Part shown: positions 1 to 64,000 of the stretch, piece by piece
How positions within the stretch are numbered: the first letter of the stretch is position 1
Layout of the letters: each line of letters begins with the position of its first letter
Source: an uncultured Acidobacteriota bacterium
GTDB lineage: Bacteria > Acidobacteriota > Thermoanaerobaculia > Multivoradales > UBA5704
Direction: 5' to 3'
Assembly: GCA_963700145.1 (NCBI GenBank)
Contig: OY969474.1
Span: forward strand, 3,360,001-3,424,000
Length of the DNA: 64,000 nt
Translations under genes and position numbers: made by a program
Notes under the pieces: generated by a model
The model's database searches: none
What the model was told of the DNA's origin: nothing
The model's input: only the letters and a program-made list of their open reading frames with translations

Positions 1-2
1 GC

Positions 3-3000
3 CCGGAGGAGGACGCGAAGACAGCGGAGCCGTTCGCCGCCGCGGCGGCGTCGCGGCCGGCGCCGGAGAACCTCGCCTACCTGATCTACACGTCGGGCTC
101 CACCGGCCGCCCCAAGGCGGTGGCCATCGAGCACCGGAGCGCCGTGACCCTGGCGCACTGGGCGCGCGAGGTCTTCTCGGAGCGCGAGCTGGACGGCGTC
201 CTCGCCGCCACCTCCCTGGGCTTCGACCTCTCGGTCTTCGAGCTCTTCGTGCCGCTCTGCTGGGGCGGCCGGGTGGTGCTCGCCGGGAGCGCCCTGGACC
301 TGCCGGAGGTGCCGGCCGCGGCCGCGGTGCGCCTGGTCAACACCGTTCCCTCCGCGATCGGCGAGCTACTGCGGGCCGGGGCCCTGCCCCCGTCGGTCGA
401 GACGGTGAACCTCGCGGGCGAGCCGCTCCGGCGCGAGCTGGTGCGCGCCCTCTTCGCCGCCGGGGTGCGCCGGGTGGTCAACCTCTACGGCCCGTCGGAG
501 GACACGACCTACTCGACGGTCGCCGAGCAGGAGCGCGACGACGGCCGCGAGCCGCCGATCGGGCGGCCGATCGCCGGCACCACCGCGCGGGTGCTCGACG
601 CCCGGCTGCGGCCGGTGCCGCCGGGTGTCGTGGGAGAGCTGGTCCTGGGCGGCGCCGGCCTCGCGCGCGGTTATCTCGGTCGGCCGGAGCTGACCGCCGA
701 GCGCTTCATCCCCAGCCCCTTCCCGGAGGACGATCCCGGGGCCCGCCTCTACCGCACCGGCGACCGGGCGCGCTGGGGGCCGAAGGGCGAGCTGGTCTTC
801 CTCGGCCGCTTCGACCATCAGGTCAAGATCCGCGGCTTCCGCATCGAGCCGGGGGAGGTCGAGGCGAGCTTGTCGGCCCACCCGCAAGTCGAGGATGCGG
901 CGGTGCTGGCGGTGGGGGAGGGTGCCGAGCGGCGGTTGGTGGCCTACGTCGCGCCCGCTCACTCCCTGGACCTCCGCTCCTACCTTGCTAGTCGCCTGCC
1001 GGAGCACATGGTGCCCTCGGCCTTCGTCTTCCTCGACGCCCTGCCGCTCACCCCTCACGGCAAGGTGGACCGCAAGGCACTGGCGAGCCTGGCGCCGGGG
1101 AGCGCCGCGAGGCCCAGTCAGCCGCCGCGGACGCCGTTGGAGGCGGCCCTCGCCGCCCTCTGGGCGGAGGTGTTGGGTCTCGAGGCGGTCGGCGTCCACG
1201 ACGATGTCTTCGCTCTCGGCGGCCACTCGCTCCTGGCCGTGCGGGTGCAGGCGCGGCTGCGGGAGCGGCTGGGCGTCGACCTGCCGCTGCCGGCCCTCTT
1301 CCGCGCCCCCACGGTCGCCGCCCTGGCGCGCCTCGCGGCCGAGGCCCCGCCATGGCGCGCCCAACCGCCCCTGCCGCGCCCGCGAGGCGGCGCGCCGCTC
1401 CCCCTCTCCTTCGCCCAGGAGCGGATGTGGCTCGTCCACCATCTGGCCCCCGACTCGCCCGCCTACCACCTCGCCGGCGAGGTACGGCTCGCCGGCTCCC
1501 TGGACGTCGCGGCGCTGGCGGCGGCACTCGGCGAGCTGGTGCGGCGCCACGAGGCGCTGCGGACGCGCTTCCCGCTGGCGGGCGAAGTGCCCGTCCAGGT
1601 CGTCGAGGCGGCAGGTCCGCGCGAGCTGCCTGTCGTCAGCCTGGAGTCCCTCCCCGACGGGCTCCGGGCGGCCGAGGCGGAGCGCCTCGCCAGCCATGAG
1701 GCACGGCGGCCGTTCGACCTCGCGGCGGCGCCCCCGGTCCGGGCTTCGCTGGTGCGGTTCGACGGCGGCGAGCACCGTCTCCTCCTCACCCTCCACCACA
1801 TCGCGGCCGACGAGGCCTCCCTCGGCATCCTGGCGGGGGAGCTGGGCGCCGCTTACGCGACTGCGGCCGCACGGCGGCCGTTCCCGCTCGGCGCGCCGCC
1901 GCTCCAGATCGCCGACGTTGCTCTCTGGCAACGGGAGCGGCTGCGCGGCGAGGCGCTGGCGGCGCGGCTGGCCTGGTGGCAGGAGCGGTTGGCGGGGGTG
2001 GAGCCGCTCGAGCTGCCCGCCGACCGCCCGCGGCCGGCGGACCCCAGCGCGCGCGGCGGCACCGTCTCCGCGCCTCTCCCGGTGGCGACGGCGGCGGCCC
2101 TAAGCGGCCTCGCCAGGAGCGCCGGCGTGACCCTCTTCATGGTCCTGCTCGCCGGCTTCGAGGCTCTTCTCTCCCGGCTCTCGGGGGCAGTGGACTTCGC
2201 GGTCGGCTCCCCCTTCGCCCAGCGAGATCACCCGGACCTGGAGGGGGTCGTCGGGCCGCTCCTCAACACGCTGGTGCTGCGCGCCGACCTCGCGGGGGAC
2301 CCGCCGTTCCGCGAGCTGCTCGGCCGGGTGCGCGAGGGCACGCTCGCCGCCCACGAGCGCGCCGACCTCCCCTTCGAGCTGCTGGTCGAGCGCCTGCGGC
2401 CCGAGCGCGGTCCGGGTGCCAACCCGCTTTTCGAGGTGATGTTCGTGCTCCACCGGCCGCCGGGGCCGTTGCGCGCGGGGAACCTCCTCATCGAGCCACG
2501 GTCCATCCCCACCGGCACGGCGAAGGTCGATCTCACCCTCTTCGCCCTCGAGCGGGAGGAGGGAGTCGGGCTGGAGCTGGAGTATGCGGCGGACCGCTGG
2601 GACCCAGACACGGCCGGCCGGCTCCTGGAGGGACTGGTCGTGCTCCTCGCCGCCGCCGCGGCCGACCCCGGGCTGCGGTTGTCCGAGCTGCCGGGTCCCG
2701 CCGTGCCGTGCATCCAAGCGGTCCTCCCCGCGCGGGTCCTGCCGGCGGCGACCGCCGCCACGGCGCCCTCGGCAATCGCGCCGCGGACGCCGGTCGAGGA
2801 GCTCCTGTCGGGCATCTGGGAGGACCTCCTCGCGATCGAGCGCCCCGGTCTCCACGACGACTTCTTCGCCCTCGGCGGCCAGTCGCTCCTCGCCGCTCGC
2901 GTCGTCTCGCGCCTGCGTGCGGCCCTCGGCGTGGAGCTGCCGTTGCGGGCGCTCTTCACGGCGCGCACCCTCGCCGGCCTCGCCGCGCGGGTTGAGGAGG

Positions 3001-6000
3001 CCTGGGGGGCTGGGGCGGAGGGGCCGGAGCGGCTCCCCTTCGTCCTCGTTCCGCGCGCTGACGGCGCGCCCCTCTCCTTCGGTCAGGAGCGCCTCTGGTT
3101 CCTCGACCGCCTCGATCCCGGAAGCCCGGTCTACAACATGCCGGCGGCGGTCTCCCTGACCGGTCGTCTGGACCCGGAGGCGCTGCGCGGCGCGATCGAG
3201 GGGATTGCGGCCCGCCACGAGGTGCTGCGCGCCGCCTTCCCGGCCCCCGCCGGCACGCCCGTGCAGACCGCCGCTCCACGGCTCGGGCTGCGCCTTTCGC
3301 TGGCGGACCTCTCGGGGCTCGCGCCGGCGGCGCGGCGGGCCGAGACGCTGCGGCTGGCCGCGGCGGAGGCCCTGCGCCCCTTCGACCTGGAGACGGGACC
3401 GCCGCTGCGCGCCTCGCTCTTGCGGCTGGAGGCGCGCGAGCACGTCCTGCTCGTCGCCGTCCACCACATCGTCTTCGACGGCTGGTCGCTGGGGATCTTC
3501 CTGAGCGAGCTGGCGGCGCTTTACGGCGGCCTCCTCTCCGGCGTGGACCCCGCGCTGCCGCCGCTGCCGATCCAGTACGCGGACTTCGCCGCCTGGCAGC
3601 GGCGGCTGGCCGCGGGAGACGCGCTCGCGGGCTCGCTCGCCTGGTGGCGGGAGCGGCTCGCCGGAGCGCCGGCGGTGCTCCCTTTGCCGCTCGACCGCCC
3701 GCGCCCTCCGGTCCAGACCTTCCGCGGCGGGAGCCTCGGTCTGACTCTCCGCCCGGAGGTGGCCGGCGCGGTCCGCGACCTCGCCCGGCGGCTGGCGGCG
3801 ACTCCCTTCATGGTCTTCCTCGCCGCCTGGGCGGCCCTGCTCTCCCGCCTGACGCACGAGGTCGATCTGGTCGTGGGCACGGCGGTGGCCGGCCGCGACC
3901 TGCCGGAGGTGGAACCGCTGATCGGGCTCTTCGCCGGCAACTTGGCCCTCCGCCTCGACCTCGGCGGCGACCCCACCTTCGCCGACCTCGTCGGCAGCGC
4001 CAGCGAGACCGTGCTCTCCGCCTGGACCCGTCGGGAGGTCCCCTTCGAGCGGCTGGTGCGGGAGCTGCGGCCCGAGCGCGACCTGTCGCACGCACCGATC
4101 TATCAGGTGGTGCTCACCCTCGACGCCTCGGAGCGCCCGCCGCTGAGCCTCCCCGGCCTCCACCTCGCCATGCTGCCGATCGAGAGCAGGACGGCGAAGT
4201 TCGAGCTCGGCCTCTATCTCGAGGACCGGCGCGGCGAGGTCACGGGACTGTTCGAGTACAACCGCGACCTCTTCGACCCGGCGACGGCGGAACGCCTGCT
4301 CGCCGCCTTCGAGCGTCTGGTGGAGGCGGTGCCGGCCGATCCGGAGCGGCGCCTCTCGGAGCTGCCGGTCCTCTCCGCGGCCGAGCGGCAGCAAATGACG
4401 GTCGAGCTGCCGGCGCCGCCGGACGCGGCCGCGCCGCCGCTCGTCCCGCACTTGATCGCGGCCCAGGCCGCGGCCCGTCCCGGGGCGCCGGCCGTCACCG
4501 GCGGCGGCCGGACCCTCTCCTACGGCGAGCTGGACCGGCGGGCCGGCGTTCTCGCCCGGCGGCTCCGCGCCCTGGGCGTCGGGCCCGAGGTGCCGGTTGC
4601 GGTCTGCCTGGACCGCTCGCCCGAGCTGATCGTGGCGCTGCTCGGGATCTGGCAGGCAGGAGGCGTGTACGTCCCCCTCGATCCCGCCCATCCCGACGAG
4701 CGCCTGGCCTGGATGGTGGCCGACTCGGCGGCCAGGGCCGTGCTGGCCGCGCGCCGCGGGCCGGCCCCGCCGCCGGGAGCCCCGGTCCTCTTCCTGGACG
4801 AGCTGCCGGATGAGCCGGCGCCTGCGGCGCCGGCCGCCGCGCTCCTGCCGGACGCCGCGGCCTACCTCATCTACACCTCGGGCTCCACCGGTCTGCCGAA
4901 GGGAGTGGTGGTGCCGCACGCGGCGCTCGCTGCCTATGCGGCGATGGCGGCCGACCTCTATGCGGTCGGCCCGGGGGACCGCGTCCTTCAGAGTGCCTCG
5001 CCGGGGTTCGACCTGAGCCTCGACGAGATCGTCCCCTGCCTCGCCGGCGGGGCCGAGCTGGTGTTGCGGGACGACGCGATGCTCGCCTCTCCCGCCGCCT
5101 TCCTCGACGGCTGCCGCGAGCGGGAGATCACCGTCCTCAGCCTGCCGACGGCGCTCTGGCACGAGATTGCCGCGCGCTTGGGGGCGGAAGAACCGGCCCC
5201 GCTGCCGGCGTTGCGGCTGGTCGTCCTGGGCGGCGAGCGCCTCCTGCCCGAGGCGCTGGCCGACTGGCAGCGCCGTTTCCCGCCAGGCCCGCGCCTCCTC
5301 AACACCTACGGCCCCACCGAGGCGACGATCCTCGTCACGGCGGCGGACGTGACCGCTCCGCAGGAGCTCCCGCGGCCGGAGGCGCCGATCGGTCGCCCCG
5401 TCCAAGGCGCCGAGGTCTGGCTGCTCGGCCGCTGGGGGGAGCCGGTCCCGCTCGGCGTGCCGGGAGAGATCGCGATCGGCGGCAGCTTCCTCGCCCGCGG
5501 CTATCTGGGCCGGCCCGAGCAGACGGCCGTGCGCTTCGTCCCGCACCCCTTCCCGCCGGCGGCCGGCGCGCGCCTCTACCGCACGGGGGACCTCGCCCGC
5601 CTGCTGCCCGACGGACGGTTCGAGTTCGCGGGACGCATCGACACCCAGGTCAAAGTGCGCGGGTACCGCGTCGAGCCCGGGGAAGTGGAGGCGATCCTGG
5701 TGCGCCATCCTGGTGTCCAGGCGGCCGCGGTGGTGGCGCGGCACGACGGGCCCGGCCGCGTGCGGCTCGTCGGCTACCTGGTTCCGCGGCAGCCGGCGCC
5801 GGCCGCCGCGGACGTGCGGGCCTTCCTCGCCGCCTCCCTGCCGGAGCCGCTGGTGCCCTCCGACCTGGTCTTCCTGGAGGCGCTCCCGCTCACTCCCCAT
5901 GGCAAGGTGGACCGCCGAGCGCTGCCGGCCCCCGGCCCGCGCGCCGCGGCCGAGCACGTCGCCCCGCGCGACGAGATGGAGCGGGCGGTCGCCGCCCTCT

Positions 6001-7751
6001 GGCGCGAGGCGCTGGGAGTCGAGCGCGTGGGGATCCACGACAACTTCTTCGACCTCGGCGGCCACTCGCTGGCCCTGGCCCGGGTGCACGTCCTGCTGCG
6101 CGAGCGGCTCGGCCGGGAGATCCCCATCGTGGATCTCTTCCGACACCCGACGGTGGTCTCCCTGGCGCGGCGGCTCGCGCTGCCGGCGGCGGAGGCGGCC
6201 TCGCACCCGGTCCTGGAGGTTCGGGAGCGGGCGGAGCGCAGTCGGGCCGCCACCCGCCAAGGGCGGTTCCTCGAGGCGCGGAAGCGGATGCCGGCGGTGC
6301 CGGGCGGACCCGCATCGATCCAGGCGGCTCCGGCCCCGCCGCCGCCGCTCTGGGATTCCGCGTCGGAGGCGGCGCATGCCAGCCTCTCGCCGGCGAGCGC
6401 CGCGTTCCTCCGCTTCGCCGCCGCGCATCCGGAGTGCCGCGAGCGGGCGAGCTTCGCGCCCCTGGCGGACCACACCGCCGGGAGCCCCTACCCGCTCCAG
6501 CCCTGGCCCGCCCTGGTGGACCGGGCCCGCGTCGCCGAGATGGAGCGCGTGAGCACCGGCCTCGTGCGGCTGGTCAAGAGCCTGCCGCGCCGCGTTTTCG
6601 GCGACGATCCCGAGCGTCTCCGCGCCTTCTACGGCCTGCCGAGTACCGACCTCGCCCGCTCGCTGATCGCCGAGCCGAACGGTCTCGAGGGGGCGATCGG
6701 CCGCGGCGACTTCCTCGACTCGGCCGCCGGTCTCCGCTGCCTGGAGCTCAATCTGGTGAGCGACCTCGGCGGGTGGCAGGCGCCGCTCTGGGCGGAGGGC
6801 TACTCGCGCGTGCCGATCTTCCAGCGCTTCCTGCGTGAGGAGGGAGTGCGCGTGGCCTGCCGCGACACGGTGGCGCTCCTCTTCGCGCACGTGGTGGCCG
6901 AGGCGCTGGAGCTGGGCGCGGCCGACGGCGAGGTCAACGTCGCCCTCGTGCTTCCCGCGGCGGACGCGGCGCCGGCGCGCGCCCTCCAGCCCTGGCTCGC
7001 CGGCCGCTACGCCGCGGTCCTGCGGGAGGCGGCGCCGGGCGCCGGAGGGACGGTGCTCCTGCTCCCCTATGCGGCCCTGCGCGAGCGCGGCGGAAGGCTG
7101 TGGGGCGACGGCCGGCCGATCCACGCGGCGGTCGAGGTGCACCACGAAGGCACGGCCGCCCAGGCCTTCCGCTGCTTCAAGGCGGGGAGCTTGAAGCTCT
7201 ACAACGCGCCGGTGCGCTCGCTGCTCACCGACAAGCGCAACCTGGCTCTCGTCTCCGAGCTGGCTGAGAACGGCCAGGTGCTGGAGCCGGCCGAGCGCGA
7301 GCTGGCGGCGCGCCATCTCCCCTGGACCCGGCGGCTGGCCGCCGCGGAAGCGCGCTGGCAAGGACGCGAGGTCTGGCTCCCCGATCTGGTTCTGGCGGCG
7401 CGCGACGAGCTGGTGATCAAGCGGGCGCGCGAGGGGCGGGGCGCGGCGGTCCACCTCGGGGCCGCGACGCCGGAGGAAGCCTGGAAGGAGCGGGTGGAGC
7501 GGGCGCTGGCGGAAGGGGATTGGATCGTGCAGGAGCGGGTGGAGCCGCTGCCGTACGTCCACCAGCAAGGGGAGCGGGGGTGCGGCCCCCACGACGTCGT
7601 CTGGGGTCTCTTCGTCTTCGGCAACCGCTACGGGGGAGGGTTTCTGAGCCTCGAGCCGCGGTCCGCGCGCGCCGGCGCGGGAGACGGCGTGGTCAACTTG
7701 ACGCGGGGAGCGAGCGCCGGCGTCATCTTCGAGGTCCAGGACGATGCCTGA
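3..7751 (+). CDS. NRPS, 5'-truncated by window edge: (A)-T-C-T-C-A-T-CP-ATP-grasp-like domain
   Basis: Frame is open from nt 3 (LAYLIYTSGSTGRPK, A3 motif). Also YGPSE, YRTGD, T motifs GGHSLL/GGQSLL/GGHSLA and C motifs HHIAADE/HHIVFDG. The C-terminal ~460 aa carry RGDF..ELN, DKRNL, VIKR..G.G and WIVQE. Confidence 0.95.
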   Translation, partial: PEEDAKTAEPFAAAAASRPAPENLAYLIYTSGSTGRPKAVAIEHRSAVTLAHWAREVFSERELDGVLAATSLGFDLSVFELFVPLCWGGRVVLAGSALDLPEVPAAAAVRLVNTVPSAIGELLRAGALPPSVETVNLAGEPLRRELVRALFAAGVRRVVNLYGPSEDTTYSTVAEQERDDGREPPIGRPIAGTTARVLDARLRPVPPGVVGELVLGGAGLARGYLGRPELTAERFIPSPFPEDDPGARLYRTGDRARWGPKGELVFLGRFDHQVKIRGFRIEPGEVEASLSAHPQVEDAAVLAVGEGAERRLVAYVAPAHSLDLRSYLASRLPEHMVPSAFVFLDALPLTPHGKVDRKALASLAPGSAARPSQPPRTPLEAALAALWAEVLGLEAVGVHDDVFALGGHSLLAVRVQARLRERLGVDLPLPALFRAPTVAALARLAAEAPPWRAQPPLPRPRGGAPLPLSFAQERMWLVHHLAPDSPAYHLAGEVRLAGSLDVAALAAALGELVRRHEALRTRFPLAGEVPVQVVEAAGPRELPVVSLESLPDGLRAAEAERLASHEARRPFDLAAAPPVRASLVRFDGGEHRLLLTLHHIAADEASLGILAGELGAAYATAAARRPFPLGAPPLQIADVALWQRERLRGEALAARLAWWQERLAGVEPLELPADRPRPADPSARGGTVSAPLPVATAAALSGLARSAGVTLFMVLLAGFEALLSRLSGAVDFAVGSPFAQRDHPDLEGVVGPLLNTLVLRADLAGDPPFRELLGRVREGTLAAHERADLPFELLVERLRPERGPGANPLFEVMFVLHRPPGPLRAGNLLIEPRSIPTGTAKVDLTLFALEREEGVGLELEYAADRWDPDTAGRLLEGLVVLLAAAAADPGLRLSELPGPAVPCIQAVLPARVLPAATAATAPSAIAPRTPVEELLSGIWEDLLAIERPGLHDDFFALGGQSLLAARVVSRLRAALGVELPLRALFTARTLAGLAARVEEAWGAGAEGPERLPFVLVPRADGAPLSFGQERLWFLDRLDPGSPVYNMPAAVSLTGRLDPEALRGAIEGIAARHEVLRAAFPAPAGTPVQTAAPRLGLRLSLADLSGLAPAARRAETLRLAAAEALRPFDLETGPPLRASLLRLEAREHVLLVAVHHIVFDGWSLGIFLSELAALYGGLLSGVDPALPPLPIQYADFAAWQRRLAAGDALAGSLAWWRERLAGAPAVLPLPLDRPRPPVQTFRGGSLGLTLRPEVAGAVRDLARRLAATPFMVFLAAWAALLSRLTHEVDLVVGTAVAGRDLPEVEPLIGLFAGNLALRLDLGGDPTFADLVGSASETVLSAWTRREVPFERLVRELRPERDLSHAPIYQVVLTLDASERPPLSLPGLHLAMLPIESRTAKFELGLYLEDRRGEVTGLFEYNRDLFDPATAERLLAAFERLVEAVPADPERRLSELPVLSAAERQQMTVELPAPPDAAAPPLVPHLIAAQAAARPGAPAVTGGGRTLSYGELDRRAGVLARRLRALGVGPEVPVAVCLDRSPELIVALLGIWQAGGVYVPLDPAHPDERLAWMVADSAARAVLAARRGPAPPPGAPVLFLDELPDEPAPAAPAAALLPDAAAYLIYTSGSTGLPKGVVVPHAALAAYAAMAADLYAVGPGDRVLQSASPGFDLSLDEIVPCLAGGAELVLRDDAMLASPAAFLDGCREREITVLSLPTALWHEIAARLGAEEPAPLPALRLVVLGGERLLPEALADWQRRFPPGPRLLNTYGPTEATILVTAADVTAPQELPRPEAPIGRPVQGAEVWLLGRWGEPVPLGVPGEIAIGGSFLARGYLGRPEQTAVRFVPHPFPPAAGARLYRTGDLARLLPDGRFEFAGRIDTQVKVRGYRVEPGEVEAILVRHPGVQAAAVVARHDGPGRVRLVGYLVPRQPAPAAADVRAFLAASLPEPLVPSDLVFLEALPLTPHGKVDRRALPAPGPRAAAEHVAPRDEMERAVAALWREALGVERVGIHDNFFDLGGHSLALARVHVLLRERLGREIPIVDLFRHPTVVSLARRLALPAAEAASHPVLEVRERAERSRAATRQGRFLEARKRMPAVPGGPASIQAAPAPPPPLWDSASEAAHASLSPASAAFLRFAAAHPECRERASFAPLADHTAGSPYPLQPWPALVDRARVAEMERVSTGLVRLVKSLPRRVFGDDPERLRAFYGLPSTDLARSLIAEPNGLEGAIGRGDFLDSAAGLRCLELNLVSDLGGWQAPLWAEGYSRVPIFQRFLREEGVRVACRDTVALLFAHVVAEALELGAADGEVNVALVLPAADAAPARALQPWLAGRYAAVLREAAPGAGGTVLLLPYAALRERGGRLWGDGRPIHAAVEVHHEGTAAQAFRCFKAGSLKLYNAPVRSLLTDKRNLALVSELAENGQVLEPAERELAARHLPWTRRLAAAEARWQGREVWLPDLVLAARDELVIKRAREGRGAAVHLGAATPEEAWKERVERALAEGDWIVQERVEPLPYVHQQGERGCGPHDVVWGLFVFGNRYGGGFLSLEPRSARAGAGDGVVNLTRGASAGVIFEVQDDA

Positions 7752-10700
7752 AGCGGCGAGCGGCGTCGCCGTCGTCGGCATGGCGGGGCGCTTCCCCGGC
7801 GCCGCCGACGTCGAGCGCTTCTGGGAGAACCTGGCGGCGGGGACCGAGTCGGTGACCTTCTTCCCCCGCGAGGAGCTCGCGGCGGCGGGGGTCGAGCCGG
7901 CGGCGCTCGACGATCCGGCCTACGTGCCAGCGCGGGCGGCGATCGAAGGAGCGGAGCTGTTCGATGCCGAGCTCTTCGGCTACACCCCGCGCGAGGCGGC
8001 GCTCACCGACCCGCAGCACCGGCTCCTGCTGGAGTGCGCCTGGGAGGCGCTCGAGCACGCCGGCCACGACCCGCGCCGCTTCGACGGGCTGATCGGCGTC
8101 TATGTCGGCGCCGGGTTCAACGCCTACCTGCTCCTCAACCTGATCGCCCGCCGCGAGGAGCTGGCGGCGGTGGGGCCCTTCCAGACCCTGCTGGCGAACC
8201 AGGGCGACTTCCTGGCCAACCGCCTCTCCTACAAGCTGGGGCTGCGCGGTCCGAGCCTGACGGTGCAGACCGCCTGCTCGACCTCCCTCGTCGCCTTGCA
8301 CCTTGCGGTCCAGAGCCTGCTCAACGGCGAGTGCGACCTGGCTCTCGCCGGCGGCGTCCGGATCGCGCTGCCGCGGCCGGCGGGCTACCTCTACCAGCCC
8401 GACGGCATCCTCTCCGCCGACGGCCACTGCCGCCCCTTCGACGCCGCCGCCAGCGGCGCGGTGGACGGCGAGGGGGCGGGGATCGTGGTCTTGAAGCGCT
8501 TGGCCGACGCCCTGGCCGACGGCGACCACGTCCACGCGGTCGTCCTGGGCACGGCGATCAACAACGACGGCGACGAGCGGGTCGGCTTCTCCGCGCCCGG
8601 CGTCGGCGGGCAGGCCGGCGTGCTGGCCATGGCCCAGGCGGTGGCCGGCGTCGATCCGGAAACGATCGGCTTCATCGAAGGACACGGCACGGCCACTCCC
8701 TTGGGCGACCCGATCGAAGTGGCAGCCCTGCGTCAGGTCTTCGCGGCCTCGACCTCCCGCAAGCGGTTCTGCGCCCTGGGCTCGGTCAAGGGGAACGTCG
8801 GGCACCTGGACGCTGCGGCCGGGGTGACCTCGCTGATCAAGACCGTGCTCGCGCTGGAGCGCGGTGTGATCCCACCGACCCCGCACTTCCAGCGGCCGAA
8901 CCCGCGCCTGGGGCTTGAGGAGAGCCCGTTCTTCGTCAACGCCGAGCCCCTCCCCTGGCCCTCCACCGCGGCGCCGCGGCGGGCCGGGGTGAGCTCCTTC
9001 GGGATGGGGGGAACCAACGCCCATGTCGTGCTGGAGGAGGCGCCGGCGGTGCCGGCGGGGGACCCGTCCCGCCCCTGGCAGCTCCTCGTGCTCTCGGCGG
9101 CGAGCGCTCCGGCTCTCGAGGCGACGACCGACCGCCTGGCGGACCACTTCGCCCGCCATTCCGAGCTGGACCTCGCCGACGTCGCCTTCACCCTCCAGGT
9201 CGGCCGGCAGGAGCTGGCGCACCGGCGGACGCTGGTCTGCCGGAGCCTGGCCGAGGCACGGGAGGCGCTGGCCGCGCGCGACCTCAGGCAGGTGCGGTCC
9301 GCGGTCGTCGATCGCGAAACCAGCGCGCCGCGGGAAGCGGTCGCCGGCCCGCCGACGGGCGGGGATGGGCCCGAGACCCTCGAAGCTCTGGGCGCGCGCT
9401 GGTTGGCCGGGGCCGAGGTGGATTGGCGGGCCCTCCACACCGGCGAGCGGCGGCTGCGGATCCCGCTTCCCACCTACCCGTTCCAGCGCCAGTGGCACTG
9501 GATCGGTCCCCTGGTGGAGGTGCGGGCCGAGCCCGCCCGGCGCGAGCCCGGGGAGCCCAGGCCGCGGCGGCCGCGCCCCGCCGTCGGCCGCCCGTACGAG
9601 CCGCCGCGCGGCGACCTCGAGCGGCGGCTCGCCGACCTCTTCGAGGACCTCCTCGGGGTGGCGCCGGTGGGGGCCTTCGACAAGTTCTTCGAGCTCGGCG
9701 GCCACTCGCTCCTCGGCCTCCAGCTCCTCTCCCGGGTCAAGAGCGAGTTGGGCCCGGAGATGCGGCTGGAGGCGCTCTTCGAGAACTCGTCGGTGGCGGA
9801 CCTCGCGGCGCTGATCGCCGCGGCCGACGAGGATCGGGTGGGCGGCGCCGGAGACGTCATCCCGCGCGTCCGCCGCGACGGCGACCTGCCGCTCTCCTTC
9901 GCCCAGGAGCGGCTCTGGCTCCTCGACCGCCTCGATCCCGGGACGCCCACCCTCAACCTCACCGAGGGAGTCCGCCTCACCGGACGCCTCGACGTGCCCG
10001 CCTTCGCCCGCGCCCTCGCCGAGGTCGTCCGCCGGCACGAGGCGCTGCGCACCGCCTTCGTCGACGTCCAGGGGCGGCCCGCCCAGCGCATCCTGCCCGC
10101 CGTCGAGGTGGCGCTGCCGCTGGTGGACCTCTCCGCCCTGCCGGAGGAGCGGCTGGAGGCCGAAGCCGAGCGGCTCGCCGTCCGGGCCGGCGACCATCGC
10201 TTCGACCTCTCCCGCCCCCCGCTCCTCACGGCCGCGCTCCATCGCCTCGCCGATTCACCGCTGGAGCGGCACGACGTCGTGCTGGTCCTCCACCACATCG
10301 TGGGCGACGGCTGGTCGACCTCCGTCCTTTTCGCCGAGCTGACCGAGATCTACCGCGCCTTCGTCGCCGGCCTCCCTTCGCCGCTGCCCGAGCTGCCCGT
10401 CCAGTACGTCGACTTCGCGGCCTGGCAGCGGGCGCGGCTGGGCGAGGCGGAGATGGCCCGCCAGCTCGCCGGCTGGAAGACGCGGTTGGCGCCGCCGCTC
10501 CCCGTCCTCGACCTCCCCACCGACCGGCTGCGGCCCTCCGTCCAGACCTCCCGCGGGCTCACCGAAAAGCTGTTCCTGCCGCCGGAGGCGGCCGGCGCCG
10601 TGCGCGCCCTCGGCGCGGACCGGGGGGCCACCCCGTTCATGGTGCTGCTCGCGGGCTACGCCCTCCTCCTCTCCCGCTGGAGCGGCCAGGAGGACCTGGT

Positions 10701-13700
10701 CGTCGGCGCGCCGATCGCCGGCCGCGACCGCCGGGAGCTGGAGCGGATGATCGGCGTCTTCCTCAACATGCTTCCCCTGCGCCTCGACCTCGCGGGCGGC
10801 CCGACGTTCCGCGTCCTGCTCGACCGGGCGCGCGAGACCGCGCTCGCCGCCTACGCCGGCCAGGACGTGCCCGTCGAGCGGCTCATCGAGGAGGCCCAGC
10901 CCAAGCGCGACCTCTCGCGCTCGCCGCTCTTCCAGGTGCTGCTCAACGTCCAGGAGTTCCCTCACCCGGCATTCGACGTCCCGGGCCTGGCGATCGAACC
11001 CCTGCCCCTGCGCGAGGTGCCGTCGCGGTTCGACCTCACGATCTACGGCGAAGAGGTGCGGAGCGGAGGGATCTCGTTGGAGCTGGTCTACAACGCCCAC
11101 CTCTTCGACCGCGCCGCGATGGCGGGGTTCCTCGCCCAGCTCCGGCAGCTCCTGGAGCGCGCGGCGGCGGCGCCGGACACGCCGATCTCCCGGCTCTCCC
11201 TCCTGACGCCCGCGGCCGCGGCCGTCCTCCCCGATCCCCGCGCCCCGCTCGGCGCCGGCCCCTGGACGGGCGCGGTGCACGAGCGCTTCGCCGAGCGGGC
11301 GCGGCGCGCCCCGGACCGCCCCGCGATCCGCGACGCCGGCGGCACCTGGACGTACGGCGAGCTGGCGGCGCGGGCGGACGGCCTCGCCCGGCGCCTGCGC
11401 GCGGCTGGCGTCGGACGCGGCGACCTGGTGGCGATCTACGCCCACCGGAGCGCGCCGCTTGTCCAGGCGCTCCTCGGCGTTTTGGAGGCCGGCGCAGCGT
11501 TCCTGGTCCTCGACCCCGCGCATCCGGCATCGCGGCTGGCGGCCGCTGTTCGCCGCGCCCGCCCGCGGGCCTGGGTGGCGCTCGCCGCCGCGGGTCCCGC
11601 AGGGGACGAGCTGGCGGCGGCGCTCGCCGCGGTGCCGCGGATCGACCTCGACGCCGCCGGCGGCCCGGATGGACCGGCGGACCTCGGCGCCGTCGGCGTC
11701 GCCACGCGGGCGGACGACCTCGCCTACGTGGCCTTCACCTCGGGCTCGACCGGCGAGCCCAAAGGGATCCTCGGCACCCACGGCCCGTTGGCCCATTTCT
11801 GCGCCTGGCAGGCCGAGCGGTTCGCCCTGGGGCCGGACGACCGCTTCAGCCTGCTGTCGGGGCTCTCGCACGACCCGCTGCTACGCGATGTCTTCACGCC
11901 TCTTTCCCTGGGCGCCCTGCTCTGCGTCCCCGATCCCGACGAGATGGGATCGCCCCACCTCCTGGCCGGCTGGATGGCGCGGCAAGAGATCACCGCCTGT
12001 CACCTCACCCCCGCCCTCGGGCAGTTGCTGGCCGCGGGCGGAACGCCCCTCCCGGTTCTGCGGCACGCCTTCTTCGGCGGCGACGTCCTGGCCGAGCGCG
12101 ACGTCGCCGGCCTGCGGGGCCTCGCCCCCGCCGCGGCCTGCATCAACTTCTATGGCACCACCGAGACCCCTCAGGCCGTGGCCTGGCACGACGCCGCCGG
12201 GGCCGGCGCCTGGCCGGGGCGCCGGGTGCCGGTGGGCAAGGGGATCGACGGCGTCCAGCTCCTAGTGCTCGGTGCCGGCGGCGAGCTCGCCGCGCCGGGC
12301 GAGCTGGGGGAGGTCTGCGTGCGGACGCCGCACCTCTCCCGCGGCTACCTCGGCGACGAGCGGCTCACCGCCGAGCGCTACGTCCCCAACCCGGCCACCG
12401 GCGACCCGGCCGACCGCGTCTACCGCACCGGCGACCTGGGGCGCTACCGGAGCGACGGCGCGGTCGACCTCGCCGGCCGCCGCGACCGCCAGCTGCAGGT
12501 GCGGGGCTTCCGCGTCGAGCCGGCCGAGGTCGAGGCGGCGCTGGCGCTCCATCCGGCGGTGCGCGACGCCGTGGTGGGGCTGCGCGAGGCGCCCGGCCGC
12601 GGCGACGGCCGCCCGATCCTGACCGCCTGGCTCGCGGCCGCGCCGGACGAGCCCCGGCCCCGCCCCGGCGAGCTGCGCGACCTGCTCCGCCGGGACCTGC
12701 CCGACCCGATGGTGCCGGAGGCGTTCGTCTGGCTCGAGCGCCTCCCCTTGACCCCGCACGGCAAGCTCGACCGCGCGGCCCTCCCCGCCCCCGATCCGGC
12801 CGAGGGGAGGGGCGCTGAGGCCGCCGAGGCCCCGGTCACCTCCGAGGAGGAGCGGGTGGCGGCGCTCTGGCGCGAGCTCCTCGGCCTCGAGCGGGTGGGC
12901 CGGCACGAGAACTTCTTCGAGCTCGGCGGCCACTCGCTGCTCGCCGCCCGCATGGTGGCCGCCCTGCGCGAGGCCTTCGACGTCGAGGTGCCGCTGCGCG
13001 CCCTCTTCGAGCGGCCCACGGTGGCCGGAGTGGCCGGCATCCTGGCAGAGCTCTGCGCCGAGCGCACCGGTGGCGCCGACCGCATCCCGCGCCTGCCGCG
13101 CGACGGCCGGCGCTTCCCGGTCTCCCCTTCGCAGCTCCGCGAGTGGGTCCTCGACCGCCTGCAGCCGGGCACCGGGGCCTACAACGTCCCCGGCGGCGGC
13201 CGGGTCACCGGGCCGGCCGACCTCTCCGCCCTCGCGCGCGGCATCCAGGAGATCGTGCGCCGGCACGAGTCGCTGCGCACGACCTTCGCCGCGGGCGACG
13301 GCGACGAGCCGGTGCAGGTGATCGCGCCCGAGCTGCGGCTCGCCGTCCCGGTGATCGACCTCGCGGCGCTGCCGGCCGCGGCGCGCGAGGCGGAGGCCCT
13401 GCGGGTGACGGGCGCCGAATGGGCCGCCCCCTTCGACCTCGAGCGCGGGCCGCTGGTGCGGGTGAGCCTCGTGCGGCTGGCGGACGGCGAGCGAGTGCTG
13501 CTCGTCACCTTCCACCACATCGTCGCCGACGGCTGGTCGATGGCGATCTTCTTCCGCGAGCTGGCCGCGCTCTACGCCGCCTTCGCGGCGGGGGGGCCCT
13601 CGCCGCTGCCCGAGCTGCCGATCCAGTACGCGGACTTCGCCGACTGGCAGCGCCGCCGCCTGGCGGGGGAGCACCTCGATCGCCAGCTCGACTACTGGCG

Positions 13701-16395
13701 CCGCCAGCTCGCGGGCGTCGTCCCCCTGGAGCTCCCCACCGACCGGCCGCGCCCGCCGGTGCAGCGGTTCGAAGGGGGGAAGCTCCCCTTCCATCTGCCG
13801 CTCGCGCCGACCGCCGGCCTGCGCGAGCTGGCGCAGCGGCAGGGGGCGAGCCTCTTCATGGCGCTCCTCGCCGCCTTCTCCGCCCTCCTCGCGCGCTACA
13901 GCGGCCAGGAGGACCTGACCGTCGGCACCTACAGCGGCAACCGCGACCGGACCGAGCTCGAAGGGCTCATCGGCTTCTTCATCAACAGCCTCGTGCTGCG
14001 TCTGCGCCTCGCAGACGAGCCGAGCTTCCGCCGGCTCCTCGACCGCGCGCGCGAGGTGACCCTGGAGGCCTTCGCGCACCAGGAGGTCCCCTTCGAAAAG
14101 CTGCTCGAGGCCCTCCGCGTCGAGCGCGACCTCTCGCGCACGCCGCTCTTCCAGGCCATGCTCGTGCTCCACAACTTCCCGCGCGCGGCGGTGGATCTCG
14201 CCGGCGTCCGCCTGGAGCCGCTCCCTTTCGACCAGGGGCACGCCGACTTCGACCTCACCCTCTGGCTGAGCGAGGGCCCGGCGGGCGTCGACGGCGCCTT
14301 CACCTACAGCCTCGCGCTCTTCGAGGAGGCGACGATCGCCCGCCTGGGAGGGCACCTCGCGGCCCTGGTCGGCGCCGCCCTCGCCGAACCGGACCGGCCG
14401 GTCTTCGAGCTGCCGATCCTCGGCGAGGAGGAGCGGCGGCAACTCCTCGCGGAGTGGGGGCGGGGAGCGGAAGCGGCGGCGGAGGAGCGGTGCCTCCACG
14501 AGCTGTTCGTGGAGCGGGCGCGGCGGTCGCCGGCGGCGATCGCCCTGGAGAGCGGCGGTGAGGCGGTCTCCTACGCCGAGCTGCAACGCCGAGCGGACGG
14601 TCTGGCCGCGCGCCTCGGCCGCCTGGGGGTCGGGCCTGAAGCTCTGGTCGGGATCGCCGTCGAGCGCTCGCCGGCGATGGTCGCCGCCCTCCTCGCCGTC
14701 CTCGAGGCCGGCGGCGCCTACTTGCCGCTCGACCCGGCGTACCCGCCGGCGCGGCTCGCGGCGATGATCGAGGACTCCGCCCTCTCCGTGCTGTTGACCG
14801 AGCGGCGGCACCTTCCGCGCCTGCCGGCCACGGGAGCGAAGATCGTGCTCCTCGACGAAGAGGAGCCAGCCAGCAAGGAGAAGCGCTCCGCCCCGCGGCG
14901 CGCGCCCGACCCCCGCCACCCGGCCTACGTCATCTACACCTCGGGCTCGACGGGCCGGCCCAAGGGGGTGGTCGTCGAGCACCGCTCGATCGCCGCCTAC
15001 GCGCTGGGCGCGGCCGAGGCCTTCGCCCTGCGCCCCGAAGACCGGGTGCTCCAGTTCGCCTCGCTCAGCTTCGACACCAGCGGCGAGGAGATCTATCCGA
15101 CGCTGGCGAGCGGGGCCACCCTGGTCCTCCGGTCCGCGGAGATGGCGACCTCCATCGCCGCGTTCCTGCGCGAGCTGGCGCTGCTGCGCATCACCGTCCT
15201 CGACCTCCCCACCGCCTACTGGCACGAGCTGGTGGAAGGGCTCGGACGCGAGGGGACGCTCCCCTCTTGCCTCCGGTTGGTGATCCTCGGCGGCGAGAAG
15301 GCGCTCCCCGACCGCCTCGCCCTCTGGCGCGAAAAGGTCGGTCCCGGCGTGCGGCTGCTCAACACCTACGGGCCGACGGAGGCGACAATCGTCGCCACCC
15401 GCTGCGACCTGACCATCGGGCCGGTTGAGGCGCCGATCGGCCGCCCGATCCCCGGCGCGTGCGCCTACGTCCTCGACCGGCGCGGCGGTCCGGTGCCGAT
15501 CGGCGTCCCGGGCGAGCTGCACCTCGGCGGCACCGGCCTCGCCCGCGGCTATCTGCACCGCCCGGAGACGACGGCCGAGCGGTTCGTCCCCGACCCCTTC
15601 GCGGGCGCGCCGGGCGCGCGCCTCTATCGCACCGGCGATCGGGTGCGCTGGCTGGCGGACGGCGAGCTGGAGTTCCTGGGGCGGCTCGACCAGCAGGTCA
15701 AGATCCGCGGCTTCCGCGTCGAGCTCGAAGAGATCGAGGCGGCCCTGCGCGCTCACGCAAGCGTCCGCGACGCCGCCGTCGCCCTCCGGCGATCGCCGCA
15801 GGGGGACCCGCGCCTCGTGGCCTATCTGGTCCGCGACGGCGGCCCGCCGGACGGGCGGCCTGCCGCGGCCGAGCCGTCCCCCCTCGCCGCGGAGCTGCGG
15901 AGCTTCCTCCAGGCGCGCCTGCCCGAGCACATGGTGCCGGCCCACTACCTCGACCTGCGGTCCCTGCCGCTCACCCCGAGCGGCAAGGTGGACCGCCGGT
16001 CGCTCCCCGAGCCGCGGGGGACGCGCCCCGACGCGGGCGCCGGCTACGTGGCGCCGAGGAGCGAGCTGGAGCGGACCATCGCCGCCGTCTGGCGCGACCT
16101 CCTGGGGGTCGACCGCATCGGCGCCGAGGACAACTTCTTCGAGCTTGGGGCCCACTCGCTGCTGATCGTGCGCGCCCACGGCCGCCTGCGCCAGGCGCTC
16201 GGCCGCGAGCTGACCGCGATCGACCTCTTCCGGCACCCGAGCGTGCGCGCCCTCGCCGAGCACCTGGCGAGCGCGGAGGACCGCCCCGCCTTCGAGCAGG
16301 TCGAGAGCCTCGCCCGGCGGCAGCGGGCCGCGCTCGGCCGCCGGCAGCAGACGAGCGAACGCCTCAAGGCCATGACCGGCGGGAGCAGGCGCTGA
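7744..16395 (+). CDS. Hybrid PKS-NRPS: KS-(AT absent)-ACP-C-A-T-C-A-T
   Basis: KS motifs DPQHRL, TACSTS, HGTAT, KGNVGHL; GGHSLL carrier; HHIVGDG and HHIVADG C domains; two A domains; terminal T GAHSLL. Start overlaps the upstream stop codon. Confidence 0.95.
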   Translation: MPEAASGVAVVGMAGRFPGAADVERFWENLAAGTESVTFFPREELAAAGVEPAALDDPAYVPARAAIEGAELFDAELFGYTPREAALTDPQHRLLLECAWEALEHAGHDPRRFDGLIGVYVGAGFNAYLLLNLIARREELAAVGPFQTLLANQGDFLANRLSYKLGLRGPSLTVQTACSTSLVALHLAVQSLLNGECDLALAGGVRIALPRPAGYLYQPDGILSADGHCRPFDAAASGAVDGEGAGIVVLKRLADALADGDHVHAVVLGTAINNDGDERVGFSAPGVGGQAGVLAMAQAVAGVDPETIGFIEGHGTATPLGDPIEVAALRQVFAASTSRKRFCALGSVKGNVGHLDAAAGVTSLIKTVLALERGVIPPTPHFQRPNPRLGLEESPFFVNAEPLPWPSTAAPRRAGVSSFGMGGTNAHVVLEEAPAVPAGDPSRPWQLLVLSAASAPALEATTDRLADHFARHSELDLADVAFTLQVGRQELAHRRTLVCRSLAEAREALAARDLRQVRSAVVDRETSAPREAVAGPPTGGDGPETLEALGARWLAGAEVDWRALHTGERRLRIPLPTYPFQRQWHWIGPLVEVRAEPARREPGEPRPRRPRPAVGRPYEPPRGDLERRLADLFEDLLGVAPVGAFDKFFELGGHSLLGLQLLSRVKSELGPEMRLEALFENSSVADLAALIAAADEDRVGGAGDVIPRVRRDGDLPLSFAQERLWLLDRLDPGTPTLNLTEGVRLTGRLDVPAFARALAEVVRRHEALRTAFVDVQGRPAQRILPAVEVALPLVDLSALPEERLEAEAERLAVRAGDHRFDLSRPPLLTAALHRLADSPLERHDVVLVLHHIVGDGWSTSVLFAELTEIYRAFVAGLPSPLPELPVQYVDFAAWQRARLGEAEMARQLAGWKTRLAPPLPVLDLPTDRLRPSVQTSRGLTEKLFLPPEAAGAVRALGADRGATPFMVLLAGYALLLSRWSGQEDLVVGAPIAGRDRRELERMIGVFLNMLPLRLDLAGGPTFRVLLDRARETALAAYAGQDVPVERLIEEAQPKRDLSRSPLFQVLLNVQEFPHPAFDVPGLAIEPLPLREVPSRFDLTIYGEEVRSGGISLELVYNAHLFDRAAMAGFLAQLRQLLERAAAAPDTPISRLSLLTPAAAAVLPDPRAPLGAGPWTGAVHERFAERARRAPDRPAIRDAGGTWTYGELAARADGLARRLRAAGVGRGDLVAIYAHRSAPLVQALLGVLEAGAAFLVLDPAHPASRLAAAVRRARPRAWVALAAAGPAGDELAAALAAVPRIDLDAAGGPDGPADLGAVGVATRADDLAYVAFTSGSTGEPKGILGTHGPLAHFCAWQAERFALGPDDRFSLLSGLSHDPLLRDVFTPLSLGALLCVPDPDEMGSPHLLAGWMARQEITACHLTPALGQLLAAGGTPLPVLRHAFFGGDVLAERDVAGLRGLAPAAACINFYGTTETPQAVAWHDAAGAGAWPGRRVPVGKGIDGVQLLVLGAGGELAAPGELGEVCVRTPHLSRGYLGDERLTAERYVPNPATGDPADRVYRTGDLGRYRSDGAVDLAGRRDRQLQVRGFRVEPAEVEAALALHPAVRDAVVGLREAPGRGDGRPILTAWLAAAPDEPRPRPGELRDLLRRDLPDPMVPEAFVWLERLPLTPHGKLDRAALPAPDPAEGRGAEAAEAPVTSEEERVAALWRELLGLERVGRHENFFELGGHSLLAARMVAALREAFDVEVPLRALFERPTVAGVAGILAELCAERTGGADRIPRLPRDGRRFPVSPSQLREWVLDRLQPGTGAYNVPGGGRVTGPADLSALARGIQEIVRRHESLRTTFAAGDGDEPVQVIAPELRLAVPVIDLAALPAAAREAEALRVTGAEWAAPFDLERGPLVRVSLVRLADGERVLLVTFHHIVADGWSMAIFFRELAALYAAFAAGGPSPLPELPIQYADFADWQRRRLAGEHLDRQLDYWRRQLAGVVPLELPTDRPRPPVQRFEGGKLPFHLPLAPTAGLRELAQRQGASLFMALLAAFSALLARYSGQEDLTVGTYSGNRDRTELEGLIGFFINSLVLRLRLADEPSFRRLLDRAREVTLEAFAHQEVPFEKLLEALRVERDLSRTPLFQAMLVLHNFPRAAVDLAGVRLEPLPFDQGHADFDLTLWLSEGPAGVDGAFTYSLALFEEATIARLGGHLAALVGAALAEPDRPVFELPILGEEERRQLLAEWGRGAEAAAEERCLHELFVERARRSPAAIALESGGEAVSYAELQRRADGLAARLGRLGVGPEALVGIAVERSPAMVAALLAVLEAGGAYLPLDPAYPPARLAAMIEDSALSVLLTERRHLPRLPATGAKIVLLDEEEPASKEKRSAPRRAPDPRHPAYVIYTSGSTGRPKGVVVEHRSIAAYALGAAEAFALRPEDRVLQFASLSFDTSGEEIYPTLASGATLVLRSAEMATSIAAFLRELALLRITVLDLPTAYWHELVEGLGREGTLPSCLRLVILGGEKALPDRLALWREKVGPGVRLLNTYGPTEATIVATRCDLTIGPVEAPIGRPIPGACAYVLDRRGGPVPIGVPGELHLGGTGLARGYLHRPETTAERFVPDPFAGAPGARLYRTGDRVRWLADGELEFLGRLDQQVKIRGFRVELEEIEAALRAHASVRDAAVALRRSPQGDPRLVAYLVRDGGPPDGRPAAAEPSPLAAELRSFLQARLPEHMVPAHYLDLRSLPLTPSGKVDRRSLPEPRGTRPDAGAGYVAPRSELERTIAAVWRDLLGVDRIGAEDNFFELGAHSLLIVRAHGRLRQALGRELTAIDLFRHPSVRALAEHLASAEDRPAFEQVESLARRQRAALGRRQQTSERLKAMTGGSRR

Positions 16396-16396
16396 G

Positions 16397-19300
16397 ATGA
16401 GGGAGCCCGACATGGACCAGCCGCAACGACTCGATGACGCCGAAGAGGGGCAGGAGCAGGTCGCCGTCGTCGGCATGGCCGGCCGCTTCCCGGCGGCCGC
16501 GGACCTCGACGCGTTCTGGCGCAACCTGCGCGACGGCGTCGACGCGGTGCGCGCGCTGACCGCCGAGGAGCTGCTGGCCTCCGGCGTCGACCCGGCGCTC
16601 TTCGCCCGCCCGGACTACGTCAAGGCGGCTGCCCCGATCGACGGGGTCGAGCTCTTCGACGCGTCGTTCTTCGGCTTCTCGCCGCGTGAGGCCGAGCTTC
16701 TCGACCCGCAGGTGCGGGTCTTCATGGAGTGCGCCTGGGAGGCCCTGGAGTCGGCCGGCTACATCGCGGAGTCCTACGACGGCTGGATCGGCCTCTTCGC
16801 CGGCGTCAGCCTCCCGGCCTATCTGATGAGCAACCTCTCCCCCCACCGGGAGCTCGCGGCGGAGGTGGGCAACTTCCACTTGATGCTGGCCAACGACCGC
16901 GACTACTTCACCACCCGCGTCTCCTACAAGCTCGGGCTCCAGGGGCCGAGCGTCAACGTCCAGAGCGCCTGCTCGACCTCGCTCGTGGCGACCCACCTCG
17001 CCTGCCAGAGCCTGCTCTCCTATCAGTGCAGCCTGGCGCTCGCCGGCGGCATCCGGATCAACTTCCCGCAGCTCGTCGGGTACGTCCACCAGGAGGGGAG
17101 CATCTTCTCGCCCGACGGGCGCTGCCGCGCCTTCGACGCCCGCGGGGGAGGCGCCCTCTTCGGCGAGGGGGCCGGGGTGGTGGTGCTCAAGCGCCTCTCC
17201 GAGGCGCTCGCCGACGGCGACACGATCCACGCCGTCGTCCGCGGCTCGGCCTGCAACAACGACGGCACGAACAAGGTGGGCTACACCGCGCCGAGCGTCG
17301 ACGGCCAGGCCAAGGTCATCGCCCTCGCCCAGGCGGTCGCCGGCGTCGGCCCGGAGAGCGTGAGCTACGTCGAGGCCCACGGCAGCGGCACGCCGCTCGG
17401 CGATCCGATCGAGGTCGCCGCCCTCACTCGGGCCTTCCGCGCCCACACCGACCGCAAGCGCTTCTGCGCCTTGGGCTCGGTCAAGACCAACGTCGGCCAC
17501 CTGGAGGCCGCGGCCGGCATCGCCGGACTGCTCAAGACCGTGCTCGCCCTGAAGCACCGCACCCTCCCCCCGAGCCTCCACTTCCAGGCGCCGAATCCCG
17601 AGATCGACTTCGAGAACGGCCCGTTCTACGTCAACACCGCCGCCCGCGAGTGGCGGAGCGACGGCATGCCGCGGCGGGCCGGCGTCAGCTCCTTCGGCAT
17701 GGGCGGCACCAACGCCCACGTCGTCCTGGAGGAGGCGCCGACGGTCGCGCCCGGGAGCGCCTCCCGCTCCTGGCAGCTCCTCCTCCTCTCGGCGAAGACC
17801 CCGACCGCGCTGGAGACCTCCGCCGCCCGCCTCGCCGCCTTCCTGCGCGAGCGCCCGGACGTCGACTTCGCCGACGCCGTCCACACCCTGCAGGCCGGCC
17901 GGCGCGGCTTCCGTCACCGGCTGGCCCTCGTCTGCCGCGACCGCGAGGACGCCCTGGCGGCGCTCGAGACCTCCGACCCGCGCCGGCTGCTGCAGAGCGA
18001 GCAGGAGAGCGCCGACCCGCCGGTCACTTTCCTCTTCTCGGGGCTGGGCGAGCACTACCCGGGCATGGCGCGCGAGCTCTACCGCGGCGAGCCCGCCTTC
18101 CGCGCCGCGCTCGACGAGTGCTGCGACCTCCTGGCGCCCGAGGTCGGGCTCGACCTGCGCCGCCTGCTCTTTCCCCCCGCGCCGGAGTCGCGCGGCGGCG
18201 TGGACGTCAAGGCGCTGTTCGGCCGCGGCGCGCGGGCGGCGAGCGAGCTCGACCGCACCCTCTACGCCCAGCCGGCGGTCTTCGCCGTCGAGTACGCGCT
18301 GGCCACCCTGCTCATGGAATGGGGGATCCGCCCGCAGTCGCTCGTCGGCTACAGCCTGGGCGAGTACGTGGCCGCCTGCCTGGCCGGCGTCCTCTCGCTG
18401 CCGGACGCCCTGGTCCTCGTCGCGCGGCGGGCGCGCCTGATCGACGGCCTGCCGGCCGGGGCCATGCTCGCGCTGCCGCTCCCCGAGGAGGAGGCGCGCT
18501 CACTCCTGGGGTCCGAGCTCTCGCTCGCCGCCCTCAACGGCCCCTCCGTCAGCGTGGCCGCCGGCCCCGAGGCGGCGATCGACGCCCTCGAACGGCGGCT
18601 CGCCGAGCGCGGCCTCGCCGGCCGCCGCCTCCCCACCACCCACGCCTTCCACTCGCGGATGATGGAGCCGATCCGGAGCGCCTTCGGCGAGCTGGTCGCT
18701 GGCGCGCGGCTCGCGCCGCCGCGCATCCCCTACGTCTCGAACGTCACCGGCACCTGGATCACCGCCGAGGAGGCGACCGATCCCGGCTACTGGGTGCGCC
18801 ACCTCTGCCAGGCCGTGCGCTTCGCCGACGGCCTCGCCGAGCTCGCCCGCGAGCCCGAGCGCGTGCTCGTCGAGGTCGGGCCCGGCCAGGGGCTGACCTC
18901 ACTGGCCCTGCAGGCGGCGGGCGGGCTCCTGGCGATCCCCACCCTCCGCTCCTCCTGGGACAGCCAGCCCGACCTGGCTTTCCTGCTCACCGCCCTGGCC
19001 AAGCTCTGGCTCGCGGGGGTGCGGGTGGACTGGTCCGGCTTCGCCGCTCACGAGCGGCGCCTCAAGGTGCCGCTCCCCACCTACCCGTTCGAGCGGCGCC
19101 GCTACTTCATCGACCCGCCGAGCGCCCTTGCACGGCCGGCGGCGGGCGCGGCGGCGGCGGTCCCCACCTGGTCCGGCGACGGCGGCGAGGCGGCGGCGCC
19201 GCGTCCCGCCTCCCGCCACGCCCGGCCCGCCCATCTGCGGAACCCCTACGTGCCGCCCGCGGGCGATCTCGAGCAGCGTCTCGCCGCCATCTGGCAGCAG

Positions 19301-20785
19301 GTGCTCGGCATCGAAGCGGTCGGCGCCCACGACAACTTCTTCGAGCTCGGCGGCCACTCGCTGCTCGCGCCGCAGCTCCTCGTCCGCCTGCGCACGGAGC
19401 TGAGCGTCGACTTTCCGATGCGCGACCTCGTGGAGACCCCGACGGTCGCGCGCATGGCGGCGGCGATCGAGCTCATCCGGCGCGAAGGGCTGGCCGCCCT
19501 CGCGGCGCGGCGCGAGGAGGTGGACCTGTGGGCCGAGGCGGCGGCCCTCGATCCCGCGATCGTCCCGGAGGCCCCGTGGAGCGGCGCGGTCGGGGAGCCG
19601 GCCGAGATCTTCCTCACCGGCGGCACCGGCTTCCTCGGTTCCCACGTCCTCGCCGAGCTGCTGCGCCGCACCGGCGCCCGCCTCCACTGTCTGGTCCGCG
19701 CGGCCGACGCCGAGGCCGCCTCCCGCCGGCTGCGCTCCGCGCTCGCCGACCGCGAGCTCTGGCGCGACGAGATGGCCGGCCGGATCGAGGCCGTTCCCGG
19801 CGACCTCGCGGCCCCTCGCTTCGGGCTCTCCGAAGAGGCCTTCCGCGCCCTGGCGGGACGGGTGGACCTCGTCTACCACTGCGGCGCCTGGGTGAACTTC
19901 AACTACCCCTACAAGCTCCTCAAGCCGGCCAACGTCGCGGGCACCATCGAGGCCTTGCGCCTGGCGGCGCTCGGGCGCGCCAAGCCCCTCCACTTCATCT
20001 CCAGCATCGCCGCCACCCCCGAGGGGGACTACGGCTTCCGCGAGCACCCGGTGGTCTACGAGAACGAGGACTCCGACTCGATCGACGGCCTCTTCGGCGG
20101 CTACGGCGAGAGCAAGTGGGTCTGCGAGCGCCTGATCCGCATCGCCCGCGAGCGCGGGCTGCCGGTCACCATCTACCGCCCGGGCGTCCTCTCCGGCCAC
20201 AGCCGGACCGGCGCCGGCAACACCCGCGACATGATCTGGAGCCTGATCAAGAGCTGCATCCAGATGGGCGTCCACCCGATCGACGACTACCACCTCGACG
20301 TCACGCCGGTGGACTACGTGGCGCGCGCCGTCGTCCACCTCTCCCTGGACGTGCGGAACAGCGACCGGCTGTTCCAGCTCCCGCACCCGAATCCGCCGCG
20401 CTACCCCGCGGTCTACCAGCAGGTCCGCGCCTACGGTTATCCGCTCGCACCCCTCCCCTTCGCGGAGTGGGTGGAGCGGGTCGTGGAGGTCGCGCGCGTG
20501 GACTCCGACAACGCCCTGGCCCCCTTCGTCGGGGTGGCGGAGAACTACGACAAGTTCTCGGAGCGGGCGCAGACCGCGGGCAACGCCGGGAGACTCAAGG
20601 AGATCCTCTTCGACGGCGCCAACACCCGCGCCGGCCTCGCCGGCTCCGGCATCGTCTGCCCGGAGCTCGACGCGGAGCTGCTCGGGCGCTACCTCGATTG
20701 GTTCGTGCGCATCGGCTTCTACCCGGCGCCGGCGCTGCGCGCTCCGGCCTCGGCCGCCGAGCCGGCGTTGGCGCTCGATGTCTAA
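16397..20785 (+). CDS. Type I PKS: KS-AT-ACP-thioester reductase (R); start may be ATG 16412
   Basis: SACSTS, HGSGT, KTNVGHL; AT motifs GYSLG and HAFHS (malonyl-type); GGHSLL; SDR motifs TGGTGFLG and YGESK. Confidence 0.95.
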   Translation: MREPDMDQPQRLDDAEEGQEQVAVVGMAGRFPAAADLDAFWRNLRDGVDAVRALTAEELLASGVDPALFARPDYVKAAAPIDGVELFDASFFGFSPREAELLDPQVRVFMECAWEALESAGYIAESYDGWIGLFAGVSLPAYLMSNLSPHRELAAEVGNFHLMLANDRDYFTTRVSYKLGLQGPSVNVQSACSTSLVATHLACQSLLSYQCSLALAGGIRINFPQLVGYVHQEGSIFSPDGRCRAFDARGGGALFGEGAGVVVLKRLSEALADGDTIHAVVRGSACNNDGTNKVGYTAPSVDGQAKVIALAQAVAGVGPESVSYVEAHGSGTPLGDPIEVAALTRAFRAHTDRKRFCALGSVKTNVGHLEAAAGIAGLLKTVLALKHRTLPPSLHFQAPNPEIDFENGPFYVNTAAREWRSDGMPRRAGVSSFGMGGTNAHVVLEEAPTVAPGSASRSWQLLLLSAKTPTALETSAARLAAFLRERPDVDFADAVHTLQAGRRGFRHRLALVCRDREDALAALETSDPRRLLQSEQESADPPVTFLFSGLGEHYPGMARELYRGEPAFRAALDECCDLLAPEVGLDLRRLLFPPAPESRGGVDVKALFGRGARAASELDRTLYAQPAVFAVEYALATLLMEWGIRPQSLVGYSLGEYVAACLAGVLSLPDALVLVARRARLIDGLPAGAMLALPLPEEEARSLLGSELSLAALNGPSVSVAAGPEAAIDALERRLAERGLAGRRLPTTHAFHSRMMEPIRSAFGELVAGARLAPPRIPYVSNVTGTWITAEEATDPGYWVRHLCQAVRFADGLAELAREPERVLVEVGPGQGLTSLALQAAGGLLAIPTLRSSWDSQPDLAFLLTALAKLWLAGVRVDWSGFAAHERRLKVPLPTYPFERRRYFIDPPSALARPAAGAAAAVPTWSGDGGEAAAPRPASRHARPAHLRNPYVPPAGDLEQRLAAIWQQVLGIEAVGAHDNFFELGGHSLLAPQLLVRLRTELSVDFPMRDLVETPTVARMAAAIELIRREGLAALAARREEVDLWAEAAALDPAIVPEAPWSGAVGEPAEIFLTGGTGFLGSHVLAELLRRTGARLHCLVRAADAEAASRRLRSALADRELWRDEMAGRIEAVPGDLAAPRFGLSEEAFRALAGRVDLVYHCGAWVNFNYPYKLLKPANVAGTIEALRLAALGRAKPLHFISSIAATPEGDYGFREHPVVYENEDSDSIDGLFGGYGESKWVCERLIRIARERGLPVTIYRPGVLSGHSRTGAGNTRDMIWSLIKSCIQMGVHPIDDYHLDVTPVDYVARAVVHLSLDVRNSDRLFQLPHPNPPRYPAVYQQVRAYGYPLAPLPFAEWVERVVEVARVDSDNALAPFVGVAENYDKFSERAQTAGNAGRLKEILFDGANTRAGLAGSGIVCPELDAELLGRYLDWFVRIGFYPAPALRAPASAAEPALALDV

Positions 20786-20790
20786 GAGGG

Positions 20791-20867
20791 TGGTGCGCCC
20801 TAGAGGATTCGAACCTCTGACCTACAGCTCCGGAGGCTGTCGCTCTATCCAGCTGAGCTAAGGGCGC
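20791..20867 (-). tRNA. tRNA-Arg(CCG)
   Basis: Reverse complement GCGCCCTTAGCTCAGCTGGATAGAGC...CTCCGGA...GGTTCGAATCC...GGGCGCACCA. Confidence 0.95.
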
Positions 20868-20873
20868 GCGAGG

Positions 20874-20950
20874 TGGGGTGAGTGAAGGGGATCGAACCCT
20901 CAACCACTGGAGCCACAGTCCAGCGCTCTACCGATTGAGCTACACTCACC
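20874..20950 (-). tRNA. tRNA-His(GTG)
   Basis: Reverse complement GGTGAGTGTAGCTCAATCGGTAGAGC..CTGTGGC..GGTTCGATCCC..CACTCACCCCA, with the G-1:C73 pair. Confidence 0.95.
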
Positions 20951-20966
20951 ACGCGGTTATTGAGAG

Positions 20967-21043
20967 TGGCCTGCCTGGAGGGATTCGAACCCCCGACCCG
21001 CGGCTTAGAAGGCCGCTGCTCTATCCAACTGAGCTACAGGCAG
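20967..21043 (-). tRNA. tRNA-Arg(TCT)
   Basis: Reverse complement CTGCCTGTAGCTCAGTTGGATAGAGC..CTTCTAA..GGTTCGAATCC..CAGGCAGGCCA. Confidence 0.95.
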
Positions 21044-21074
21044 CCGGTGGCGCGGACCCGCTCTGCCGTCGGTA

Positions 21075-21148
21075 TCGGGGCGCCCAGATTTGAACTGGGG
21101 ACCCCCTGCGCCCAAGGCAGGTGCGCTACCAGGCTGCGCCACGCCCCG
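21075..21148 (-). tRNA. tRNA-Pro(TGG), CCA not encoded
   Basis: Reverse complement CGGGGCGTGGCGCAGCCTGGTAGCGC..CTTGGGC..GTTCAAATC..GCCCCGA. Confidence 0.93.
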
Positions 21149-21165
21149 ACGGTGATCCGCCCGGC

Positions 21166-21195
21166 AGTCTAGGGCAGCGGGCTCCGTCGAGTCAA
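21166..21195 (-). promoter_or_regulatory. Sigma70-type promoter of the tRNA operon
   Basis: TTGACT-N18-TAGACT on the minus strand, 17 nt upstream of tRNA-Pro. Confidence 0.65.
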
Positions 21196-21244
21196 CGCAG
21201 GCCACACTCGACGCATTCCTCTGCAGCGTCCGGGTTGGGCTAGG

Positions 21245-23563
21245 TTACGGCTTTGCCGCCTGACGTTTCGCCGCCGCCGTCGCCCGCGGTGAACGGAGCG
21301 TCAGCTCGCCACCCGGGGCGAGATAGCCTTCAGCACAGGCCGACTCCTTCGGGGCCGCCGCGCCCCACAAGACGAGGAGGGCTTCCTGCGGCTCCAGCTC
21401 GCAGTAGCGGTAGGAGCCGGATGGCATCGCGGTCACGGTCGCGAGGTCGCCCGAGGCCGAGCCGCCGTTGCCGGCGAGAGCCCAGGACCTGAGCAAAGCA
21501 CCGCCCACAGGCTCTCCATCGAGCAGGACCAAAGGGAAGAGAGGGGTGACGAAATTGGAATCGGTGCGAGGGAGGTGCAGCGCTCCCTGGGTCTCCCCCA
21601 GCCGCAAGGTGACAGCCCTCGTCTCCTCGCCCAAGCGGACTCGCCACACCGCGAAGGGGTAACCCGGCGCCATGACGACGAGCCGAGCTCCGGACGTCTT
21701 CTGTGGCAGCTTCAGCTCGAAAGCCCCATCGAGGTCCGCCGCGGTTTGATCCGAGCCCGGCAGCGTGGGCGACCCGGCCGCCGGAAAGGCGTCCGCGAAC
21801 ACCTGCGCCCCGGCGACCGCCGCTCCGCCGGCCGACGTGACCCGCCCGCGCAGCACTCTCCGCGCTTCGACCACGAGATGCAGCGGCGGCGTCTCCGCCC
21901 CTTCGACGACGAGCACCTCGGCGGTGTCCGAGACTTCTCCGGCGACCGTCCTCGCTCGGGCCCAGACGAAACAGCGGCCGGGGAGCTGGCCCTGAATGGC
22001 AAAGCTGCCATCCCGCGCGGTCGTGCGGACAGCGCTACTGAGGCCAGGCTCGAACCGGGCGAGGTGGACCCAAGCGCCTGACACCGGCCTTCCGTCGCCG
22101 TCAACCACCGTGCCGCGAATGGCGGTGTCGGGAATCTCGATCTCGACGTCGCGGCGGCGTCGCACTTCCACCTCGAGCCCGGCGGCGTTGACCGGCGGAT
22201 CGTCGGCTTCGACGTCGACCGTCCAGGTTCCGCCTCGCGGGAGAACGGTCGAGAACTGCCCCTCCGTGTCCGACTCGGCCTCGATCTTCATGCCGCCGCG
22301 GCCGCGTTTGCCGCCGAAGAAGAGACGGCTTGCCAGCGGCTCCTCTCCGAAACGCACCGTGCCCACGACCTCGACCAGGGGCAGCTCGATGACGAGCTTC
22401 TGGGAGGTTTCGGCGAGGGTCACCTCGCGCCAGAAGAACTCGTTGCCGCCCGTGTCGAGCACCTGAACGACGTAGGTGCCGGTGGACAGAGGCGGTGAGC
22501 GCCAGCGGCCGGAACGGTCCGTGGCGCCCTCCGCCGCGTTGATGACGGAACCCTCCTCGGCTGCAAGCAGCAGCAGACGCCAGGGTTTTCGGTGCGGGTC
22601 ACGGGGAGGGTCTACAGACACCACGAAATGGCGTGCGGGGCGGAGCACGAGCGCCTCTCCGATCTCGAGGTCCTCGTCCTCGCGGACCGCGAGGGGCGTG
22701 ACCCGCACGGGCTGGAAATCCGGCTGCCGCGCCTCGAGCGTGTAGCTACCGGCGGGAATGCCGGCGAAGTTGAAGTAGCCCCAGGCATTGACCTGGGACG
22801 AAAAAACGAGCTGCCGGAGCTGAGGACCGTGCGCGCCGTCGGTCCCTCCGTAGACGACAGGCCGCAGCTCCACCTCGGCGTGCGCGGGATCCGCTGGCCC
22901 GGCATCGGTCGCGACGCGGCCGAGCACCGATGCGCCCTTCCGCAGATGGAGACCGCCGAGCGCCTTCGCCTGGCGCGGTTCGAGAGTGAGGTTCCAGAAG
23001 TAGAAGGGCGCGAATCCCTCCGCCTTCGCCCGCAGATCCCACCGGCCCGCCGGCGTCAGGCACTCGATCTCGCCCTTCTCGGTCGCGGGGCAGGCGATCT
23101 CGGCCTCCGCTGGCTGAGCGCCGGACGCTGCCGGTGGGATCGACGCCGAACGCTCCACGAGCCGCAGGCGCAGCTCCTTCGGCATCGTCGCCCCGGAGGG
23201 AGGCCGCACTTGCGCCGTGACCTCGGCAGCCGGCCAAAGCGTGAGTCGCACCGCCGCCTGCTCCTGGGCGGAGAGCTCGACCGGGGCGCTCCAGAGGCCT
23301 TCGGCCGAAGCCTCCAGCCGCCAGCGGGTCTCGTCAGGAAGATCGACCAACGTTTCGAACTTGCCCGCGGGCAGGATGATGGTCATGGCCGCGCGATCGG
23401 CCCCCGCGCTTCCCAGAGGCGAAGCCGTGAGGACGATCGACGAGGGCACAGCGCCCCGAACCGCGACCGAGACCGCGGTCGAAGCCGCCGCACCCTCGGC
23501 GGGCAGCAGGAGCCCTGCAGCCACGGCGGCCGCGTTCAGCACGCGGTGAAGCGAAGCAGCCAT
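21245..23563 (-). CDS. Secreted protein with repeated carboxypeptidase-regulatory-like (transthyretin-fold) domains
   Basis: N-terminal signal-like segment; recurring G.V.D..G.PV.GA.V and G.F.F..(L/I)P.G.Y.L motifs. Confidence 0.75.
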   Translation of the reverse strand: MAASLHRVLNAAAVAAGLLLPAEGAAASTAVSVAVRGAVPSSIVLTASPLGSAGADRAAMTIILPAGKFETLVDLPDETRWRLEASAEGLWSAPVELSAQEQAAVRLTLWPAAEVTAQVRPPSGATMPKELRLRLVERSASIPPAASGAQPAEAEIACPATEKGEIECLTPAGRWDLRAKAEGFAPFYFWNLTLEPRQAKALGGLHLRKGASVLGRVATDAGPADPAHAEVELRPVVYGGTDGAHGPQLRQLVFSSQVNAWGYFNFAGIPAGSYTLEARQPDFQPVRVTPLAVREDEDLEIGEALVLRPARHFVVSVDPPRDPHRKPWRLLLLAAEEGSVINAAEGATDRSGRWRSPPLSTGTYVVQVLDTGGNEFFWREVTLAETSQKLVIELPLVEVVGTVRFGEEPLASRLFFGGKRGRGGMKIEAESDTEGQFSTVLPRGGTWTVDVEADDPPVNAAGLEVEVRRRRDVEIEIPDTAIRGTVVDGDGRPVSGAWVHLARFEPGLSSAVRTTARDGSFAIQGQLPGRCFVWARARTVAGEVSDTAEVLVVEGAETPPLHLVVEARRVLRGRVTSAGGAAVAGAQVFADAFPAAGSPTLPGSDQTAADLDGAFELKLPQKTSGARLVVMAPGYPFAVWRVRLGEETRAVTLRLGETQGALHLPRTDSNFVTPLFPLVLLDGEPVGGALLRSWALAGNGGSASGDLATVTAMPSGSYRYCELEPQEALLVLWGAAAPKESACAEGYLAPGGELTLRSPRATAAAKRQAAKP

Positions 23564-23591
23564 CAGCTCGCCCTAGTGAGTCGCGATGTCG

Positions 23592-23966
23592 TCAGGCTGC
23601 CGGGCGGGCGGGCCCTGAGCACATGGCGGGCGCCGAAGAAAGAGAATCGAAGCGCACCAGGTCAGCCAGCTCGAATCCCAGCCCGGGCTGGCCGGCCGCG
23701 AGAACGATGTTGGCGCCGGGAGCCATCATTCCGTTTTCATCGATGCAGCTCCCCGGGAGCTCGACGCATGAGAATCCCGTGCAGCCCCAGCCCGACAAAC
23801 GGCAGTAGCCGTTGGTGTCGTTGCAGAAGTTGTATCCCGTCACACCCGGGTTGACGTCATAGCAGCCGATGGTGGCGCTGCAAGTCCTGCAGTACGCCAT
23901 GGCGGGTGAGGCTGCCACACCAACGAGAGCCAAAACGAGGAACACCCGGAAACTGAACAGTTTCAT
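23592..23966 (-). CDS. Small secreted Cys-rich protein
   Basis: AAGGAG RBS; signal peptide MKLFSFRVFLVLALVGVAASPAMA; 8 Cys in the next ~50 aa. Confidence 0.75.
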   Translation of the reverse strand: MKLFSFRVFLVLALVGVAASPAMAYCRTCSATIGCYDVNPGVTGYNFCNDTNGYCRLSGWGCTGFSCVELPGSCIDENGMMAPGANIVLAAGQPGLGFELADLVRFDSLSSAPAMCSGPARPAA

Positions 23967-24219
23967 CACGCGTTCTCCTTTCGCTTCGCTGAGATTAATT
24001 CCCTGCAACGTTCTCTCTTAGTTGCTAAGGTGTCCAGGCTAACTCAAGGTGGGACAAAAAGACAAGAAACTGCGGTAAGCAGCACCGCAAGATCTTTCAG
24101 CGGGACAGCGCTATGGCCACGCCGGGCCCGGCACGGTCTTGCGACCGTGTGGCACTATCGGAATGCGGGCGTCCCGCGCCGCTCCGGTCCGGGGTCCGAC
24201 CCGCCGGAGGATGAATCCC

Positions 24220-24540
24220 ATGAAAGGTTTGCGAAGAGCGGCCCTCGGGCTGGCGGTGGTGGTGTGTCTGCTGACGGTGGCCCCGGCCGCCTGGGCGGGG
24301 GCGATGGACACGCCGGCGCGGACGGACGCGGGCGGCTGGATCGCCGGGTGGCTCGAGCGCGTCGCCCGCTGGATGAGCTGGGCCGATCAGCCGGGGCCTG
24401 GTGAGGGGGACGCTGGCCGGGTGCGGCCGGTGTTCGAGAACAACCATTGTGGACTCGACCCCAACGGCACTCCGAAGCCCTGCCCTCCAGGGACGGCTCC
24501 CGAGCCGCCTGAGAACTCAGGTGGCCCCTTGGCAGGCTGA
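24220..24540 (+). CDS. Small secreted peptide precursor with DPNG motif (copy A)
   Basis: GGAGG RBS; signal peptide ending AWA; Trp-rich amphipathic helix; HCGLDPNG..PC. Paralog at 37373. Confidence 0.75.
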   Translation: MKGLRRAALGLAVVVCLLTVAPAAWAGAMDTPARTDAGGWIAGWLERVARWMSWADQPGPGEGDAGRVRPVFENNHCGLDPNGTPKPCPPGTAPEPPENSGGPLAG

Positions 24541-24585
24541 TCGCCGACGAGCGGACGCGCGATTCCGTATAAAATTGCTCCACCA

Positions 24586-25908
24586 GTGGACAACGAGCGC
24601 GAGCACTCGATCTCCCCCGACGTGCTGGCTCGCTTCGCAGCCGGCGAGGCGACCCCCGAGGAGCACCGCCTCGTCGGTCGTCACCTTCTCGCCGGCTGCG
24701 GCACTTGCACGCAGGCGCTCTCCCTTGTCGCCTTCCCCGAGGAACTAGGCCCGCCGGCCGGCGCCTACGATCAAGCTTTCGCGGTCGTCGACCGGGATGT
24801 GGCCGCGGAGCTGAAGCGCCGCCACCCTCCCGTGCAGAAGCTGCTCGCCGAGCTCGACCGGCTGCCCGCCGAGCGGCAGGAGCTGAAGGTCCGCAACGGC
24901 GCGCGCTATGCCTCGCTGGAGCTGTCCGCGGCCTACGTCGAGCGGAGCCACGAAGTCCGCTACCGGGACTCGGGCGAGATGCTCCGTTTCGCCCGCTTGG
25001 CGCTCGCCGCGGCGGAGGCGGCGGCCTGCGCCGGCCCCGGGCCGCGCTCGCTAGTCAACGACGGATTGGCTCGCGCCTGGGCCCAGGCGGGGACCGCGCA
25101 TCGCGTTCGCAGCGAGGTCGCGCAGGCGGCGGCTGCATTCGAGAGGGCCGATGCGTTTCGGAGGAGCGGTAGCGGCGACACCGCGCTGCACGCCGTGTTG
25201 GCTAGCCAGACCGCCTCTTTCCGTAGTTTTCAGCGTGAGTTCGGGCCGGCAATTCATCTCTATAGGGTTGCAGCGCACCTCTACAGAAAACTGCGCGACC
25301 GTAGAGGCGAGGTCAATGCGCTCATCGGGTTCGCGCTCGTCAAGGTCGCTTCGGGGCAGCCGCAGGATGCCATTGCCCCCCTCCAGCGGTGTTTACCGAT
25401 GCTCACCGGCCGCCCGCACGATCTCGATCTCCTTTGGGCCGCGACGCAGAATCTCGTCTACTGCTTCGTCGAGCTTCAGCAACCCGCCCACGCCTACGAT
25501 CTCCTTGCCCTCTCCGAGCCGCAGTTCGCGGAGTGCACCGACGAGCTGGTCCACCTGCGCGTCGGCTGGGTGAAGGGGAAGGTGGAGCGCGAGCTCGGCC
25601 TTTACGGCGCGGCGCAGTTCCGGCTCGAGCAGGTGCGCGACACCTACATGCGGAAGGACCTGACGGTCGAGGTCGCCGTCGTTTCGCTCGACCTGGCGGA
25701 GGTCTACGCGCGCCAGGGGCTCGTCGCGCAGTTGGTCGGCACCGTGGCCGAGACGATCCCCCTCTTCCAGTCGCTCGGCGTCGGGCGCGAGCTGATCGCC
25801 GCGCTTTTGAAGCTCCAGGAGATCGCCCGCTCCCAGCGGGCCGCCGTCGCGCTGCTGCGCGACGTGGCGAAGAAGTTCCAGGAAAGCCTGCCGCAGCTCA
25901 GCCGTTAG
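24586..25908 (+). CDS. TPR-repeat protein with N-terminal zf-HC2-like (anti-sigma-type) HxxxxCxxC motif (copy A)
   Basis: HLLAGCGTC; helical repeats such as LARAWAQAGTAHRV..A..AFERA. Paralog at 37779. Confidence 0.8.
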   Translation: MDNEREHSISPDVLARFAAGEATPEEHRLVGRHLLAGCGTCTQALSLVAFPEELGPPAGAYDQAFAVVDRDVAAELKRRHPPVQKLLAELDRLPAERQELKVRNGARYASLELSAAYVERSHEVRYRDSGEMLRFARLALAAAEAAACAGPGPRSLVNDGLARAWAQAGTAHRVRSEVAQAAAAFERADAFRRSGSGDTALHAVLASQTASFRSFQREFGPAIHLYRVAAHLYRKLRDRRGEVNALIGFALVKVASGQPQDAIAPLQRCLPMLTGRPHDLDLLWAATQNLVYCFVELQQPAHAYDLLALSEPQFAECTDELVHLRVGWVKGKVERELGLYGAAQFRLEQVRDTYMRKDLTVEVAVVSLDLAEVYARQGLVAQLVGTVAETIPLFQSLGVGRELIAALLKLQEIARSQRAAVALLRDVAKKFQESLPQLSR

Positions 25909-26335
25909 GCCAGGGCGGCACTTCGGGCATCTCGCGGTCGAGCTCCGCGAAGAGGCGCTCGATCTCCTCGTCGCTGAAGATCCCCTTCTCTTTGAGTCTC
26001 CAGATCAGCACGCGGAGGCTCGCGTGCCGCACGAGGCGCGCGCTGAGCGGGTACGCGGGGTGGGGCGGCGCGGCCGCGGGCTTGCCGCGCACGTCGGGGG
26101 GGCCGTAGACCTCCTCGAAGAACTCCACTGGGGAGACGTCGAGCGCGGCGAGGATGCCGGCGATGTGCACGTAGCGCAGCTCGATCGCGCCGCTGAACAC
26201 CTGGCGGAGGTAGTCGTGCCGCCGGCCGATGAGGATCCCGACTTCGCGGAGCGACATGCGCTTGCGGCGGATGATCTCCCGCAAAGCCGTTCGCACCCGA
26301 ATCATTTCGGCGTCGGCCTGTTGGCTGAGATCCAC
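25898..26335 (-). CDS. XRE/Cro-like HTH protein (copy A), probably leaderless
   Basis: LREIIRRKRMSLREVGILIG...YLRQVFSGAIELRYVHI..IL.ALDVSP.EFF. Paralog at 39045. Confidence 0.8.
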   Translation of the reverse strand: MDLSQQADAEMIRVRTALREIIRRKRMSLREVGILIGRRHDYLRQVFSGAIELRYVHIAGILAALDVSPVEFFEEVYGPPDVRGKPAAAPPHPAYPLSARLVRHASLRVLIWRLKEKGIFSDEEIERLFAELDREMPEVPPWPNG

Positions 26336-26341
26336 GCCGGG

Positions 26342-26422
26342 ATTCTACCTCTAGTGTTGCGTTAGTCAACAACAGTAAGGCTAGGCGGCACGTTGACATG
26401 CAGTCGCTAGCTGTGCTGTCAT
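26342..26422. promoter_or_regulatory. Divergent sigma70-type promoters
   Basis: Minus strand TTGACT(26369)-N16-TAGAAT(26342), 6 nt before the HTH GTG. Plus strand TTGACA(26393)-N18-TGTCAT. Confidence 0.55.
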
Positions 26423-26455
26423 CCACTTCGTGCCGAGCCTTTACACCTCTCCGGA

Positions 26456-27238
26456 GTGGCATCTACGCTGTTGGCCCACCTGAGCCACTTCGATGCGCTC
26501 TTCCTGCTCGCGCCCCTGCCGCGGGCCGAGCGGCGGCAGCTCGCGCACGCTCTCGTCTGCGACGCCTGCCGCGCGGTCCTGCGCGAAGTCCTCGCGGCGC
26601 AGACGCCCGCCGCTTCGCCTGAGACTCCCGCCTCCCGCCGCGCCCGCCCTCTCGACTACAGCGCCATGTGGACCGCTCTCGAGAAGAAGCTCGCGGCCGA
26701 GGTGCCGGAGATTTTCCGCGAGCGCGAAGCCGCCCAGCGCGAACTCGACAAGCTGCTGCGCCTGCGGCGAGACCAGCGCGCCGCCGTCGCGCGCCCCTCG
26801 GCCTCCCTCGCCATCCTCCTCCTCGACAAGAGCGCTGAGGTCACCGCCGCGGACCCGCGCGAAGGCGAGCACCTGGCGCGCCTGGTCATCACGATGGTGG
26901 GGAAGCTCGACGTCGCGCACGTGCCGATCACCCTCATCGCCGAGCTGACCAGCCAAGCCTGGGCGCTCGTCGGCAACGCGCGGCGCCACCGGCGCGATCT
27001 GACGGGCGCCGACTGGGCGTTCCAGCAAGCCCAGGCCCGCCTCGACCTGGCAACCGACCTTGCCGTCAACGCCACCTTCTGCCGGCTGCTCGCCGAGCTG
27101 CGCCGCGAGCAAGGCCGCACCGAAGAGGCCCTCGCCCTGGGCGAACGGGCGCGCGTCCTCTTCACCCAAGTCCACAAGCTCGCCGATTCGACTTCGGGCC
27201 CGGGCATTCCGCCCGGTCCCGGTTCACAGGAGACGTGA
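26456..27238 (+). CDS. Short Zn-finger/TPR-like protein (start uncertain)
   Basis: HALVCDAC; LTSQAWALVGNARR..DL..A..AFQQA repeat, matching the long TPR paralogs. Confidence 0.7.
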   Translation: MASTLLAHLSHFDALFLLAPLPRAERRQLAHALVCDACRAVLREVLAAQTPAASPETPASRRARPLDYSAMWTALEKKLAAEVPEIFREREAAQRELDKLLRLRRDQRAAVARPSASLAILLLDKSAEVTAADPREGEHLARLVITMVGKLDVAHVPITLIAELTSQAWALVGNARRHRRDLTGADWAFQQAQARLDLATDLAVNATFCRLLAELRREQGRTEEALALGERARVLFTQVHKLADSTSGPGIPPGPGSQET

Positions 27239-27239
27239 C

Positions 27240-27461
27240 ATGGCCAAGCCCCAGAAATCGCCCCCGACCCCCGTCACCGAGCAGCTCAAAGCCGAGCGCA
27301 TCCAGGAGCTCCACGAGCTCCTGGCGAGCCGTCCCGACCTGCTCCTGAGGGGCCTCCAGGTTCCGTTCGGCCCGCTGACCCTCTACCTCACCCCCGCCGA
27401 CGGCAAGACCCTCACCAAGGAGGACCTGGAGTTCGCGGCGGTCCTCCAGAAGGCGGCCTGA
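27240..27461 (+). CDS. Small protein resembling the C-terminal part of a pterin-4a-carbinolamine dehydratase (PCD)-like fold
   Basis: AGGAG RBS; LTLYLTP..G.TLTKEDLEFA aligns with LTLRLTT..G.VTRADVELA of 35698..36105. Confidence 0.55.
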   Translation: MAKPQKSPPTPVTEQLKAERIQELHELLASRPDLLLRGLQVPFGPLTLYLTPADGKTLTKEDLEFAAVLQKAA

Positions 27462-27505
27462 CGCCGGTGCTGGGGGCTCGACGCCCTCTGCGGAGGACGA
27501 AAAGC

Positions 27506-27736
27506 CGGTATCGGGGCTTGCTCCCTCGGTATCGAGCCCTGATACCTCCGGATCAGGCGCTGCGACCTAGGTATCAGACGCTGCGACCTAGGGAGCGGGC
27601 GCTGCGACCTAGGTATCGGGCGCTCCTACCTCCGGATCAGGCGCCGCTACCCCTGGATGGGGCCCTGCTACCCAGGTATCACGGGCCGATACCCCCGTAT
27701 GGAGCGCTGATACCTCCGTATCGGCGCTTCCTACCC
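27506..27736. repeat. Tandem array A: 11 x 21-bp degenerate palindromic units (GGTATC-N7-GATACC-like core)
   Basis: Units read directly, e.g. CGGTATCGAGCCCTGATACCT, AGGTATCAGACGCTGCGACCT, CCGTATGGAGCGCTGATACCT; no indels. Confidence 0.9.
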
Positions 27737-27762
27737 ACCAACAACTCAAGGAGAGAACCGTC

Positions 27763-28188
27763 ATGCCCGACGCATCGCTAGGAGAGAAGCTCAAGAACTG
27801 GAGGCTGCTGTCCGAGGGCCTGAAGCTCCGCATCGAAGAGGTCCCCTTCCTCAAGGAGGACCACACCGAGCTGAGCGCCCTGGTCGAGCAGATCGATTCC
27901 CTCATGCAGCAGACCGACGTGCACGAGGGCCGGCTCCGCGAGGCGATCCGCCAGAGGGGGATCGCCGAGGACCGGACCGCCGAGCTGTACGGCCGCATGG
28001 TGGCCCGCCTCAAAGGCACCTACGGCAAGAGGTCCAACCTGCTCCACGAGATCGGCCTGCGGCCCGAGGCCCCGCCCGTGCGGTTGTCGAAGAAGGACGA
28101 GCCCGAGCCGCCGGCCCCCGGCACCACACCCACCCAACCCCCCGCTTCGGCCCCGGCGTCGGCTGAGGAGGAGCCGACCGCCGGCTGA
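27763..28188 (+). CDS. Helical coiled-coil protein with Pro-rich tail (copy A)
   Basis: AAGGAG RBS; YGKRSNLLHEIGLRP motif. Paralog 34947..35345 has FGGKSQTLREFLVKP. Confidence 0.8.
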   Translation: MPDASLGEKLKNWRLLSEGLKLRIEEVPFLKEDHTELSALVEQIDSLMQQTDVHEGRLREAIRQRGIAEDRTAELYGRMVARLKGTYGKRSNLLHEIGLRPEAPPVRLSKKDEPEPPAPGTTPTQPPASAPASAEEEPTAG

Positions 28189-28202
28189 CCGAGCGGGCCC
28201 AG

Positions 28203-28249
28203 CACAACGGCCGCCGGCGGAGATCTGACCTCCGCCGGCGGCGCACCGC
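28203..28249 (+). repeat. 47-bp hairpin element (REP-like or terminator-like), identical inverted copy at 34895-34941
   Basis: CACAACG-GCCGCCGGCGGAG-ATCTGAC-CTCCGCCGGCGGC-GCACCGC; 13-bp stem, no U-tract. Confidence 0.9.
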
Positions 28250-28290
28250 TCTCTCACAACACGGCGCGTCGAACGAATGGAGGTTCTCGA

Positions 28291-28704
28291 ATGCCCGCCC
28301 CGAAGCGACCCACCCCGCAAGGCCCCGCCGAGCCGCCCGTCGGCGCCGGCGAGGCGTTCCGCGAGACCTTCGCGGCCCTCTTCCCCTACACCCCGCTGCA
28401 GCACAGTTTGGGCAGTCTCTTGGCGAGCTTGGCCGAGTTCGCCGCGACCCTGCCGGCCTTGGAGCCGCCCGGCGAAGTGACGCAGATGGAGACCGCGCTG
28501 CGCGCCGCCGCCGCCGACCTCCGGTACCTCGAGCGCTTCCTCTCGGGGCTCGGCCGCAAGGCCTCCGACCGGAAGCTCCTCCAGACCGACCGCCAGCTCG
28601 CCCGCGGCGCGGGACGGCTGGTCATTCGGGTAGGCGCCGCCGCCCAGGCGATCGACGAGATGGTCGACGCGGCGCAGGCGGCCCGCCGCGCGGAGGCCGG
28701 GTGA
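28291..28704 (+). CDS. Hypothetical helical protein
   Basis: GGAGG RBS, ATG start, high-GC3 codon usage. Confidence 0.6.
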   Translation: MPAPKRPTPQGPAEPPVGAGEAFRETFAALFPYTPLQHSLGSLLASLAEFAATLPALEPPGEVTQMETALRAAAADLRYLERFLSGLGRKASDRKLLQTDRQLARGAGRLVIRVGAAAQAIDEMVDAAQAARRAEAG

Positions 28705-28961
28705 TGGCGACCTCCGGCCCCTTCCCGCCGAAGCTTCTCCTCCCCCTGCGCATCGCGCGCTTCGACGGCGGCCTCCTCGCGAGCCTCCGGCGGCCGGCCG
28801 AGGCGCCGCGCAACGGCTGGCTCCACCCGTGCGACTGGGTCCTCGTCCGCTGGGGGCGGCCCGGCAAGCACGACGTCCAGGCCGGCCGCGACTGGCAGAC
28901 CCCCGCGCCGGAGGTCCCGGGCGAGGCGCTGACGATCGGTGAGGACTGAGGAGGCGTCCCC

Positions 28962-29706
28962 ATGGAACGCACGATCAACTCCGCCCTCCGCCTCCATCAC
29001 ATGCTCCTCGCCCTGCGCGACGCGAGCCGCGAGGGGCGCCCCATCCGCCAAGTCCTCGCCGAGGTCTTCGAGCTCCAGCCGGACGACGACCTCGCCCTCC
29101 GCCGCCGGCTGCTGGCGGTCGACGACCTCTTCGCCGAGTCCGAGGCCGCGATCCGGTCGATTCCGGGCATCGACCTGCAGCGCTACCTCCGCTACTTCCC
29201 CGCGGCCAGGAAGGCCCTCCTCGGCGCCCGCCTCGACCAGGACTCCCGCCGCTACGCCCCGTTCCAGGAGGCCCTCGGCGAGGCCGTCTGCCAGTCCATC
29301 GAGTTCTGCGGCGCCCGCATCGCCGAGGAGTTCCCCGAGACCCGTCCTGGCAACCGACGACCTGGGCGAGGTCGAGGCCCGGCTCAACGCCCTCTTCGCC
29401 TTCACCGCCAGCGCCGAGCTCGACCCCGCGCTCCGCCAGGTCAGCCTCGACATCCTGCAGGCCCTCCGCGCCGCCCTTGCCGACTACCGCATCCACGGCG
29501 CCGCCGGGCTCCAGGAGGCCGTCGAGCAGGCGGTGGGCAAGCTCACCGTCCACTACCTCCGCGCGAGAAAGCAGGGCACCCGTCTCGACATCGACCAGCT
29601 CGAACGGCTCCTCGACCTGATCTTCAAGTTCGAGGCCCTGCTCGCCAAGGCGTCCGTCTACCTGCCGGCGCTGACCGAGTACCTGCCGAAGCTCCTGGGG
29701 GCGTAA
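28962..29706 (+). pseudogene. Hypothetical helical protein split by a +1 frameshift near 29340 (or a sequencing error)
   Basis: GGAGG RBS; MERTINSALR...EEFPE continues in the next frame as PVLATDDLGEVEARL...DYRIHGAAGLQEAVE...LLGA*. Confidence 0.7.
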
Positions 29707-29710
29707 GGCG

Positions 29711-30325
29711 ATGGCGGACCTGCGCTGGCTGACACGCATTGGCGACTACGAAGTCATCCGCCGCGAGATCCCACGCCTGGGCGGCAAGCCGTACTACTTG
29801 AACGGCAGCACCCTGATCGGCGTCCTCCACACGACCGAAGGCGACACCGTCGAGGCGGCGTGGCGCACCCTCCGCCAGCAGAATGCGGCGCCTCACTTCA
29901 TCGCCGGCGAGAACACGATCGTCCAGTGCCGGCCCCTCAATGCGCAGGCCTCGACGCTGCGCCCCCGCCGGAACAACACCGCGAACGTCCACGCGCAGGT
30001 GCAGGTCGAGATGGTGGCGCGGAGCAAGCAGAAGCTGTGGCTTCCGAAGCCGTCCACGCTCGACCCGACGGTCGCGATCCTGGCCTTCTGCGAGAAGGCC
30101 CTCGGGATTCCGCTACGAGTCCCGAACGACTGGCCGGACGACTGCGCGGACCTGCCGTTGCCGTGGGCCGCGAACGACAGGCGACGGAGGCAGGCCAGCA
30201 AGGGGTTGTGGCCGAAGGAGCTCCTCGAGGATCTCCTCGGAACCCGGGTCGATCTCGTCACCGAGCGCGGCCTCAGGGCGCGAGTCCGGCCGAGTGTCGA
30301 AAGGGACGCAATTCGTGTCGCGTAA
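29711..30325 (+). pseudogene. Chimeric ORF: amidase_2-like N-terminus fused to the C-terminal tail of a minimal nucleotidyltransferase (MNT)
   Basis: VLHTTEG..APHF....IVQ..PL is amidase-like; the ending LLEDLLGTRVDLVTERGLRARVRPSVERDAIRV is typical of MNT antitoxins. Confidence 0.55.
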
Positions 30326-30597
30326 ACCAGACTGGACGCCAACGCCACTACACATCACCTCGCGCGAAGACCAACAGCAGCAATCTCGTTACCGGCCACC
30401 CTCAGTCCTCCTCCTATTCGCCCTCCGCGCCGCAGACAACATCGTCGAGTGCCCCTATCAAGGTCACACCTCAGCCGGCAACAACACGTTATAGCCGACG
30501 CTCAGATGGAGAAGATCGACGCGAGCGAAACCACACTCCGCAACTCCAGGCCTGCCAGGAGTGAAGGGCTGGTTACCTCCGGCTACGGCCTAAGCTC

Positions 30598-30634
30598 TTG
30601 ACACCCTCCGCCCGCGGCACGTATGCTCTATAAT
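30598..30634 (+). promoter_or_regulatory. Sigma70-type promoter upstream of the HD-CE gene
   Basis: TTGACA-N18-TATGCT with an adjacent TATAAT. Confidence 0.55.
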
Positions 30635-31035
30635 AGTGCCCGACGGTTCCTCAGCTCGCGGCGGTGAATTTGTCTTAAAGGCTCATCCTTGGTAACGATT
30701 TGGTAGGAAGCTCGGCGGCCTGCTGCTAAATGCCTCCCCCGACCACCTTCAACGTGCTATTTCGCTGACAGCTCTAATGCCAGTAATTCCTCCAGCGCCT
30801 CACGATGTCAACAGCTCGCACGTGCTCCAAGTTCTTCGGCGAAAGAGCACGGAACATGACGGCTTGAGCGTTAAAGTCCAACAATTCATTTCCGTCGCCA
30901 CACCGATGGTTGACTTAGTGGCCGCTGGTCCATTCCGAAATTATACTCTCCATAATCGAGACCATGCCCGCAAGATCATTCATCTCATTCAATACCTCGT
31001 TCCACCTGCCACGCTTGACCAACTTTCAAGCCTAG

Positions 31036-32533
31036 CAGCCCGTGGTGAAAGTCGCTGAGCGCGGTTGAGCCTGTCCGAGCAGGTCGGTAGGCTTCGAGCC
31101 AATTCGACGAGGGTCAAGCCAATGGCGATGGGCAAGCGCGAGCGGCAGCTGCAGCAGAGGCTCTGGGTGGAGTCGCAGCGGCTGGCGAAAGGGCCGAGCC
31201 ACCCCTTCTACAGTCGGTTGAATCAGATCCTGGGCAAGCACGGGTTCGACGACTTCGCCGAGGCGGCGTGCAAGCCGTTCTATGCCGAGCGCATGGGCCG
31301 CCCGTCGCTGGCGCCTGGGGTGTACTTCCGGCTGCTGCTGATCGGCTACTTCGAGGGGATCGACTCGGAGCGGGGCATCGCCTGGCGGGTGGCGGATTCG
31401 ATCGGCTTGCGCGACTTTTTGGGCTTGACGCTGACCGACACGACGCCGGACCACTCGACGATCTCGCGCACTCGGCGGTTGATCGAGCTGGGGACGCACC
31501 AGGAGGTGTTCGCCTGGGTGCTTGCGCTGCTGGCCAAGGAGAAGCTCGTCCGGGGCGAGACGCTGGGGATCGATGCGACGACGCTCGAGGCCAACGCGGC
31601 GCTGCGCAGCATCGTGCGGCGCGACAGCGGCGAGAGCTACCAGGAGTTTCTGACCCGGCTGGCTCAGGCCTCGGGCATTGCGACGCCAACGCGGGAGGAC
31701 TTGGCGCGGCTGGACCGTGACCGACCGCGGAAGGGCTCGAACAAGGAATGGAAGCACCCGCACGATCCGGATGCGCGGATCACCAAGATGAAGGACGGGC
31801 GGACGCATCTGGCCCACAAGGCCGAGCACGCGGTGGATCTGGAGACCGGCGCGATCGTGGCGGTGACCGTGCAGCCGGCCGATCGCGGGGACACGGCCAG
31901 CATCGAGGAGACCGTCCAGGAGGCGATGGATGTCCTGGCCGATGTCCTGGAAGACGAGGAAGCGGCCGAGCAGCTCGACGGCGAAGTGCTCAGCGAGATC
32001 GTCGGCGACAAGGGCTACCACAGCAACGCCGTACTCACCGGGTACGAGGCCCTGGGCATTCGCACCTACATCTCCGAGCCCAAGCGCGGCCGGCGCAACT
32101 GGCGCGGCAAGACGGCGGCGCAGCACGCCACCCACGCCAATCGGCGCCGCGTGCGCGGCGCGCACGGCAAGGCCCTGCTGCGGCGACGCGGCGAGGTCCT
32201 CGAACGCAGCTTTGCCCATTGTTACGAAACCGGCGCCTTGCGCCGAGCTCATCTCCGAGGACGGCAGAACCTCGCGAAACGAGTGCTGGTCCATGCGGCG
32301 GGCTTCAATCTCGGCCTGGTGATGCGCCGGCGCCTTGGGCGCGGCACGCCACGGGGGCTGCAGGGCGCCATGGGGCGGGCTTCCGCCGCTCTTTGTGACC
32401 TCCTGGGCACCCTCGGGCGTGCCCTCCTCGACCTCCGGTTTCAATGGAGCCCGCACATCGTGATCGGTTGGCTCCACGTACCCCGTACGGTCGCGGCCTG
32501 AACCAGGACCGAGGGCACTTCCACCACGGGCTG
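31036..32533 (+). mobile_element. Insertion sequence (IS1182/IS5-like), 1498 bp
   Basis: 17-bp terminal inverted repeats CAGCCCGTGGTGAAAGT / CAGCCCGTGGTGGAAGT (1 mismatch); CTAG target duplication at 31032-31035 and 32534-32537. Confidence 0.93.
31122..32501 (+). CDS. DDE transposase
   Basis: GRPS, PDHSTISR, IDATTLEANA, DPDAR, DKGY and ERSFA motifs. Confidence 0.93.
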   Translation: MAMGKRERQLQQRLWVESQRLAKGPSHPFYSRLNQILGKHGFDDFAEAACKPFYAERMGRPSLAPGVYFRLLLIGYFEGIDSERGIAWRVADSIGLRDFLGLTLTDTTPDHSTISRTRRLIELGTHQEVFAWVLALLAKEKLVRGETLGIDATTLEANAALRSIVRRDSGESYQEFLTRLAQASGIATPTREDLARLDRDRPRKGSNKEWKHPHDPDARITKMKDGRTHLAHKAEHAVDLETGAIVAVTVQPADRGDTASIEETVQEAMDVLADVLEDEEAAEQLDGEVLSEIVGDKGYHSNAVLTGYEALGIRTYISEPKRGRRNWRGKTAAQHATHANRRRVRGAHGKALLRRRGEVLERSFAHCYETGALRRAHLRGRQNLAKRVLVHAAGFNLGLVMRRRLGRGTPRGLQGAMGRASAALCDLLGTLGRALLDLRFQWSPHIVIGWLHVPRTVAA

Positions 32534-34894
32534 CTAGAGTGCCTGCTTCTCGTATATGCGGCCTTTCTCCACGACATGGGAATGGTCGTAACAGCTACTG
32601 AGCGCAATCGGATCCTGTCCTCTCCTGAGTTCCAGGACAGCATACAAGACTGGCCGGCGCTGGCTACGGCTTATTCTCAGGTGCGTGATCAGCTGAGCAA
32701 AGCCAAGGATGCGGATCGTCTTGTCCTTGAGCTCTTCTTATATCAACTCCAGGAGGCAGCGCTGGTCGCATACTTGCGCCCGCTCCATGCGAGTGTGCAG
32801 CGCTATAATGAGCTGTGCAGCCAACTTCGCCTCAACTCAAACTACCCGGACCTCTTTAGCTTTCGCGGAGTATCATTCGAAAGTTGGTTGGTCGACATCT
32901 GCGCAAGCCACAACCTCGACGCCTCAGTCCTCAGCGAATCTGCGGACGCCTACAACGATCGCTTTCCACGAGACTTGACAATCGCGCACGAGAAGGCAAA
33001 TGTGCAGTTTTGCGCTGCCCTGCTCCGGTTGGCTGACATCTTGGATTTTGACCGAGAACGCACTCCACGGATTCTCTTTGAGAGCCTCGGGATCGCTGAG
33101 AGTGGCTTGCCTGGAGCTGAGGTATCGCTTCAGGAATGGGAAAGACACCTGGCTGTTCACACGCTTGAACTCCGTGAGGACGAACTGCTGGTCAGCGCCG
33201 AGTGCCGTCACCCCGCGATCGAAAAGTCTATTCGCGACTTTTGTTCGCTCATTGAGCGTGAACTTCGCGACACGTTGGCTGTACTAAAGCGAAACCCGCC
33301 CGAGATCCTCAGTCGCTATTCCTTCGAACTTCCGGTGAGTGTCCGTCCACGAATTACCTCCGTGGGGTACTCGTACAAGGACTTAGCTCTACGGCTGAAC
33401 CAGTCTGCTGTCATGTCGCTGTTGATGGGAGACCGACTCTATACACATGCAGGCGTCGCGCTGCGTGAGCTCCTTCAGAACGCTCTGGACGCGTGCGACG
33501 TTCGGCGGCGGCTTCACCATGAGACCAACTACACGCCGTCGATTCAAGTCTTAACAACTGTCGATCGCCTCGGGAGGCTGTGGATCGAGGTAGCAGACAA
33601 TGGTATCGGAATGGACGAGCATGTGTTGAGCGACTATTTTTTGAAGATCGGTGACACGTACTACGATTCTCCCGAGTTCAAACGACAATTCGCGAGGCTA
33701 CAGACGGTCGCGTTGCCATTCCAACCGATATCGCGCTTTGGTATTGGAATCGTGTCTGTCTTTATGCTCGCGGATGTTCTGGAGGTTCAGACGAGTAGTG
33801 CATTTTCGCCGCGCCAGGACACGCGAGGCCGACTCGTTAGAATCGAACGACTTGGTGGCTTAGCCTTTGTGACCGAACAGATGAGGCCAGAGTATGGCAC
33901 CACTATCCGCATTCGACTTCGAAGCGACATTGCCTCTGGATTAGACAGATTTTTCAACGAAGCAACGAACTACCTTCGATGGCTTGTACTACGACCTGCA
34001 TTTCTAATTCAGCTCCAGCTGGGAATAGGAACGCCAATCTTTTATCTCCCGGGAACGGATGGTCTATTCTTTACGGTATCGCGCAAAGGGGTAGAGTTAT
34101 ATGGCCGACGAGGCTATGAGGTGGTCACTATTGAGCTGGAGCGATGGAGCGATCGATTATCGGGCATCGTTATTCTTGTTTTCGCAAAGGATGGGGAAGG
34201 GCGATTGACGACCAAGGAGGGCTCTCGGCGAATCGCTTTTGATCCAAAGGATCCACAGCAGCTGAATCCGTTGACACTTGTTCCTGGATTTCGCGGTAAT
34301 CGGCTTACGGTGAGCGGTTTTCGAGTCAAGACGTTTCGCACGCGCAATTCTTCTCGTTTATGGCCGCAGCCGACGATCGGGTACGCGCTTTGCCTTTCTG
34401 ATTGACGCTGAGGCCGTGGGCAGTAAGGAAGTAGAATTCGATGTCTCGAGGGAGCGACTGACACACAGGGGAGAAGCTTACCTTCGAAGCGAGATCCAAA
34501 CGACCGTTTTGGCTTCCCTCATCGATCTTGGAGTTATGGACCGTTCGACACCGAGGCAAGGCTTTCCCTTTCCCCGACACGGAAGGAAATAGAGGAAGTG
34601 CGGGCCCGCCTTTCGACTTCTGACCGGAGACCGGATGCTCTCCAGGAACTCTTCGCCGCTGTCCTAAGGGCCCTTCCTTCGGGCCCATGGCCAAAGGGCC
34701 TGCATCACCAGATCGCGAGTGAATTGGGCATAAGCAGGAACCTCGTCTCAAAGGTGATTTCCAACTTGCTTGCATCAGGTCTTGCAGTAAAGGCCGAGTC
34801 TGCAGAGACGGATCAGTCGCCAATACTGAACGAAGAATAAGAAGGACGCTGTGCAAACGCGAAGGGGCAGATGACGCGCCGCGTTGCGATAAGG

Positions 34895-34941
34895 GCGGTG
34901 CGCCGCCGGCGGAGGTCAGATCTCCGCCGGCGGCCGTTGTG
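34895..34941 (-). repeat. 47-bp hairpin element, exact reverse complement of 28203-28249
   Basis: GCGGTGCGCCGCCGGCGGAGGTCAGATCTCCGCCGGCGGCCGTTGTG. Confidence 0.9.
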
Positions 34942-34946
34942 TCAGG

Positions 34947-35345
34947 TCAGGAGGTGGGCGGCGAGGTCGCCGGCGGCGGCGTGGTGGGCGCCGGGGGCGT
35001 GGTCGGCTCCTCCTTCTTACTCGGGCGGCGGCCGCCGCGGGGCTTGACGAGGAACTCGCGGAGGGTCTGGCTCTTGCCGCCGAACCAGCCGCGCAAGGCG
35101 TCGCGGATCTGGGTGCGCAGCTCGAGGCCGCGGGTTTCCTGCCTGCGCCGGCTGTCGTTGGTCTCCCGCAGGCGCGCGTTGTAGACCTCTTGCTGGGCTT
35201 CCAGCGAGCGGCAGGCGAGGAGCCAGGCTTCGAGGTCGGCCTGGAGGGGTTGGATGTGGGCCGGCAGGTCGGCCAGCTTGGCTTTGAGGTTGACGTTGAG
35301 GGTGTCCATCTCGGTCAGCAGCTCGAGAAACGACTCTCTGGCCAT
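34947..35345 (-). CDS. Helical coiled-coil protein with Pro-rich tail (copy B)
   Basis: AAGGAG RBS before MARESFLELL; similar to 27763..28188 (RLRE, SKK.E, PPAP.T.P). Confidence 0.8.
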   Translation of the reverse strand: MARESFLELLTEMDTLNVNLKAKLADLPAHIQPLQADLEAWLLACRSLEAQQEVYNARLRETNDSRRRQETRGLELRTQIRDALRGWFGGKSQTLREFLVKPRGGRRPSKKEEPTTPPAPTTPPPATSPPTS

Positions 35346-35427
35346 GAAGGGCTCTCCTTCGGTTGGTGCGTTGGTGGAAGACGTCGGAACGGCGGGGATC
35401 AGGCGGGGGGGAAACGGGCTTCTGCCG

Positions 35428-35626
35428 GGGTCAAGCGTACTTTCGCCCGGTACGCCCGTACTGTCCCTCGGTACAAGCGTACTTTCGGCCGGTACATGCG
35501 TACCGGTCGACGGTACAAGCGTACTTTCGGGTAGTACATGTGTACTGGCCGGCGGTACAAGCGTACTTTCGGGTAGTACATGCGTACCGGGCTCCGGTAC
35601 GTGCGTACTGTTCAAAAGTACGCTTG
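35428..35626. repeat. Tandem array B: ~9.5 x 21-bp units with palindromic RGTAC-N4-GTACY core
   Basis: Units GGTACAAGCGTACTTTCGGCC, GGTACATGCGTACCGGTCGAC, AGTACATGTGTACTGGCCGGC etc.; 18 GTAC sites; no indels. Confidence 0.92.
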
Positions 35627-35697
35627 CCCGGAGCTGCGGGGCGCTTGCCCCGGCGGTCTTCATAGCCGGAACTTGGGCATAAGACTGCCTCCTTTCC

Positions 35698-36105
35698 TCA
35701 GGTTCGGTCGTTCCAGATACCGGTTGCCGCCAGCATGGCGGCGAGCCGGGTGTCGAGATCGGCGAGGGACATGGGGCCGCGGGTGAGGGCTTGGGCGAGC
35801 TCGACGTCGGCGCGGGTGACGGCGCCGACCGCCGGGGTGGTGAGCCGCAGGGTGAGACGCAGGCCGGAGAGCTCGACGCGCAGGTCGCGGCGGTGGGACT
35901 CGGCCGTGAAGACGACGAGCATCGCGGCGAAGACGGCGCTGGGGGCGGTGCCGAGGGTGTAGCGGCCGACGAGCTCGCGGTTGCCGCCTTCGGCCTCCCA
36001 CCCGGGCAGCATGCGCAGGCGCCGTGCGAGCTGCCGCGGGCTGAGCGGCTCGTCCGCCCGCTGGCGCGCCCGCGCGGTCTTTTTCCGTGGGCTGGTCTTC
36101 GTCAT
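35698..36105 (-). CDS. Pterin-4a-carbinolamine dehydratase-like protein (degenerate; no HHP motif)
   Basis: GGAGG RBS; L..LPGW....RELV..Y, then LTLRLTT..G.VT..DVELA. Confidence 0.6.
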   Translation of the reverse strand: MTKTSPRKKTARARQRADEPLSPRQLARRLRMLPGWEAEGGNRELVGRYTLGTAPSAVFAAMLVVFTAESHRRDLRVELSGLRLTLRLTTPAVGAVTRADVELAQALTRGPMSLADLDTRLAAMLAATGIWNDRT

Positions 36106-36106
36106 C

Positions 36107-36682
36107 TCAGTCCTCCGTGGCGACGGGAGCGGTTTCGAGCGTGCGCACCAGGGCGAGGGCGGCCTGGGTGAGGCGGCCGAGGCGCACCGCCTCGTCCCGC
36201 TCGCTTTCCTGGACGTGCGCGGGCGGGCGAACAAAGCCGAGGGCGGGCATGGCGTGGCCGGCGCCGGCGAGGCACTCCTTGGCCCGCTGCAGTGCGTCGC
36301 CCGCCGCGTCCCACCGTTGCGTCAACCAGCAGGCGTAGGCGACGAGCCCCAAGGCCCAGCTCTCGAGCTCGGCGACGAGCCGCGGGCGCTCGCGCTCGCG
36401 ATCGACCTGGCCGAGGACCTCGACGGCGAGGAGGGCCAGCTCCTCGCCGAGGCCGGCGGCTACGTCCGCCGCCGGCAGGCTCCACTCGAGGAAGAGGGCC
36501 GCGACGGCGACCGTGCGGAACCGCGCTTCGTCCCGGATGCGCCGCCGGCGCTCCGCCGGGGGGAGCGCCAGGAGCTCGGCGACAGCGAGGTCGGCGGCCT
36601 GCCGCTCCGCCGCGAGCCGCGCGACGGCCTCGGCGCGCGTCGCGGCGAGAGGCGTCCACATCTCGGAGAGCCCGCCGTTCAT
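36107..36682 (-). CDS. Short TPR-like protein
   Basis: LESWALGLVAYA...RWDAA.DALQRA and ELLALPPAERRRRIR...RF match the TPR paralogs; ATGA overlap with the XRE gene. Confidence 0.65.
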   Translation of the reverse strand: MNGGLSEMWTPLAATRAEAVARLAAERQAADLAVAELLALPPAERRRRIRDEARFRTVAVAALFLEWSLPAADVAAGLGEELALLAVEVLGQVDRERERPRLVAELESWALGLVAYACWLTQRWDAAGDALQRAKECLAGAGHAMPALGFVRPPAHVQESERDEAVRLGRLTQAALALVRTLETAPVATED

Positions 36683-37143
36683 TCGCCGGCGCTCCCCGGC
36701 GCGGCGCGCCGGAGCTCGTTCTGCGCCGCCCAGACCATGGTCGCGACGGCGGTGAGGATCGGGCCGCGGTGCCCGGGCGGGAGCGCGTCGAGAGACCCGG
36801 CGATCTTGGCGACGTGCGGGTCGGCGATCTCGCCCGGCGCGGCGCCGGCGATGAGGTGGTCGAGGGTGACGGAGAGCCGCTTGCGGAGCTGGAGGAGGGT
36901 GAGGAGCTTCGGGACGTGGATGCCGCGCTCGTAGCGGCTGAGCTGGTCCTGCTCGAGGCCCAGCTCCTCGGCGAGCGCCTTCTGGGTCAGCCCGTGCTCC
37001 TGGCGGAGCTGCGCGACGCGGGCGCCGAAGAGCTGCCGGGCGAGCCGCTCGGCGTCGCCGCGCGGCGTCCCTTCGGGCCGGTCGCCTGGTCTGGCTTTTC
37101 GCAAGATGAGTTCCAGTTTCTGAGACTCAGATTCATAAGTCAA
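36679..37143 (-). CDS. XRE-family HTH regulator (start uncertain)
   Basis: FGARVAQLRQEHGLTQKALAEELGLEQDQLSRYERG...LSVTLDHL. Confidence 0.88.
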   Translation of the reverse strand: MTYESESQKLELILRKARPGDRPEGTPRGDAERLARQLFGARVAQLRQEHGLTQKALAEELGLEQDQLSRYERGIHVPKLLTLLQLRKRLSVTLDHLIAGAAPGEIADPHVAKIAGSLDALPPGHRGPILTAVATMVWAAQNELRRAAPGSAGE

Positions 37144-37372
37144 GCCTGGAGCGCAGCCCGCTCCTCATGCGATTTCCGCCGCCGCGGCGCTGCCCGAGGC
37201 GGGGTCTTTCGTCGAATCGCGGGGGTCAGGCCGCGGACCGGCTTACCGTGGTGTCGGGGGCGACACCTGCCGCCGGGCCGCCCGAGGGGGAGGGAAACGG
37301 CGATTTACGCATACGGTGGCAGACTCGAAATGACGCCCTCGGGCGTCGTGACTCCTGAAAGGAGGGAAGGGA

Positions 37373-37660
37373 ATGAACTGGAAGAGCGTTTCTCGCCCGG
37401 CCGCCGTCCTCGCGCTCGCGGTGGTCCTGGCCCTGGCAGTGCCCTCGCCGGCGAGCGCGATCGGTCGGGGCGGTGGGCGGGCGGCGCGGCTGGTGGACGG
37501 GTGGATGGAGGCGGCTTGGGGGTGGGTTGGGGAGTTGCTCGGGGGGCTGACGGCTAGGTGGGGTGCAGGGGGGACCTCGGTCGACCCGAATGGGGGGCTG
37601 ACCAGTCAGTGCGATGCAGGGACCTCAGTCGACCCCAACGGCTGCCCGCACCAGCCGTAG
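37373..37660 (+). CDS. Small secreted peptide precursor with two GTSVDPNG repeats (copy B)
   Basis: AGGAGG RBS; signal peptide ending ASA; Trp-rich helix; GTSVDPNG-GLTSQCDA-GTSVDPNG-C. Confidence 0.8.
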   Translation: MNWKSVSRPAAVLALAVVLALAVPSPASAIGRGGGRAARLVDGWMEAAWGWVGELLGGLTARWGAGGTSVDPNGGLTSQCDAGTSVDPNGCPHQP

Positions 37661-37778
37661 GCTCAACAGGTGTGCAAGCTCCGACGTAACCGGAGGCGGC
37701 AGCTTGCCGCCTCCGGGGGCCTTGCCGCGGCGGCTGTGTGTCAGAATCCGGCCACTTGCTGAACTGTGGGGGGCGTGG

Positions 37779-39035
37779 ATGGCTTACGGGAACCGAACGG
37801 CAGGGCATCCCGAGCGGTCGGAGCTCGAAGGCTTCCTTCTCGGGAAGCTCGACCGCGCCGGGCGGATGGCCGTTCTCGCCCACCTGGTCCACGGCTGCGC
37901 CGCCTGCCAGCAGACGCTCGCTCCCCTGGCGAGTTTCATGTGGCGGCCCGAGCGCTCGCAGCCTCCGCGTGGTCATTCCGAAGCGGAGTACGACGCCGCG
38001 ATCGAGAAAGCGTTCGCGGCGGCCGGACTCCTGAGCTCCACGGGACACGGAGAGATCTCGTGGGCGCTCTGCGAATTGCTGCTGGAGGAAAGCTGGGCGC
38101 GGCGGCACGACGATGCCGAGGACATGGTCCTTCTCGCAGCCTTTGCGGCCATGGTGGCCCACTCGATCGACCCCTCTACACGCGGCGCAGCCGCCCTCGC
38201 CGACTTGCAGGCGCGCGCCCTCGCTGATCTGGGAAATGCACGACGAGTCGCGAACGACCTGAGTTCTGCAGAAGCCGACCTGCTACGAGCACGCCGGCGT
38301 GCCGAGCAAGGTACGGGTGACCAGCTGCTCCTAGGTCGCTTACTCGAATTGACTGCAGCCGTCCGCATCGACCAGCGCAGATTCGAGGAGGCTGAGACCC
38401 TTCTCGAGGGGGCTCTTGAAGTCTACGAGGCGGAAGATGCGCGTCATTTCGCGGGCAAAGTCCTGACTCAGGCAGCGCATCTTTCGCTAGTGGCTGGAGA
38501 GCCCGAGGAAGCTCTTGGGCCGCTAGCTAGAGCGATTACGCTTCTCGACCCCGTACTCGAGCCAACAGTGCTGCTCGCTGCCGTGCACAACCTGCTCGAC
38601 TGCTTTGTCCACTGTGGGCGGTTCCGCGACGCGGGGAACCTGTTGTGGAGGACCCGCAAGCTATACGCGGCCTTCGGCGGCCGCCTCTATGATTTACGCC
38701 TCTTGTGGATTGAAGGTCGTGTCGCCGCGGGCCTAAGTCACCACGGACGCGCAGAGCGCTGTTTCCGGAAAGCGCGCGGGGGGTTCCTCGACGCGAAGCT
38801 TCCCTACTTTGCCGCACTGGTCGCGACGGACCTCGGCATCCTGCTGCTCGAAAAAGGCCGTGCCGCCGAGGCCCGGGAGCTCATCGAGGAAACCCTCGAG
38901 ACCTTCAACGTCCTCCACATCCGCCGCGAGGCCGTCGGCGCGATGATCCTCCTCAGCGACGCCGTGCAGCAGGAAACGCTTTCCATCGCCGCCTTGCGGC
39001 AGTTGGCGGCGGAGCTCCAGAAGATCGAGAGATAG
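37779..39035 (+). CDS. TPR-repeat protein with N-terminal zf-HC2-like motif (copy B)
   Basis: HLVHGCAAC; LQARALADLGNARRV.NDL..AE; LRLLWIEGRV matches LRVGWVKGKV in copy A. Confidence 0.82.
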   Translation: MAYGNRTAGHPERSELEGFLLGKLDRAGRMAVLAHLVHGCAACQQTLAPLASFMWRPERSQPPRGHSEAEYDAAIEKAFAAAGLLSSTGHGEISWALCELLLEESWARRHDDAEDMVLLAAFAAMVAHSIDPSTRGAAALADLQARALADLGNARRVANDLSSAEADLLRARRRAEQGTGDQLLLGRLLELTAAVRIDQRRFEEAETLLEGALEVYEAEDARHFAGKVLTQAAHLSLVAGEPEEALGPLARAITLLDPVLEPTVLLAAVHNLLDCFVHCGRFRDAGNLLWRTRKLYAAFGGRLYDLRLLWIEGRVAAGLSHHGRAERCFRKARGGFLDAKLPYFAALVATDLGILLLEKGRAAEARELIEETLETFNVLHIRREAVGAMILLSDAVQQETLSIAALRQLAAELQKIER

Positions 39036-39044
39036 ACCGAGGGG

Positions 39045-39509
39045 TCAGGAACGCGCCTTCTTGCCGCGCGCCGCCTTCCCGGTCTTCCGCGCTCCGGGCG
39101 CCCCGAGCGCCTTCTTCACCGCCTCCTCCACCACCCGCATCAGCTCCTCGGTGTCCACGGCCGGCGCCGGCGGCTGCTCGGGCCGCGGCCGGGGCACGAT
39201 CCGCAGCGCCTCCAGCCGCCGGGCGAAGTCTTCGGTCGCCGAGACGTCGCCGACCGGCAGGTCGCGGGGGTAGAGGATGTCGAAGAAGAGCGAGGGGTGG
39301 ACGCCGAGGGAGACGAGGAACGCGGTGACGTGGCGCTGCTTGAGCTCCCGCCGCCCGCTGAGCACGGACGCCGTGTATCCTCGCGGCGCCCCCAACCGCT
39401 TGTCCACGTCCTGCCGCGTCAGCCCGCAGGCCGAGATCACCAGCGACAGGAGCTTCCGCGCCCGCTCCGAATCCTCGGCGAGCAGCGTCTCCAGCCTGTC
39501 GTCCGGCAT
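39045..39509 (-). CDS. XRE/Cro-like HTH protein (copy B), probably leaderless
   Basis: LTRQDVDKRLG...Y.ASVLSGRRELKQRHV..FL..LGV.P..FF; TACAAT 6 nt upstream of the ATG. Confidence 0.78.
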   Translation of the reverse strand: MPDDRLETLLAEDSERARKLLSLVISACGLTRQDVDKRLGAPRGYTASVLSGRRELKQRHVTAFLVSLGVHPSLFFDILYPRDLPVGDVSATEDFARRLEALRIVPRPRPEQPPAPAVDTEELMRVVEEAVKKALGAPGARKTGKAARGKKARS

Positions 39510-39552
39510 GCCGGCATTGTAGCTTGAGTTGCGGAATACGCACCCGTGCCGC

Positions 39553-40581
39553 TCACCCGCCCCGCGCCGCGAGGCGCTCGAATTCCTCGATCCGCCGCTG
39601 CGCCTGGGGGTAGGGGACGGGGTGGAGCCGACCGTCGGCGTCGACCTGGTGGTGGTAGTGGAGGATCGCCGGGTCGCAGGCCAGGAACTCGGGCGGAGCG
39701 GGGCGGTGGGTCATGTTGAGCTGGTAGTTGAGCCCCACCGGCAGCTCGCGGAAGGGGACCGGACAGAACGCGAAGGCCAGCGCCAGGGTCGCCTGGTGGA
39801 CGTGGTGCTCCGCCCCCTCGAGCAGCTCGAGCTGGTCGAGAGCGCGCGCGTTGAGCTCGCGCCAGACCGGCACGAAGCGCCGCGCCATGGCGGCCGGCAC
39901 GGCGATGACGCCGGCGTTGCAGTAGCGGATCGTCGGCGTGCCGTCGAAGTGGTAGCGGTAGCGGGGGCGGGGGAGGCGCAGGCCGTGGCGCGGGAAGAGG
40001 CGGGCGAAGTGCCCCATCTCGACGGAGGCGACCGGTTCGATCCGCGCCTGGAAGACCCCCCGTCGCAGCTGCGGCAGCGGGTCGCGGACGACGAGGGTGT
40101 CGCAGTCGAGGCAGAGCAGGAGCTCCGCGCCGAGCGCGAGCGCCTCGTCGAAGAAGCCGAACCGGTTGGCGGGGGGGTTGCGCGGATCGAAGCGGGGCAC
40201 GACCCGCACCGCCGCCCCCGCCGCTTCCAGCTCCGCCCGCGCCGCGGCGTCCACCCCCTCCACCACGCAGACCAGCCGGCGCGCCGCGGCGAGCTCGCCG
40301 CCCAGGAGCTCGATCGAGCGCAGGAGCCGCAGCGTCTCGCCGAGGTAGCGCCCGTCGTTCTCCGTCACGCAGCCGACGACGACTTCTTTGGCGCGCGGCG
40401 GCGCGCCCAGGCCGGCGACGGCGGAGCGCGCTGCCGCGGCCATTGCGCGCGCGCCGCGCGCCAGCCGCCAGTACGCCTCGAGCGCCCGCCAGGCGCGCGT
40501 CGCCTCCAGTCGCCGCCGCAGCTCCAGCTCGTGCCGCAGCCGGGCCTGCGTGCGCGCGAACTCGTCGCTCACGCGCCGCAC
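39553..40581 (-). CDS. GT-A fold glycosyltransferase (GT8-like)
   Basis: LCLDCDTL DxD motif, CNAGV, Q..LALA, LP...NY, ILHY. Confidence 0.7.
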   Translation of the reverse strand: MRRVSDEFARTQARLRHELELRRRLEATRAWRALEAYWRLARGARAMAAAARSAVAGLGAPPRAKEVVVGCVTENDGRYLGETLRLLRSIELLGGELAAARRLVCVVEGVDAAARAELEAAGAAVRVVPRFDPRNPPANRFGFFDEALALGAELLLCLDCDTLVVRDPLPQLRRGVFQARIEPVASVEMGHFARLFPRHGLRLPRPRYRYHFDGTPTIRYCNAGVIAVPAAMARRFVPVWRELNARALDQLELLEGAEHHVHQATLALAFAFCPVPFRELPVGLNYQLNMTHRPAPPEFLACDPAILHYHHQVDADGRLHPVPYPQAQRRIEEFERLAARGG

Positions 40582-40707
40582 CCACGCTGCGTCCCCGCGA
40601 CGACGAGGCAGGCCACCGGCCGATCTTACGGCTACACTGCGTCACGTTCGCTCTGCCGCCGCCTATAGAGGGTGCGGCCCTCTGCCGGGCCGCGAAAGGA
40701 GACGCGG

Positions 40708-40821
40708 ATGTCCAGGAAGCTCGTGATCGGCCTCGCTCTGGCGGTCGGGCTCCTCACCTCGGCGGCGGCTTGGGCGGCGGAGGCCGCCTGCTGCTGCCCG
40801 GGGTGTTGCCCCTGCTGCTAG
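40708..40821 (+). CDS. 37-aa Cys-rich secreted micropeptide (not in the ORF track)
   Basis: AAAGGAG RBS; MSRKLVIGLALAVGLLTSAAAWAAEAACCCPGCCPCC*. Confidence 0.75.
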   Translation: MSRKLVIGLALAVGLLTSAAAWAAEAACCCPGCCPCC

Positions 40822-41411
40822 CGCCCGGCGACGCGCCGGCCGCGGAACCGTCCTCGGCCGGCGCCCGCCCATCTCTCGCGCCGCACGAGCGGCAGCGGCT
40901 GCACGACCTGCTGGTGCGGCTCGCCGACGGCGACCGCGGCGCCTTCGATCCGCTGTTCGCGGCGCTCTGGCCGCTGGCCCGCCGCTTCGCCGCCCGCCTG
41001 CTCGCCGCGCCGGCCGACGCCGAGGACGCCGCGCAGCAGGCGCTGATCAAGCTCTTCGCGCACGCCAGCGCGTTCGACCGCGGGCGCGACGCGCTCGCCT
41101 GGGTGCTCGGCATCGTGGCCTGGGAGTGCCGGACGGTGCGCCGGCGGGCCGGACGCCGGCGCGAGGAGCCGCTCGGGGACGCGCCGGACGCGCCCGCCGT
41201 CCCTTCCGCCGAGGCGGAGATCGTCGAGCGCGACCTGCTGGCGGCGGTGGGCGAGGTGCTCGGCACACTGCGGCCGGCGGAGGCCGAGGCGATCCTCGCC
41301 GCCGCCGCGGGCCGGCGCCCGGCGGCCGGCGCCGCCGCCTTCCGCAAGCGGCTGGAGCGGGCGCGGCGCCGCCTGCGCGAGGCCTGGAGGGTCAAGCATG
41401 GAACGAAGTGA
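40803..41411 (+). CDS. ECF RNA polymerase sigma factor (start uncertain)
   Basis: LADGDRGAF..L, DAEDAAQQALIKL, AWV..I...EC, KRLERARRRLR. Confidence 0.85.
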   Translation: MLPLLLAPGDAPAAEPSSAGARPSLAPHERQRLHDLLVRLADGDRGAFDPLFAALWPLARRFAARLLAAPADAEDAAQQALIKLFAHASAFDRGRDALAWVLGIVAWECRTVRRRAGRRREEPLGDAPDAPAVPSAEAEIVERDLLAAVGEVLGTLRPAEAEAILAAAAGRRPAAGAAAFRKRLERARRRLREAWRVKHGTK

Positions 41412-41925
41412 CCTCGCCGCCCGCGCCCGCCGCGCCTACGAGCTGGGACGGCTGCGCACGACCCTGCCGGTGGCCCTCTTCGCGGTGCCGCCGGCGGTCG
41501 TGGCGCTGCGGATCTGCGGCGGCGGCGGGCTGACGATCGGCCTCGCCGTCCTCCTCGCGGCGGCGCTCGTCGCCGCGCACTGGCGGGGCGAGGAAGCGGC
41601 GAAAGGGGCCGGCGCGGGCCTCCTCGCCGGGGCGTTCGCCTTCCTGGTGCCGGTCGTGGCGAACGGCACGGGGCTCTGCCCGCTCTCGGCGTCGCCGCTC
41701 ATGCTCGCGCTCTGCTGCGGCGGCGGGCTGGCGAGCGGCGGCGTGCTCGCCGCCTGCGCACTGCGCCGCCCGACGCGCGCGCCGCTCTACCTCCTGGCCG
41801 GCGGCGTCGTGGCGGTCCTGACCGGCGGGCTCGGCTGTCTGATCGCCGGCTTCGCCGGCCTCGCCGGCGTCACGGCGGGGATCGCCTTCGGTCTGGCGCC
41901 CGCGATGCGCCTGGCGCGCACCTAG
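41398..41925 (+). CDS. Membrane protein, putative anti-sigma factor
   Basis: Overlaps the sigma stop codon; several hydrophobic helices containing Cys residues. Confidence 0.65.
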   Translation: MERSDLAARARRAYELGRLRTTLPVALFAVPPAVVALRICGGGGLTIGLAVLLAAALVAAHWRGEEAAKGAGAGLLAGAFAFLVPVVANGTGLCPLSASPLMLALCCGGGLASGGVLAACALRRPTRAPLYLLAGGVVAVLTGGLGCLIAGFAGLAGVTAGIAFGLAPAMRLART

Positions 41926-41935
41926 GGCGCGACCA

Positions 41936-42511
41936 TCACCGGAAGCGCGTTGCGATTCCCTGCCGGATCGCCCGCGCGGCGATGTCGCGCACGGCTTCCT
42001 CGACGACTCGTTCGACGCTCTCCTCCCTGCGGTCCAGCTCTCGCTCGTCCGTCTCGAAGGTTCGCAACTCGCGCTCGGCCTCGCGCAGTCGCTGCTCGAG
42101 ATCGCGCAGCCTGCGTTCATCCTCCGCCGAGAGCTCCTCTTCGGAATCACCGATCTCGTCGACCTGCTCTTCGAGCCGTTCCGCGCGCGCCTCGAACGGC
42201 TCCATCTTCCGCTCCAGAGCGCGCTGCTCCCGATCGAGCGCATCGAGCGGCGCGAAAGCCTTCGCGAGCTCGGCGAGGACGGCCGAATCGCGGATGACGA
42301 ACTCGCGTCCGTCGAGGCGAACCCAGAGATACGGGCCCGTCTTGAGCTTTTTCTGCACATGCTCGAGGTCGGCGATGCTGCCGCGAAGATGGAGCGACCG
42401 CGCGTGCACGTCCGGCCGATAGATGTACGGGAACCGATCTTCGGCGCCAGCAACCATCGCTGCAAAGAGAGCGGCTGCGAAGAGAGCGAGAAGTGCCGTA
42501 ATTCGTCGCAT
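41936..42511 (-). CDS. Secreted coiled-coil hypothetical protein
   Basis: Signal peptide; YLWVRLDGREFVIRD followed by long E/R-rich helices. Confidence 0.7.
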   Translation of the reverse strand: MRRITALLALFAAALFAAMVAGAEDRFPYIYRPDVHARSLHLRGSIADLEHVQKKLKTGPYLWVRLDGREFVIRDSAVLAELAKAFAPLDALDREQRALERKMEPFEARAERLEEQVDEIGDSEEELSAEDERRLRDLEQRLREAERELRTFETDERELDRREESVERVVEEAVRDIAARAIRQGIATRFR

Positions 42512-42557
42512 ACCCGTTGGACGACGGCGGCGGCGCGAAGTTAGCTGAGCCGGCGCT

Positions 42558-43074
42558 CTACCCGGCCTCCTCCACCCACCCCGGCCGCCGCCAAGTGCGC
42601 TCGCGGCCGGGCACCGGCTGGAGCCCCGCCGCCTCCAGCCGCTCGCCGAGGAGCGCCAGGAACCGGTGCTGGCCGCGGACGATGGCGAGGTTCAAGAAGA
42701 GCTCGCGCGCGGTGCCGCGGCGCTCAACGACGAAGCGCAGCGCTTCGGTCGCCGGGCGGGGCGCGCAGGCGAGGATCCGGACGTACGGCACGCGCCGCGG
42801 GCGGAAGGTGTGGAGCGGCTGGTAGAGGAGGGCATCGTCGTCGAGCGCCACCGCGGGCTTCCCCGCCGTCCACCAGATCTTCGCCAGCGTGAGGAGGAAG
42901 AGCAGGCCGTAGGCGGCCAGGACGCCGAAGGCCCGCCCCCAGGCCTCGCGCTCGCCTTCGGAGAAGAGCCAGACGACCGCGCCGAGCGCCAGGACCGCGC
43001 CGACGCCCCAGATCATCGCCCGCAGGCTGGTGCGCCGCACCCAGGGGCGGAAGGGGAAGGTTTCGGCGGCCACG
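42558..43074 (-). CDS. Hypothetical membrane protein (start uncertain)
   Basis: Two transmembrane segments followed by a soluble domain; high-GC3 codon usage. Confidence 0.6.
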
Positions 43075-43138
43075 TGGGTGGATCCTAGGAGAACCACATG
43101 GCAGAAGAACCCCCTGCGTCAACACGAGATCCCTGGGT

Positions 43139-43232
43139 TGTCATCCTGAGCGCAGCGAAGGATCTGGGCGGGGGAAGGCAAGGTCTTCGCGCCACCCTGC
43201 CCCCAGATCCCTCGCTCACGCTCGGGATGACA
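43139..43232. repeat. REP-like long inverted repeat
   Basis: TGTCATCCTGAGCGCAGCGAAGGATCTGGG ... CCCAGATCCCTCGCTCACGCTCGGGATGACA. Confidence 0.8.
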
Positions 43233-43260
43233 GGCGCGGATGGGTTAGCCTTGCGCACCC

Positions 43261-44565
43261 GTGTCTTCTGTCCCTACCGACCTGACGCGCCGTGCGGTGC
43301 TCAAGGGGTCGCTCGCCCTGCCGTTGGCGGCGCGTGCCGGCGCCGCGGGGAGCCGCTCGGCCAACGGCCCCTCCCCACGCGAACGCGGCAAGCCGCACGT
43401 GGCGGTCGTCGGCGCCGGCGCCTTCGGCGGCTGGACGGCGCTCCACCTGCGCCGCCGCGGCGCGCGCGTCACGCTGCTCGACGGCTGGGGCCCCGGCAAC
43501 GCCCGCGCCAGCTCCGGCGGCGAGACGCGGGTGATCCGCGGCCTCTACGGGCCCGACCGCGTCTACGTCGATTGGGTGGTGCGCTCGTTCGCGCTCTGGC
43601 GCGAGCTCGAGCGCGCCGTCGGCCAGACGCTCTACCGCCCGACCGGCGCCCTCTGGCTCTTCCGCGGCGACGACGGCTACGCCCGCGTCTCGGCGCCGCT
43701 GGTGCGCGCGGCGGGGCTCGCCGTCGAGGAGCTGTCGCTGGCCGACGCGGCGCGGCGCTTCCCGCAGGTGCGCTTCGACGGTGTGCGCGGGGTCTGGCTC
43801 GAGCCGGAGGCGGGGTACCTCCTCGCCCGCCGCGCCTGCGCAACGGTCGTCGAGCGCTTCGTCGCCGCCGGGGGCGAGTACCGCGAGCTGGCGGTGCGCC
43901 CGGGCGCCGTCGAGAGCGGGCGCCTCGGGCCGCTCGCGCTCTCCGACGGGTCGACGCTGGCCGCCGACGCTTACGTCTTCGCCTGCGGCCCCTGGCTCGG
44001 CCGGCTCCTGCCCGAGGCGGTGGGAGCACGCGTCCGCCCGTCGCGCCAGGAGGTCTTCTTCTTCGGCACCCCGGCGGGCGACCCGCGCTGGAGCGAGGAG
44101 CGGCTGCCGGTGTGGATCGACTTCGGCGAGCGCGTCTTCTACGGCGTCCCGGGCAACGAGCGGCGCGGGCTCAAGGTCGCCGACGACACCCGCGGCGAGG
44201 CCTTCGACCCCGACGGCGGCGAGCGCACGCCCAGCGCCGAGGGCCTGGCGCGCGCCCGCGCCCTCCTCGCAGAGCGCTTCCCCGACTTGGCCGGCGCGCC
44301 GCTGCTGGAGTCGCGCGTCTGCCAGTACGAGAACAGCCCCGACGGCCACTTCCTGCTCGGCCCGCACCCGCAGGCGGCCAACGCCTGGCTCGCCGGCGGC
44401 GGCTCCGGCCACGGCTACAAGCTGGGGCCGGCGGTGGGCGAGCACGTCGCCGCGCTCGTGCTCGGCGACGCCGAGCCGATCCCGATGTTCCGCCCCGACC
44501 GCGCGATCCCCGAGGACGCGCGCGAAGACCAGCTCTCGGCCGGCGAGGAGAAGAAGCCGCGATGA
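43261..44565 (+). CDS. Tat-exported FAD-dependent oxidoreductase (sarcosine oxidase/SolA-like)
   Basis: TRRAVLK Tat motif; VVGAGAFG, SSGGETRVIR, GSGHGYKLGP. Confidence 0.88.
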   Translation: MSSVPTDLTRRAVLKGSLALPLAARAGAAGSRSANGPSPRERGKPHVAVVGAGAFGGWTALHLRRRGARVTLLDGWGPGNARASSGGETRVIRGLYGPDRVYVDWVVRSFALWRELERAVGQTLYRPTGALWLFRGDDGYARVSAPLVRAAGLAVEELSLADAARRFPQVRFDGVRGVWLEPEAGYLLARRACATVVERFVAAGGEYRELAVRPGAVESGRLGPLALSDGSTLAADAYVFACGPWLGRLLPEAVGARVRPSRQEVFFFGTPAGDPRWSEERLPVWIDFGERVFYGVPGNERRGLKVADDTRGEAFDPDGGERTPSAEGLARARALLAERFPDLAGAPLLESRVCQYENSPDGHFLLGPHPQAANAWLAGGGSGHGYKLGPAVGEHVAALVLGDAEPIPMFRPDRAIPEDAREDQLSAGEEKKPR

Positions 44566-44600
44566 GGCACAACGGTGAGGCGCGGCAACCGGGTGATGAC

Positions 44601-46367
44601 ATGGGACGCCTGCTGCTGTCCCTTTTGACGTTCCTCCTGCTCGCCGCAGCCGCGCCGGCGGCCGAGCCCTCGGCGGCCTCGCGCGCGCTCGCCGCGGTCC
44701 TCGACGAGCACTGGCGGCACCGGCTGGAGACCGAGGCGCCGCTGCGCCTGCGGCGCGGGCTGCCGGTCCAGGAGCTCCTCGACCTCTCGTTCGCGGCGGC
44801 GGAGCGCGAGGCAGCCTTCGCGCGCGCCCTCCTCGGCCGCCTCGCGGCGATCGATCCGCGCGGGCTCGACCACGAGGAGGGCCTGTCGCTCGCCATCCTG
44901 CGCTGGGACCTGGAGCGCGTCGCCGAGTCGCCGGCGCGCTTCTGGCACTTCTTCCAGGTCACCCCGTACGTCTGGACCTTCACCGGCGTCAACGACGTCC
45001 TCGTCCGCCACCAGTTCGCGGCGAAGGACGACCTGGCGCGCTACCTCCGCCTCCTCGGGCAGTACCCGGGGCGGATCGACCAGCTGCGCGCCAACCTGGC
45101 GACCCAGCGCGGCAAGGGGATCCTGCTGCCCAAGGAGGAGCTGGACCTGGTCGTGCCGATCTTCCGCTCGCTGATGCAGCCGCCGGCCCAGGGGCCGTTC
45201 GCGGTCGCCGCCGAGCGGCTGGCGGGGCTCGACGCGAAGGCCCTCCGAGGCTTCCGCGCCGAGGTCGAGCGGCTGGTCGCCGGGCAGGTCAACCCGGCGC
45301 TCGAGCGCCTCCTCGCCGACCTCGGCCCCGACTACCGCGCCGCCGCGCCCGACCGCGTGGGGCTCGGCCAGTACCCCGGCGGCGAGGACGTCTACCGCTG
45401 GCTCGTGCGCTACCACACGACGCTCGACCTGACGCCCGAGGAGGTCCACCAGCGCGGCCTCGCCGAGGTGGAGCGGCTCAACGGCCGCATGGCCGAGGTG
45501 CGCCGCACGCTCGGCTTCACCGGCACCAAGGCCGAGTTCCACGAGAAGCTCCGCCGCGACCCGCGCTTCTTCGCCAAGACCCCGGAGGAGGTGGGCGAGC
45601 GGCTGATGCGGCCGGTGCGGGTGGTCGAGCCGCTGGTGCCGCGCTTCTTCCTGCGCACGCCGAAGGCGCCCTACGGCGTCAGCCGGCTCGACCCGCGCCT
45701 CGAAGGGTCGCTTACCTTCGGCTACTACCAGATGCCGACGCCGGAGGAGCCGAAGGGCCTCTACCTCTACAACGGCTCGAAGCTCGACGAGCGGCCGCTG
45801 GTCAACGCCGCGGCGCTGATGCTCCACGAGCTGGTGCCCGGCCACCACTTCCAGATCGCGCTGCAGGCCGAGAACGCGGCGCTCCCCCCGTCCCGCCGCG
45901 AGGGTGGGTACACGGCCTACGTCGAGGGGTGGGGGGAGTACGCCTCGGAGCTGGGGCTCGAGATGGGCGTCTACGAGGACCCCTACGACCTCTACGGCCG
46001 TCTGGGGATGGACATGTTCCTCTCGACGCGCCTGGTCGTGGACACCGGTATGCACGCCCTCGGCTGGTCGCGCCAGCGCGCCGCCGAGTTCATGCTCGAG
46101 AACGCGCTCGAGACGCCGGCGCAGGTGCACACCGAGACCCTGCGCTACGCCGTCGACCTCCCCGGCCAGGCCCTCGCCTACAAGACCGGCTCGACGGCGC
46201 TCAAGGCGCTGCGCGCCAAGGCCGAGCAGGCCCTCGGCGAGCGCTTCGACGTGCGGCGCTTCCACGACGCGGTGCTCGGCAGCGGCTCGATGCCGCTGAC
46301 GGTGCTGGAGCAGCACATCGACTGGTGGATCGAAGAGGAACGCCGGAATCGTCATTCCGAGCGCTAG
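44601..46367 (+). CDS. DUF885 family secreted protein
   Basis: HELVPGHHFQ, EGWGEYA, RLVVDTGMH, PGQALAYK, FDVRRFHD. Confidence 0.92.
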   Translation: MGRLLLSLLTFLLLAAAAPAAEPSAASRALAAVLDEHWRHRLETEAPLRLRRGLPVQELLDLSFAAAEREAAFARALLGRLAAIDPRGLDHEEGLSLAILRWDLERVAESPARFWHFFQVTPYVWTFTGVNDVLVRHQFAAKDDLARYLRLLGQYPGRIDQLRANLATQRGKGILLPKEELDLVVPIFRSLMQPPAQGPFAVAAERLAGLDAKALRGFRAEVERLVAGQVNPALERLLADLGPDYRAAAPDRVGLGQYPGGEDVYRWLVRYHTTLDLTPEEVHQRGLAEVERLNGRMAEVRRTLGFTGTKAEFHEKLRRDPRFFAKTPEEVGERLMRPVRVVEPLVPRFFLRTPKAPYGVSRLDPRLEGSLTFGYYQMPTPEEPKGLYLYNGSKLDERPLVNAAALMLHELVPGHHFQIALQAENAALPPSRREGGYTAYVEGWGEYASELGLEMGVYEDPYDLYGRLGMDMFLSTRLVVDTGMHALGWSRQRAAEFMLENALETPAQVHTETLRYAVDLPGQALAYKTGSTALKALRAKAEQALGERFDVRRFHDAVLGSGSMPLTVLEQHIDWWIEEERRNRHSER

Positions 46368-46378
46368 CTCAGGATGAC
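46351..46378. repeat. Internally deleted copy of the REP-like element
   Basis: GTCATTCCGAGC-GCTA-GCTCAGGATGAC between convergent genes. Confidence 0.6.
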
Positions 46379-46388
46379 AACTTCACCT

Positions 46389-49300
46389 TCAGCTCCCTAG
46401 AGATTTCAACTGCTGGTTCGCGACCGCCAGCATCGCCAGGTCGGGCGCGGCGACCGACTGCAGCTCGGCCAGGAGCTGCTCGGTGCGCGCCACCTGCGGG
46501 CGGCGCGCCTCGCTCCAGGCCTCGAGCAGCCGCTCGGGGGGGAGGCCGTCGGTCGCCCCGGCGAGGACGCGCGCGGTCAAGACGCTCTGGTGGCCGTAGA
46601 GGTCGTCGACGATCGCCGAGACCGCCAGCTTGTTCCAGGCGTTGTCGGTCGGCAGCCCGAGCGCCGCCCGCCGCAGCCAGTCGAAGCCGAAGCGGTCCCC
46701 CACCGCGAAGTAGGTGCGCGCCACCCGCGCCACGCCGACCCCGGCGTCGCGCGCCAGGCGCACGATGTCGAGCACCGGCGCCAGGTGCCCGAGCGCCGCC
46801 ACCCGCCGGGCCAGCTCCTCCGGCACGCCGGGCTGGGCGAAATCAGCGGCGCGCTCGTGCAGGAGCTTGCGGTCGGACGCGGAGAGGTAGCCCTCGAGGC
46901 CCTCCGCCAGCTCGCGCACGCTCGGGCCGTAGGCGGCGATCAGGCCGCTGATGTCGATCTTGCCGCTGGTGGCGCGCAGGAACCAGGTGGCGCCGCGCTC
47001 GACCGCCCGCCCGCACTCGGCGAGCATCGCCGCCTGCACCGCCGCCGGCGCGCGGTTGTCGAGCCCCTCGATGTCGCGCCAGAGGGCGCGCATCGCGAAG
47101 ACCTCGCGCGCCACGACGTAGGCCGCCCCCACCTCCGGCGCCCCCATCCCGGTGCGCTCGCGCACCTCGTGGACGAAGGCGACGCCGACGCGGTTGACCA
47201 TGCTGTTGGTGACCGCGGTGGCGACGATCTCGCGGCGCAGCCGGTGGCGCCCGATCTCCTCGGCGAAGCGCTCCCGCAGCGGCCGCGGGAAGTAGAGCGC
47301 CAGGTCCTCCCGCAGGAACGGGTCGTCGGGGAGCGGCGAGTGGACGAGCTCGTCGTAGAGGACGATCTTGGCGTACGAGAGGAGCACCGCGAGCTCCGGC
47401 CGCGTCAGGCCGATCCCCTGGGAGAGCCGCGAGGCCAGCGTCTCGTCGTCCGGCAGGTACTCGAGGCGGCGGTCCAGCCGGCCGGCCTTCTCGAGCGCGC
47501 GCATGAAGCGGCCGAGGCGGTCGAGCAGGCGCGCCCCGATCTGGTGGGTGACGGTGAGCGCCTGGGTCTGCAGGTAGTTGTCGCGCAGCACCAGCGCCGC
47601 CACCTCCTCGGTCATGGTTGCCAGCAGCTCGTCGCGCTCGGGGCGCGTCATGCCGCCGGCGCGCTCGACGTCGCCGAGCAGGATCTTGATGTTGACCTCG
47701 TGGTCGGAGCAGTCGACGCCGGCGGAGTTGTCGATCCAGTCGGTGTTGAGGCGGCCGCCGGCGTGGAGCGCGTACTCGATGCGGCCGAGCTGCGTCATCC
47801 CGAGGTTCGCGCCCTCGCCGACCACCTTGACGCGCAGGTCGGCGCCGTCCACCCGTAGCGCGTCGTTGGCGCGGTCGCCGACGTCGGCGTGGCTCTCGTG
47901 GCGCTCCTTGACGTAGGTGCCGATGCCGCCGAACCAGAGGAGCTCGACCGGGGCCTTGAGGATCGCCTGGATCAGCTCGGCCGGCGTCACCTCCTCGGCC
48001 TCGAGGCCGCCGAAGAGGTTGCGCATCTCGGGGGTGACGGCGATCGACTTGGCGCCGCGCTCGAAGACGCCGCCGCCGGGCGCGATGAGCTTCGGGTCGT
48101 AGTCGGCCCAGGAGGAGCGCGGCAGCTCGAAGAGGCGCTGGCGCTCGGCGAAGCTCGCCGCCGGGTCGGGGTCGGGATCGACGAAGACGTGGCGGTGGTC
48201 GAAGGCGGCGAGCAGCTTGGTGTGCGGCGAGCGCAGCAGGCCGTTGCCGAAGACGTCGCCCGACATGTCGCCGACGCCGACGACGGTGAAGTCCTCCTTC
48301 TCGACGTCCTTGCCCAGCTCGCGGAAGTGGCGCTTGACCGACTCCCAGACGCCGCGCGAGGTGATCGCCATCTTCTTGTGGTCGTAGCCGGCCGAGCCGC
48401 CGGAGGCGAAGGCGTCGTCGAGCCAGAAGCCGTACTCGGCGGAGACCGCGTTGGCGATGTCGGAGAAGCTGGCGGTCCCCTTGTCGGCGGCGACGACGAG
48501 GTAGGGGTCGTCGTCGTCGCGGCGCACGACGTCGGGCGGCGGCACGACCTCCTGGCCGCGCAGGTTGTCGGTCAGGTCGAGGAGGCCGCGCATCATCGTC
48601 TTGTAGCAGTCGACGACCTCGGCCATGAGCTTCTCGCGCCCGGCTTCCTGGGGCGGCTGCCGCTTGACGACGAAGCCGCCCTTCGAGCCCACCGGCACGA
48701 TGACGGCGTTCTTGACCATCTGCGCCTTCATCAGGCCGAGGACCTCGGTGCGGAAGTCCTCGCGCCGGTCCGACCAGCGGATGCCGCCGCGTGCCACCTT
48801 GCCGCCGCGCAGGTGGGCCGCTTCGACGCGCGGGCTGTAGATGAAGATCTCGCGGAAGGGGCGGGGCAGCGGCAGCTCCTCGATCTGCCGCGAGTCGAGC
48901 TTGAACGACAGGTAGGGCTTCGGCCCGCCGCCCTCGGCGCGCTGGTAGTAGTTGGTGCGCAGCGTCGCCTCGACGACGTTCAGGTAGCGGCGGAGGATGC
49001 GGTCCTCGTCGAGGTTGGCGACGGCGTCGAGGAGGCGCTCGATCTCGGCGACGATCGCGCGGGCGCGCTTCTCCCGCTCCGCCTCCTGCCGCGCCGGGTC
49101 GAAGCGCACCTCGAAGAGCTCGACCAGCAGGCGCGCCACCTCCGCGTTCTTCGCCAGGGTCTGCTGCATGTAGAACTGGCTGAACGGGATGCGCGCCTGG
49201 CGCAGGAACTTGCAGTAGGCGCGCAGGACGTTGACCTCGCGCGCCACGAGCTTCGCCTTGATGACCAGCTTGTTGAAGCCGTCGCCTTCGATCGCGCCGC

Positions 49301-51236
49301 GCCAGACCTGGGCGAAGGCCTCGTGGAAGGCGTCGCGCACCTCCTCGAGCGGCACCGCGGCGCCGTCCTCGGAGACCAGCTCGAGGTCGCGGATCCAGAG
49401 CCCGCAGTCCTCCTCGCCTTCCGGGCGGATGGCGAAGGGCACCTCGTCGTTGACCCGCAGGCCCATCGCCTCGAGCATGGGCAGGAGGTCGGAGAGCGGC
49501 ACCGAGGGGCCGCAGGTGTAGATCTTGAGCCGCAGCTCGTGCGGCGCCGCCCCCGCCGGCCGGTAGAGGTTCATGGTGAAGCCGTCGGCGAGCGCCCGCT
49601 CGAGGTAGCCGATGTCCTCGAGCGCCGCCGGCACCGCGAACCGTTCCTGGTAGCTCGGCGGGAAGGCCTTCCCCCAGCGCTGCGCCAGCGCCACGCCCTC
49701 CTCCTCGCCGCGCGCTCCGACCAGCTCGCGCACCAGGCGGTCGGTCCAGGAGCGGCCGGTCTCGATCAGCCGCTCCTCAACGGCGTCGGTGTCCACCGCC
49801 GGGATCGACGCCGTCGTCATGTCGATGATGAAGTGCAGGCGGGCGAAGGCGTCCTCGGTCAGGTAGGTCTCGACGGCGCCGGTCCGCCCCTGGAAGGCCT
49901 CCTCGAGGATGGCCTGGAACTTGGGGCGCAGCTCGCTGTCGAAGCGGTCGCGCGGCACCAGGACCTGCGCCGAGACGAAGCGCTCGAAGGGGTCGCGGCG
50001 GACGAAGAGGGCGATCCGCTGCCGCTGCTGGAGGTTCAAGTACCCCATGGCGATGCGGAAGAGGTCCTCGTCGCCGATCTGGAAGAGCTGGTCGCGCGGG
50101 TAGACCTCCAGGATGTGGCGCAGCGACTTGGCGTCGTGGCTGCCGGGCGCGAAGTCGGCGCGCGTCAGCACCTTCTCGACCTTCTGGCGCAGGAAGGGGA
50201 TCGAGCGCGTGCCGCTCGAGTAGGCGGCCGCGGTGAAGAGACCGACGATGAGCCGCATGCCGGTGACCCGGCCGGCGGGGTCGAAGCACTTGACCGAGAC
50301 GGCGTCCATGTGGACGGCGCGGTGGACCTTCGACAGGCGGTTGGCCTTGGTGATCGACAGTAGCTCCGGCTGGCGCAGGAACTGGCGCACCTCGGGCGGC
50401 AGCGACCCCAGGCTGCGCAGGCCGTGGAAGATCGTCGTCTGCTCGTCGCGCAGCACGCCGCAGCCGCTCTCGGGCAGGACGCGCGCGATCGCCGCCTCGC
50501 CCTCGCCTTCGAAGGCGTACTCGCGGTAGCCCAGGTAGGTGAAGTGGTGGTCATCCAGCCAGGCGAGGAAGGCGTGCCCCTCCTCGACCTCCTCGGCCGG
50601 CAGCGGCGGCGGCCGGCGCTCCAGCTCGCCGATCAGCGCGCGGCAGCGGTCGCGCATCGTCCGCCAGTCGGCGACCGCGGCGCGGACCTCGGCGAGCACC
50701 CCTTCGAGGGCGGCGCGGATCTCCTCCTGCCGCTCGGCCGGCTGGGCGGTGATGCGCACGTGCATCACCGACTCGGCGCTCGCGCCCTCCGGCGGCGCCT
50801 CCGGGTCGTGGACGGCGAGGAGGCGCCCCTCGGCGTCGCGCTCGACCCGCATCACCGGATGGACGACGAGGTGGACCTCGGCCTCGGAGCGGGCCAGCTC
50901 GGCGGTGACGGAGTCGACCAGGAACGGCATGTCGTCGTTGACGATCTCGACGATCGTGTGCGGCGACTCCCAGCCGTGCTCCTCGAGGCGCGGGTGGTAG
51001 ACGCGGACCTTGGCGGTCCCCGGCGAGCGCTCCTGGGCGAAGCGCCAGAGGGCGATGGCGGCGCCCCAGAGGTCCTCCGGCCGATCGGCCAGGAGGTCCT
51101 CGGCCGGCACGTGGGCGTAGAGCTGGCGCACCGACCGCTCGGCGACGTCGCGCAGCTCCGCCGGCGCCGCCTCGCGCGCGCGCAGCGCCAGCCGCTCGAT
51201 CAGTTCCGCCTTGAGCTGCTCCGACCGTGGGACCAT
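46389..51236 (-). CDS. gdhB: Large NAD-specific glutamate dehydrogenase
   Basis: 1615 aa; DDMPFLVDS, ARGGIRWSDR, KAQMVKNAVIVP, YLVVAADKGTA, GDMSGDVFGNG, DNSAGVDCSDHEVNIKI. Confidence 0.96.
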   Translation of the reverse strand: MVPRSEQLKAELIERLALRAREAAPAELRDVAERSVRQLYAHVPAEDLLADRPEDLWGAAIALWRFAQERSPGTAKVRVYHPRLEEHGWESPHTIVEIVNDDMPFLVDSVTAELARSEAEVHLVVHPVMRVERDAEGRLLAVHDPEAPPEGASAESVMHVRITAQPAERQEEIRAALEGVLAEVRAAVADWRTMRDRCRALIGELERRPPPLPAEEVEEGHAFLAWLDDHHFTYLGYREYAFEGEGEAAIARVLPESGCGVLRDEQTTIFHGLRSLGSLPPEVRQFLRQPELLSITKANRLSKVHRAVHMDAVSVKCFDPAGRVTGMRLIVGLFTAAAYSSGTRSIPFLRQKVEKVLTRADFAPGSHDAKSLRHILEVYPRDQLFQIGDEDLFRIAMGYLNLQQRQRIALFVRRDPFERFVSAQVLVPRDRFDSELRPKFQAILEEAFQGRTGAVETYLTEDAFARLHFIIDMTTASIPAVDTDAVEERLIETGRSWTDRLVRELVGARGEEEGVALAQRWGKAFPPSYQERFAVPAALEDIGYLERALADGFTMNLYRPAGAAPHELRLKIYTCGPSVPLSDLLPMLEAMGLRVNDEVPFAIRPEGEEDCGLWIRDLELVSEDGAAVPLEEVRDAFHEAFAQVWRGAIEGDGFNKLVIKAKLVAREVNVLRAYCKFLRQARIPFSQFYMQQTLAKNAEVARLLVELFEVRFDPARQEAEREKRARAIVAEIERLLDAVANLDEDRILRRYLNVVEATLRTNYYQRAEGGGPKPYLSFKLDSRQIEELPLPRPFREIFIYSPRVEAAHLRGGKVARGGIRWSDRREDFRTEVLGLMKAQMVKNAVIVPVGSKGGFVVKRQPPQEAGREKLMAEVVDCYKTMMRGLLDLTDNLRGQEVVPPPDVVRRDDDDPYLVVAADKGTASFSDIANAVSAEYGFWLDDAFASGGSAGYDHKKMAITSRGVWESVKRHFRELGKDVEKEDFTVVGVGDMSGDVFGNGLLRSPHTKLLAAFDHRHVFVDPDPDPAASFAERQRLFELPRSSWADYDPKLIAPGGGVFERGAKSIAVTPEMRNLFGGLEAEEVTPAELIQAILKAPVELLWFGGIGTYVKERHESHADVGDRANDALRVDGADLRVKVVGEGANLGMTQLGRIEYALHAGGRLNTDWIDNSAGVDCSDHEVNIKILLGDVERAGGMTRPERDELLATMTEEVAALVLRDNYLQTQALTVTHQIGARLLDRLGRFMRALEKAGRLDRRLEYLPDDETLASRLSQGIGLTRPELAVLLSYAKIVLYDELVHSPLPDDPFLREDLALYFPRPLRERFAEEIGRHRLRREIVATAVTNSMVNRVGVAFVHEVRERTGMGAPEVGAAYVVAREVFAMRALWRDIEGLDNRAPAAVQAAMLAECGRAVERGATWFLRATSGKIDISGLIAAYGPSVRELAEGLEGYLSASDRKLLHERAADFAQPGVPEELARRVAALGHLAPVLDIVRLARDAGVGVARVARTYFAVGDRFGFDWLRRAALGLPTDNAWNKLAVSAIVDDLYGHQSVLTARVLAGATDGLPPERLLEAWSEARRPQVARTEQLLAELQSVAAPDLAMLAVANQQLKSLGS

Positions 51237-51292
51237 GAGCCCTCTCGCCGACCGCGGAAGGCTAGCATCCCACGATGGCGGGGCGCCGACGG

Positions 51293-52258
51293 CTAGGGGG
51301 GATCGACGGTGCCGTCGGGGTAGACGCGCGGCCGCGCGAGGCCCGGCGCGGGGCCGACGCCGCGCAGGCGCGCCAGGCAGAGCACCCAGACGGTGCGATA
51401 GCCGGTCGGGGTCGGCGCGATGGCGAGGCCGATGCCGAGGCCGGAGTAGCCCTTGGCGAGCACGCTCTTGCGATCGGCGAGACCGCGCAGGAGCGCGTCG
51501 TGGGTGGCGCCGGCCGAGAGGGTGTCGCGCACCACCGTCTCCGCCACCGCGTCGAGCCCGAGGTCCGGACCGGTGTAGCCGGCGGCGAGCACCAGCCGGA
51601 CCAGGCGCTCGCGCCGCGGCACCTTCGAGTCGCGGTCGGCGCCGGAGAGCAGGGCCTCGGCCTGGACCTGGGCGGCGCGGTCCAAGGCCGGATGCGTCCC
51701 CAGGCCGTGCAGCCCCTCGGCGGCGCGCGAGAGGTTGATCGCCTCGAACAGCTCGCGGCGGGCGCCCTCCTGGTCCGCGAGCGCCTCCCCTTGCGACCGG
51801 GCCAGCACCACGGCGTAGAGGGTCAAGCCGTGGCGCTCGCCGAGGCCGACGCCGACGTCGCGCGTGTCGGGGTGGAAGAGGCTCTGCGCGTTGCGCGCCG
51901 CCTCGCGCCCCCAGGCGGCCGCCAGGACGGGCGGGGCGTCGTCGCTCGTCGCGAGCTTCTCGGCGACCAGCCGCGCGCGGTAGCCGGCCTCCGCGACCCA
52001 GGCCTCGATCACTTTCCCCTCCGGCGAGGTGAAGCCGAGGTAGCCCTTGGCGTCCATGTCGGCGATGTGCGCCTGCGCGGCCGCCGTGAGCTGCGGGACC
52101 AGCCGGAGCGCGGCGAGCCCGAGCCGCTCGCGCTCCTGGTTCAGGTGCTCGACGAGGCTGGCGCGGGTGGCGTCGGAGTCGGCGGCGGGAGGAGGCTCCT
52201 GCCCCGCCGCCGGCGGCGCGAGGCAGAGCAGCAGCAGCCCGAACGTCCGCCCAAACAT
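51293..52258 (-). CDS. Secreted protein with two CAP/SCP domains
   Basis: LNQERERLGL..L...L..AAQ.H..DM...GY; second INLSRAAEGL repeat. Confidence 0.78.
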   Translation of the reverse strand: MFGRTFGLLLLCLAPPAAGQEPPPAADSDATRASLVEHLNQERERLGLAALRLVPQLTAAAQAHIADMDAKGYLGFTSPEGKVIEAWVAEAGYRARLVAEKLATSDDAPPVLAAAWGREAARNAQSLFHPDTRDVGVGLGERHGLTLYAVVLARSQGEALADQEGARRELFEAINLSRAAEGLHGLGTHPALDRAAQVQAEALLSGADRDSKVPRRERLVRLVLAAGYTGPDLGLDAVAETVVRDTLSAGATHDALLRGLADRKSVLAKGYSGLGIGLAIAPTPTGYRTVWVLCLARLRGVGPAPGLARPRVYPDGTVDPP

Positions 52259-52298
52259 CCGAGAGCCCAGCACGAGCAGAATCTTACCAACCGCTGGC

Positions 52299-53276
52299 TC
52301 ATGCGGCGGCGCGCTCGTCCAGCGGGCTCGCCCGCTCCGCCGGCTCGGGCTCGGCGGCCGCCGGCAGGCGCTGGGCGCTGGTGATGACGGCGACGCCGGT
52401 GACGATGACCGCCGCGGCGGCGAGGGTGCCACCGGTCAGGGGCTCGCCGGCGAAGGCCCAGCCCAAGAGGACCGCCACCACCGGGTTGACGTAGGCGTAG
52501 GTCGCGACCAGGGCCGGCGGCGCCTCGCGCAGCAGCCAGACGTAGGCCGAGAAGCCGATCAGCGCGCCGAAGAAGATCAGGTAGCCGAGCGCCAGGAGCG
52601 ACTTGGTGGTGACCGCTTCGAGCGCGAAGCGGCCGGGCTCGCCGGCGGCGAGCGAGGCCAGCAGCAGCAAGCCGCCGCCGGCCAGCATCTCCATGCCGGT
52701 GGTCAGGATCGGCGAGTCCGGCAGCGGCAGCCGCTTCGAGGCCAGCGACCCCCAGGCCCAGGAGAGCGAGGCCGCGATCAGCACCGCGGCGCCCACCGGG
52801 TCGACGGCGCCGCCGCCGGCCCCGGGCCGCACCAGCAGCGCGACGCCGACGAAGCCGAGCGCGAGCCCCAGCCCCACCCGCCAGCCGGGACGGCGGCCGC
52901 CGCGGCGCAGCCAGTCGAAGAGCACCATCCAGAGCGGCACGGTCGTGACCAGGAGCGCGGTGAGCCCGGAGTCCACGCGCTGCTCGGCCCAGGTGACGCC
53001 GCCGTTGCCGCCGAGCAGCAGGCACGCGCCGACCAGCGCCGCCGCCAGCCAGTTGCGCCGCGTCGGCCGCGCCGCGCCGCGGGCGCGCGCCCAGGCGTAG
53101 AGGAGCGTGCCGGCGATGAGGAAGCGCACGCCGGCCATCAAGAAGGGCGGGATCGTGTCGATCGCGAAGCGGATCGCGAGATAGGTCGAGCCCCAGATGA
53201 CGTAGACCGCGGCGAGCGCGGGTGCCAGCCGCAGCAGGCCGCCGGTGGCGGCGGAACGGACGCCGGTGTCAGGCAC
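52299..53276 (-). CDS. EamA/DMT family transporter (YedA-like)
   Basis: VYVIWGSTYLAIR, PPFLMAGVRF, TYAYVNPVVAV. Confidence 0.92.
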   Translation of the reverse strand: MPDTGVRSAATGGLLRLAPALAAVYVIWGSTYLAIRFAIDTIPPFLMAGVRFLIAGTLLYAWARARGAARPTRRNWLAAALVGACLLLGGNGGVTWAEQRVDSGLTALLVTTVPLWMVLFDWLRRGGRRPGWRVGLGLALGFVGVALLVRPGAGGGAVDPVGAAVLIAASLSWAWGSLASKRLPLPDSPILTTGMEMLAGGGLLLLASLAAGEPGRFALEAVTTKSLLALGYLIFFGALIGFSAYVWLLREAPPALVATYAYVNPVVAVLLGWAFAGEPLTGGTLAAAAVIVTGVAVITSAQRLPAAAEPEPAERASPLDERAAA

Positions 53277-53781
53277 GGCGCGCCTCCGGCTCCTCCACGC
53301 CCTCCTCGCCGTCGCTCGGCCAGACGCGCCCGCCGAGCGGCAGCTTCGCGCTCTCGCGGATCGTCTCGAGCGCCACGGTGGTGCGGGTGCGCAGCCGGCC
53401 GAGCCCGCCGAACTTCTCGCGCAGCAGGCGGCCGAGCTCGCGCGCGTCGGCGGCGCGCACCTTGACCAGGAAGCAGTCCTCGCCGGCGATGTGGTGGACC
53501 TCCTGCACCTCGGAGATCTCGGCCAGCCGCTCGCCGTAAGGATCGGTACCGGTCGTCGCATCCTCGGAGCGCACGAAGACGAAGGCGAGGAGCCCGAGCC
53601 CCAGGGCCTGCGGATCGATCCGCGCCTCGTACCCCTGGATGACGCCGCGCGCCTCCAGCTTGCGGATGCGCTCGAAGACCGCCGAAGGCGCCATGCCGAT
53701 CTCGCGGGCGATGCGAACGTTCGGCGTCCGGGCGTTCTCCTGAAGGATGTTCAGGATCTTGAGGTCGTATTCGTCGATCAT
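53269..53781 (-). CDS. Lrp/AsnC family regulator
   Basis: IDEYDLKIL..LQENAR...IAREIG...ERIRKLE..GVIQGY; HHIAGED. Confidence 0.93.
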   Translation of the reverse strand: MIDEYDLKILNILQENARTPNVRIAREIGMAPSAVFERIRKLEARGVIQGYEARIDPQALGLGLLAFVFVRSEDATTGTDPYGERLAEISEVQEVHHIAGEDCFLVKVRAADARELGRLLREKFGGLGRLRTRTTVALETIRESAKLPLGGRVWPSDGEEGVEEPEARRA

Positions 53782-53909
53782 TCGCCGTCTCCCCGAATGC
53801 ACAGAGGCTACGCCTGCAGGCGGCGCCTGTCAAGCGGTTTCTTCGGCGATCTTCGAGAAACGGCGAACGAACTACCGGCTGCGGGCGCCGGGACGTCGCT
53901 AAACGTCGG

Positions 53910-54965
53910 CTAGATGGCGATCCGGCTCTCCGCTTCGGCGGCGAGGGGGTCGTCGGCGAGGCCCCGGCGGTGCCGGAGCAGGGCGGCGTGGGCGATCATC
54001 GCCGCGTTGTCCCCGGAGTAGACGAGCGGCACGAGGCGCAGCTCCACCCCCCGCTCCGCCGCCCAGCGCACCAGCTCGCGGCGCAGCAGGCGGTTGGCGG
54101 CGGCGCCGCCGGAGACGGCGAGGAGCGGGATGGGCTCCCCGGCGTGCAGGCGCTCCAGGCGGTCGAGCGCCTGGCCGACCGCCGCGACGCGGAAGCCGGC
54201 CAGGAGGTCGAGGACCGGCTGCGGCGCCTCCTCCCCCTCCTCCGGCGCCCACCGCACCCCCGCCCGCTCCAGCCGCTCGATCGCCTGCAGGGCCTGGCTC
54301 TTGAGCCCCGAGTAGGAGAAGTCGAGGCTCGCGCCGCAGTCGGGGACGGGGAAGGGGCTGGCGGCGGGGTCCCCGCGCTCGGCCAGCTCGTCGACGCGCG
54401 GCCCTTGCGGGAAGGGGAGGCCGAGGCGTTTGCCGACCTTGTCGAAGGCCTCGCCCATCGCGTCGTCGCGAGTCTCGGCGACCGTCGCGATCTCGCCGCC
54501 GTGGACGGCGAAGATCGTGCTGTGCCCTCCCGAGACGACGAGCCCGACGAAGCGCTCGGGGGGCGGCGCGGCTGAGCCCCCCTCGGGGTCGAGGAACGGC
54601 GAGACGAGATGCCCTTCGAGGTGGTGCACCGCGTGGAACGGGCGGCGGAGGCCGTAGGCGAGGGACTTGCCGATCGAGAGGCCGACCAGGAGCGCGCCGA
54701 CCAGCCCCGGGCCGCGCGTCGCGGCGACGAGGTCGAGGTCGCCGAAGCCGGCGCCGGCGCGCGCCAGCGCCTCGCGGGCGACCGGCGTCCAGTTGCGCAG
54801 GTGCTCGCGCGAGGCGATCTCGGGCACCACGCCGCCGTAGGCGCGGTGCGCGAGCTGGCTCGAGACGACGGAGGCGAGCACCCGCCCCTCGCCGTCGAGG
54901 ACGGCGCAGGCGGTGTCGTCGCAGGAGGTCTCGATGCCGAGGACGAGGGGCGGAGTGCGAGGCAT
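53910..54965 (-). CDS. tsaD: tRNA t6A threonylcarbamoyltransferase
   Basis: LGIETSCDDT, GGVVPEIASREH, HHLEGH, DDAMGEAFDK, DNAAMIA. Confidence 0.96.
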   Translation of the reverse strand: MPRTPPLVLGIETSCDDTACAVLDGEGRVLASVVSSQLAHRAYGGVVPEIASREHLRNWTPVAREALARAGAGFGDLDLVAATRGPGLVGALLVGLSIGKSLAYGLRRPFHAVHHLEGHLVSPFLDPEGGSAAPPPERFVGLVVSGGHSTIFAVHGGEIATVAETRDDAMGEAFDKVGKRLGLPFPQGPRVDELAERGDPAASPFPVPDCGASLDFSYSGLKSQALQAIERLERAGVRWAPEEGEEAPQPVLDLLAGFRVAAVGQALDRLERLHAGEPIPLLAVSGGAAANRLLRRELVRWAAERGVELRLVPLVYSGDNAAMIAHAALLRHRRGLADDPLAAEAESRIAI

Positions 54966-55019
54966 GCGGCCGGCCGGCGCGCGGCGCCGTGCGGCCATCT
55001 TAGCGGCTGGGGCGCGCGG

Positions 55020-55367
55020 CTAGCCGGAGGTCTCGCCCGCCGGCGCTTCGGCCGGCTCCGGCTCCGCCTGCGGGATCTCGATCGGCTCGTAGACCGGGAT
55101 CTCGAAGCTGAGCGTCGAGTGGCAGTACTCCTTCCACTCGTCGGTCACGTCGTCGAAGAGGACGTTCTCGTCCTTGAAGATGCCGTCGGTGACGACGTAG
55201 TTCTCCTGCAAGTAGACGATGGAGTCGTCGTCGAGGGCGCGCGGCTTGTCGCCCTTCTTGCCGTCCACGTCGTCGACGCGCGCGTTCTCGCTCTTCTCCG
55301 ACCAGCCCGGGTAAGCCCGGAGCTGACCGAGCAGGTACGCCTTGCAGTAGTTCCCCATCTCGGCCAT
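55020..55367 (-). CDS. Small acidic hypothetical protein
   Basis: GGAGGG RBS; MGNYCKAY...YLQENYVVTDGIFKDENVLFD...W; strongly biased codon usage. Confidence 0.8.
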   Translation of the reverse strand: MAEMGNYCKAYLLGQLRAYPGWSEKSENARVDDVDGKKGDKPRALDDDSIVYLQENYVVTDGIFKDENVLFDDVTDEWKEYCHSTLSFEIPVYEPIEIPQAEPEPAEAPAGETSG

Positions 55368-55450
55368 GTGACCCTCCCCCCGCTGCTGGAGGAGTGCGCG
55401 GCGCCGCGCGATACGGGACAGGCCGGTATGATCCGCCGCCGGAGGAGCGC

Positions 55451-56650
55451 ATGGATCTCTACACCCTGGAAGACCTCGACCTCGCCGCGCTCCGCGGGCG
55501 GCGGGTGTTCGTGCGCGTCGACTTCAACGTCCCGCTGTCGGCGTCCGGCGAGGTGGGCGACACGACGCGCCTCGAGGAGGCGCTGCCGACGATCCGCGAG
55601 CTCACGGCCGCCGGCGCGCGGCTCGTCCTGGCGTCGCACGCCGGCCGCCCGAAGGGCGCCCCCGACCCGCGCTGGAGCCTGCGCCCGGTCGCCGAGACGC
55701 TGGTCGAGCTGCTCGGCGGGCCGGTCCGCTTCGCGCCGGACTGCGTCGGCCCCGCCGCCCACGCGGTGGTCGAGGCGATGGACCCCGGCGAGGTGACGCT
55801 GCTCGAAAACCTCCGCTTCCACCCCGGCGAGACCGCCAACGACCCTGCCTTCGCCGCGGCGCTCGCCGAGCACGCCGAGCTCTACGTCGACGACGCCTTC
55901 GGCAGCGCCCACCGCGCCCACGCGTCGGTGGTCGGCGTCGCCGAGCGGCTGGAACGGAAGGCGGCGGGGCGCCTCATGGTGCGCGAGGTGGCGGCGCTCG
56001 GCCGCCTCCTCGGCGAGCCGGAGCGTCCCTTCGTCTTGCTCCTGGGCGGCGCCAAGATCGAAGGCAAGATCGACACGCTGGAGAACCTCCTGCCGCGCCT
56101 CGACCGCCTGCTCCTCGGCGGCGGCATGGCCAACACGTTCCTGGTCGCGCAGGGGCACGACCTCGCCGACTCGCTCTTCGAGCCCGACCGCGTGGAGCTG
56201 GCGCGCGACATCCTGAAGCGGGCGCACGACCGCGGCGTCGCAGTGCTCCTGCCGCTCGACCTCGTGGTCACCGACGACCTAGAGAGCCCGCGCCGGGTCG
56301 AGACGGTGCCCGCCAACGCCGTGCCAAAGGGGACCAAGGCGGTGGACGTCGGCCCCGCCACCCGCCGCGCCTTCGCCGCCGAGGTCGCCGACGCCCGCAC
56401 CCTCTTCTGGAACGGCCCGCTGGGGGTCTTCGAGAAACCGCCCTTCGACGCCGGCACCCTGGCCCTCGCCGAGGCGCTGGCCGCCTGCCCGGGCTTCACC
56501 GTCCTCGGCGGCGGCGAGACGGTGGCGGCGGCGCGCCAGGCGGGCGTGACCGACGAGGTCGGGCACGTCTCGACTGGAGGCGGCGCCGCGCTGGAGTTCC
56601 TGGCCGGCAAGACCCTGCCCGGAGTCGCGGTGCTGGAGCGCCGCCGGTGA
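55451..56650 (+). CDS. pgk: Phosphoglycerate kinase
   Basis: VRVDFNVP, LLENLRF, DAFGSAHRAHAS, GGAK, WNGPLG, STGGGA. Confidence 0.97.
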   Translation: MDLYTLEDLDLAALRGRRVFVRVDFNVPLSASGEVGDTTRLEEALPTIRELTAAGARLVLASHAGRPKGAPDPRWSLRPVAETLVELLGGPVRFAPDCVGPAAHAVVEAMDPGEVTLLENLRFHPGETANDPAFAAALAEHAELYVDDAFGSAHRAHASVVGVAERLERKAAGRLMVREVAALGRLLGEPERPFVLLLGGAKIEGKIDTLENLLPRLDRLLLGGGMANTFLVAQGHDLADSLFEPDRVELARDILKRAHDRGVAVLLPLDLVVTDDLESPRRVETVPANAVPKGTKAVDVGPATRRAFAAEVADARTLFWNGPLGVFEKPPFDAGTLALAEALAACPGFTVLGGGETVAAARQAGVTDEVGHVSTGGGAALEFLAGKTLPGVAVLERRR

Positions 56651-57384
56651 ACGGCGGCGGCTCCGGTCGGCGGCCTCTCGTCGCCGCCAACTGGAAGATG
56701 AATCTCCTCGCTGCGGAGGCGCGGGCCTGGTGCCAGCGGGTGCGCGAAGGGGCGATCGGCGCACGGGCCGCGGCCGCCGTCTTCCCCACCTTCCCGCTCC
56801 TCCCCGCGGTGGCCGAGGAACTGGCCGGCAGCGGCGTCGAGGTCGGCGGGCAGGACCTCCACCCCGAGGACCGCGGCGCCTTCACCGGCGACGTCTCGGG
56901 CCTCCAGCTCGCCGACGCCGGCTGCGCCTGGGCGCTCTGCGGCCACAGCGAGCGGCGGCACGGCCACGGCGAGGGCGACGAGCTGGTGGCGCGGAAGGTG
57001 GCCGCCGCGGTGCGCAACGGTCTCAAGCCGATGCTCTGCGTCGGCGAGACGCGCGACGAGCGGCGGGCGGGGGCGACCGAGGAGGTCCTGGCGCGGCAGC
57101 TCCGCGCCGCCCTGCCCCACCTGCCGGCCGCCTGGGCCCTCGCCTACGAGCCGGTCTGGGCGATCGGCACCGGCGAGACCGCCACCCCCGAGACCGCGGA
57201 GGCGGCGCACGCCTTCCTTCGCGGCCTCCTCGAGTCGGACGACGCGCCGATCCTCTACGGCGGCTCGGTCACCCCCGAGAACGCCGCCGCGCTGGCCGCC
57301 CAGCCGGACGTGGACGGCTTCCTGGTCGGCGGGGCCAGCCTTGACCCAGGGAAATTCCTCGCTATCATTCGCTCTCTCGACTGA
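56647..57384 (+). CDS. tpiA: Triosephosphate isomerase
   Basis: NWKMN, GHSERR, AYEPVWAIGTG, YGGSV, LVGGASL. Confidence 0.97.
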   Translation: MNGGGSGRRPLVAANWKMNLLAAEARAWCQRVREGAIGARAAAAVFPTFPLLPAVAEELAGSGVEVGGQDLHPEDRGAFTGDVSGLQLADAGCAWALCGHSERRHGHGEGDELVARKVAAAVRNGLKPMLCVGETRDERRAGATEEVLARQLRAALPHLPAAWALAYEPVWAIGTGETATPETAEAAHAFLRGLLESDDAPILYGGSVTPENAAALAAQPDVDGFLVGGASLDPGKFLAIIRSLD

Positions 57385-57425
57385 GCGCCCCCGCCGGGCG
57401 CGGCAGACTCCCGGAGGCAATCCCC

Positions 57426-57800
57426 GTGATCTACGTGGTGTACTTCCTTCACGTGCTGGTCTGCGTCTTCCTCATCCTCGTCGTGCTGCTGCAGCAGGGG
57501 AAGGGCGCCGATCTCTCGGTCTTCGGCGGCGGCAGCACGCAGACCGCCTTCGGGGCGCGCGGCGCCGCGACCCTGCTGCACAAGCTGACGGTCGTTTCCT
57601 TCGTGGTCTTCATCCTGACGACCCTCGGCATCGGGGTGATGAAGAGCGGCCCCGCCGGCTCCTCGGTCATGAGCGACGTCATGGAAGAACGGTCGGAGGA
57701 TCCGGTCACGCCGGACCCCGGGGCGGTCAAGCCGCAGCCGGCTGCGCCGGCCGAAGCCACCCCCGAGGCCCCGCCGCCGCAGACCGGCGACAGCCAGTAG
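57426..57800 (+). CDS. secG: Preprotein translocase subunit SecG
   Basis: LILVVLLQQGKGADL..FGGG; downstream of tpiA. Confidence 0.95.
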   Translation: MIYVVYFLHVLVCVFLILVVLLQQGKGADLSVFGGGSTQTAFGARGAATLLHKLTVVSFVVFILTTLGIGVMKSGPAGSSVMSDVMEERSEDPVTPDPGAVKPQPAAPAEATPEAPPPQTGDSQ

Positions 57801-57843
57801 CCGGGAAGACAGGTCCTAGGGCCGCTGTTAGAATTACCCGCGT

Positions 57844-57928
<85 letters not shown>

Positions 57929-57992
57929 ACCAGAATCAATTGCCGGCTCCGGCCGGCGGCCCTGCGGGTAGCGGCGCCCATAGCCGGGCGAC

Positions 57993-58032
57993 GCAACCCG
58001 TACCGGTTCGAGTCCGGTCTTCGGCACCAACC
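57993..58032 (+). repeat. 40-bp direct repeat of the tRNA-Leu 3' end (att-like)
   Basis: GCAACCCGTACCGGTTCGAGTCCGGTCTTCGGCACCAACC, identical to 57892-57931. Confidence 0.9.
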
Positions 58033-58235
58033 CTCCTGAGCTGACTTTCCCTAACTAGCTGATCTCACGGCGCCCGGCCCTTGCGCGGGGGCGCCGCCTT
58101 TGGCACACTTCCCGGCAACATTTCTCGACGTTTCGAGTCGCCGGCCCGGAGGGCGAGGACCCTCCCGGGCGCCGCGCCGTTTTGCGCGGCGCGTCCGGGC
58201 GCGGTCCGGCCGGCTCGAGAAAGGAGCCGTTGGCG

Positions 58236-58442
58236 ATGTCGCAGCAGGGGACGGTGAAGTGGTTCAACAACGCCAAAGGGTACGGCTTCATCCAACCGGA
58301 GGAGGGCGGCGACGACGTCTTCGTCCACCACACCGCCATCGTCGCGGAAGGCTTCCGCACCCTGAATCAGGGCGAGCGCGTTGCCTACGAAGTGGTGGAG
58401 GGACCGAAGGGGCTGCAAGCCAGGAACGTGATGCGCGGGTGA
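58236..58442 (+). CDS. Cold-shock protein (CspA family)
   Basis: [27 protein letters not shown]; AAGGAG RBS. Confidence 0.96.
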
Positions 58443-58521
58443 GCCCGCGCGAACGTGCGCGGCATAGCCGCGCCACGTCTGCGCGTGCCGCAGGCGCGCC
58501 GCCGCGGCTAGACTACGCCGC

Positions 58522-59118
58522 ATGACCGAGCCCGCCGAGCCCGCAGCTCCAGCAGCTCCCCCGGCGGCGCCCGCCGCCGCCAAGCCGGCCGCGAAGCCGG
58601 CCGCGGCCGCCGCGCCGGCCCGACCCCTGCCCGCGCCGGAGGAGATCGCCGACTGGATCGCGGGCGAGGACCTGCCCGTCCTCGCCAACCTCTTCGACGG
58701 GCTCACCGTCGCCCGCTTCGACGTCCTCGTGATGCAGGTGCGGAAAGAGGAGCTGCTGCCGCAGCACTGGCAGGTGATCACGGCGCGCGAGGCGCCGGAC
58801 GACCTCGTCTTCGACCGGCTGCCCGAGGTGGGCAACCTGCGGGTGCGCTACAAGGACCAGGAGCTGGCGCGGCGGCGGACCGAGAACCTGCGGGTCGCCT
58901 GGCGCGAGCTGCGCGGGCGCCGGCCGGCGCTGTGGACGGTGGCCGACCTCTTCGCCGGCATGCGCCGCATCGTCGAGCGCAACCGGCCGGTCGACTGGCA
59001 CGACCTGCTCTCGGCGGTGCGCGACGTCTGGCGCGGCCTCGAGCTGCCCCACGGGCGCGAGCAGCTCGAGGTCCTCTGGGCCTGTCTGGTGCAGGTGCGG
59101 AAGAGCACCAAAAAATAG
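58522..59118 (+). CDS. Hypothetical protein with Ala/Pro-rich N-terminus
   Basis: ATG-started ORF with high-GC3 codon usage; TAGACT just upstream. Confidence 0.65.
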   Translation: MTEPAEPAAPAAPPAAPAAAKPAAKPAAAAAPARPLPAPEEIADWIAGEDLPVLANLFDGLTVARFDVLVMQVRKEELLPQHWQVITAREAPDDLVFDRLPEVGNLRVRYKDQELARRRTENLRVAWRELRGRRPALWTVADLFAGMRRIVERNRPVDWHDLLSAVRDVWRGLELPHGREQLEVLWACLVQVRKSTKK

Positions 59119-59123
59119 CGGGC

Positions 59124-59696
59124 TTACTGGGCGGCGGGCAGGAGCGTCGCCTTCTTGATGACGACCGCCTCGAGCGGCACGTCCTTGGCGCCGGCCTTGA
59201 CGCCGGTCTTCACCTTGGCGATCGCGTCGGCCACGTCCATCCCCTCGACGACCTTGCCGAACACGGTGTAGCCCCAACCCTGCGTCGTCTTGGCGGTATG
59301 GTCGAGGAACTTGTTGTCGACCACGTTGATGAAGAACTGGCAGCTCGCGCTGTGCGGGTCGCTGGTGCGCGCCATGGCGAGGGTGCCGCGCTCGTTCTTG
59401 AGACCGTTGTCGGCCTCGTTCTGGACCTTCGTGTTGCACGGCTTGTTGGTCATGTCGGCGAGGGCGGCGCCGCCCTGCACCATGAAGCCGTCGATGACGC
59501 GGTGGAAGATGGTGCCGTCGTAGTGGCCGGACTTGACGTAGTCGAGGACGGTCTTCACCGTCCTGGGCGCCTTGTCGGGGAAGAGCTCGATCACGATCCG
59601 CCCCTTGCTGGTGTCGAGCGCCACGCGCGGGTTGGCGGCCATCGCCGGCACGGCGGCGAGCAGGGCGAACAGGCAGGCGAGCAGAGTCAACTTCAT
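59124..59696 (-). CDS. ppiA: Periplasmic cyclophilin-type PPIase
   Basis: Signal peptide; [40 protein letters not shown]. Confidence 0.93.
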
Positions 59697-59743
59697 GAAC
59701 GCTTCTCCTTGGTTTGGTTTGCGGTGATCGACGTGGAGCAAGG

Positions 59744-60358
59744 ATGGTAGCACGGCCCCCGGAGGCGACCGGCGCGGTGGGCGTCGTCCTCGCAGGGGGC
59801 GCTTCGCGCCGGCTGGGAGAGGACAAGGCGCTCCTCGCCGCGGGCGGGGAGAGCCTGGCTGCGCGGGCGGTGCGCAAACTTCGAGGCTTCGCCGACATAG
59901 CGGTGGCCGACGGCGGGCGCGGCCTCGTGCCCGGCGTCCCGTCGCTGCCCGACGGCCCCGGCCGCGGGCCGGCAGCGGGCGTGCTCGGCGCCGCAGCCGC
60001 CTACCCGGAGCGGGCGCTCATGGTCCTCGCCTGCGATCTCCCGGAGGTGCCGGAGGTCCTGCTGACCGCGCTGGTGATCGCGGGCCGTATGGCGAAGGGG
60101 GGAGAGGCGGACTGGGCCGTGCCGCGCTGGGGAGGACGGCTCGAGCCGCTCTGCGCCATCTACGGGCCGGCGGCGCTCGCGGCGCTCGCCCGCCGCGCCG
60201 CCGCGGGACGCTTCGCCCTCCACGAGCTGGCCGACGAGCCCGGTCTCCGGATCGCGTACCTCGACGACGAAGACCTCGAGGGCTTCGGCGATCCCGCCCG
60301 GATCTTCCTCAACCTCAACACGCCGGACGACGTCGCGCGCTGGCGGGGCGGAGCCTAG
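59744..60358 (+). CDS. mobA: Molybdenum cofactor guanylyltransferase
   Basis: [34 protein letters not shown]. Confidence 0.92.
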
Positions 60359-60687
60359 CTCTCCACTTCGTCGCCCACCCCCCCGCACTGGGGACAGGGG
60401 CAGATCTCGCGCAGGAAGTCGAAGCGGTAGATGCCCGTTGCGTGGCCGTCGGACCAGGCGATCGAGATGGCGTAGTGGCCGACCGGCTTGATCGACTGGG
60501 CGGCGACCGGCCCGGCCGGCGGGTGGAAGCGGATCTTCATCCCCGAGTGCCCCTGGCAGCCGGCGCAGGGGCACCAGCCGCGCAGGTAGCGGTAGTCGTA
60601 CTCGGCGGCGTGGCCGTCGCTCCAGGTGAGGCGGAGCTTCCCCTCCTCGGGGAGGCGGCGCGCTTCGGTCAAGGTGGGGACGGCCAT
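60355..60687 (-). CDS. DUF971 / GBBH N-terminal-like protein
   Basis: WSDGH, LRGWCPCAGC, VGHYAI...WSDGHATGIY. Confidence 0.9.
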   Translation of the reverse strand: MAVPTLTEARRLPEEGKLRLTWSDGHAAEYDYRYLRGWCPCAGCQGHSGMKIRFHPPAGPVAAQSIKPVGHYAISIAWSDGHATGIYRFDFLREICPCPQCGGVGDEVES

Positions 60688-60713
60688 CGTGGCGTCATGG
60701 TAGAACACGCGCC

Positions 60714-61346
60714 ATGCGCCGCACCCTGCCGCTCCTCGCTCTCCTCTCTCTCCTCGCCGTGGCCGCCACCGCGCCCGCCCTCGCCCAGACGCCGCAGCGC
60801 TTCGAGCTGACGCCCCTCGTCGGCTACCGCCTCTCCGGCGAGGTGGACTCGATCGACGACGACTTCCGCCGCTCCGACGTCGAGCTCGACGAGAGCGCGA
60901 GCGTCGGCTTCACCTTCGACATCCCGATCGGCTCCGGCTTCCAGCTCGAGCTGATGGCGCGCCACCAGGACACCGCCTTCGTCGCCGACTCGGGCGTGCT
61001 CGACCCGACCGAGGAGCTCGGCGACGTGACGATCACCCAGGCCCACGCCGGCATCCTCCTGCAGTGGGGGCCGGGGCAGGTCAACGGCTTCGTCGTGGCG
61101 AGCGGCGGGATCTCATCGATCGACCCGGAGGGCCCGGGGCTCGACTCCGAGACGCGCCTCTCGGGAAGCCTGGGCGGCGGCGTCAAGGTCTTCTTCAACC
61201 GCCACGTCGGGCTGCGCCTCGAGGGGCGCGGCTACTGGACCGACTTCGCCGCCGACGACGACGATCGCCGCCGCGACCGCCGCCGCACCTACGACGACGC
61301 GCTGGTGCAGGGCGAGGGGAGTATGGGGCTGATCATCGCCTGGTAA
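60714..61346 (+). CDS. Outer-membrane beta-barrel protein
   Basis: Signal peptide, alternating beta strands, C-terminal aromatic residue (GLIIAW). Confidence 0.82.
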   Translation: MRRTLPLLALLSLLAVAATAPALAQTPQRFELTPLVGYRLSGEVDSIDDDFRRSDVELDESASVGFTFDIPIGSGFQLELMARHQDTAFVADSGVLDPTEELGDVTITQAHAGILLQWGPGQVNGFVVASGGISSIDPEGPGLDSETRLSGSLGGGVKVFFNRHVGLRLEGRGYWTDFAADDDDRRRDRRRTYDDALVQGEGSMGLIIAW

Positions 61347-61399
61347 GGCGGTCGCGCCCAGCGCGCCTTACCCGAGCCCGGCGCGAAAGCTTTCGCGCC

Positions 61400-63631
61400 T
61401 CAGGCGACCAGCGGGTGCACCTGGTTGCGCCCGCCGTTCTTGGCCTCGTAGAGCGAGCGGTCGGCGGCGGCCAGCAGGTCGCGGGCGCTGAGCTTCGGCC
61501 CGAGGTCGTGGAGCGAGCCGAGGCCGATCGAGATCGTCACCCGCGCCAGCGACCCGTCCTCCATCGGCACCGTCGCCCGCTGCACCAGCGAGCGCACCTT
61601 CTCGGCCACCGCGGCGGCGCCGGCGACGTCGGTCTCGGGCAGCACCAGCAGGAACTCCTCGCCGCCGTAGCGCCCGATCGAGTCGGTGCTGCGCAGGCCG
61701 GCCGCCGCCGCCTGCGCCACGCGCTTGAGGAGGGCGTCGCCGGCCAAGTGGCCGTAGCGGTCGTTGATTCCCTTGAAGTGGTCGAGGTCGGCCATGGCGA
61801 CGGTCAAGGGCCGCCGGTAGCGCAGGGCGCGGTCGAGCTCGCGCTCGAGCTGCTCGAGGATCGCCTCCCGCCGCAGCAGGCCGGTCAGGCTCTCGTAGGT
61901 CGCCGACTCGAAGAGGCGGGCGTTCTCGAAGACCGTCGCCACGTGGTGCGACAGCAGATTGAGCAGCTCCAGCTCCTCGGCCCGGTGGCGCTCGCGCCCC
62001 TCCTTCTCGCCCACCACCAGCACGCCGGTCAGGTTCTCCTGGTGCAGCAGCGGCACGGCGAGCGCCGCGTCGAGGCGCGGCCAGAGGGCGAAGGCCGAGC
62101 CGCGGAGCTGCTCGACCGGCAGCGGCCGCTGCGCCCGGCGGAGCTGCTCGACGCCGGGGTCGGCGACCGAGAGGAAGAGGGTGCGGTCCTGCTCCTCCTG
62201 GCTCCAGCTGCGCGACGAGGCGAGCGCCGAGAGGACGCCCGAGCCGGGGTTGGCGATGAGGATCGTGGCGCTGCGCGCGCCGAAGATGTCGCGCAGCCGC
62301 TCGACCAGGTGCTCGCCCATGCGCGGCAGCTTGCCGAGGGCCGGAAGCTCGCCGGCGAGCGCGATCAGGCGCTTGCGCAGCTCGTTGCGCTCGGGGAAGA
62401 GGCGGCGGTCGATCTGCCGCTGGAGGAGGCCGCGCAGCGGCCAGAAGAGGAACCCCGCCAGCAGCGTCGCCGCCGAGATCACCCAGATCGACGCCTCCCC
62501 TTCGAGGAAGCGCGAGACCAGCGCGCCCCCGGTCCCCAGCGCGCCGTAGAAGACCAGCACCAGCATGCCGGTGAGCGTCGTGTAGAGCAGGCCGCGCCGC
62601 ACCACCAGCTCGATGTCGAAGAGGTGGTAGCGATAGATCGCGGCGATGACGGCGATCGGGTAGAGGAGCAGGATCAGCGACTCGAGCCCGGTGAGCCAGG
62701 GCGGCACCGGCAGGCCGGCGAGGTCGAAGCCGGTGGTGGCGAAGACGAAGAGGAGCCAGGGGATCACGCCGGCGAGCACCAGTCCCGCCTGCTGCCGCCC
62801 CCGCGGCTCCGGGTGCCGGAACGCGGGCACGGCGAGGAGCACCGTCACCGCCAGCGCCCAGACCGGGAGGCCGACGTCGAGGAGCACCCCCTGGATCGTC
62901 GTCGAGGTCCAGAGGAAGAAGTCGCGGCCGAAGCCCTGCTCGAAGACGAAGGTTGCGGCGGTGGCGACGCCCAGCCCGAGCCCGAGCACGTAGTAGAGCG
63001 GCACCACCCAGGGGCGGCGGCGGATCCAGGCCTGGCGCTCGGGGATGAGCGAGGCCAAGTGGAGCTCGAGGCCCATCTGGAAGCCGGTCAAGAGGTGGAA
63101 GGCGGCGAGCGCCACGAGCCGCACCCAGCGGTCGCCCAGGGCCTGGACCGGCAGCGCCAGCTCGATCGCCACCGCCGCCGCGAAGAGCAGCAGGAGGCGG
63201 CCGCGGATGTCGCGCTCACGCCGCTGCAGGAGGGCGACGAGGGCGAGCGCCAGGAAGCAGAGGGTCGTGAGGGCGCCGATCGCCAGGCGCAGCCACGGCA
63301 CCGGCACGCCGGGGTGGACGGCCATCTCCCGCACCGACCCCTGCCGCTCGACCGTCAGCCGCACCGGCGTGCCGGCGCGGAAGTGCTTCGCCGCGAGGTC
63401 CCAGTCGGTGACCTTGCGCATGCGGACGCCGTCGGCGGCGAGGACGCGGTCGCCCGGCAGCAGGCCCGCGCGCTCGCCGGGCAGCCCGGGGGTCAGCGAC
63501 TCGACGCGGATCGCCCCGTCCCCCTCCTCGGGGACGGCGCCGATCCGCCGCCCGGCGCTCCGCACCGCCGCCGTCATCTGCACGTAGAGGAGCGCCGCCA
63601 CCACGGCGCAGAGCGTCGCGGCGAGCAACAT
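61400..63631 (-). CDS. Membrane diguanylate cyclase (PDZ - multi-TM - GAF - GGDEF)
   Basis: PGERAGLLPGDRV PDZ; DLDHFKGINDRYGHLAGD; RYGGEEF with an RxxD I-site (RSTD). Confidence 0.92.
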   Translation of the reverse strand: MLLAATLCAVVAALLYVQMTAAVRSAGRRIGAVPEEGDGAIRVESLTPGLPGERAGLLPGDRVLAADGVRMRKVTDWDLAAKHFRAGTPVRLTVERQGSVREMAVHPGVPVPWLRLAIGALTTLCFLALALVALLQRRERDIRGRLLLLFAAAVAIELALPVQALGDRWVRLVALAAFHLLTGFQMGLELHLASLIPERQAWIRRRPWVVPLYYVLGLGLGVATAATFVFEQGFGRDFFLWTSTTIQGVLLDVGLPVWALAVTVLLAVPAFRHPEPRGRQQAGLVLAGVIPWLLFVFATTGFDLAGLPVPPWLTGLESLILLLYPIAVIAAIYRYHLFDIELVVRRGLLYTTLTGMLVLVFYGALGTGGALVSRFLEGEASIWVISAATLLAGFLFWPLRGLLQRQIDRRLFPERNELRKRLIALAGELPALGKLPRMGEHLVERLRDIFGARSATILIANPGSGVLSALASSRSWSQEEQDRTLFLSVADPGVEQLRRAQRPLPVEQLRGSAFALWPRLDAALAVPLLHQENLTGVLVVGEKEGRERHRAEELELLNLLSHHVATVFENARLFESATYESLTGLLRREAILEQLERELDRALRYRRPLTVAMADLDHFKGINDRYGHLAGDALLKRVAQAAAAGLRSTDSIGRYGGEEFLLVLPETDVAGAAAVAEKVRSLVQRATVPMEDGSLARVTISIGLGSLHDLGPKLSARDLLAAADRSLYEAKNGGRNQVHPLVA

Positions 63632-63749
63632 TCGGGTCGTGCGTTTAGCGCGCAAGTGCTTTATCTACGGAGGTTCCGAGGATTTAACTTTAACGCCGCC
63701 CGCCGCGGCCGGCTGCAAAAGAGTTGGCGGATGGGCTACGCTGACTGAC

Positions 63750-64000
63750 ATGGACGTGCGCGGACGGCGGCGCCGGCGCCTCGTGGGGGCCGCGCTAGCG
63801 CTCCTCGCCCTCCTCGCCTTCGACCTCGCGCGGCCGCCGGCCAGCCAGGCGAGCGCGCGGGCGCTCCTCGGGGCGATCCACCTCTACCAGGCGACTCTCT
63901 CGCCGCGCATGCCGGCCCTGGGGATCGGCTGCCGCTTCCGGCCGAGCTGCAGCCGCTACGCCGAGGGGGCGGTGCGCAAGCGCGGCGCCCTGGTCGGTAG
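63750..64000 (+). CDS. yidD: Membrane protein insertion efficiency factor, 3'-truncated by window edge
   Basis: IHLYQATLSP...CRFRPSCSRYA...V...GA. Confidence 0.85.
   Translation, partial: MDVRGRRRRRLVGAALALLALLAFDLARPPASQASARALLGAIHLYQATLSPRMPALGIGCRFRPSCSRYAEGAVRKRGALVG

Follow-up and report, generated by a model that had tools for sequence, protein, structure and literature searches.

Array A, a run of 11 units of 21 bp directly upstream of the gene for a coiled-coil (CC) protein, is non-coding DNA and belongs to a class of dispersed arrays that comprises many families and extends over the whole genome. We consider the chances evenly balanced that it serves, in one module with the CC gene, as a docking track of double-stranded DNA with helical phasing. 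The array lies in a stretch of 64,000 nucleotides from an uncultured Acidobacteriota bacterium (the window; positions refer to it unless a genome position is given). In its anatomy, array A is a row of 11 dyad-symmetric sites, one per two helical turns, that fills the spacer between the S73 and CC141 genes and provides the cis half of a two-part module of phased array and CC-family gene. Modules of array and CC gene occur 16 times in the genome and recur throughout one family of Thermoanaerobaculia. The features discussed here are the following.

24586–25908, plus strand: TPR440, a cassette protein resembling TPR proteins (weak similarity to TPR_12 and the NsdA family)
25898–26335, minus strand: HTH145, an XRE-type helix-turn-helix protein, divergently transcribed (weak match to Pfam HTH_31, E 0.024)
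26456–27238, plus strand: P260, a cassette protein akin to the TPR protein family (paralogue comparison)
27240–27461, plus strand: S73, the gene for a 73-aa protein directly upstream of array A (blastp, tblastn)
27467–27781, plus strand: RYRALxP ORF, 104 aa with a GTG start, spurious (GC3, codon score, divergence pattern)
27475–27505, plus strand: conserved 5′ flank of array A, a CCTC-TGCG-GAGG inverted repeat followed by GAAAAGC
27506–27736, no strand: array A, 11 units of 21 bp with a degenerate GGTATC-N7-GATACC dyad (indel-free register)
27737–27762, plus strand: 26-nt spacer between array A and CC141 with an AAGGAG ribosome-binding site (read from the sequence)
27763–28188, plus strand: CC141, a 141-aa coiled-coil protein, partner gene of array A (GC3 0.93)
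28291–28704, 28962–29732 and 29711–30325, plus strand: P137, P256 and P204, downstream cassette genes (paralogue order)
34947–35345, minus strand: a 132-aa CC paralogue with array B upstream (31% identical to CC141 at E 5e-08; jackhmmer)
35432–35620, no strand: array B, 9 units of 21 bp with a 42-bp super-period and a GTAC-N4-GTAC core (TRF, register layout)

The initial annotation had described an exact 21-bp periodicity free of indels, a degenerate GGTATC-N7-GATACC dyad, an absence of unique spacers and a gap of 26 nt to the ATG at 27763, and all four points were borne out. The consensus of the 11 units in the 21-bp register is CGGTATCGGGCGCTGCTACCT. Columns G3, A5, C19 and C20 are invariant (11/11), and T6 and A18 are kept in 10/11 units. 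A repeat search returned 9 overlapping 84-nt copies, always spaced by 21, and TRF gave periods of 21 and 42 with 0% indels. The autocorrelation is 0.70 at lag 21 vs 0.19–0.29 at the other lags between 15 and 27, and the maximum reached in 2000 shuffles (lags 10–59) was 0.41. The dyad is perfect in 2 of the 11 units and has at most 3 mismatches in 8, all in exact register; with 31 of 44 cells paired it is more degenerate than in the orphan copies. The whole window holds 16 dyad matches vs 9.4 expected, a number attained by none of 100 shuffles. The units abut head to tail, unlike CRISPR, which is defined by repeats with unique spacers of like length. Downstream of the array end at 27736 follow the AAGGAG ribosome-binding site at 27748–27753 and the CC141 start codon.

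The unit number of array A is stable: metagenome contigs from soil span all of it with 0 gaps and 3, 4 or 26 letter differences. The 5′ flank is matched to a depth of 21–31 bp at three of four dispersed copies of the array (genome 4669674, 2192264 and 685012) and to only 8 bp at the fourth (genome 1034134). On the other side, the block CAACTCAAGGAG within the 26-nt spacer is common to paralogous cassettes, and a remnant of it is still present beside the orphan array at genome 2192264, where the ribosome-binding site and a mutated start codon are retained. No CC gene remnant beside the orphan arrays was significant (best E 0.051 and 0.22). Some metagenome contigs skip 113 bp within array A; these rest on 25-letter sides and may derive from paralogous arrays.

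An ORF runs through the array as previously described, and as 21 bp equal 7 codons and the frame stays open throughout, array A could be part of an ordinary repeat protein, a RYRALxP heptad-repeat peptide of 104 aa. We find this hardly credible and reject the ORF as a protein. Its GC content by codon position is 0.71/0.61/0.63, compared with a GC3 of 0.88–0.95 in five neighbouring genes, and its codon log-odds is −47.1 vs +44 to +127 for the six genes called from 24586 to 28704. The 4317 gene calls used for this scoring, and for orienting the arrays, have a mean GC3 of 0.94. The codons TAT, CTA and CCT occur in the ORF at 38–76 per 1000 vs 0.7–2.0 in the training genes, and invariant columns include third codon positions held by T or A. 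Mean identity among array A copies is 0.75, 0.69 and 0.78 for the three codon positions, with no three-base periodicity. The proposed comparison of dyad-preserving with synonymous substitutions gave better kept cores and no excess of divergence at third positions. An open frame is uninformative in arrays of this kind, since at least one stop-free frame is present in 71/76 of them, and a codon repeat is impossible for the 17 sister arrays with a period of 20 bp. The ORF has no Pfam match and overlaps the start of CC141.

The 5.46-Mb genome contains ∼134 arrays with a period of 20 or 21 bp, belonging to ∼36 sequence families, and 120 of the 134 are intergenic. Among 149 merged tandem-repeat loci, 117 have a period of 21 and 17 a period of 20; the array period is constrained to the DNA helix. 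The array A family comprises four dispersed paralogous copies besides array A, and the family of array B has orphan arrays at genome 1826066 and 2993257. Pairwise identity among the five copies of the array A family is 0.84 in dyad-core columns and 0.65 in other columns, and this core conservation could come partly from homogenisation within arrays instead of selection. An AT-hook or DNA-shape idea, in which the cores would be the AT-rich part, found no support: the AT content is 0.350 in the eight most conserved columns vs 0.357 in the rest, and the expected direction was seen in only 46/100 arrays.

The gene next to array A belongs to the family that defines the module. Jackhmmer identified 16 CC genes in the genome, all just downstream of an array whose unit sequence differs each time; 14 of the ORFs abut a listed array (gap of at most 105 bp), one a 42-bp array and one a degenerate array. 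CC, which starts just downstream of 13 arrays compared with at most 3 for any other family, is the sole sizeable gene family in that position. Within the same bacterial family 21 of 24 genomes have it, compared with none of 16 from the other families of the order. The initial annotation would have been contradicted by a lack of such arrays at orthologous loci; in relatives, arrays were found upstream of CC at 17 of 28 fetched loci using TRF and at 17 of 27 using autocorrelation. Where orthologous CC proteins are 93–94% identical, the unit consensus is the same (distance 0) and the arrays are nearly identical unit for unit. In a sample of 200–300 kb from each of seven genomes, arrays of at least 7 copies numbered 8 in 900 kb of CC-positive genomes (G010, G006, G016, G023) and 0 in 880 kb of CC-negative genomes (G022, G013, G031).

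CC141 is modelled with helices only and no strand: a helix at 6–21, a long helix at 28–87 and a disordered tail. Its predicted homodimer is an antiparallel rod of ∼9 nm, roughly the length of one 21-bp unit. The homodimer score was 0.65 vs 0.01 for the best of 3 controls, by a mark that 20/30 proteins solved as one-chain pairs and 1/23 solved as single chains attained, and across runs at least 91% of contacts agreed with a partner pLDDT of at least 81. The modelling supports the formation of a CC141 homodimer. The helical core of CC proteins is near neutral (pI 5.6–8.2 in 14 of the 16 paralogues), and members of the CC141 subfamily have an acidic tail. Searches of CC141 against Pfam, PDB, PHROG, PADLOC and NCBIfam gave no family match, Foldseek against PDB gave none at E ≤0.001, and a sequence profile against PDB matched generic coiled coils only; no recognisable DNA-binding fold or HTH family appeared in these searches. 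The only matches in a protein atlas were Acidobacteriota clusters without names. At 50% identity the family forms 1156 clusters (E up to 0.001) or 486 (E up to 1e-10), with no Pfam domain among those inspected. A search for related loci found one in metagenomes (L045, 76% identity) and none among genome contigs.

The cassette around array A is shared in part with paralogous cassettes, between which an 87% homology breaks off at 27465 and restarts at 27738. Judged from these breakpoints, the array is a block swapped between paralogous cassettes, and it is replaced outright at a dS of ∼0.3–0.45. Genes flanking the array (CC and S73) have dN/dS values of 0.26–0.68, with 0.48–0.68 for S73, and P260 and HTH145 have values of 0.05–0.07: the P260 paralogue at genome 3107254–3108018 is 96% identical in amino acids (dN/dS 0.07), and the HTH145 paralogue at genome 3888064–3888501 is 99% identical (dN/dS 0.05). 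S73-like ORFs form a blastp cluster covering 8 of the 16 CC loci, tblastn located S73 copies at 4 other loci, and S73 weakly resembles (E 0.003) a Pterin_4a-like ORF upstream of array B. Three to four other cassettes have paralogues of P137, P256 and P204 in unchanged order. None of these three matched a known family, and PADLOC, PHROGs and NCBIfam returned nothing for S73, P137 and P256.

An alternative at the level of RNA is that the array acts after transcription, as the leader or intercistronic spacer of the CC mRNA, in the form of a row of hairpins or a precursor of unit-length RNAs; it could then stabilise the mRNA or soak up a protein, as CsrB and the TRAP-binding trp leader do. S73 and CC141, which enclose array A, are encoded on the same strand, and the interval that separates them contains no promoter-like site; a sigma-70-like site on the CC strand upstream of the array, which places the array inside a transcript, is present at 4 of the 16 CC loci. 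Such sites were found in 16 of 5000 random windows and in 48 of 3398 gene-upstream regions, the latter being a rough control as the gene calls behind it are often antisense frames (long calls have GC1 0.88 and GC3 0.78). The arrays are probably transcribed, and the sense RNA of array A folds better than shuffles (z = −3.70, 0/100 as good). The antisense strand does so nearly as well, however (z = −2.76), and the dyad mismatches in CC orientation are G·U in 45 cases vs A·C in 43. Compensatory double changes are not in excess (127 observed vs 119.9 expected). A dyad of at least 5 pairs is found in 54 of 100 arrays and ∼45 have none beyond chance length (at most 4 pairs), the loop is 0–2 nt long in 35 of 80 palindromic arrays, and orphan arrays occur in every orientation class. 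Rfam 15 gave no match to the array; one sub-threshold match lay inside the CC gene (20.2 bits vs a gathering score of 40). The earlier idea of a leader processed into unit-length RNAs is therefore unsupported, and we consider an RNA element quite unlikely.

A different explanation needs no dedicated reader: the arrays may be selfish or neutral dispersed repeats, BIME- or MITE-like, self-copied or block-copied, which pile up where harm is small, with the link to CC reflecting hitch-hiking or a preferred insertion site. The five copies of the array A family are homologous unit by unit, which means that whole blocks were copied, and one copy, at genome 4669674 and with 87% identity to array A, sits where synteny with four congeners ends, right behind a conserved gene. 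In 52 master–orphan pairs, homology extends at least 20 bp past the array in just 9 on the 5′ side and 9 on the 3′ side. The non-CC arrays are spread evenly on the chromosome (KS p = 0.51) and are enriched between convergent genes (32 of 107 vs 160 of 966 spacers genome-wide), a setting in which they could hardly act as operators. Transposase ORFs lie beside 7 and 8 arrays of mixed families. Against this, all 16 CC genes are tied to arrays, and the tie persists from genus to genus even though the array sequences turn over completely, a pattern that is difficult to explain without a function. In every copy the cores have diverged less than the spacers, register and unit number are retained between species and strains, the period is fixed at 20 or 21 bp, and a search for Y1 transposases (PF01797) matched nothing in the genome while matching in 6 of 14 control genomes. 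On this evidence we regard a selfish or neutral origin without a reader as unlikely; if it were true, the arrays would still be an unusual repeat class with its period locked to the DNA helix.

We return to the docking track, for which the initial annotation had proposed a polymerisation platform for a local HTH protein. In kind the phased DNA platform stood, given that the array is non-coding, accompanies 16/16 CC genes and is kept in relatives; the HTH protein at 25898 as its sequence-specific reader was weakened. Its 99% identical paralogue adjoins an unrelated array family, though in a cassette with broken genes, and homologues, present at 8 of the 16 CC loci, are also found in genomes without the CC family. 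HTH145 has a sigma-70-like promoter of its own at 26369–26342. Phased in this way, the array would offer a one-sided, cooperative docking track to a symmetric protein. The best candidate reader would be the CC protein itself as the predicted antiparallel dimer, and the second the divergent HTH145. CC pairs of ∼80% identity adjoin unrelated arrays (unit distance 6–10), so either a few substitutions are enough to change CC specificity or the arrays are not read by CC. Across loci, CC identity and array distance track one another, which leaves the reader question undecided as common descent would yield the same.

The docking track would lie downstream of the promoter, between cistrons of a putative P260–S73–CC operon, and its occupancy would thus gate transcription into the CC gene, either as a roadblock or in an autoregulatory loop. 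The four dispersed copies of array A and the ∼100 arrays of other families could be further docking or titration sites on the chromosome. The sequences show directly how the array is built, that it is non-coding, that it goes with CC genes, that it is copied in blocks and that its cores are conserved; that a protein binds it, which protein reads it and what follows for regulation are inferences.

Arrays and CC genes may together form a chromosome-wide, multi-specificity and so far undescribed system with at least 13 cognate pairs of coiled-coil protein and array family, a tentative idea to which we give a modest chance. Each family would consist of one gene-linked “master” array and several block-copied orphans; 51 of 99 orphan arrays match one among 13 CC-linked arrays. 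The system could be a long-term partnership like REPIN-RAYT, without a transposase, or an “address code” in the DNA, with paralogous rod-shaped dimers that tag or link selected intergenic sites. Its range would be limited to one family of soil Acidobacteriota, with more than 1000 protein clusters there. If so, common uncultured soil bacteria would hold dozens of paralogous modules of a protein plus a phased DNA track, neither half of which (CC protein, array) falls in a described family. The modules would provide a natural set of orthogonal protein–DNA pairs tunable by repeat number and, because the array is replaced outright between cassettes, a test case for the co-diversification of cis arrays and readers. 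They would possibly be a second case, following REPIN-RAYT, in which dispersed repeats persist alongside a cognate host gene. Our full-text literature search, whose coverage leaves out most subscription journals, found no description of such arrays.

Among known systems, theta-replicating plasmids such as F, P1, RK2 and pPS10 carry iterons, direct repeats of ∼17–22 bp spaced about two helical turns apart, and extra iteron arrays elsewhere serve as titration sites. Array A, with 11 indel-free units of 21 bp, is a tandem repeat of this type; unlike iteron systems, it has no Rep initiator gene (20 proteins, 21.2–39.0 kb of the window) and no plasmid context. Plasmid centromere or operator arrays beside a gene for a small binding protein include parC–ParR (R1, pSK41), parH–ParG, stbDR–StbA and the omega heptads of pSM19035. 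They resemble array A in being short tandem repeats, helically phased and situated immediately ahead of the gene for a small protein, with array sequences that vary between paralogous systems and an expectation of cooperative multi-site docking. Array A and its cassette differ from partition loci in several respects. The cassette proteins have no match to a ParA, ParM or TubZ NTPase (Pfam, NCBIfam, PHROG), and the prediction for CC141 is helical throughout, without a ribbon-helix-helix. The array is chromosomal and downstream of the promoter.

Array A could in principle be the relic of an iteron or centromere array from an integrated plasmid or mobile element whose replication or partition module would be the cassette. 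Besides the unit size and phasing that recall iteron and parC arrays, the locus lies in a lower-GC region (0.54–0.70 vs ∼0.75) with a transposase, and the cassette is multi-copy and mosaic. We consider this origin very unlikely, as Rep, ParA, ParM and ParB were absent among the same 20 proteins, CC141 has no relative by tblastn in 72,556 plasmid and 50,697 phage records, and 16 modules with ∼134 arrays per chromosome are present across a whole bacterial family.

REP and BIME elements are palindromic intergenic repeats that occur as several families per genome and in head-to-tail clusters, and they are enriched outside promoters. Together with RAYT transposases they form the REPIN-RAYT systems (compare PMC3733652). 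The arrays studied here are similar in the nature and distribution of the repeats and in that each family has one copy set beside a “cognate” protein gene, to whose arrays about half of the orphans can be matched. They differ in that the partner is a small coiled-coil protein instead of a Y1 (RAYT) transposase, the 20- or 21-bp units are in strict helical phase, and whole blocks of 11–12 units are copied.

KfrA of plasmid RA3 is an alpha-helical coiled-coil autoregulator of 355 aa with a mapped N-terminal HTH, which binds to five 9-bp repeats at its own promoter (PMC7783346). This operator overlaps the −35 and −10 boxes, the 9-nt motif is found nowhere else in RA3, and repression depends on repeat number and oligomerisation (PMC7783346). 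Compared with KfrA as described there, CC141 is shorter (141 aa) and has no detectable HTH, while the long helix at 28–87 and the predicted homodimer are present; array A differs from the KfrA operator in its 11 units of 21 bp, its location downstream of promoters and its dispersed copies. The likeness lies in a repetitive site next to the gene of an alpha-helical protein that associates with itself, as predicted for CC141, and a dependence on repeat number and oligomerisation like that of KfrA is what we propose for CC141 and array A.

Array A lies directly 5′ of CC141, one of 16 genes of a coiled-coil (CC) protein family in the genome. The surrounding features of the window are listed below; positions in the whole genome are marked "genome".

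21245-23563: 772-aa protein with CarboxypepD_reg repeats
23592-24008, minus: small cysteine-rich ORF adjoining the 772-aa protein; signal-peptide-like N-terminus, no family match
24586-25908, plus: TPR440
25898-26335, minus: HTH145, XRE-type HTH protein
26456-27238, plus: P260
27240-27461, plus: S73
27467-27781, plus: heptapeptide ORF (RYRALxP); frame present, coding-like composition absent
27506-27736, no strand: array A, 11 head-to-tail units of exactly 21 bp
27763-28188, plus: CC141
28291-28704, plus: P137
28962-29732, plus: P256
29711-30325, plus: P204
31065-32501: IS5/DDE-type transposase
32444-34405: 653-aa protein with HD-CE and HATPase_c domains
34947-35345, minus: CC paralogue of array B (31% identity to CC141, E 5e-08)
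35432-35620: array B, 9 x 21 bp, GTAC-N4-GTAC core, 42-bp super-period
35698-36234, minus: ORF upstream of array B, matching pterin-4a-carbinolamine dehydratase (DCoH) models (Pfam 1e-09, NCBIfam 1.7e-08)

The unit consensus of array A is CGGTATCGGGCGCTGCTACCT. Columns G3, A5, C19 and C20 never vary, while T6 and A18 occur in 10 of the 11 units, which defines a conserved skeleton GGTA...TACC with its dyad axis at column 11. A repeat search found nine 84-nt copies, every spacing being 21, and TRF returned periods of 21 and 42 with 0% indels; the autocorrelation at lag 21 was 0.70, as against at most 0.41 in 2000 shuffles. GGTATC-N7-GATACC is perfect in only two units and within three mismatches in 8/11, all in register. 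AAGGAG is located at 27748-27753, and the ATG at 27763 is 26 nt past the array end. The initial annotation, which had described 11 indel-free 21-bp units, a degenerate dyad and this 26-nt distance, was thus accurate on every point checked.

It had also pointed out that the array can be read as heptapeptides. The frame does exist, but it does not resemble a gene. Its GC content at codon positions 1, 2 and 3 is 0.71, 0.61 and 0.63 (GC3 of five neighbouring genes, 0.88-0.95), and a codon model whose training set was 1065 long ORFs of high GC3 scores it at -47.1, compared to +44 to +127 for the called genes from 24586 to 28704. TAT, CTA and CCT occur at 38-76 per 1000 codons (0.7-2.0 in the training genes), and several of the best-conserved array columns are third codon positions with T or A. 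Among five paralogous array copies mean identity at the three codon positions is 0.75, 0.69 and 0.78; third-position relaxation is therefore absent in this family. As 71 of the 76 arrays of at least 150 bp contain at least one stop-free frame, an open frame is no evidence of coding, and 17 sister arrays have a period of 20 bp, which is impossible for a codon repeat. Composition, codon score, codon-position identity and sister arrays all speak against a repeat protein, which we find barely credible. We conclude that array A is real and non-coding.

Array A is one of many such arrays. TRF analysis of the whole genome, a single 5,455,767-bp contig of which the window covers 3,360,001-3,424,000, showed periods of 21, 42, 63 and 20 in large excess; after merging, 117 loci had a best period of 21 and 17 of 20, with a median length of 192 bp. 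Single-linkage clustering of the unit consensus sequences yielded 36 families; coding repeats probably account for one GC-rich family and a few more. By the corrected gene calls, intergenic arrays number 120 out of 134, and array positions are even along the chromosome (KS p = 0.51). Of 100 arrays, 54 have a consensus dyad of five pairs or more and about 45 are no better than chance, so palindromy is common, not obligatory. Two families of transposase-like ORFs occur at most 1.5 kb from 7 and 8 arrays, respectively (examples at genome 5155015-5156307, 1826612-1827904 and 4825852-4826697). As the array families differ, IS elements seem to prefer or tolerate arrays as places to insert.

When the window proteins were compared to the genome by tblastn, nearly all CC141 paralogues were found to touch an array. 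Of the 16 CC-family ORFs detected by jackhmmer, 14 lie no more than 105 bp from a listed array, one is next to an array with a 42-bp period and one follows a degenerate periodic stretch; the unit sequence differs at each locus. The CC family is also the only sizeable one among ORFs whose start lies up to about 200 bp 3′ of an array (13 arrays vs at most 3 for any other). Since the genes 3′ of CC vary (glycosyltransferase, cupin, VapBC pair, unknowns), the recurring unit is array plus CC gene and no larger operon. The VapB-VapC (PIN) toxin-antitoxin pair directly follows CC at genome 2132209-2132834 (L038 2210-2832). Array B lies 86 bp upstream of its CC paralogue, and the two modules face each other about 6.8 kb apart; 30300-34900, between them, is low in GC (0.54-0.63) and contains the IS5/DDE-type transposase and the 653-aa protein. 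The DCoH-matching ORF upstream of array B weakly resembles S73 (E 0.003), which means that half of the CC modules have a small DCoH-like protein beside them.

Of the 24 genomes of the same taxonomic family that were searched, 21 had CC-family genes (4-20 matches each); none of the 16 genomes drawn from eleven other families in the order did. At CC loci of other genomes, a 20/21-bp array was located 40-325 bp upstream in 17/28 by TRF and upstream in 17/27 by autocorrelation (union, 19); at three further loci the array is downstream instead. Orthologous loci in the sister species (CC 93-94% identical) have arrays with a unit consensus distance of 0 and near-identity unit for unit. Seven genomes were sampled at 200-300 kb each: arrays with 7 or more copies numbered 8 in 900 kb of four CC-positive genomes and 0 in 880 kb of three CC-negative ones, a comparison with few independent contrasts because two CC-negative genomes, though in the same family, share a single genus.

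The order TPR440, HTH145 (divergent), P260, S73, array, CC141, P137, P256, P204 recurs at three to four other places, some copies being broken. Nucleotide homology to the cassette at genome 3.104-3.110 Mb (87%) stops at 27465 and restarts at 27738; the array is thus exactly the non-homologous block. At similar dS across the cassette genes (0.30-0.45), dN/dS is 0.07 for P260, 0.05 for HTH145 (vs a third cassette), 0.26-0.63 for CC, 0.48-0.68 for S73 and 0.39-0.50 for P137. The array-flanking S73 and CC therefore rank fastest at the protein level, and the array itself is exchanged as a whole. Two cassettes with unrelated arrays share HTH145 at 99% identity, which weakens this protein as a specific reader, though the second cassette is partly pseudogenised. 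The earlier suggestion of a platform for a local HTH protein thus loses ground as to the protein, while a phased duplex track is favoured, with confidence evenly balanced. Full-length HTH145 homologues adjoin many CC loci in the genus, and the family is also found in 2/3 CC-negative genomes of the same taxonomic family and 5/16 genomes of other families. In the paralogous cassette at genome 3886743-3892017, P260, P256 and P204 are in several pieces, apparently through frameshifts. It still has a 99% identical HTH145, which marks the cassettes as mosaics formed by recent exchange.

Four further copies of the array A family, at genome 4669674, 2192264, 685012 and 1034134, align unit by unit over 11-12 units. 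In three of them the best pairwise match continues into the 5′ flank for 21-31 bp, in the fourth for 8 bp. At 2192264 the ribosome-binding block is retained too, and the start codon has become ATA. The site at 4669674, where the copy shares 87% identity with array A, is a variable spot: in four congeners homology covers the conserved upstream gene (81-98%), ends at its stop codon and gives way to a different sequence in each. The 87-bp 3′ end of this gene recurs just past the array (94% identical to the relatives' gene end), so that the array region is bracketed by a direct duplication (L050 764-850 and 1264-1350, genome about 4669463-4670049). Across the five copies, identity is 0.84 in dyad-core columns and 0.65 in other columns.

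Among orphan arrays, those away from CC genes, 51/99 match one of 13 CC-linked (master) arrays within 5 of 21 positions. In 52 master-orphan pairs similarity extends at least 20 bp beyond the array in only 9 (5′ side) and 9 (3′ side), and in most families it ends at the array borders. Orphans are enriched between convergent genes (32/107 vs 160/966 spacers), which argues against promoter elements. Copying is thus block-wise and the cores are under constraint. We consider it unlikely that array A is a selfish dispersed repeat. Contigs from four soil metagenomes of separate studies cover array A, and three span it completely or almost so, with no gaps (4, 3 and 26 differing letters). The number of units is stable. 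In the most divergent contig, three adjacent units have T for G at column 17 of the unit, suggesting exchange between neighbouring units.

At four CC loci (C7, C11, C14, C15) a sigma-70-like site (background, 16/5000 random windows) is found on the CC strand 68-179 bp upstream of the array; at least these arrays therefore lie inside a transcribed leader. There is no such site between S73 and CC141, the sole one in 26300-28300 being the HTH145 promoter on the opposite strand, and array A is thus probably intercistronic. In principle the arrays could thus act as RNA, and a structured leader RNA had been put forward initially. However, dyad mismatches in CC-gene orientation are equally G·U (45) and A·C (43), compensatory double changes in 80 arrays are at expectation (127 observed, 119.9 expected), the loop is only 0-2 nt in 35/80 palindromes and the folding of array A beats that of shuffles to a similar degree on either strand (z = -3.70 and -2.76). 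None of these four tests gave an RNA signature and Rfam gave no match, which makes an RNA-level leader rather improbable even with transcription through arrays likely at four loci. As 20 or 21 bp is about two turns of B-DNA, the restriction to these periods fits recognition on one face of duplex DNA.

The AlphaFold model of CC141, built on a 24-sequence alignment, has a helix at 6-21, a long helix at 28-87 (pLDDT mostly >94), a short helix at 92-96 and a disordered Pro/Ala/Thr tail. The two-copy prediction scored 0.65 (0.01 for the best of three controls), above the method's mark, which is reached by 20/30 proteins solved as pairs of one chain and 1/23 solved as single chains; contact agreement between runs was at least 91% and pLDDT at least 81. 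Contacts of residue 40 with residues 68-72 in the partner chain make the predicted dimer antiparallel. The modelling supports homodimer formation, and the 60-residue helix would span about 9 nm, roughly one 21-bp unit. The helical core is close to neutral and members of the CC141 subfamily have an acidic tail; most paralogues have an arginine-rich patch just past the invariant P101. No family or fold match was found in Pfam, PDB, PHROGs, PADLOC, NCBIfam or the protein atlas and no relatives in plasmid and phage records; the CC family comprises 1156 clusters at E up to 0.001.

Taken together, our leading reading, to which we give about an even chance, is that array A is a helically phased duplex-DNA docking track forming a conserved module with the CC gene. 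Candidate readers are the CC protein and, in second place, the XRE-type HTH protein. A full-text search for such arrays found no description of them. By their defining tests, array A falls outside the centromere, iteron and REP-RAYT systems. In its mode of working it can be likened to centromere arrays, from which it differs in lacking an NTPase and a ribbon-helix-helix protein, and to iteron arrays, from which it differs in lacking a Rep (no NTPase or Rep among the 20 proteins scanned at 21.2-39.0 kb); a plasmid-type iteron or centromere relic is highly improbable. It can likewise be compared with KfrA-type repeat operators (PMC7783346); CC141 has a long helix and a predicted homodimer, and gave no match to an HTH family or fold. 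With REP-RAYT elements array A shares the logic of dispersal, and it differs from them in having no Y1 transposase.
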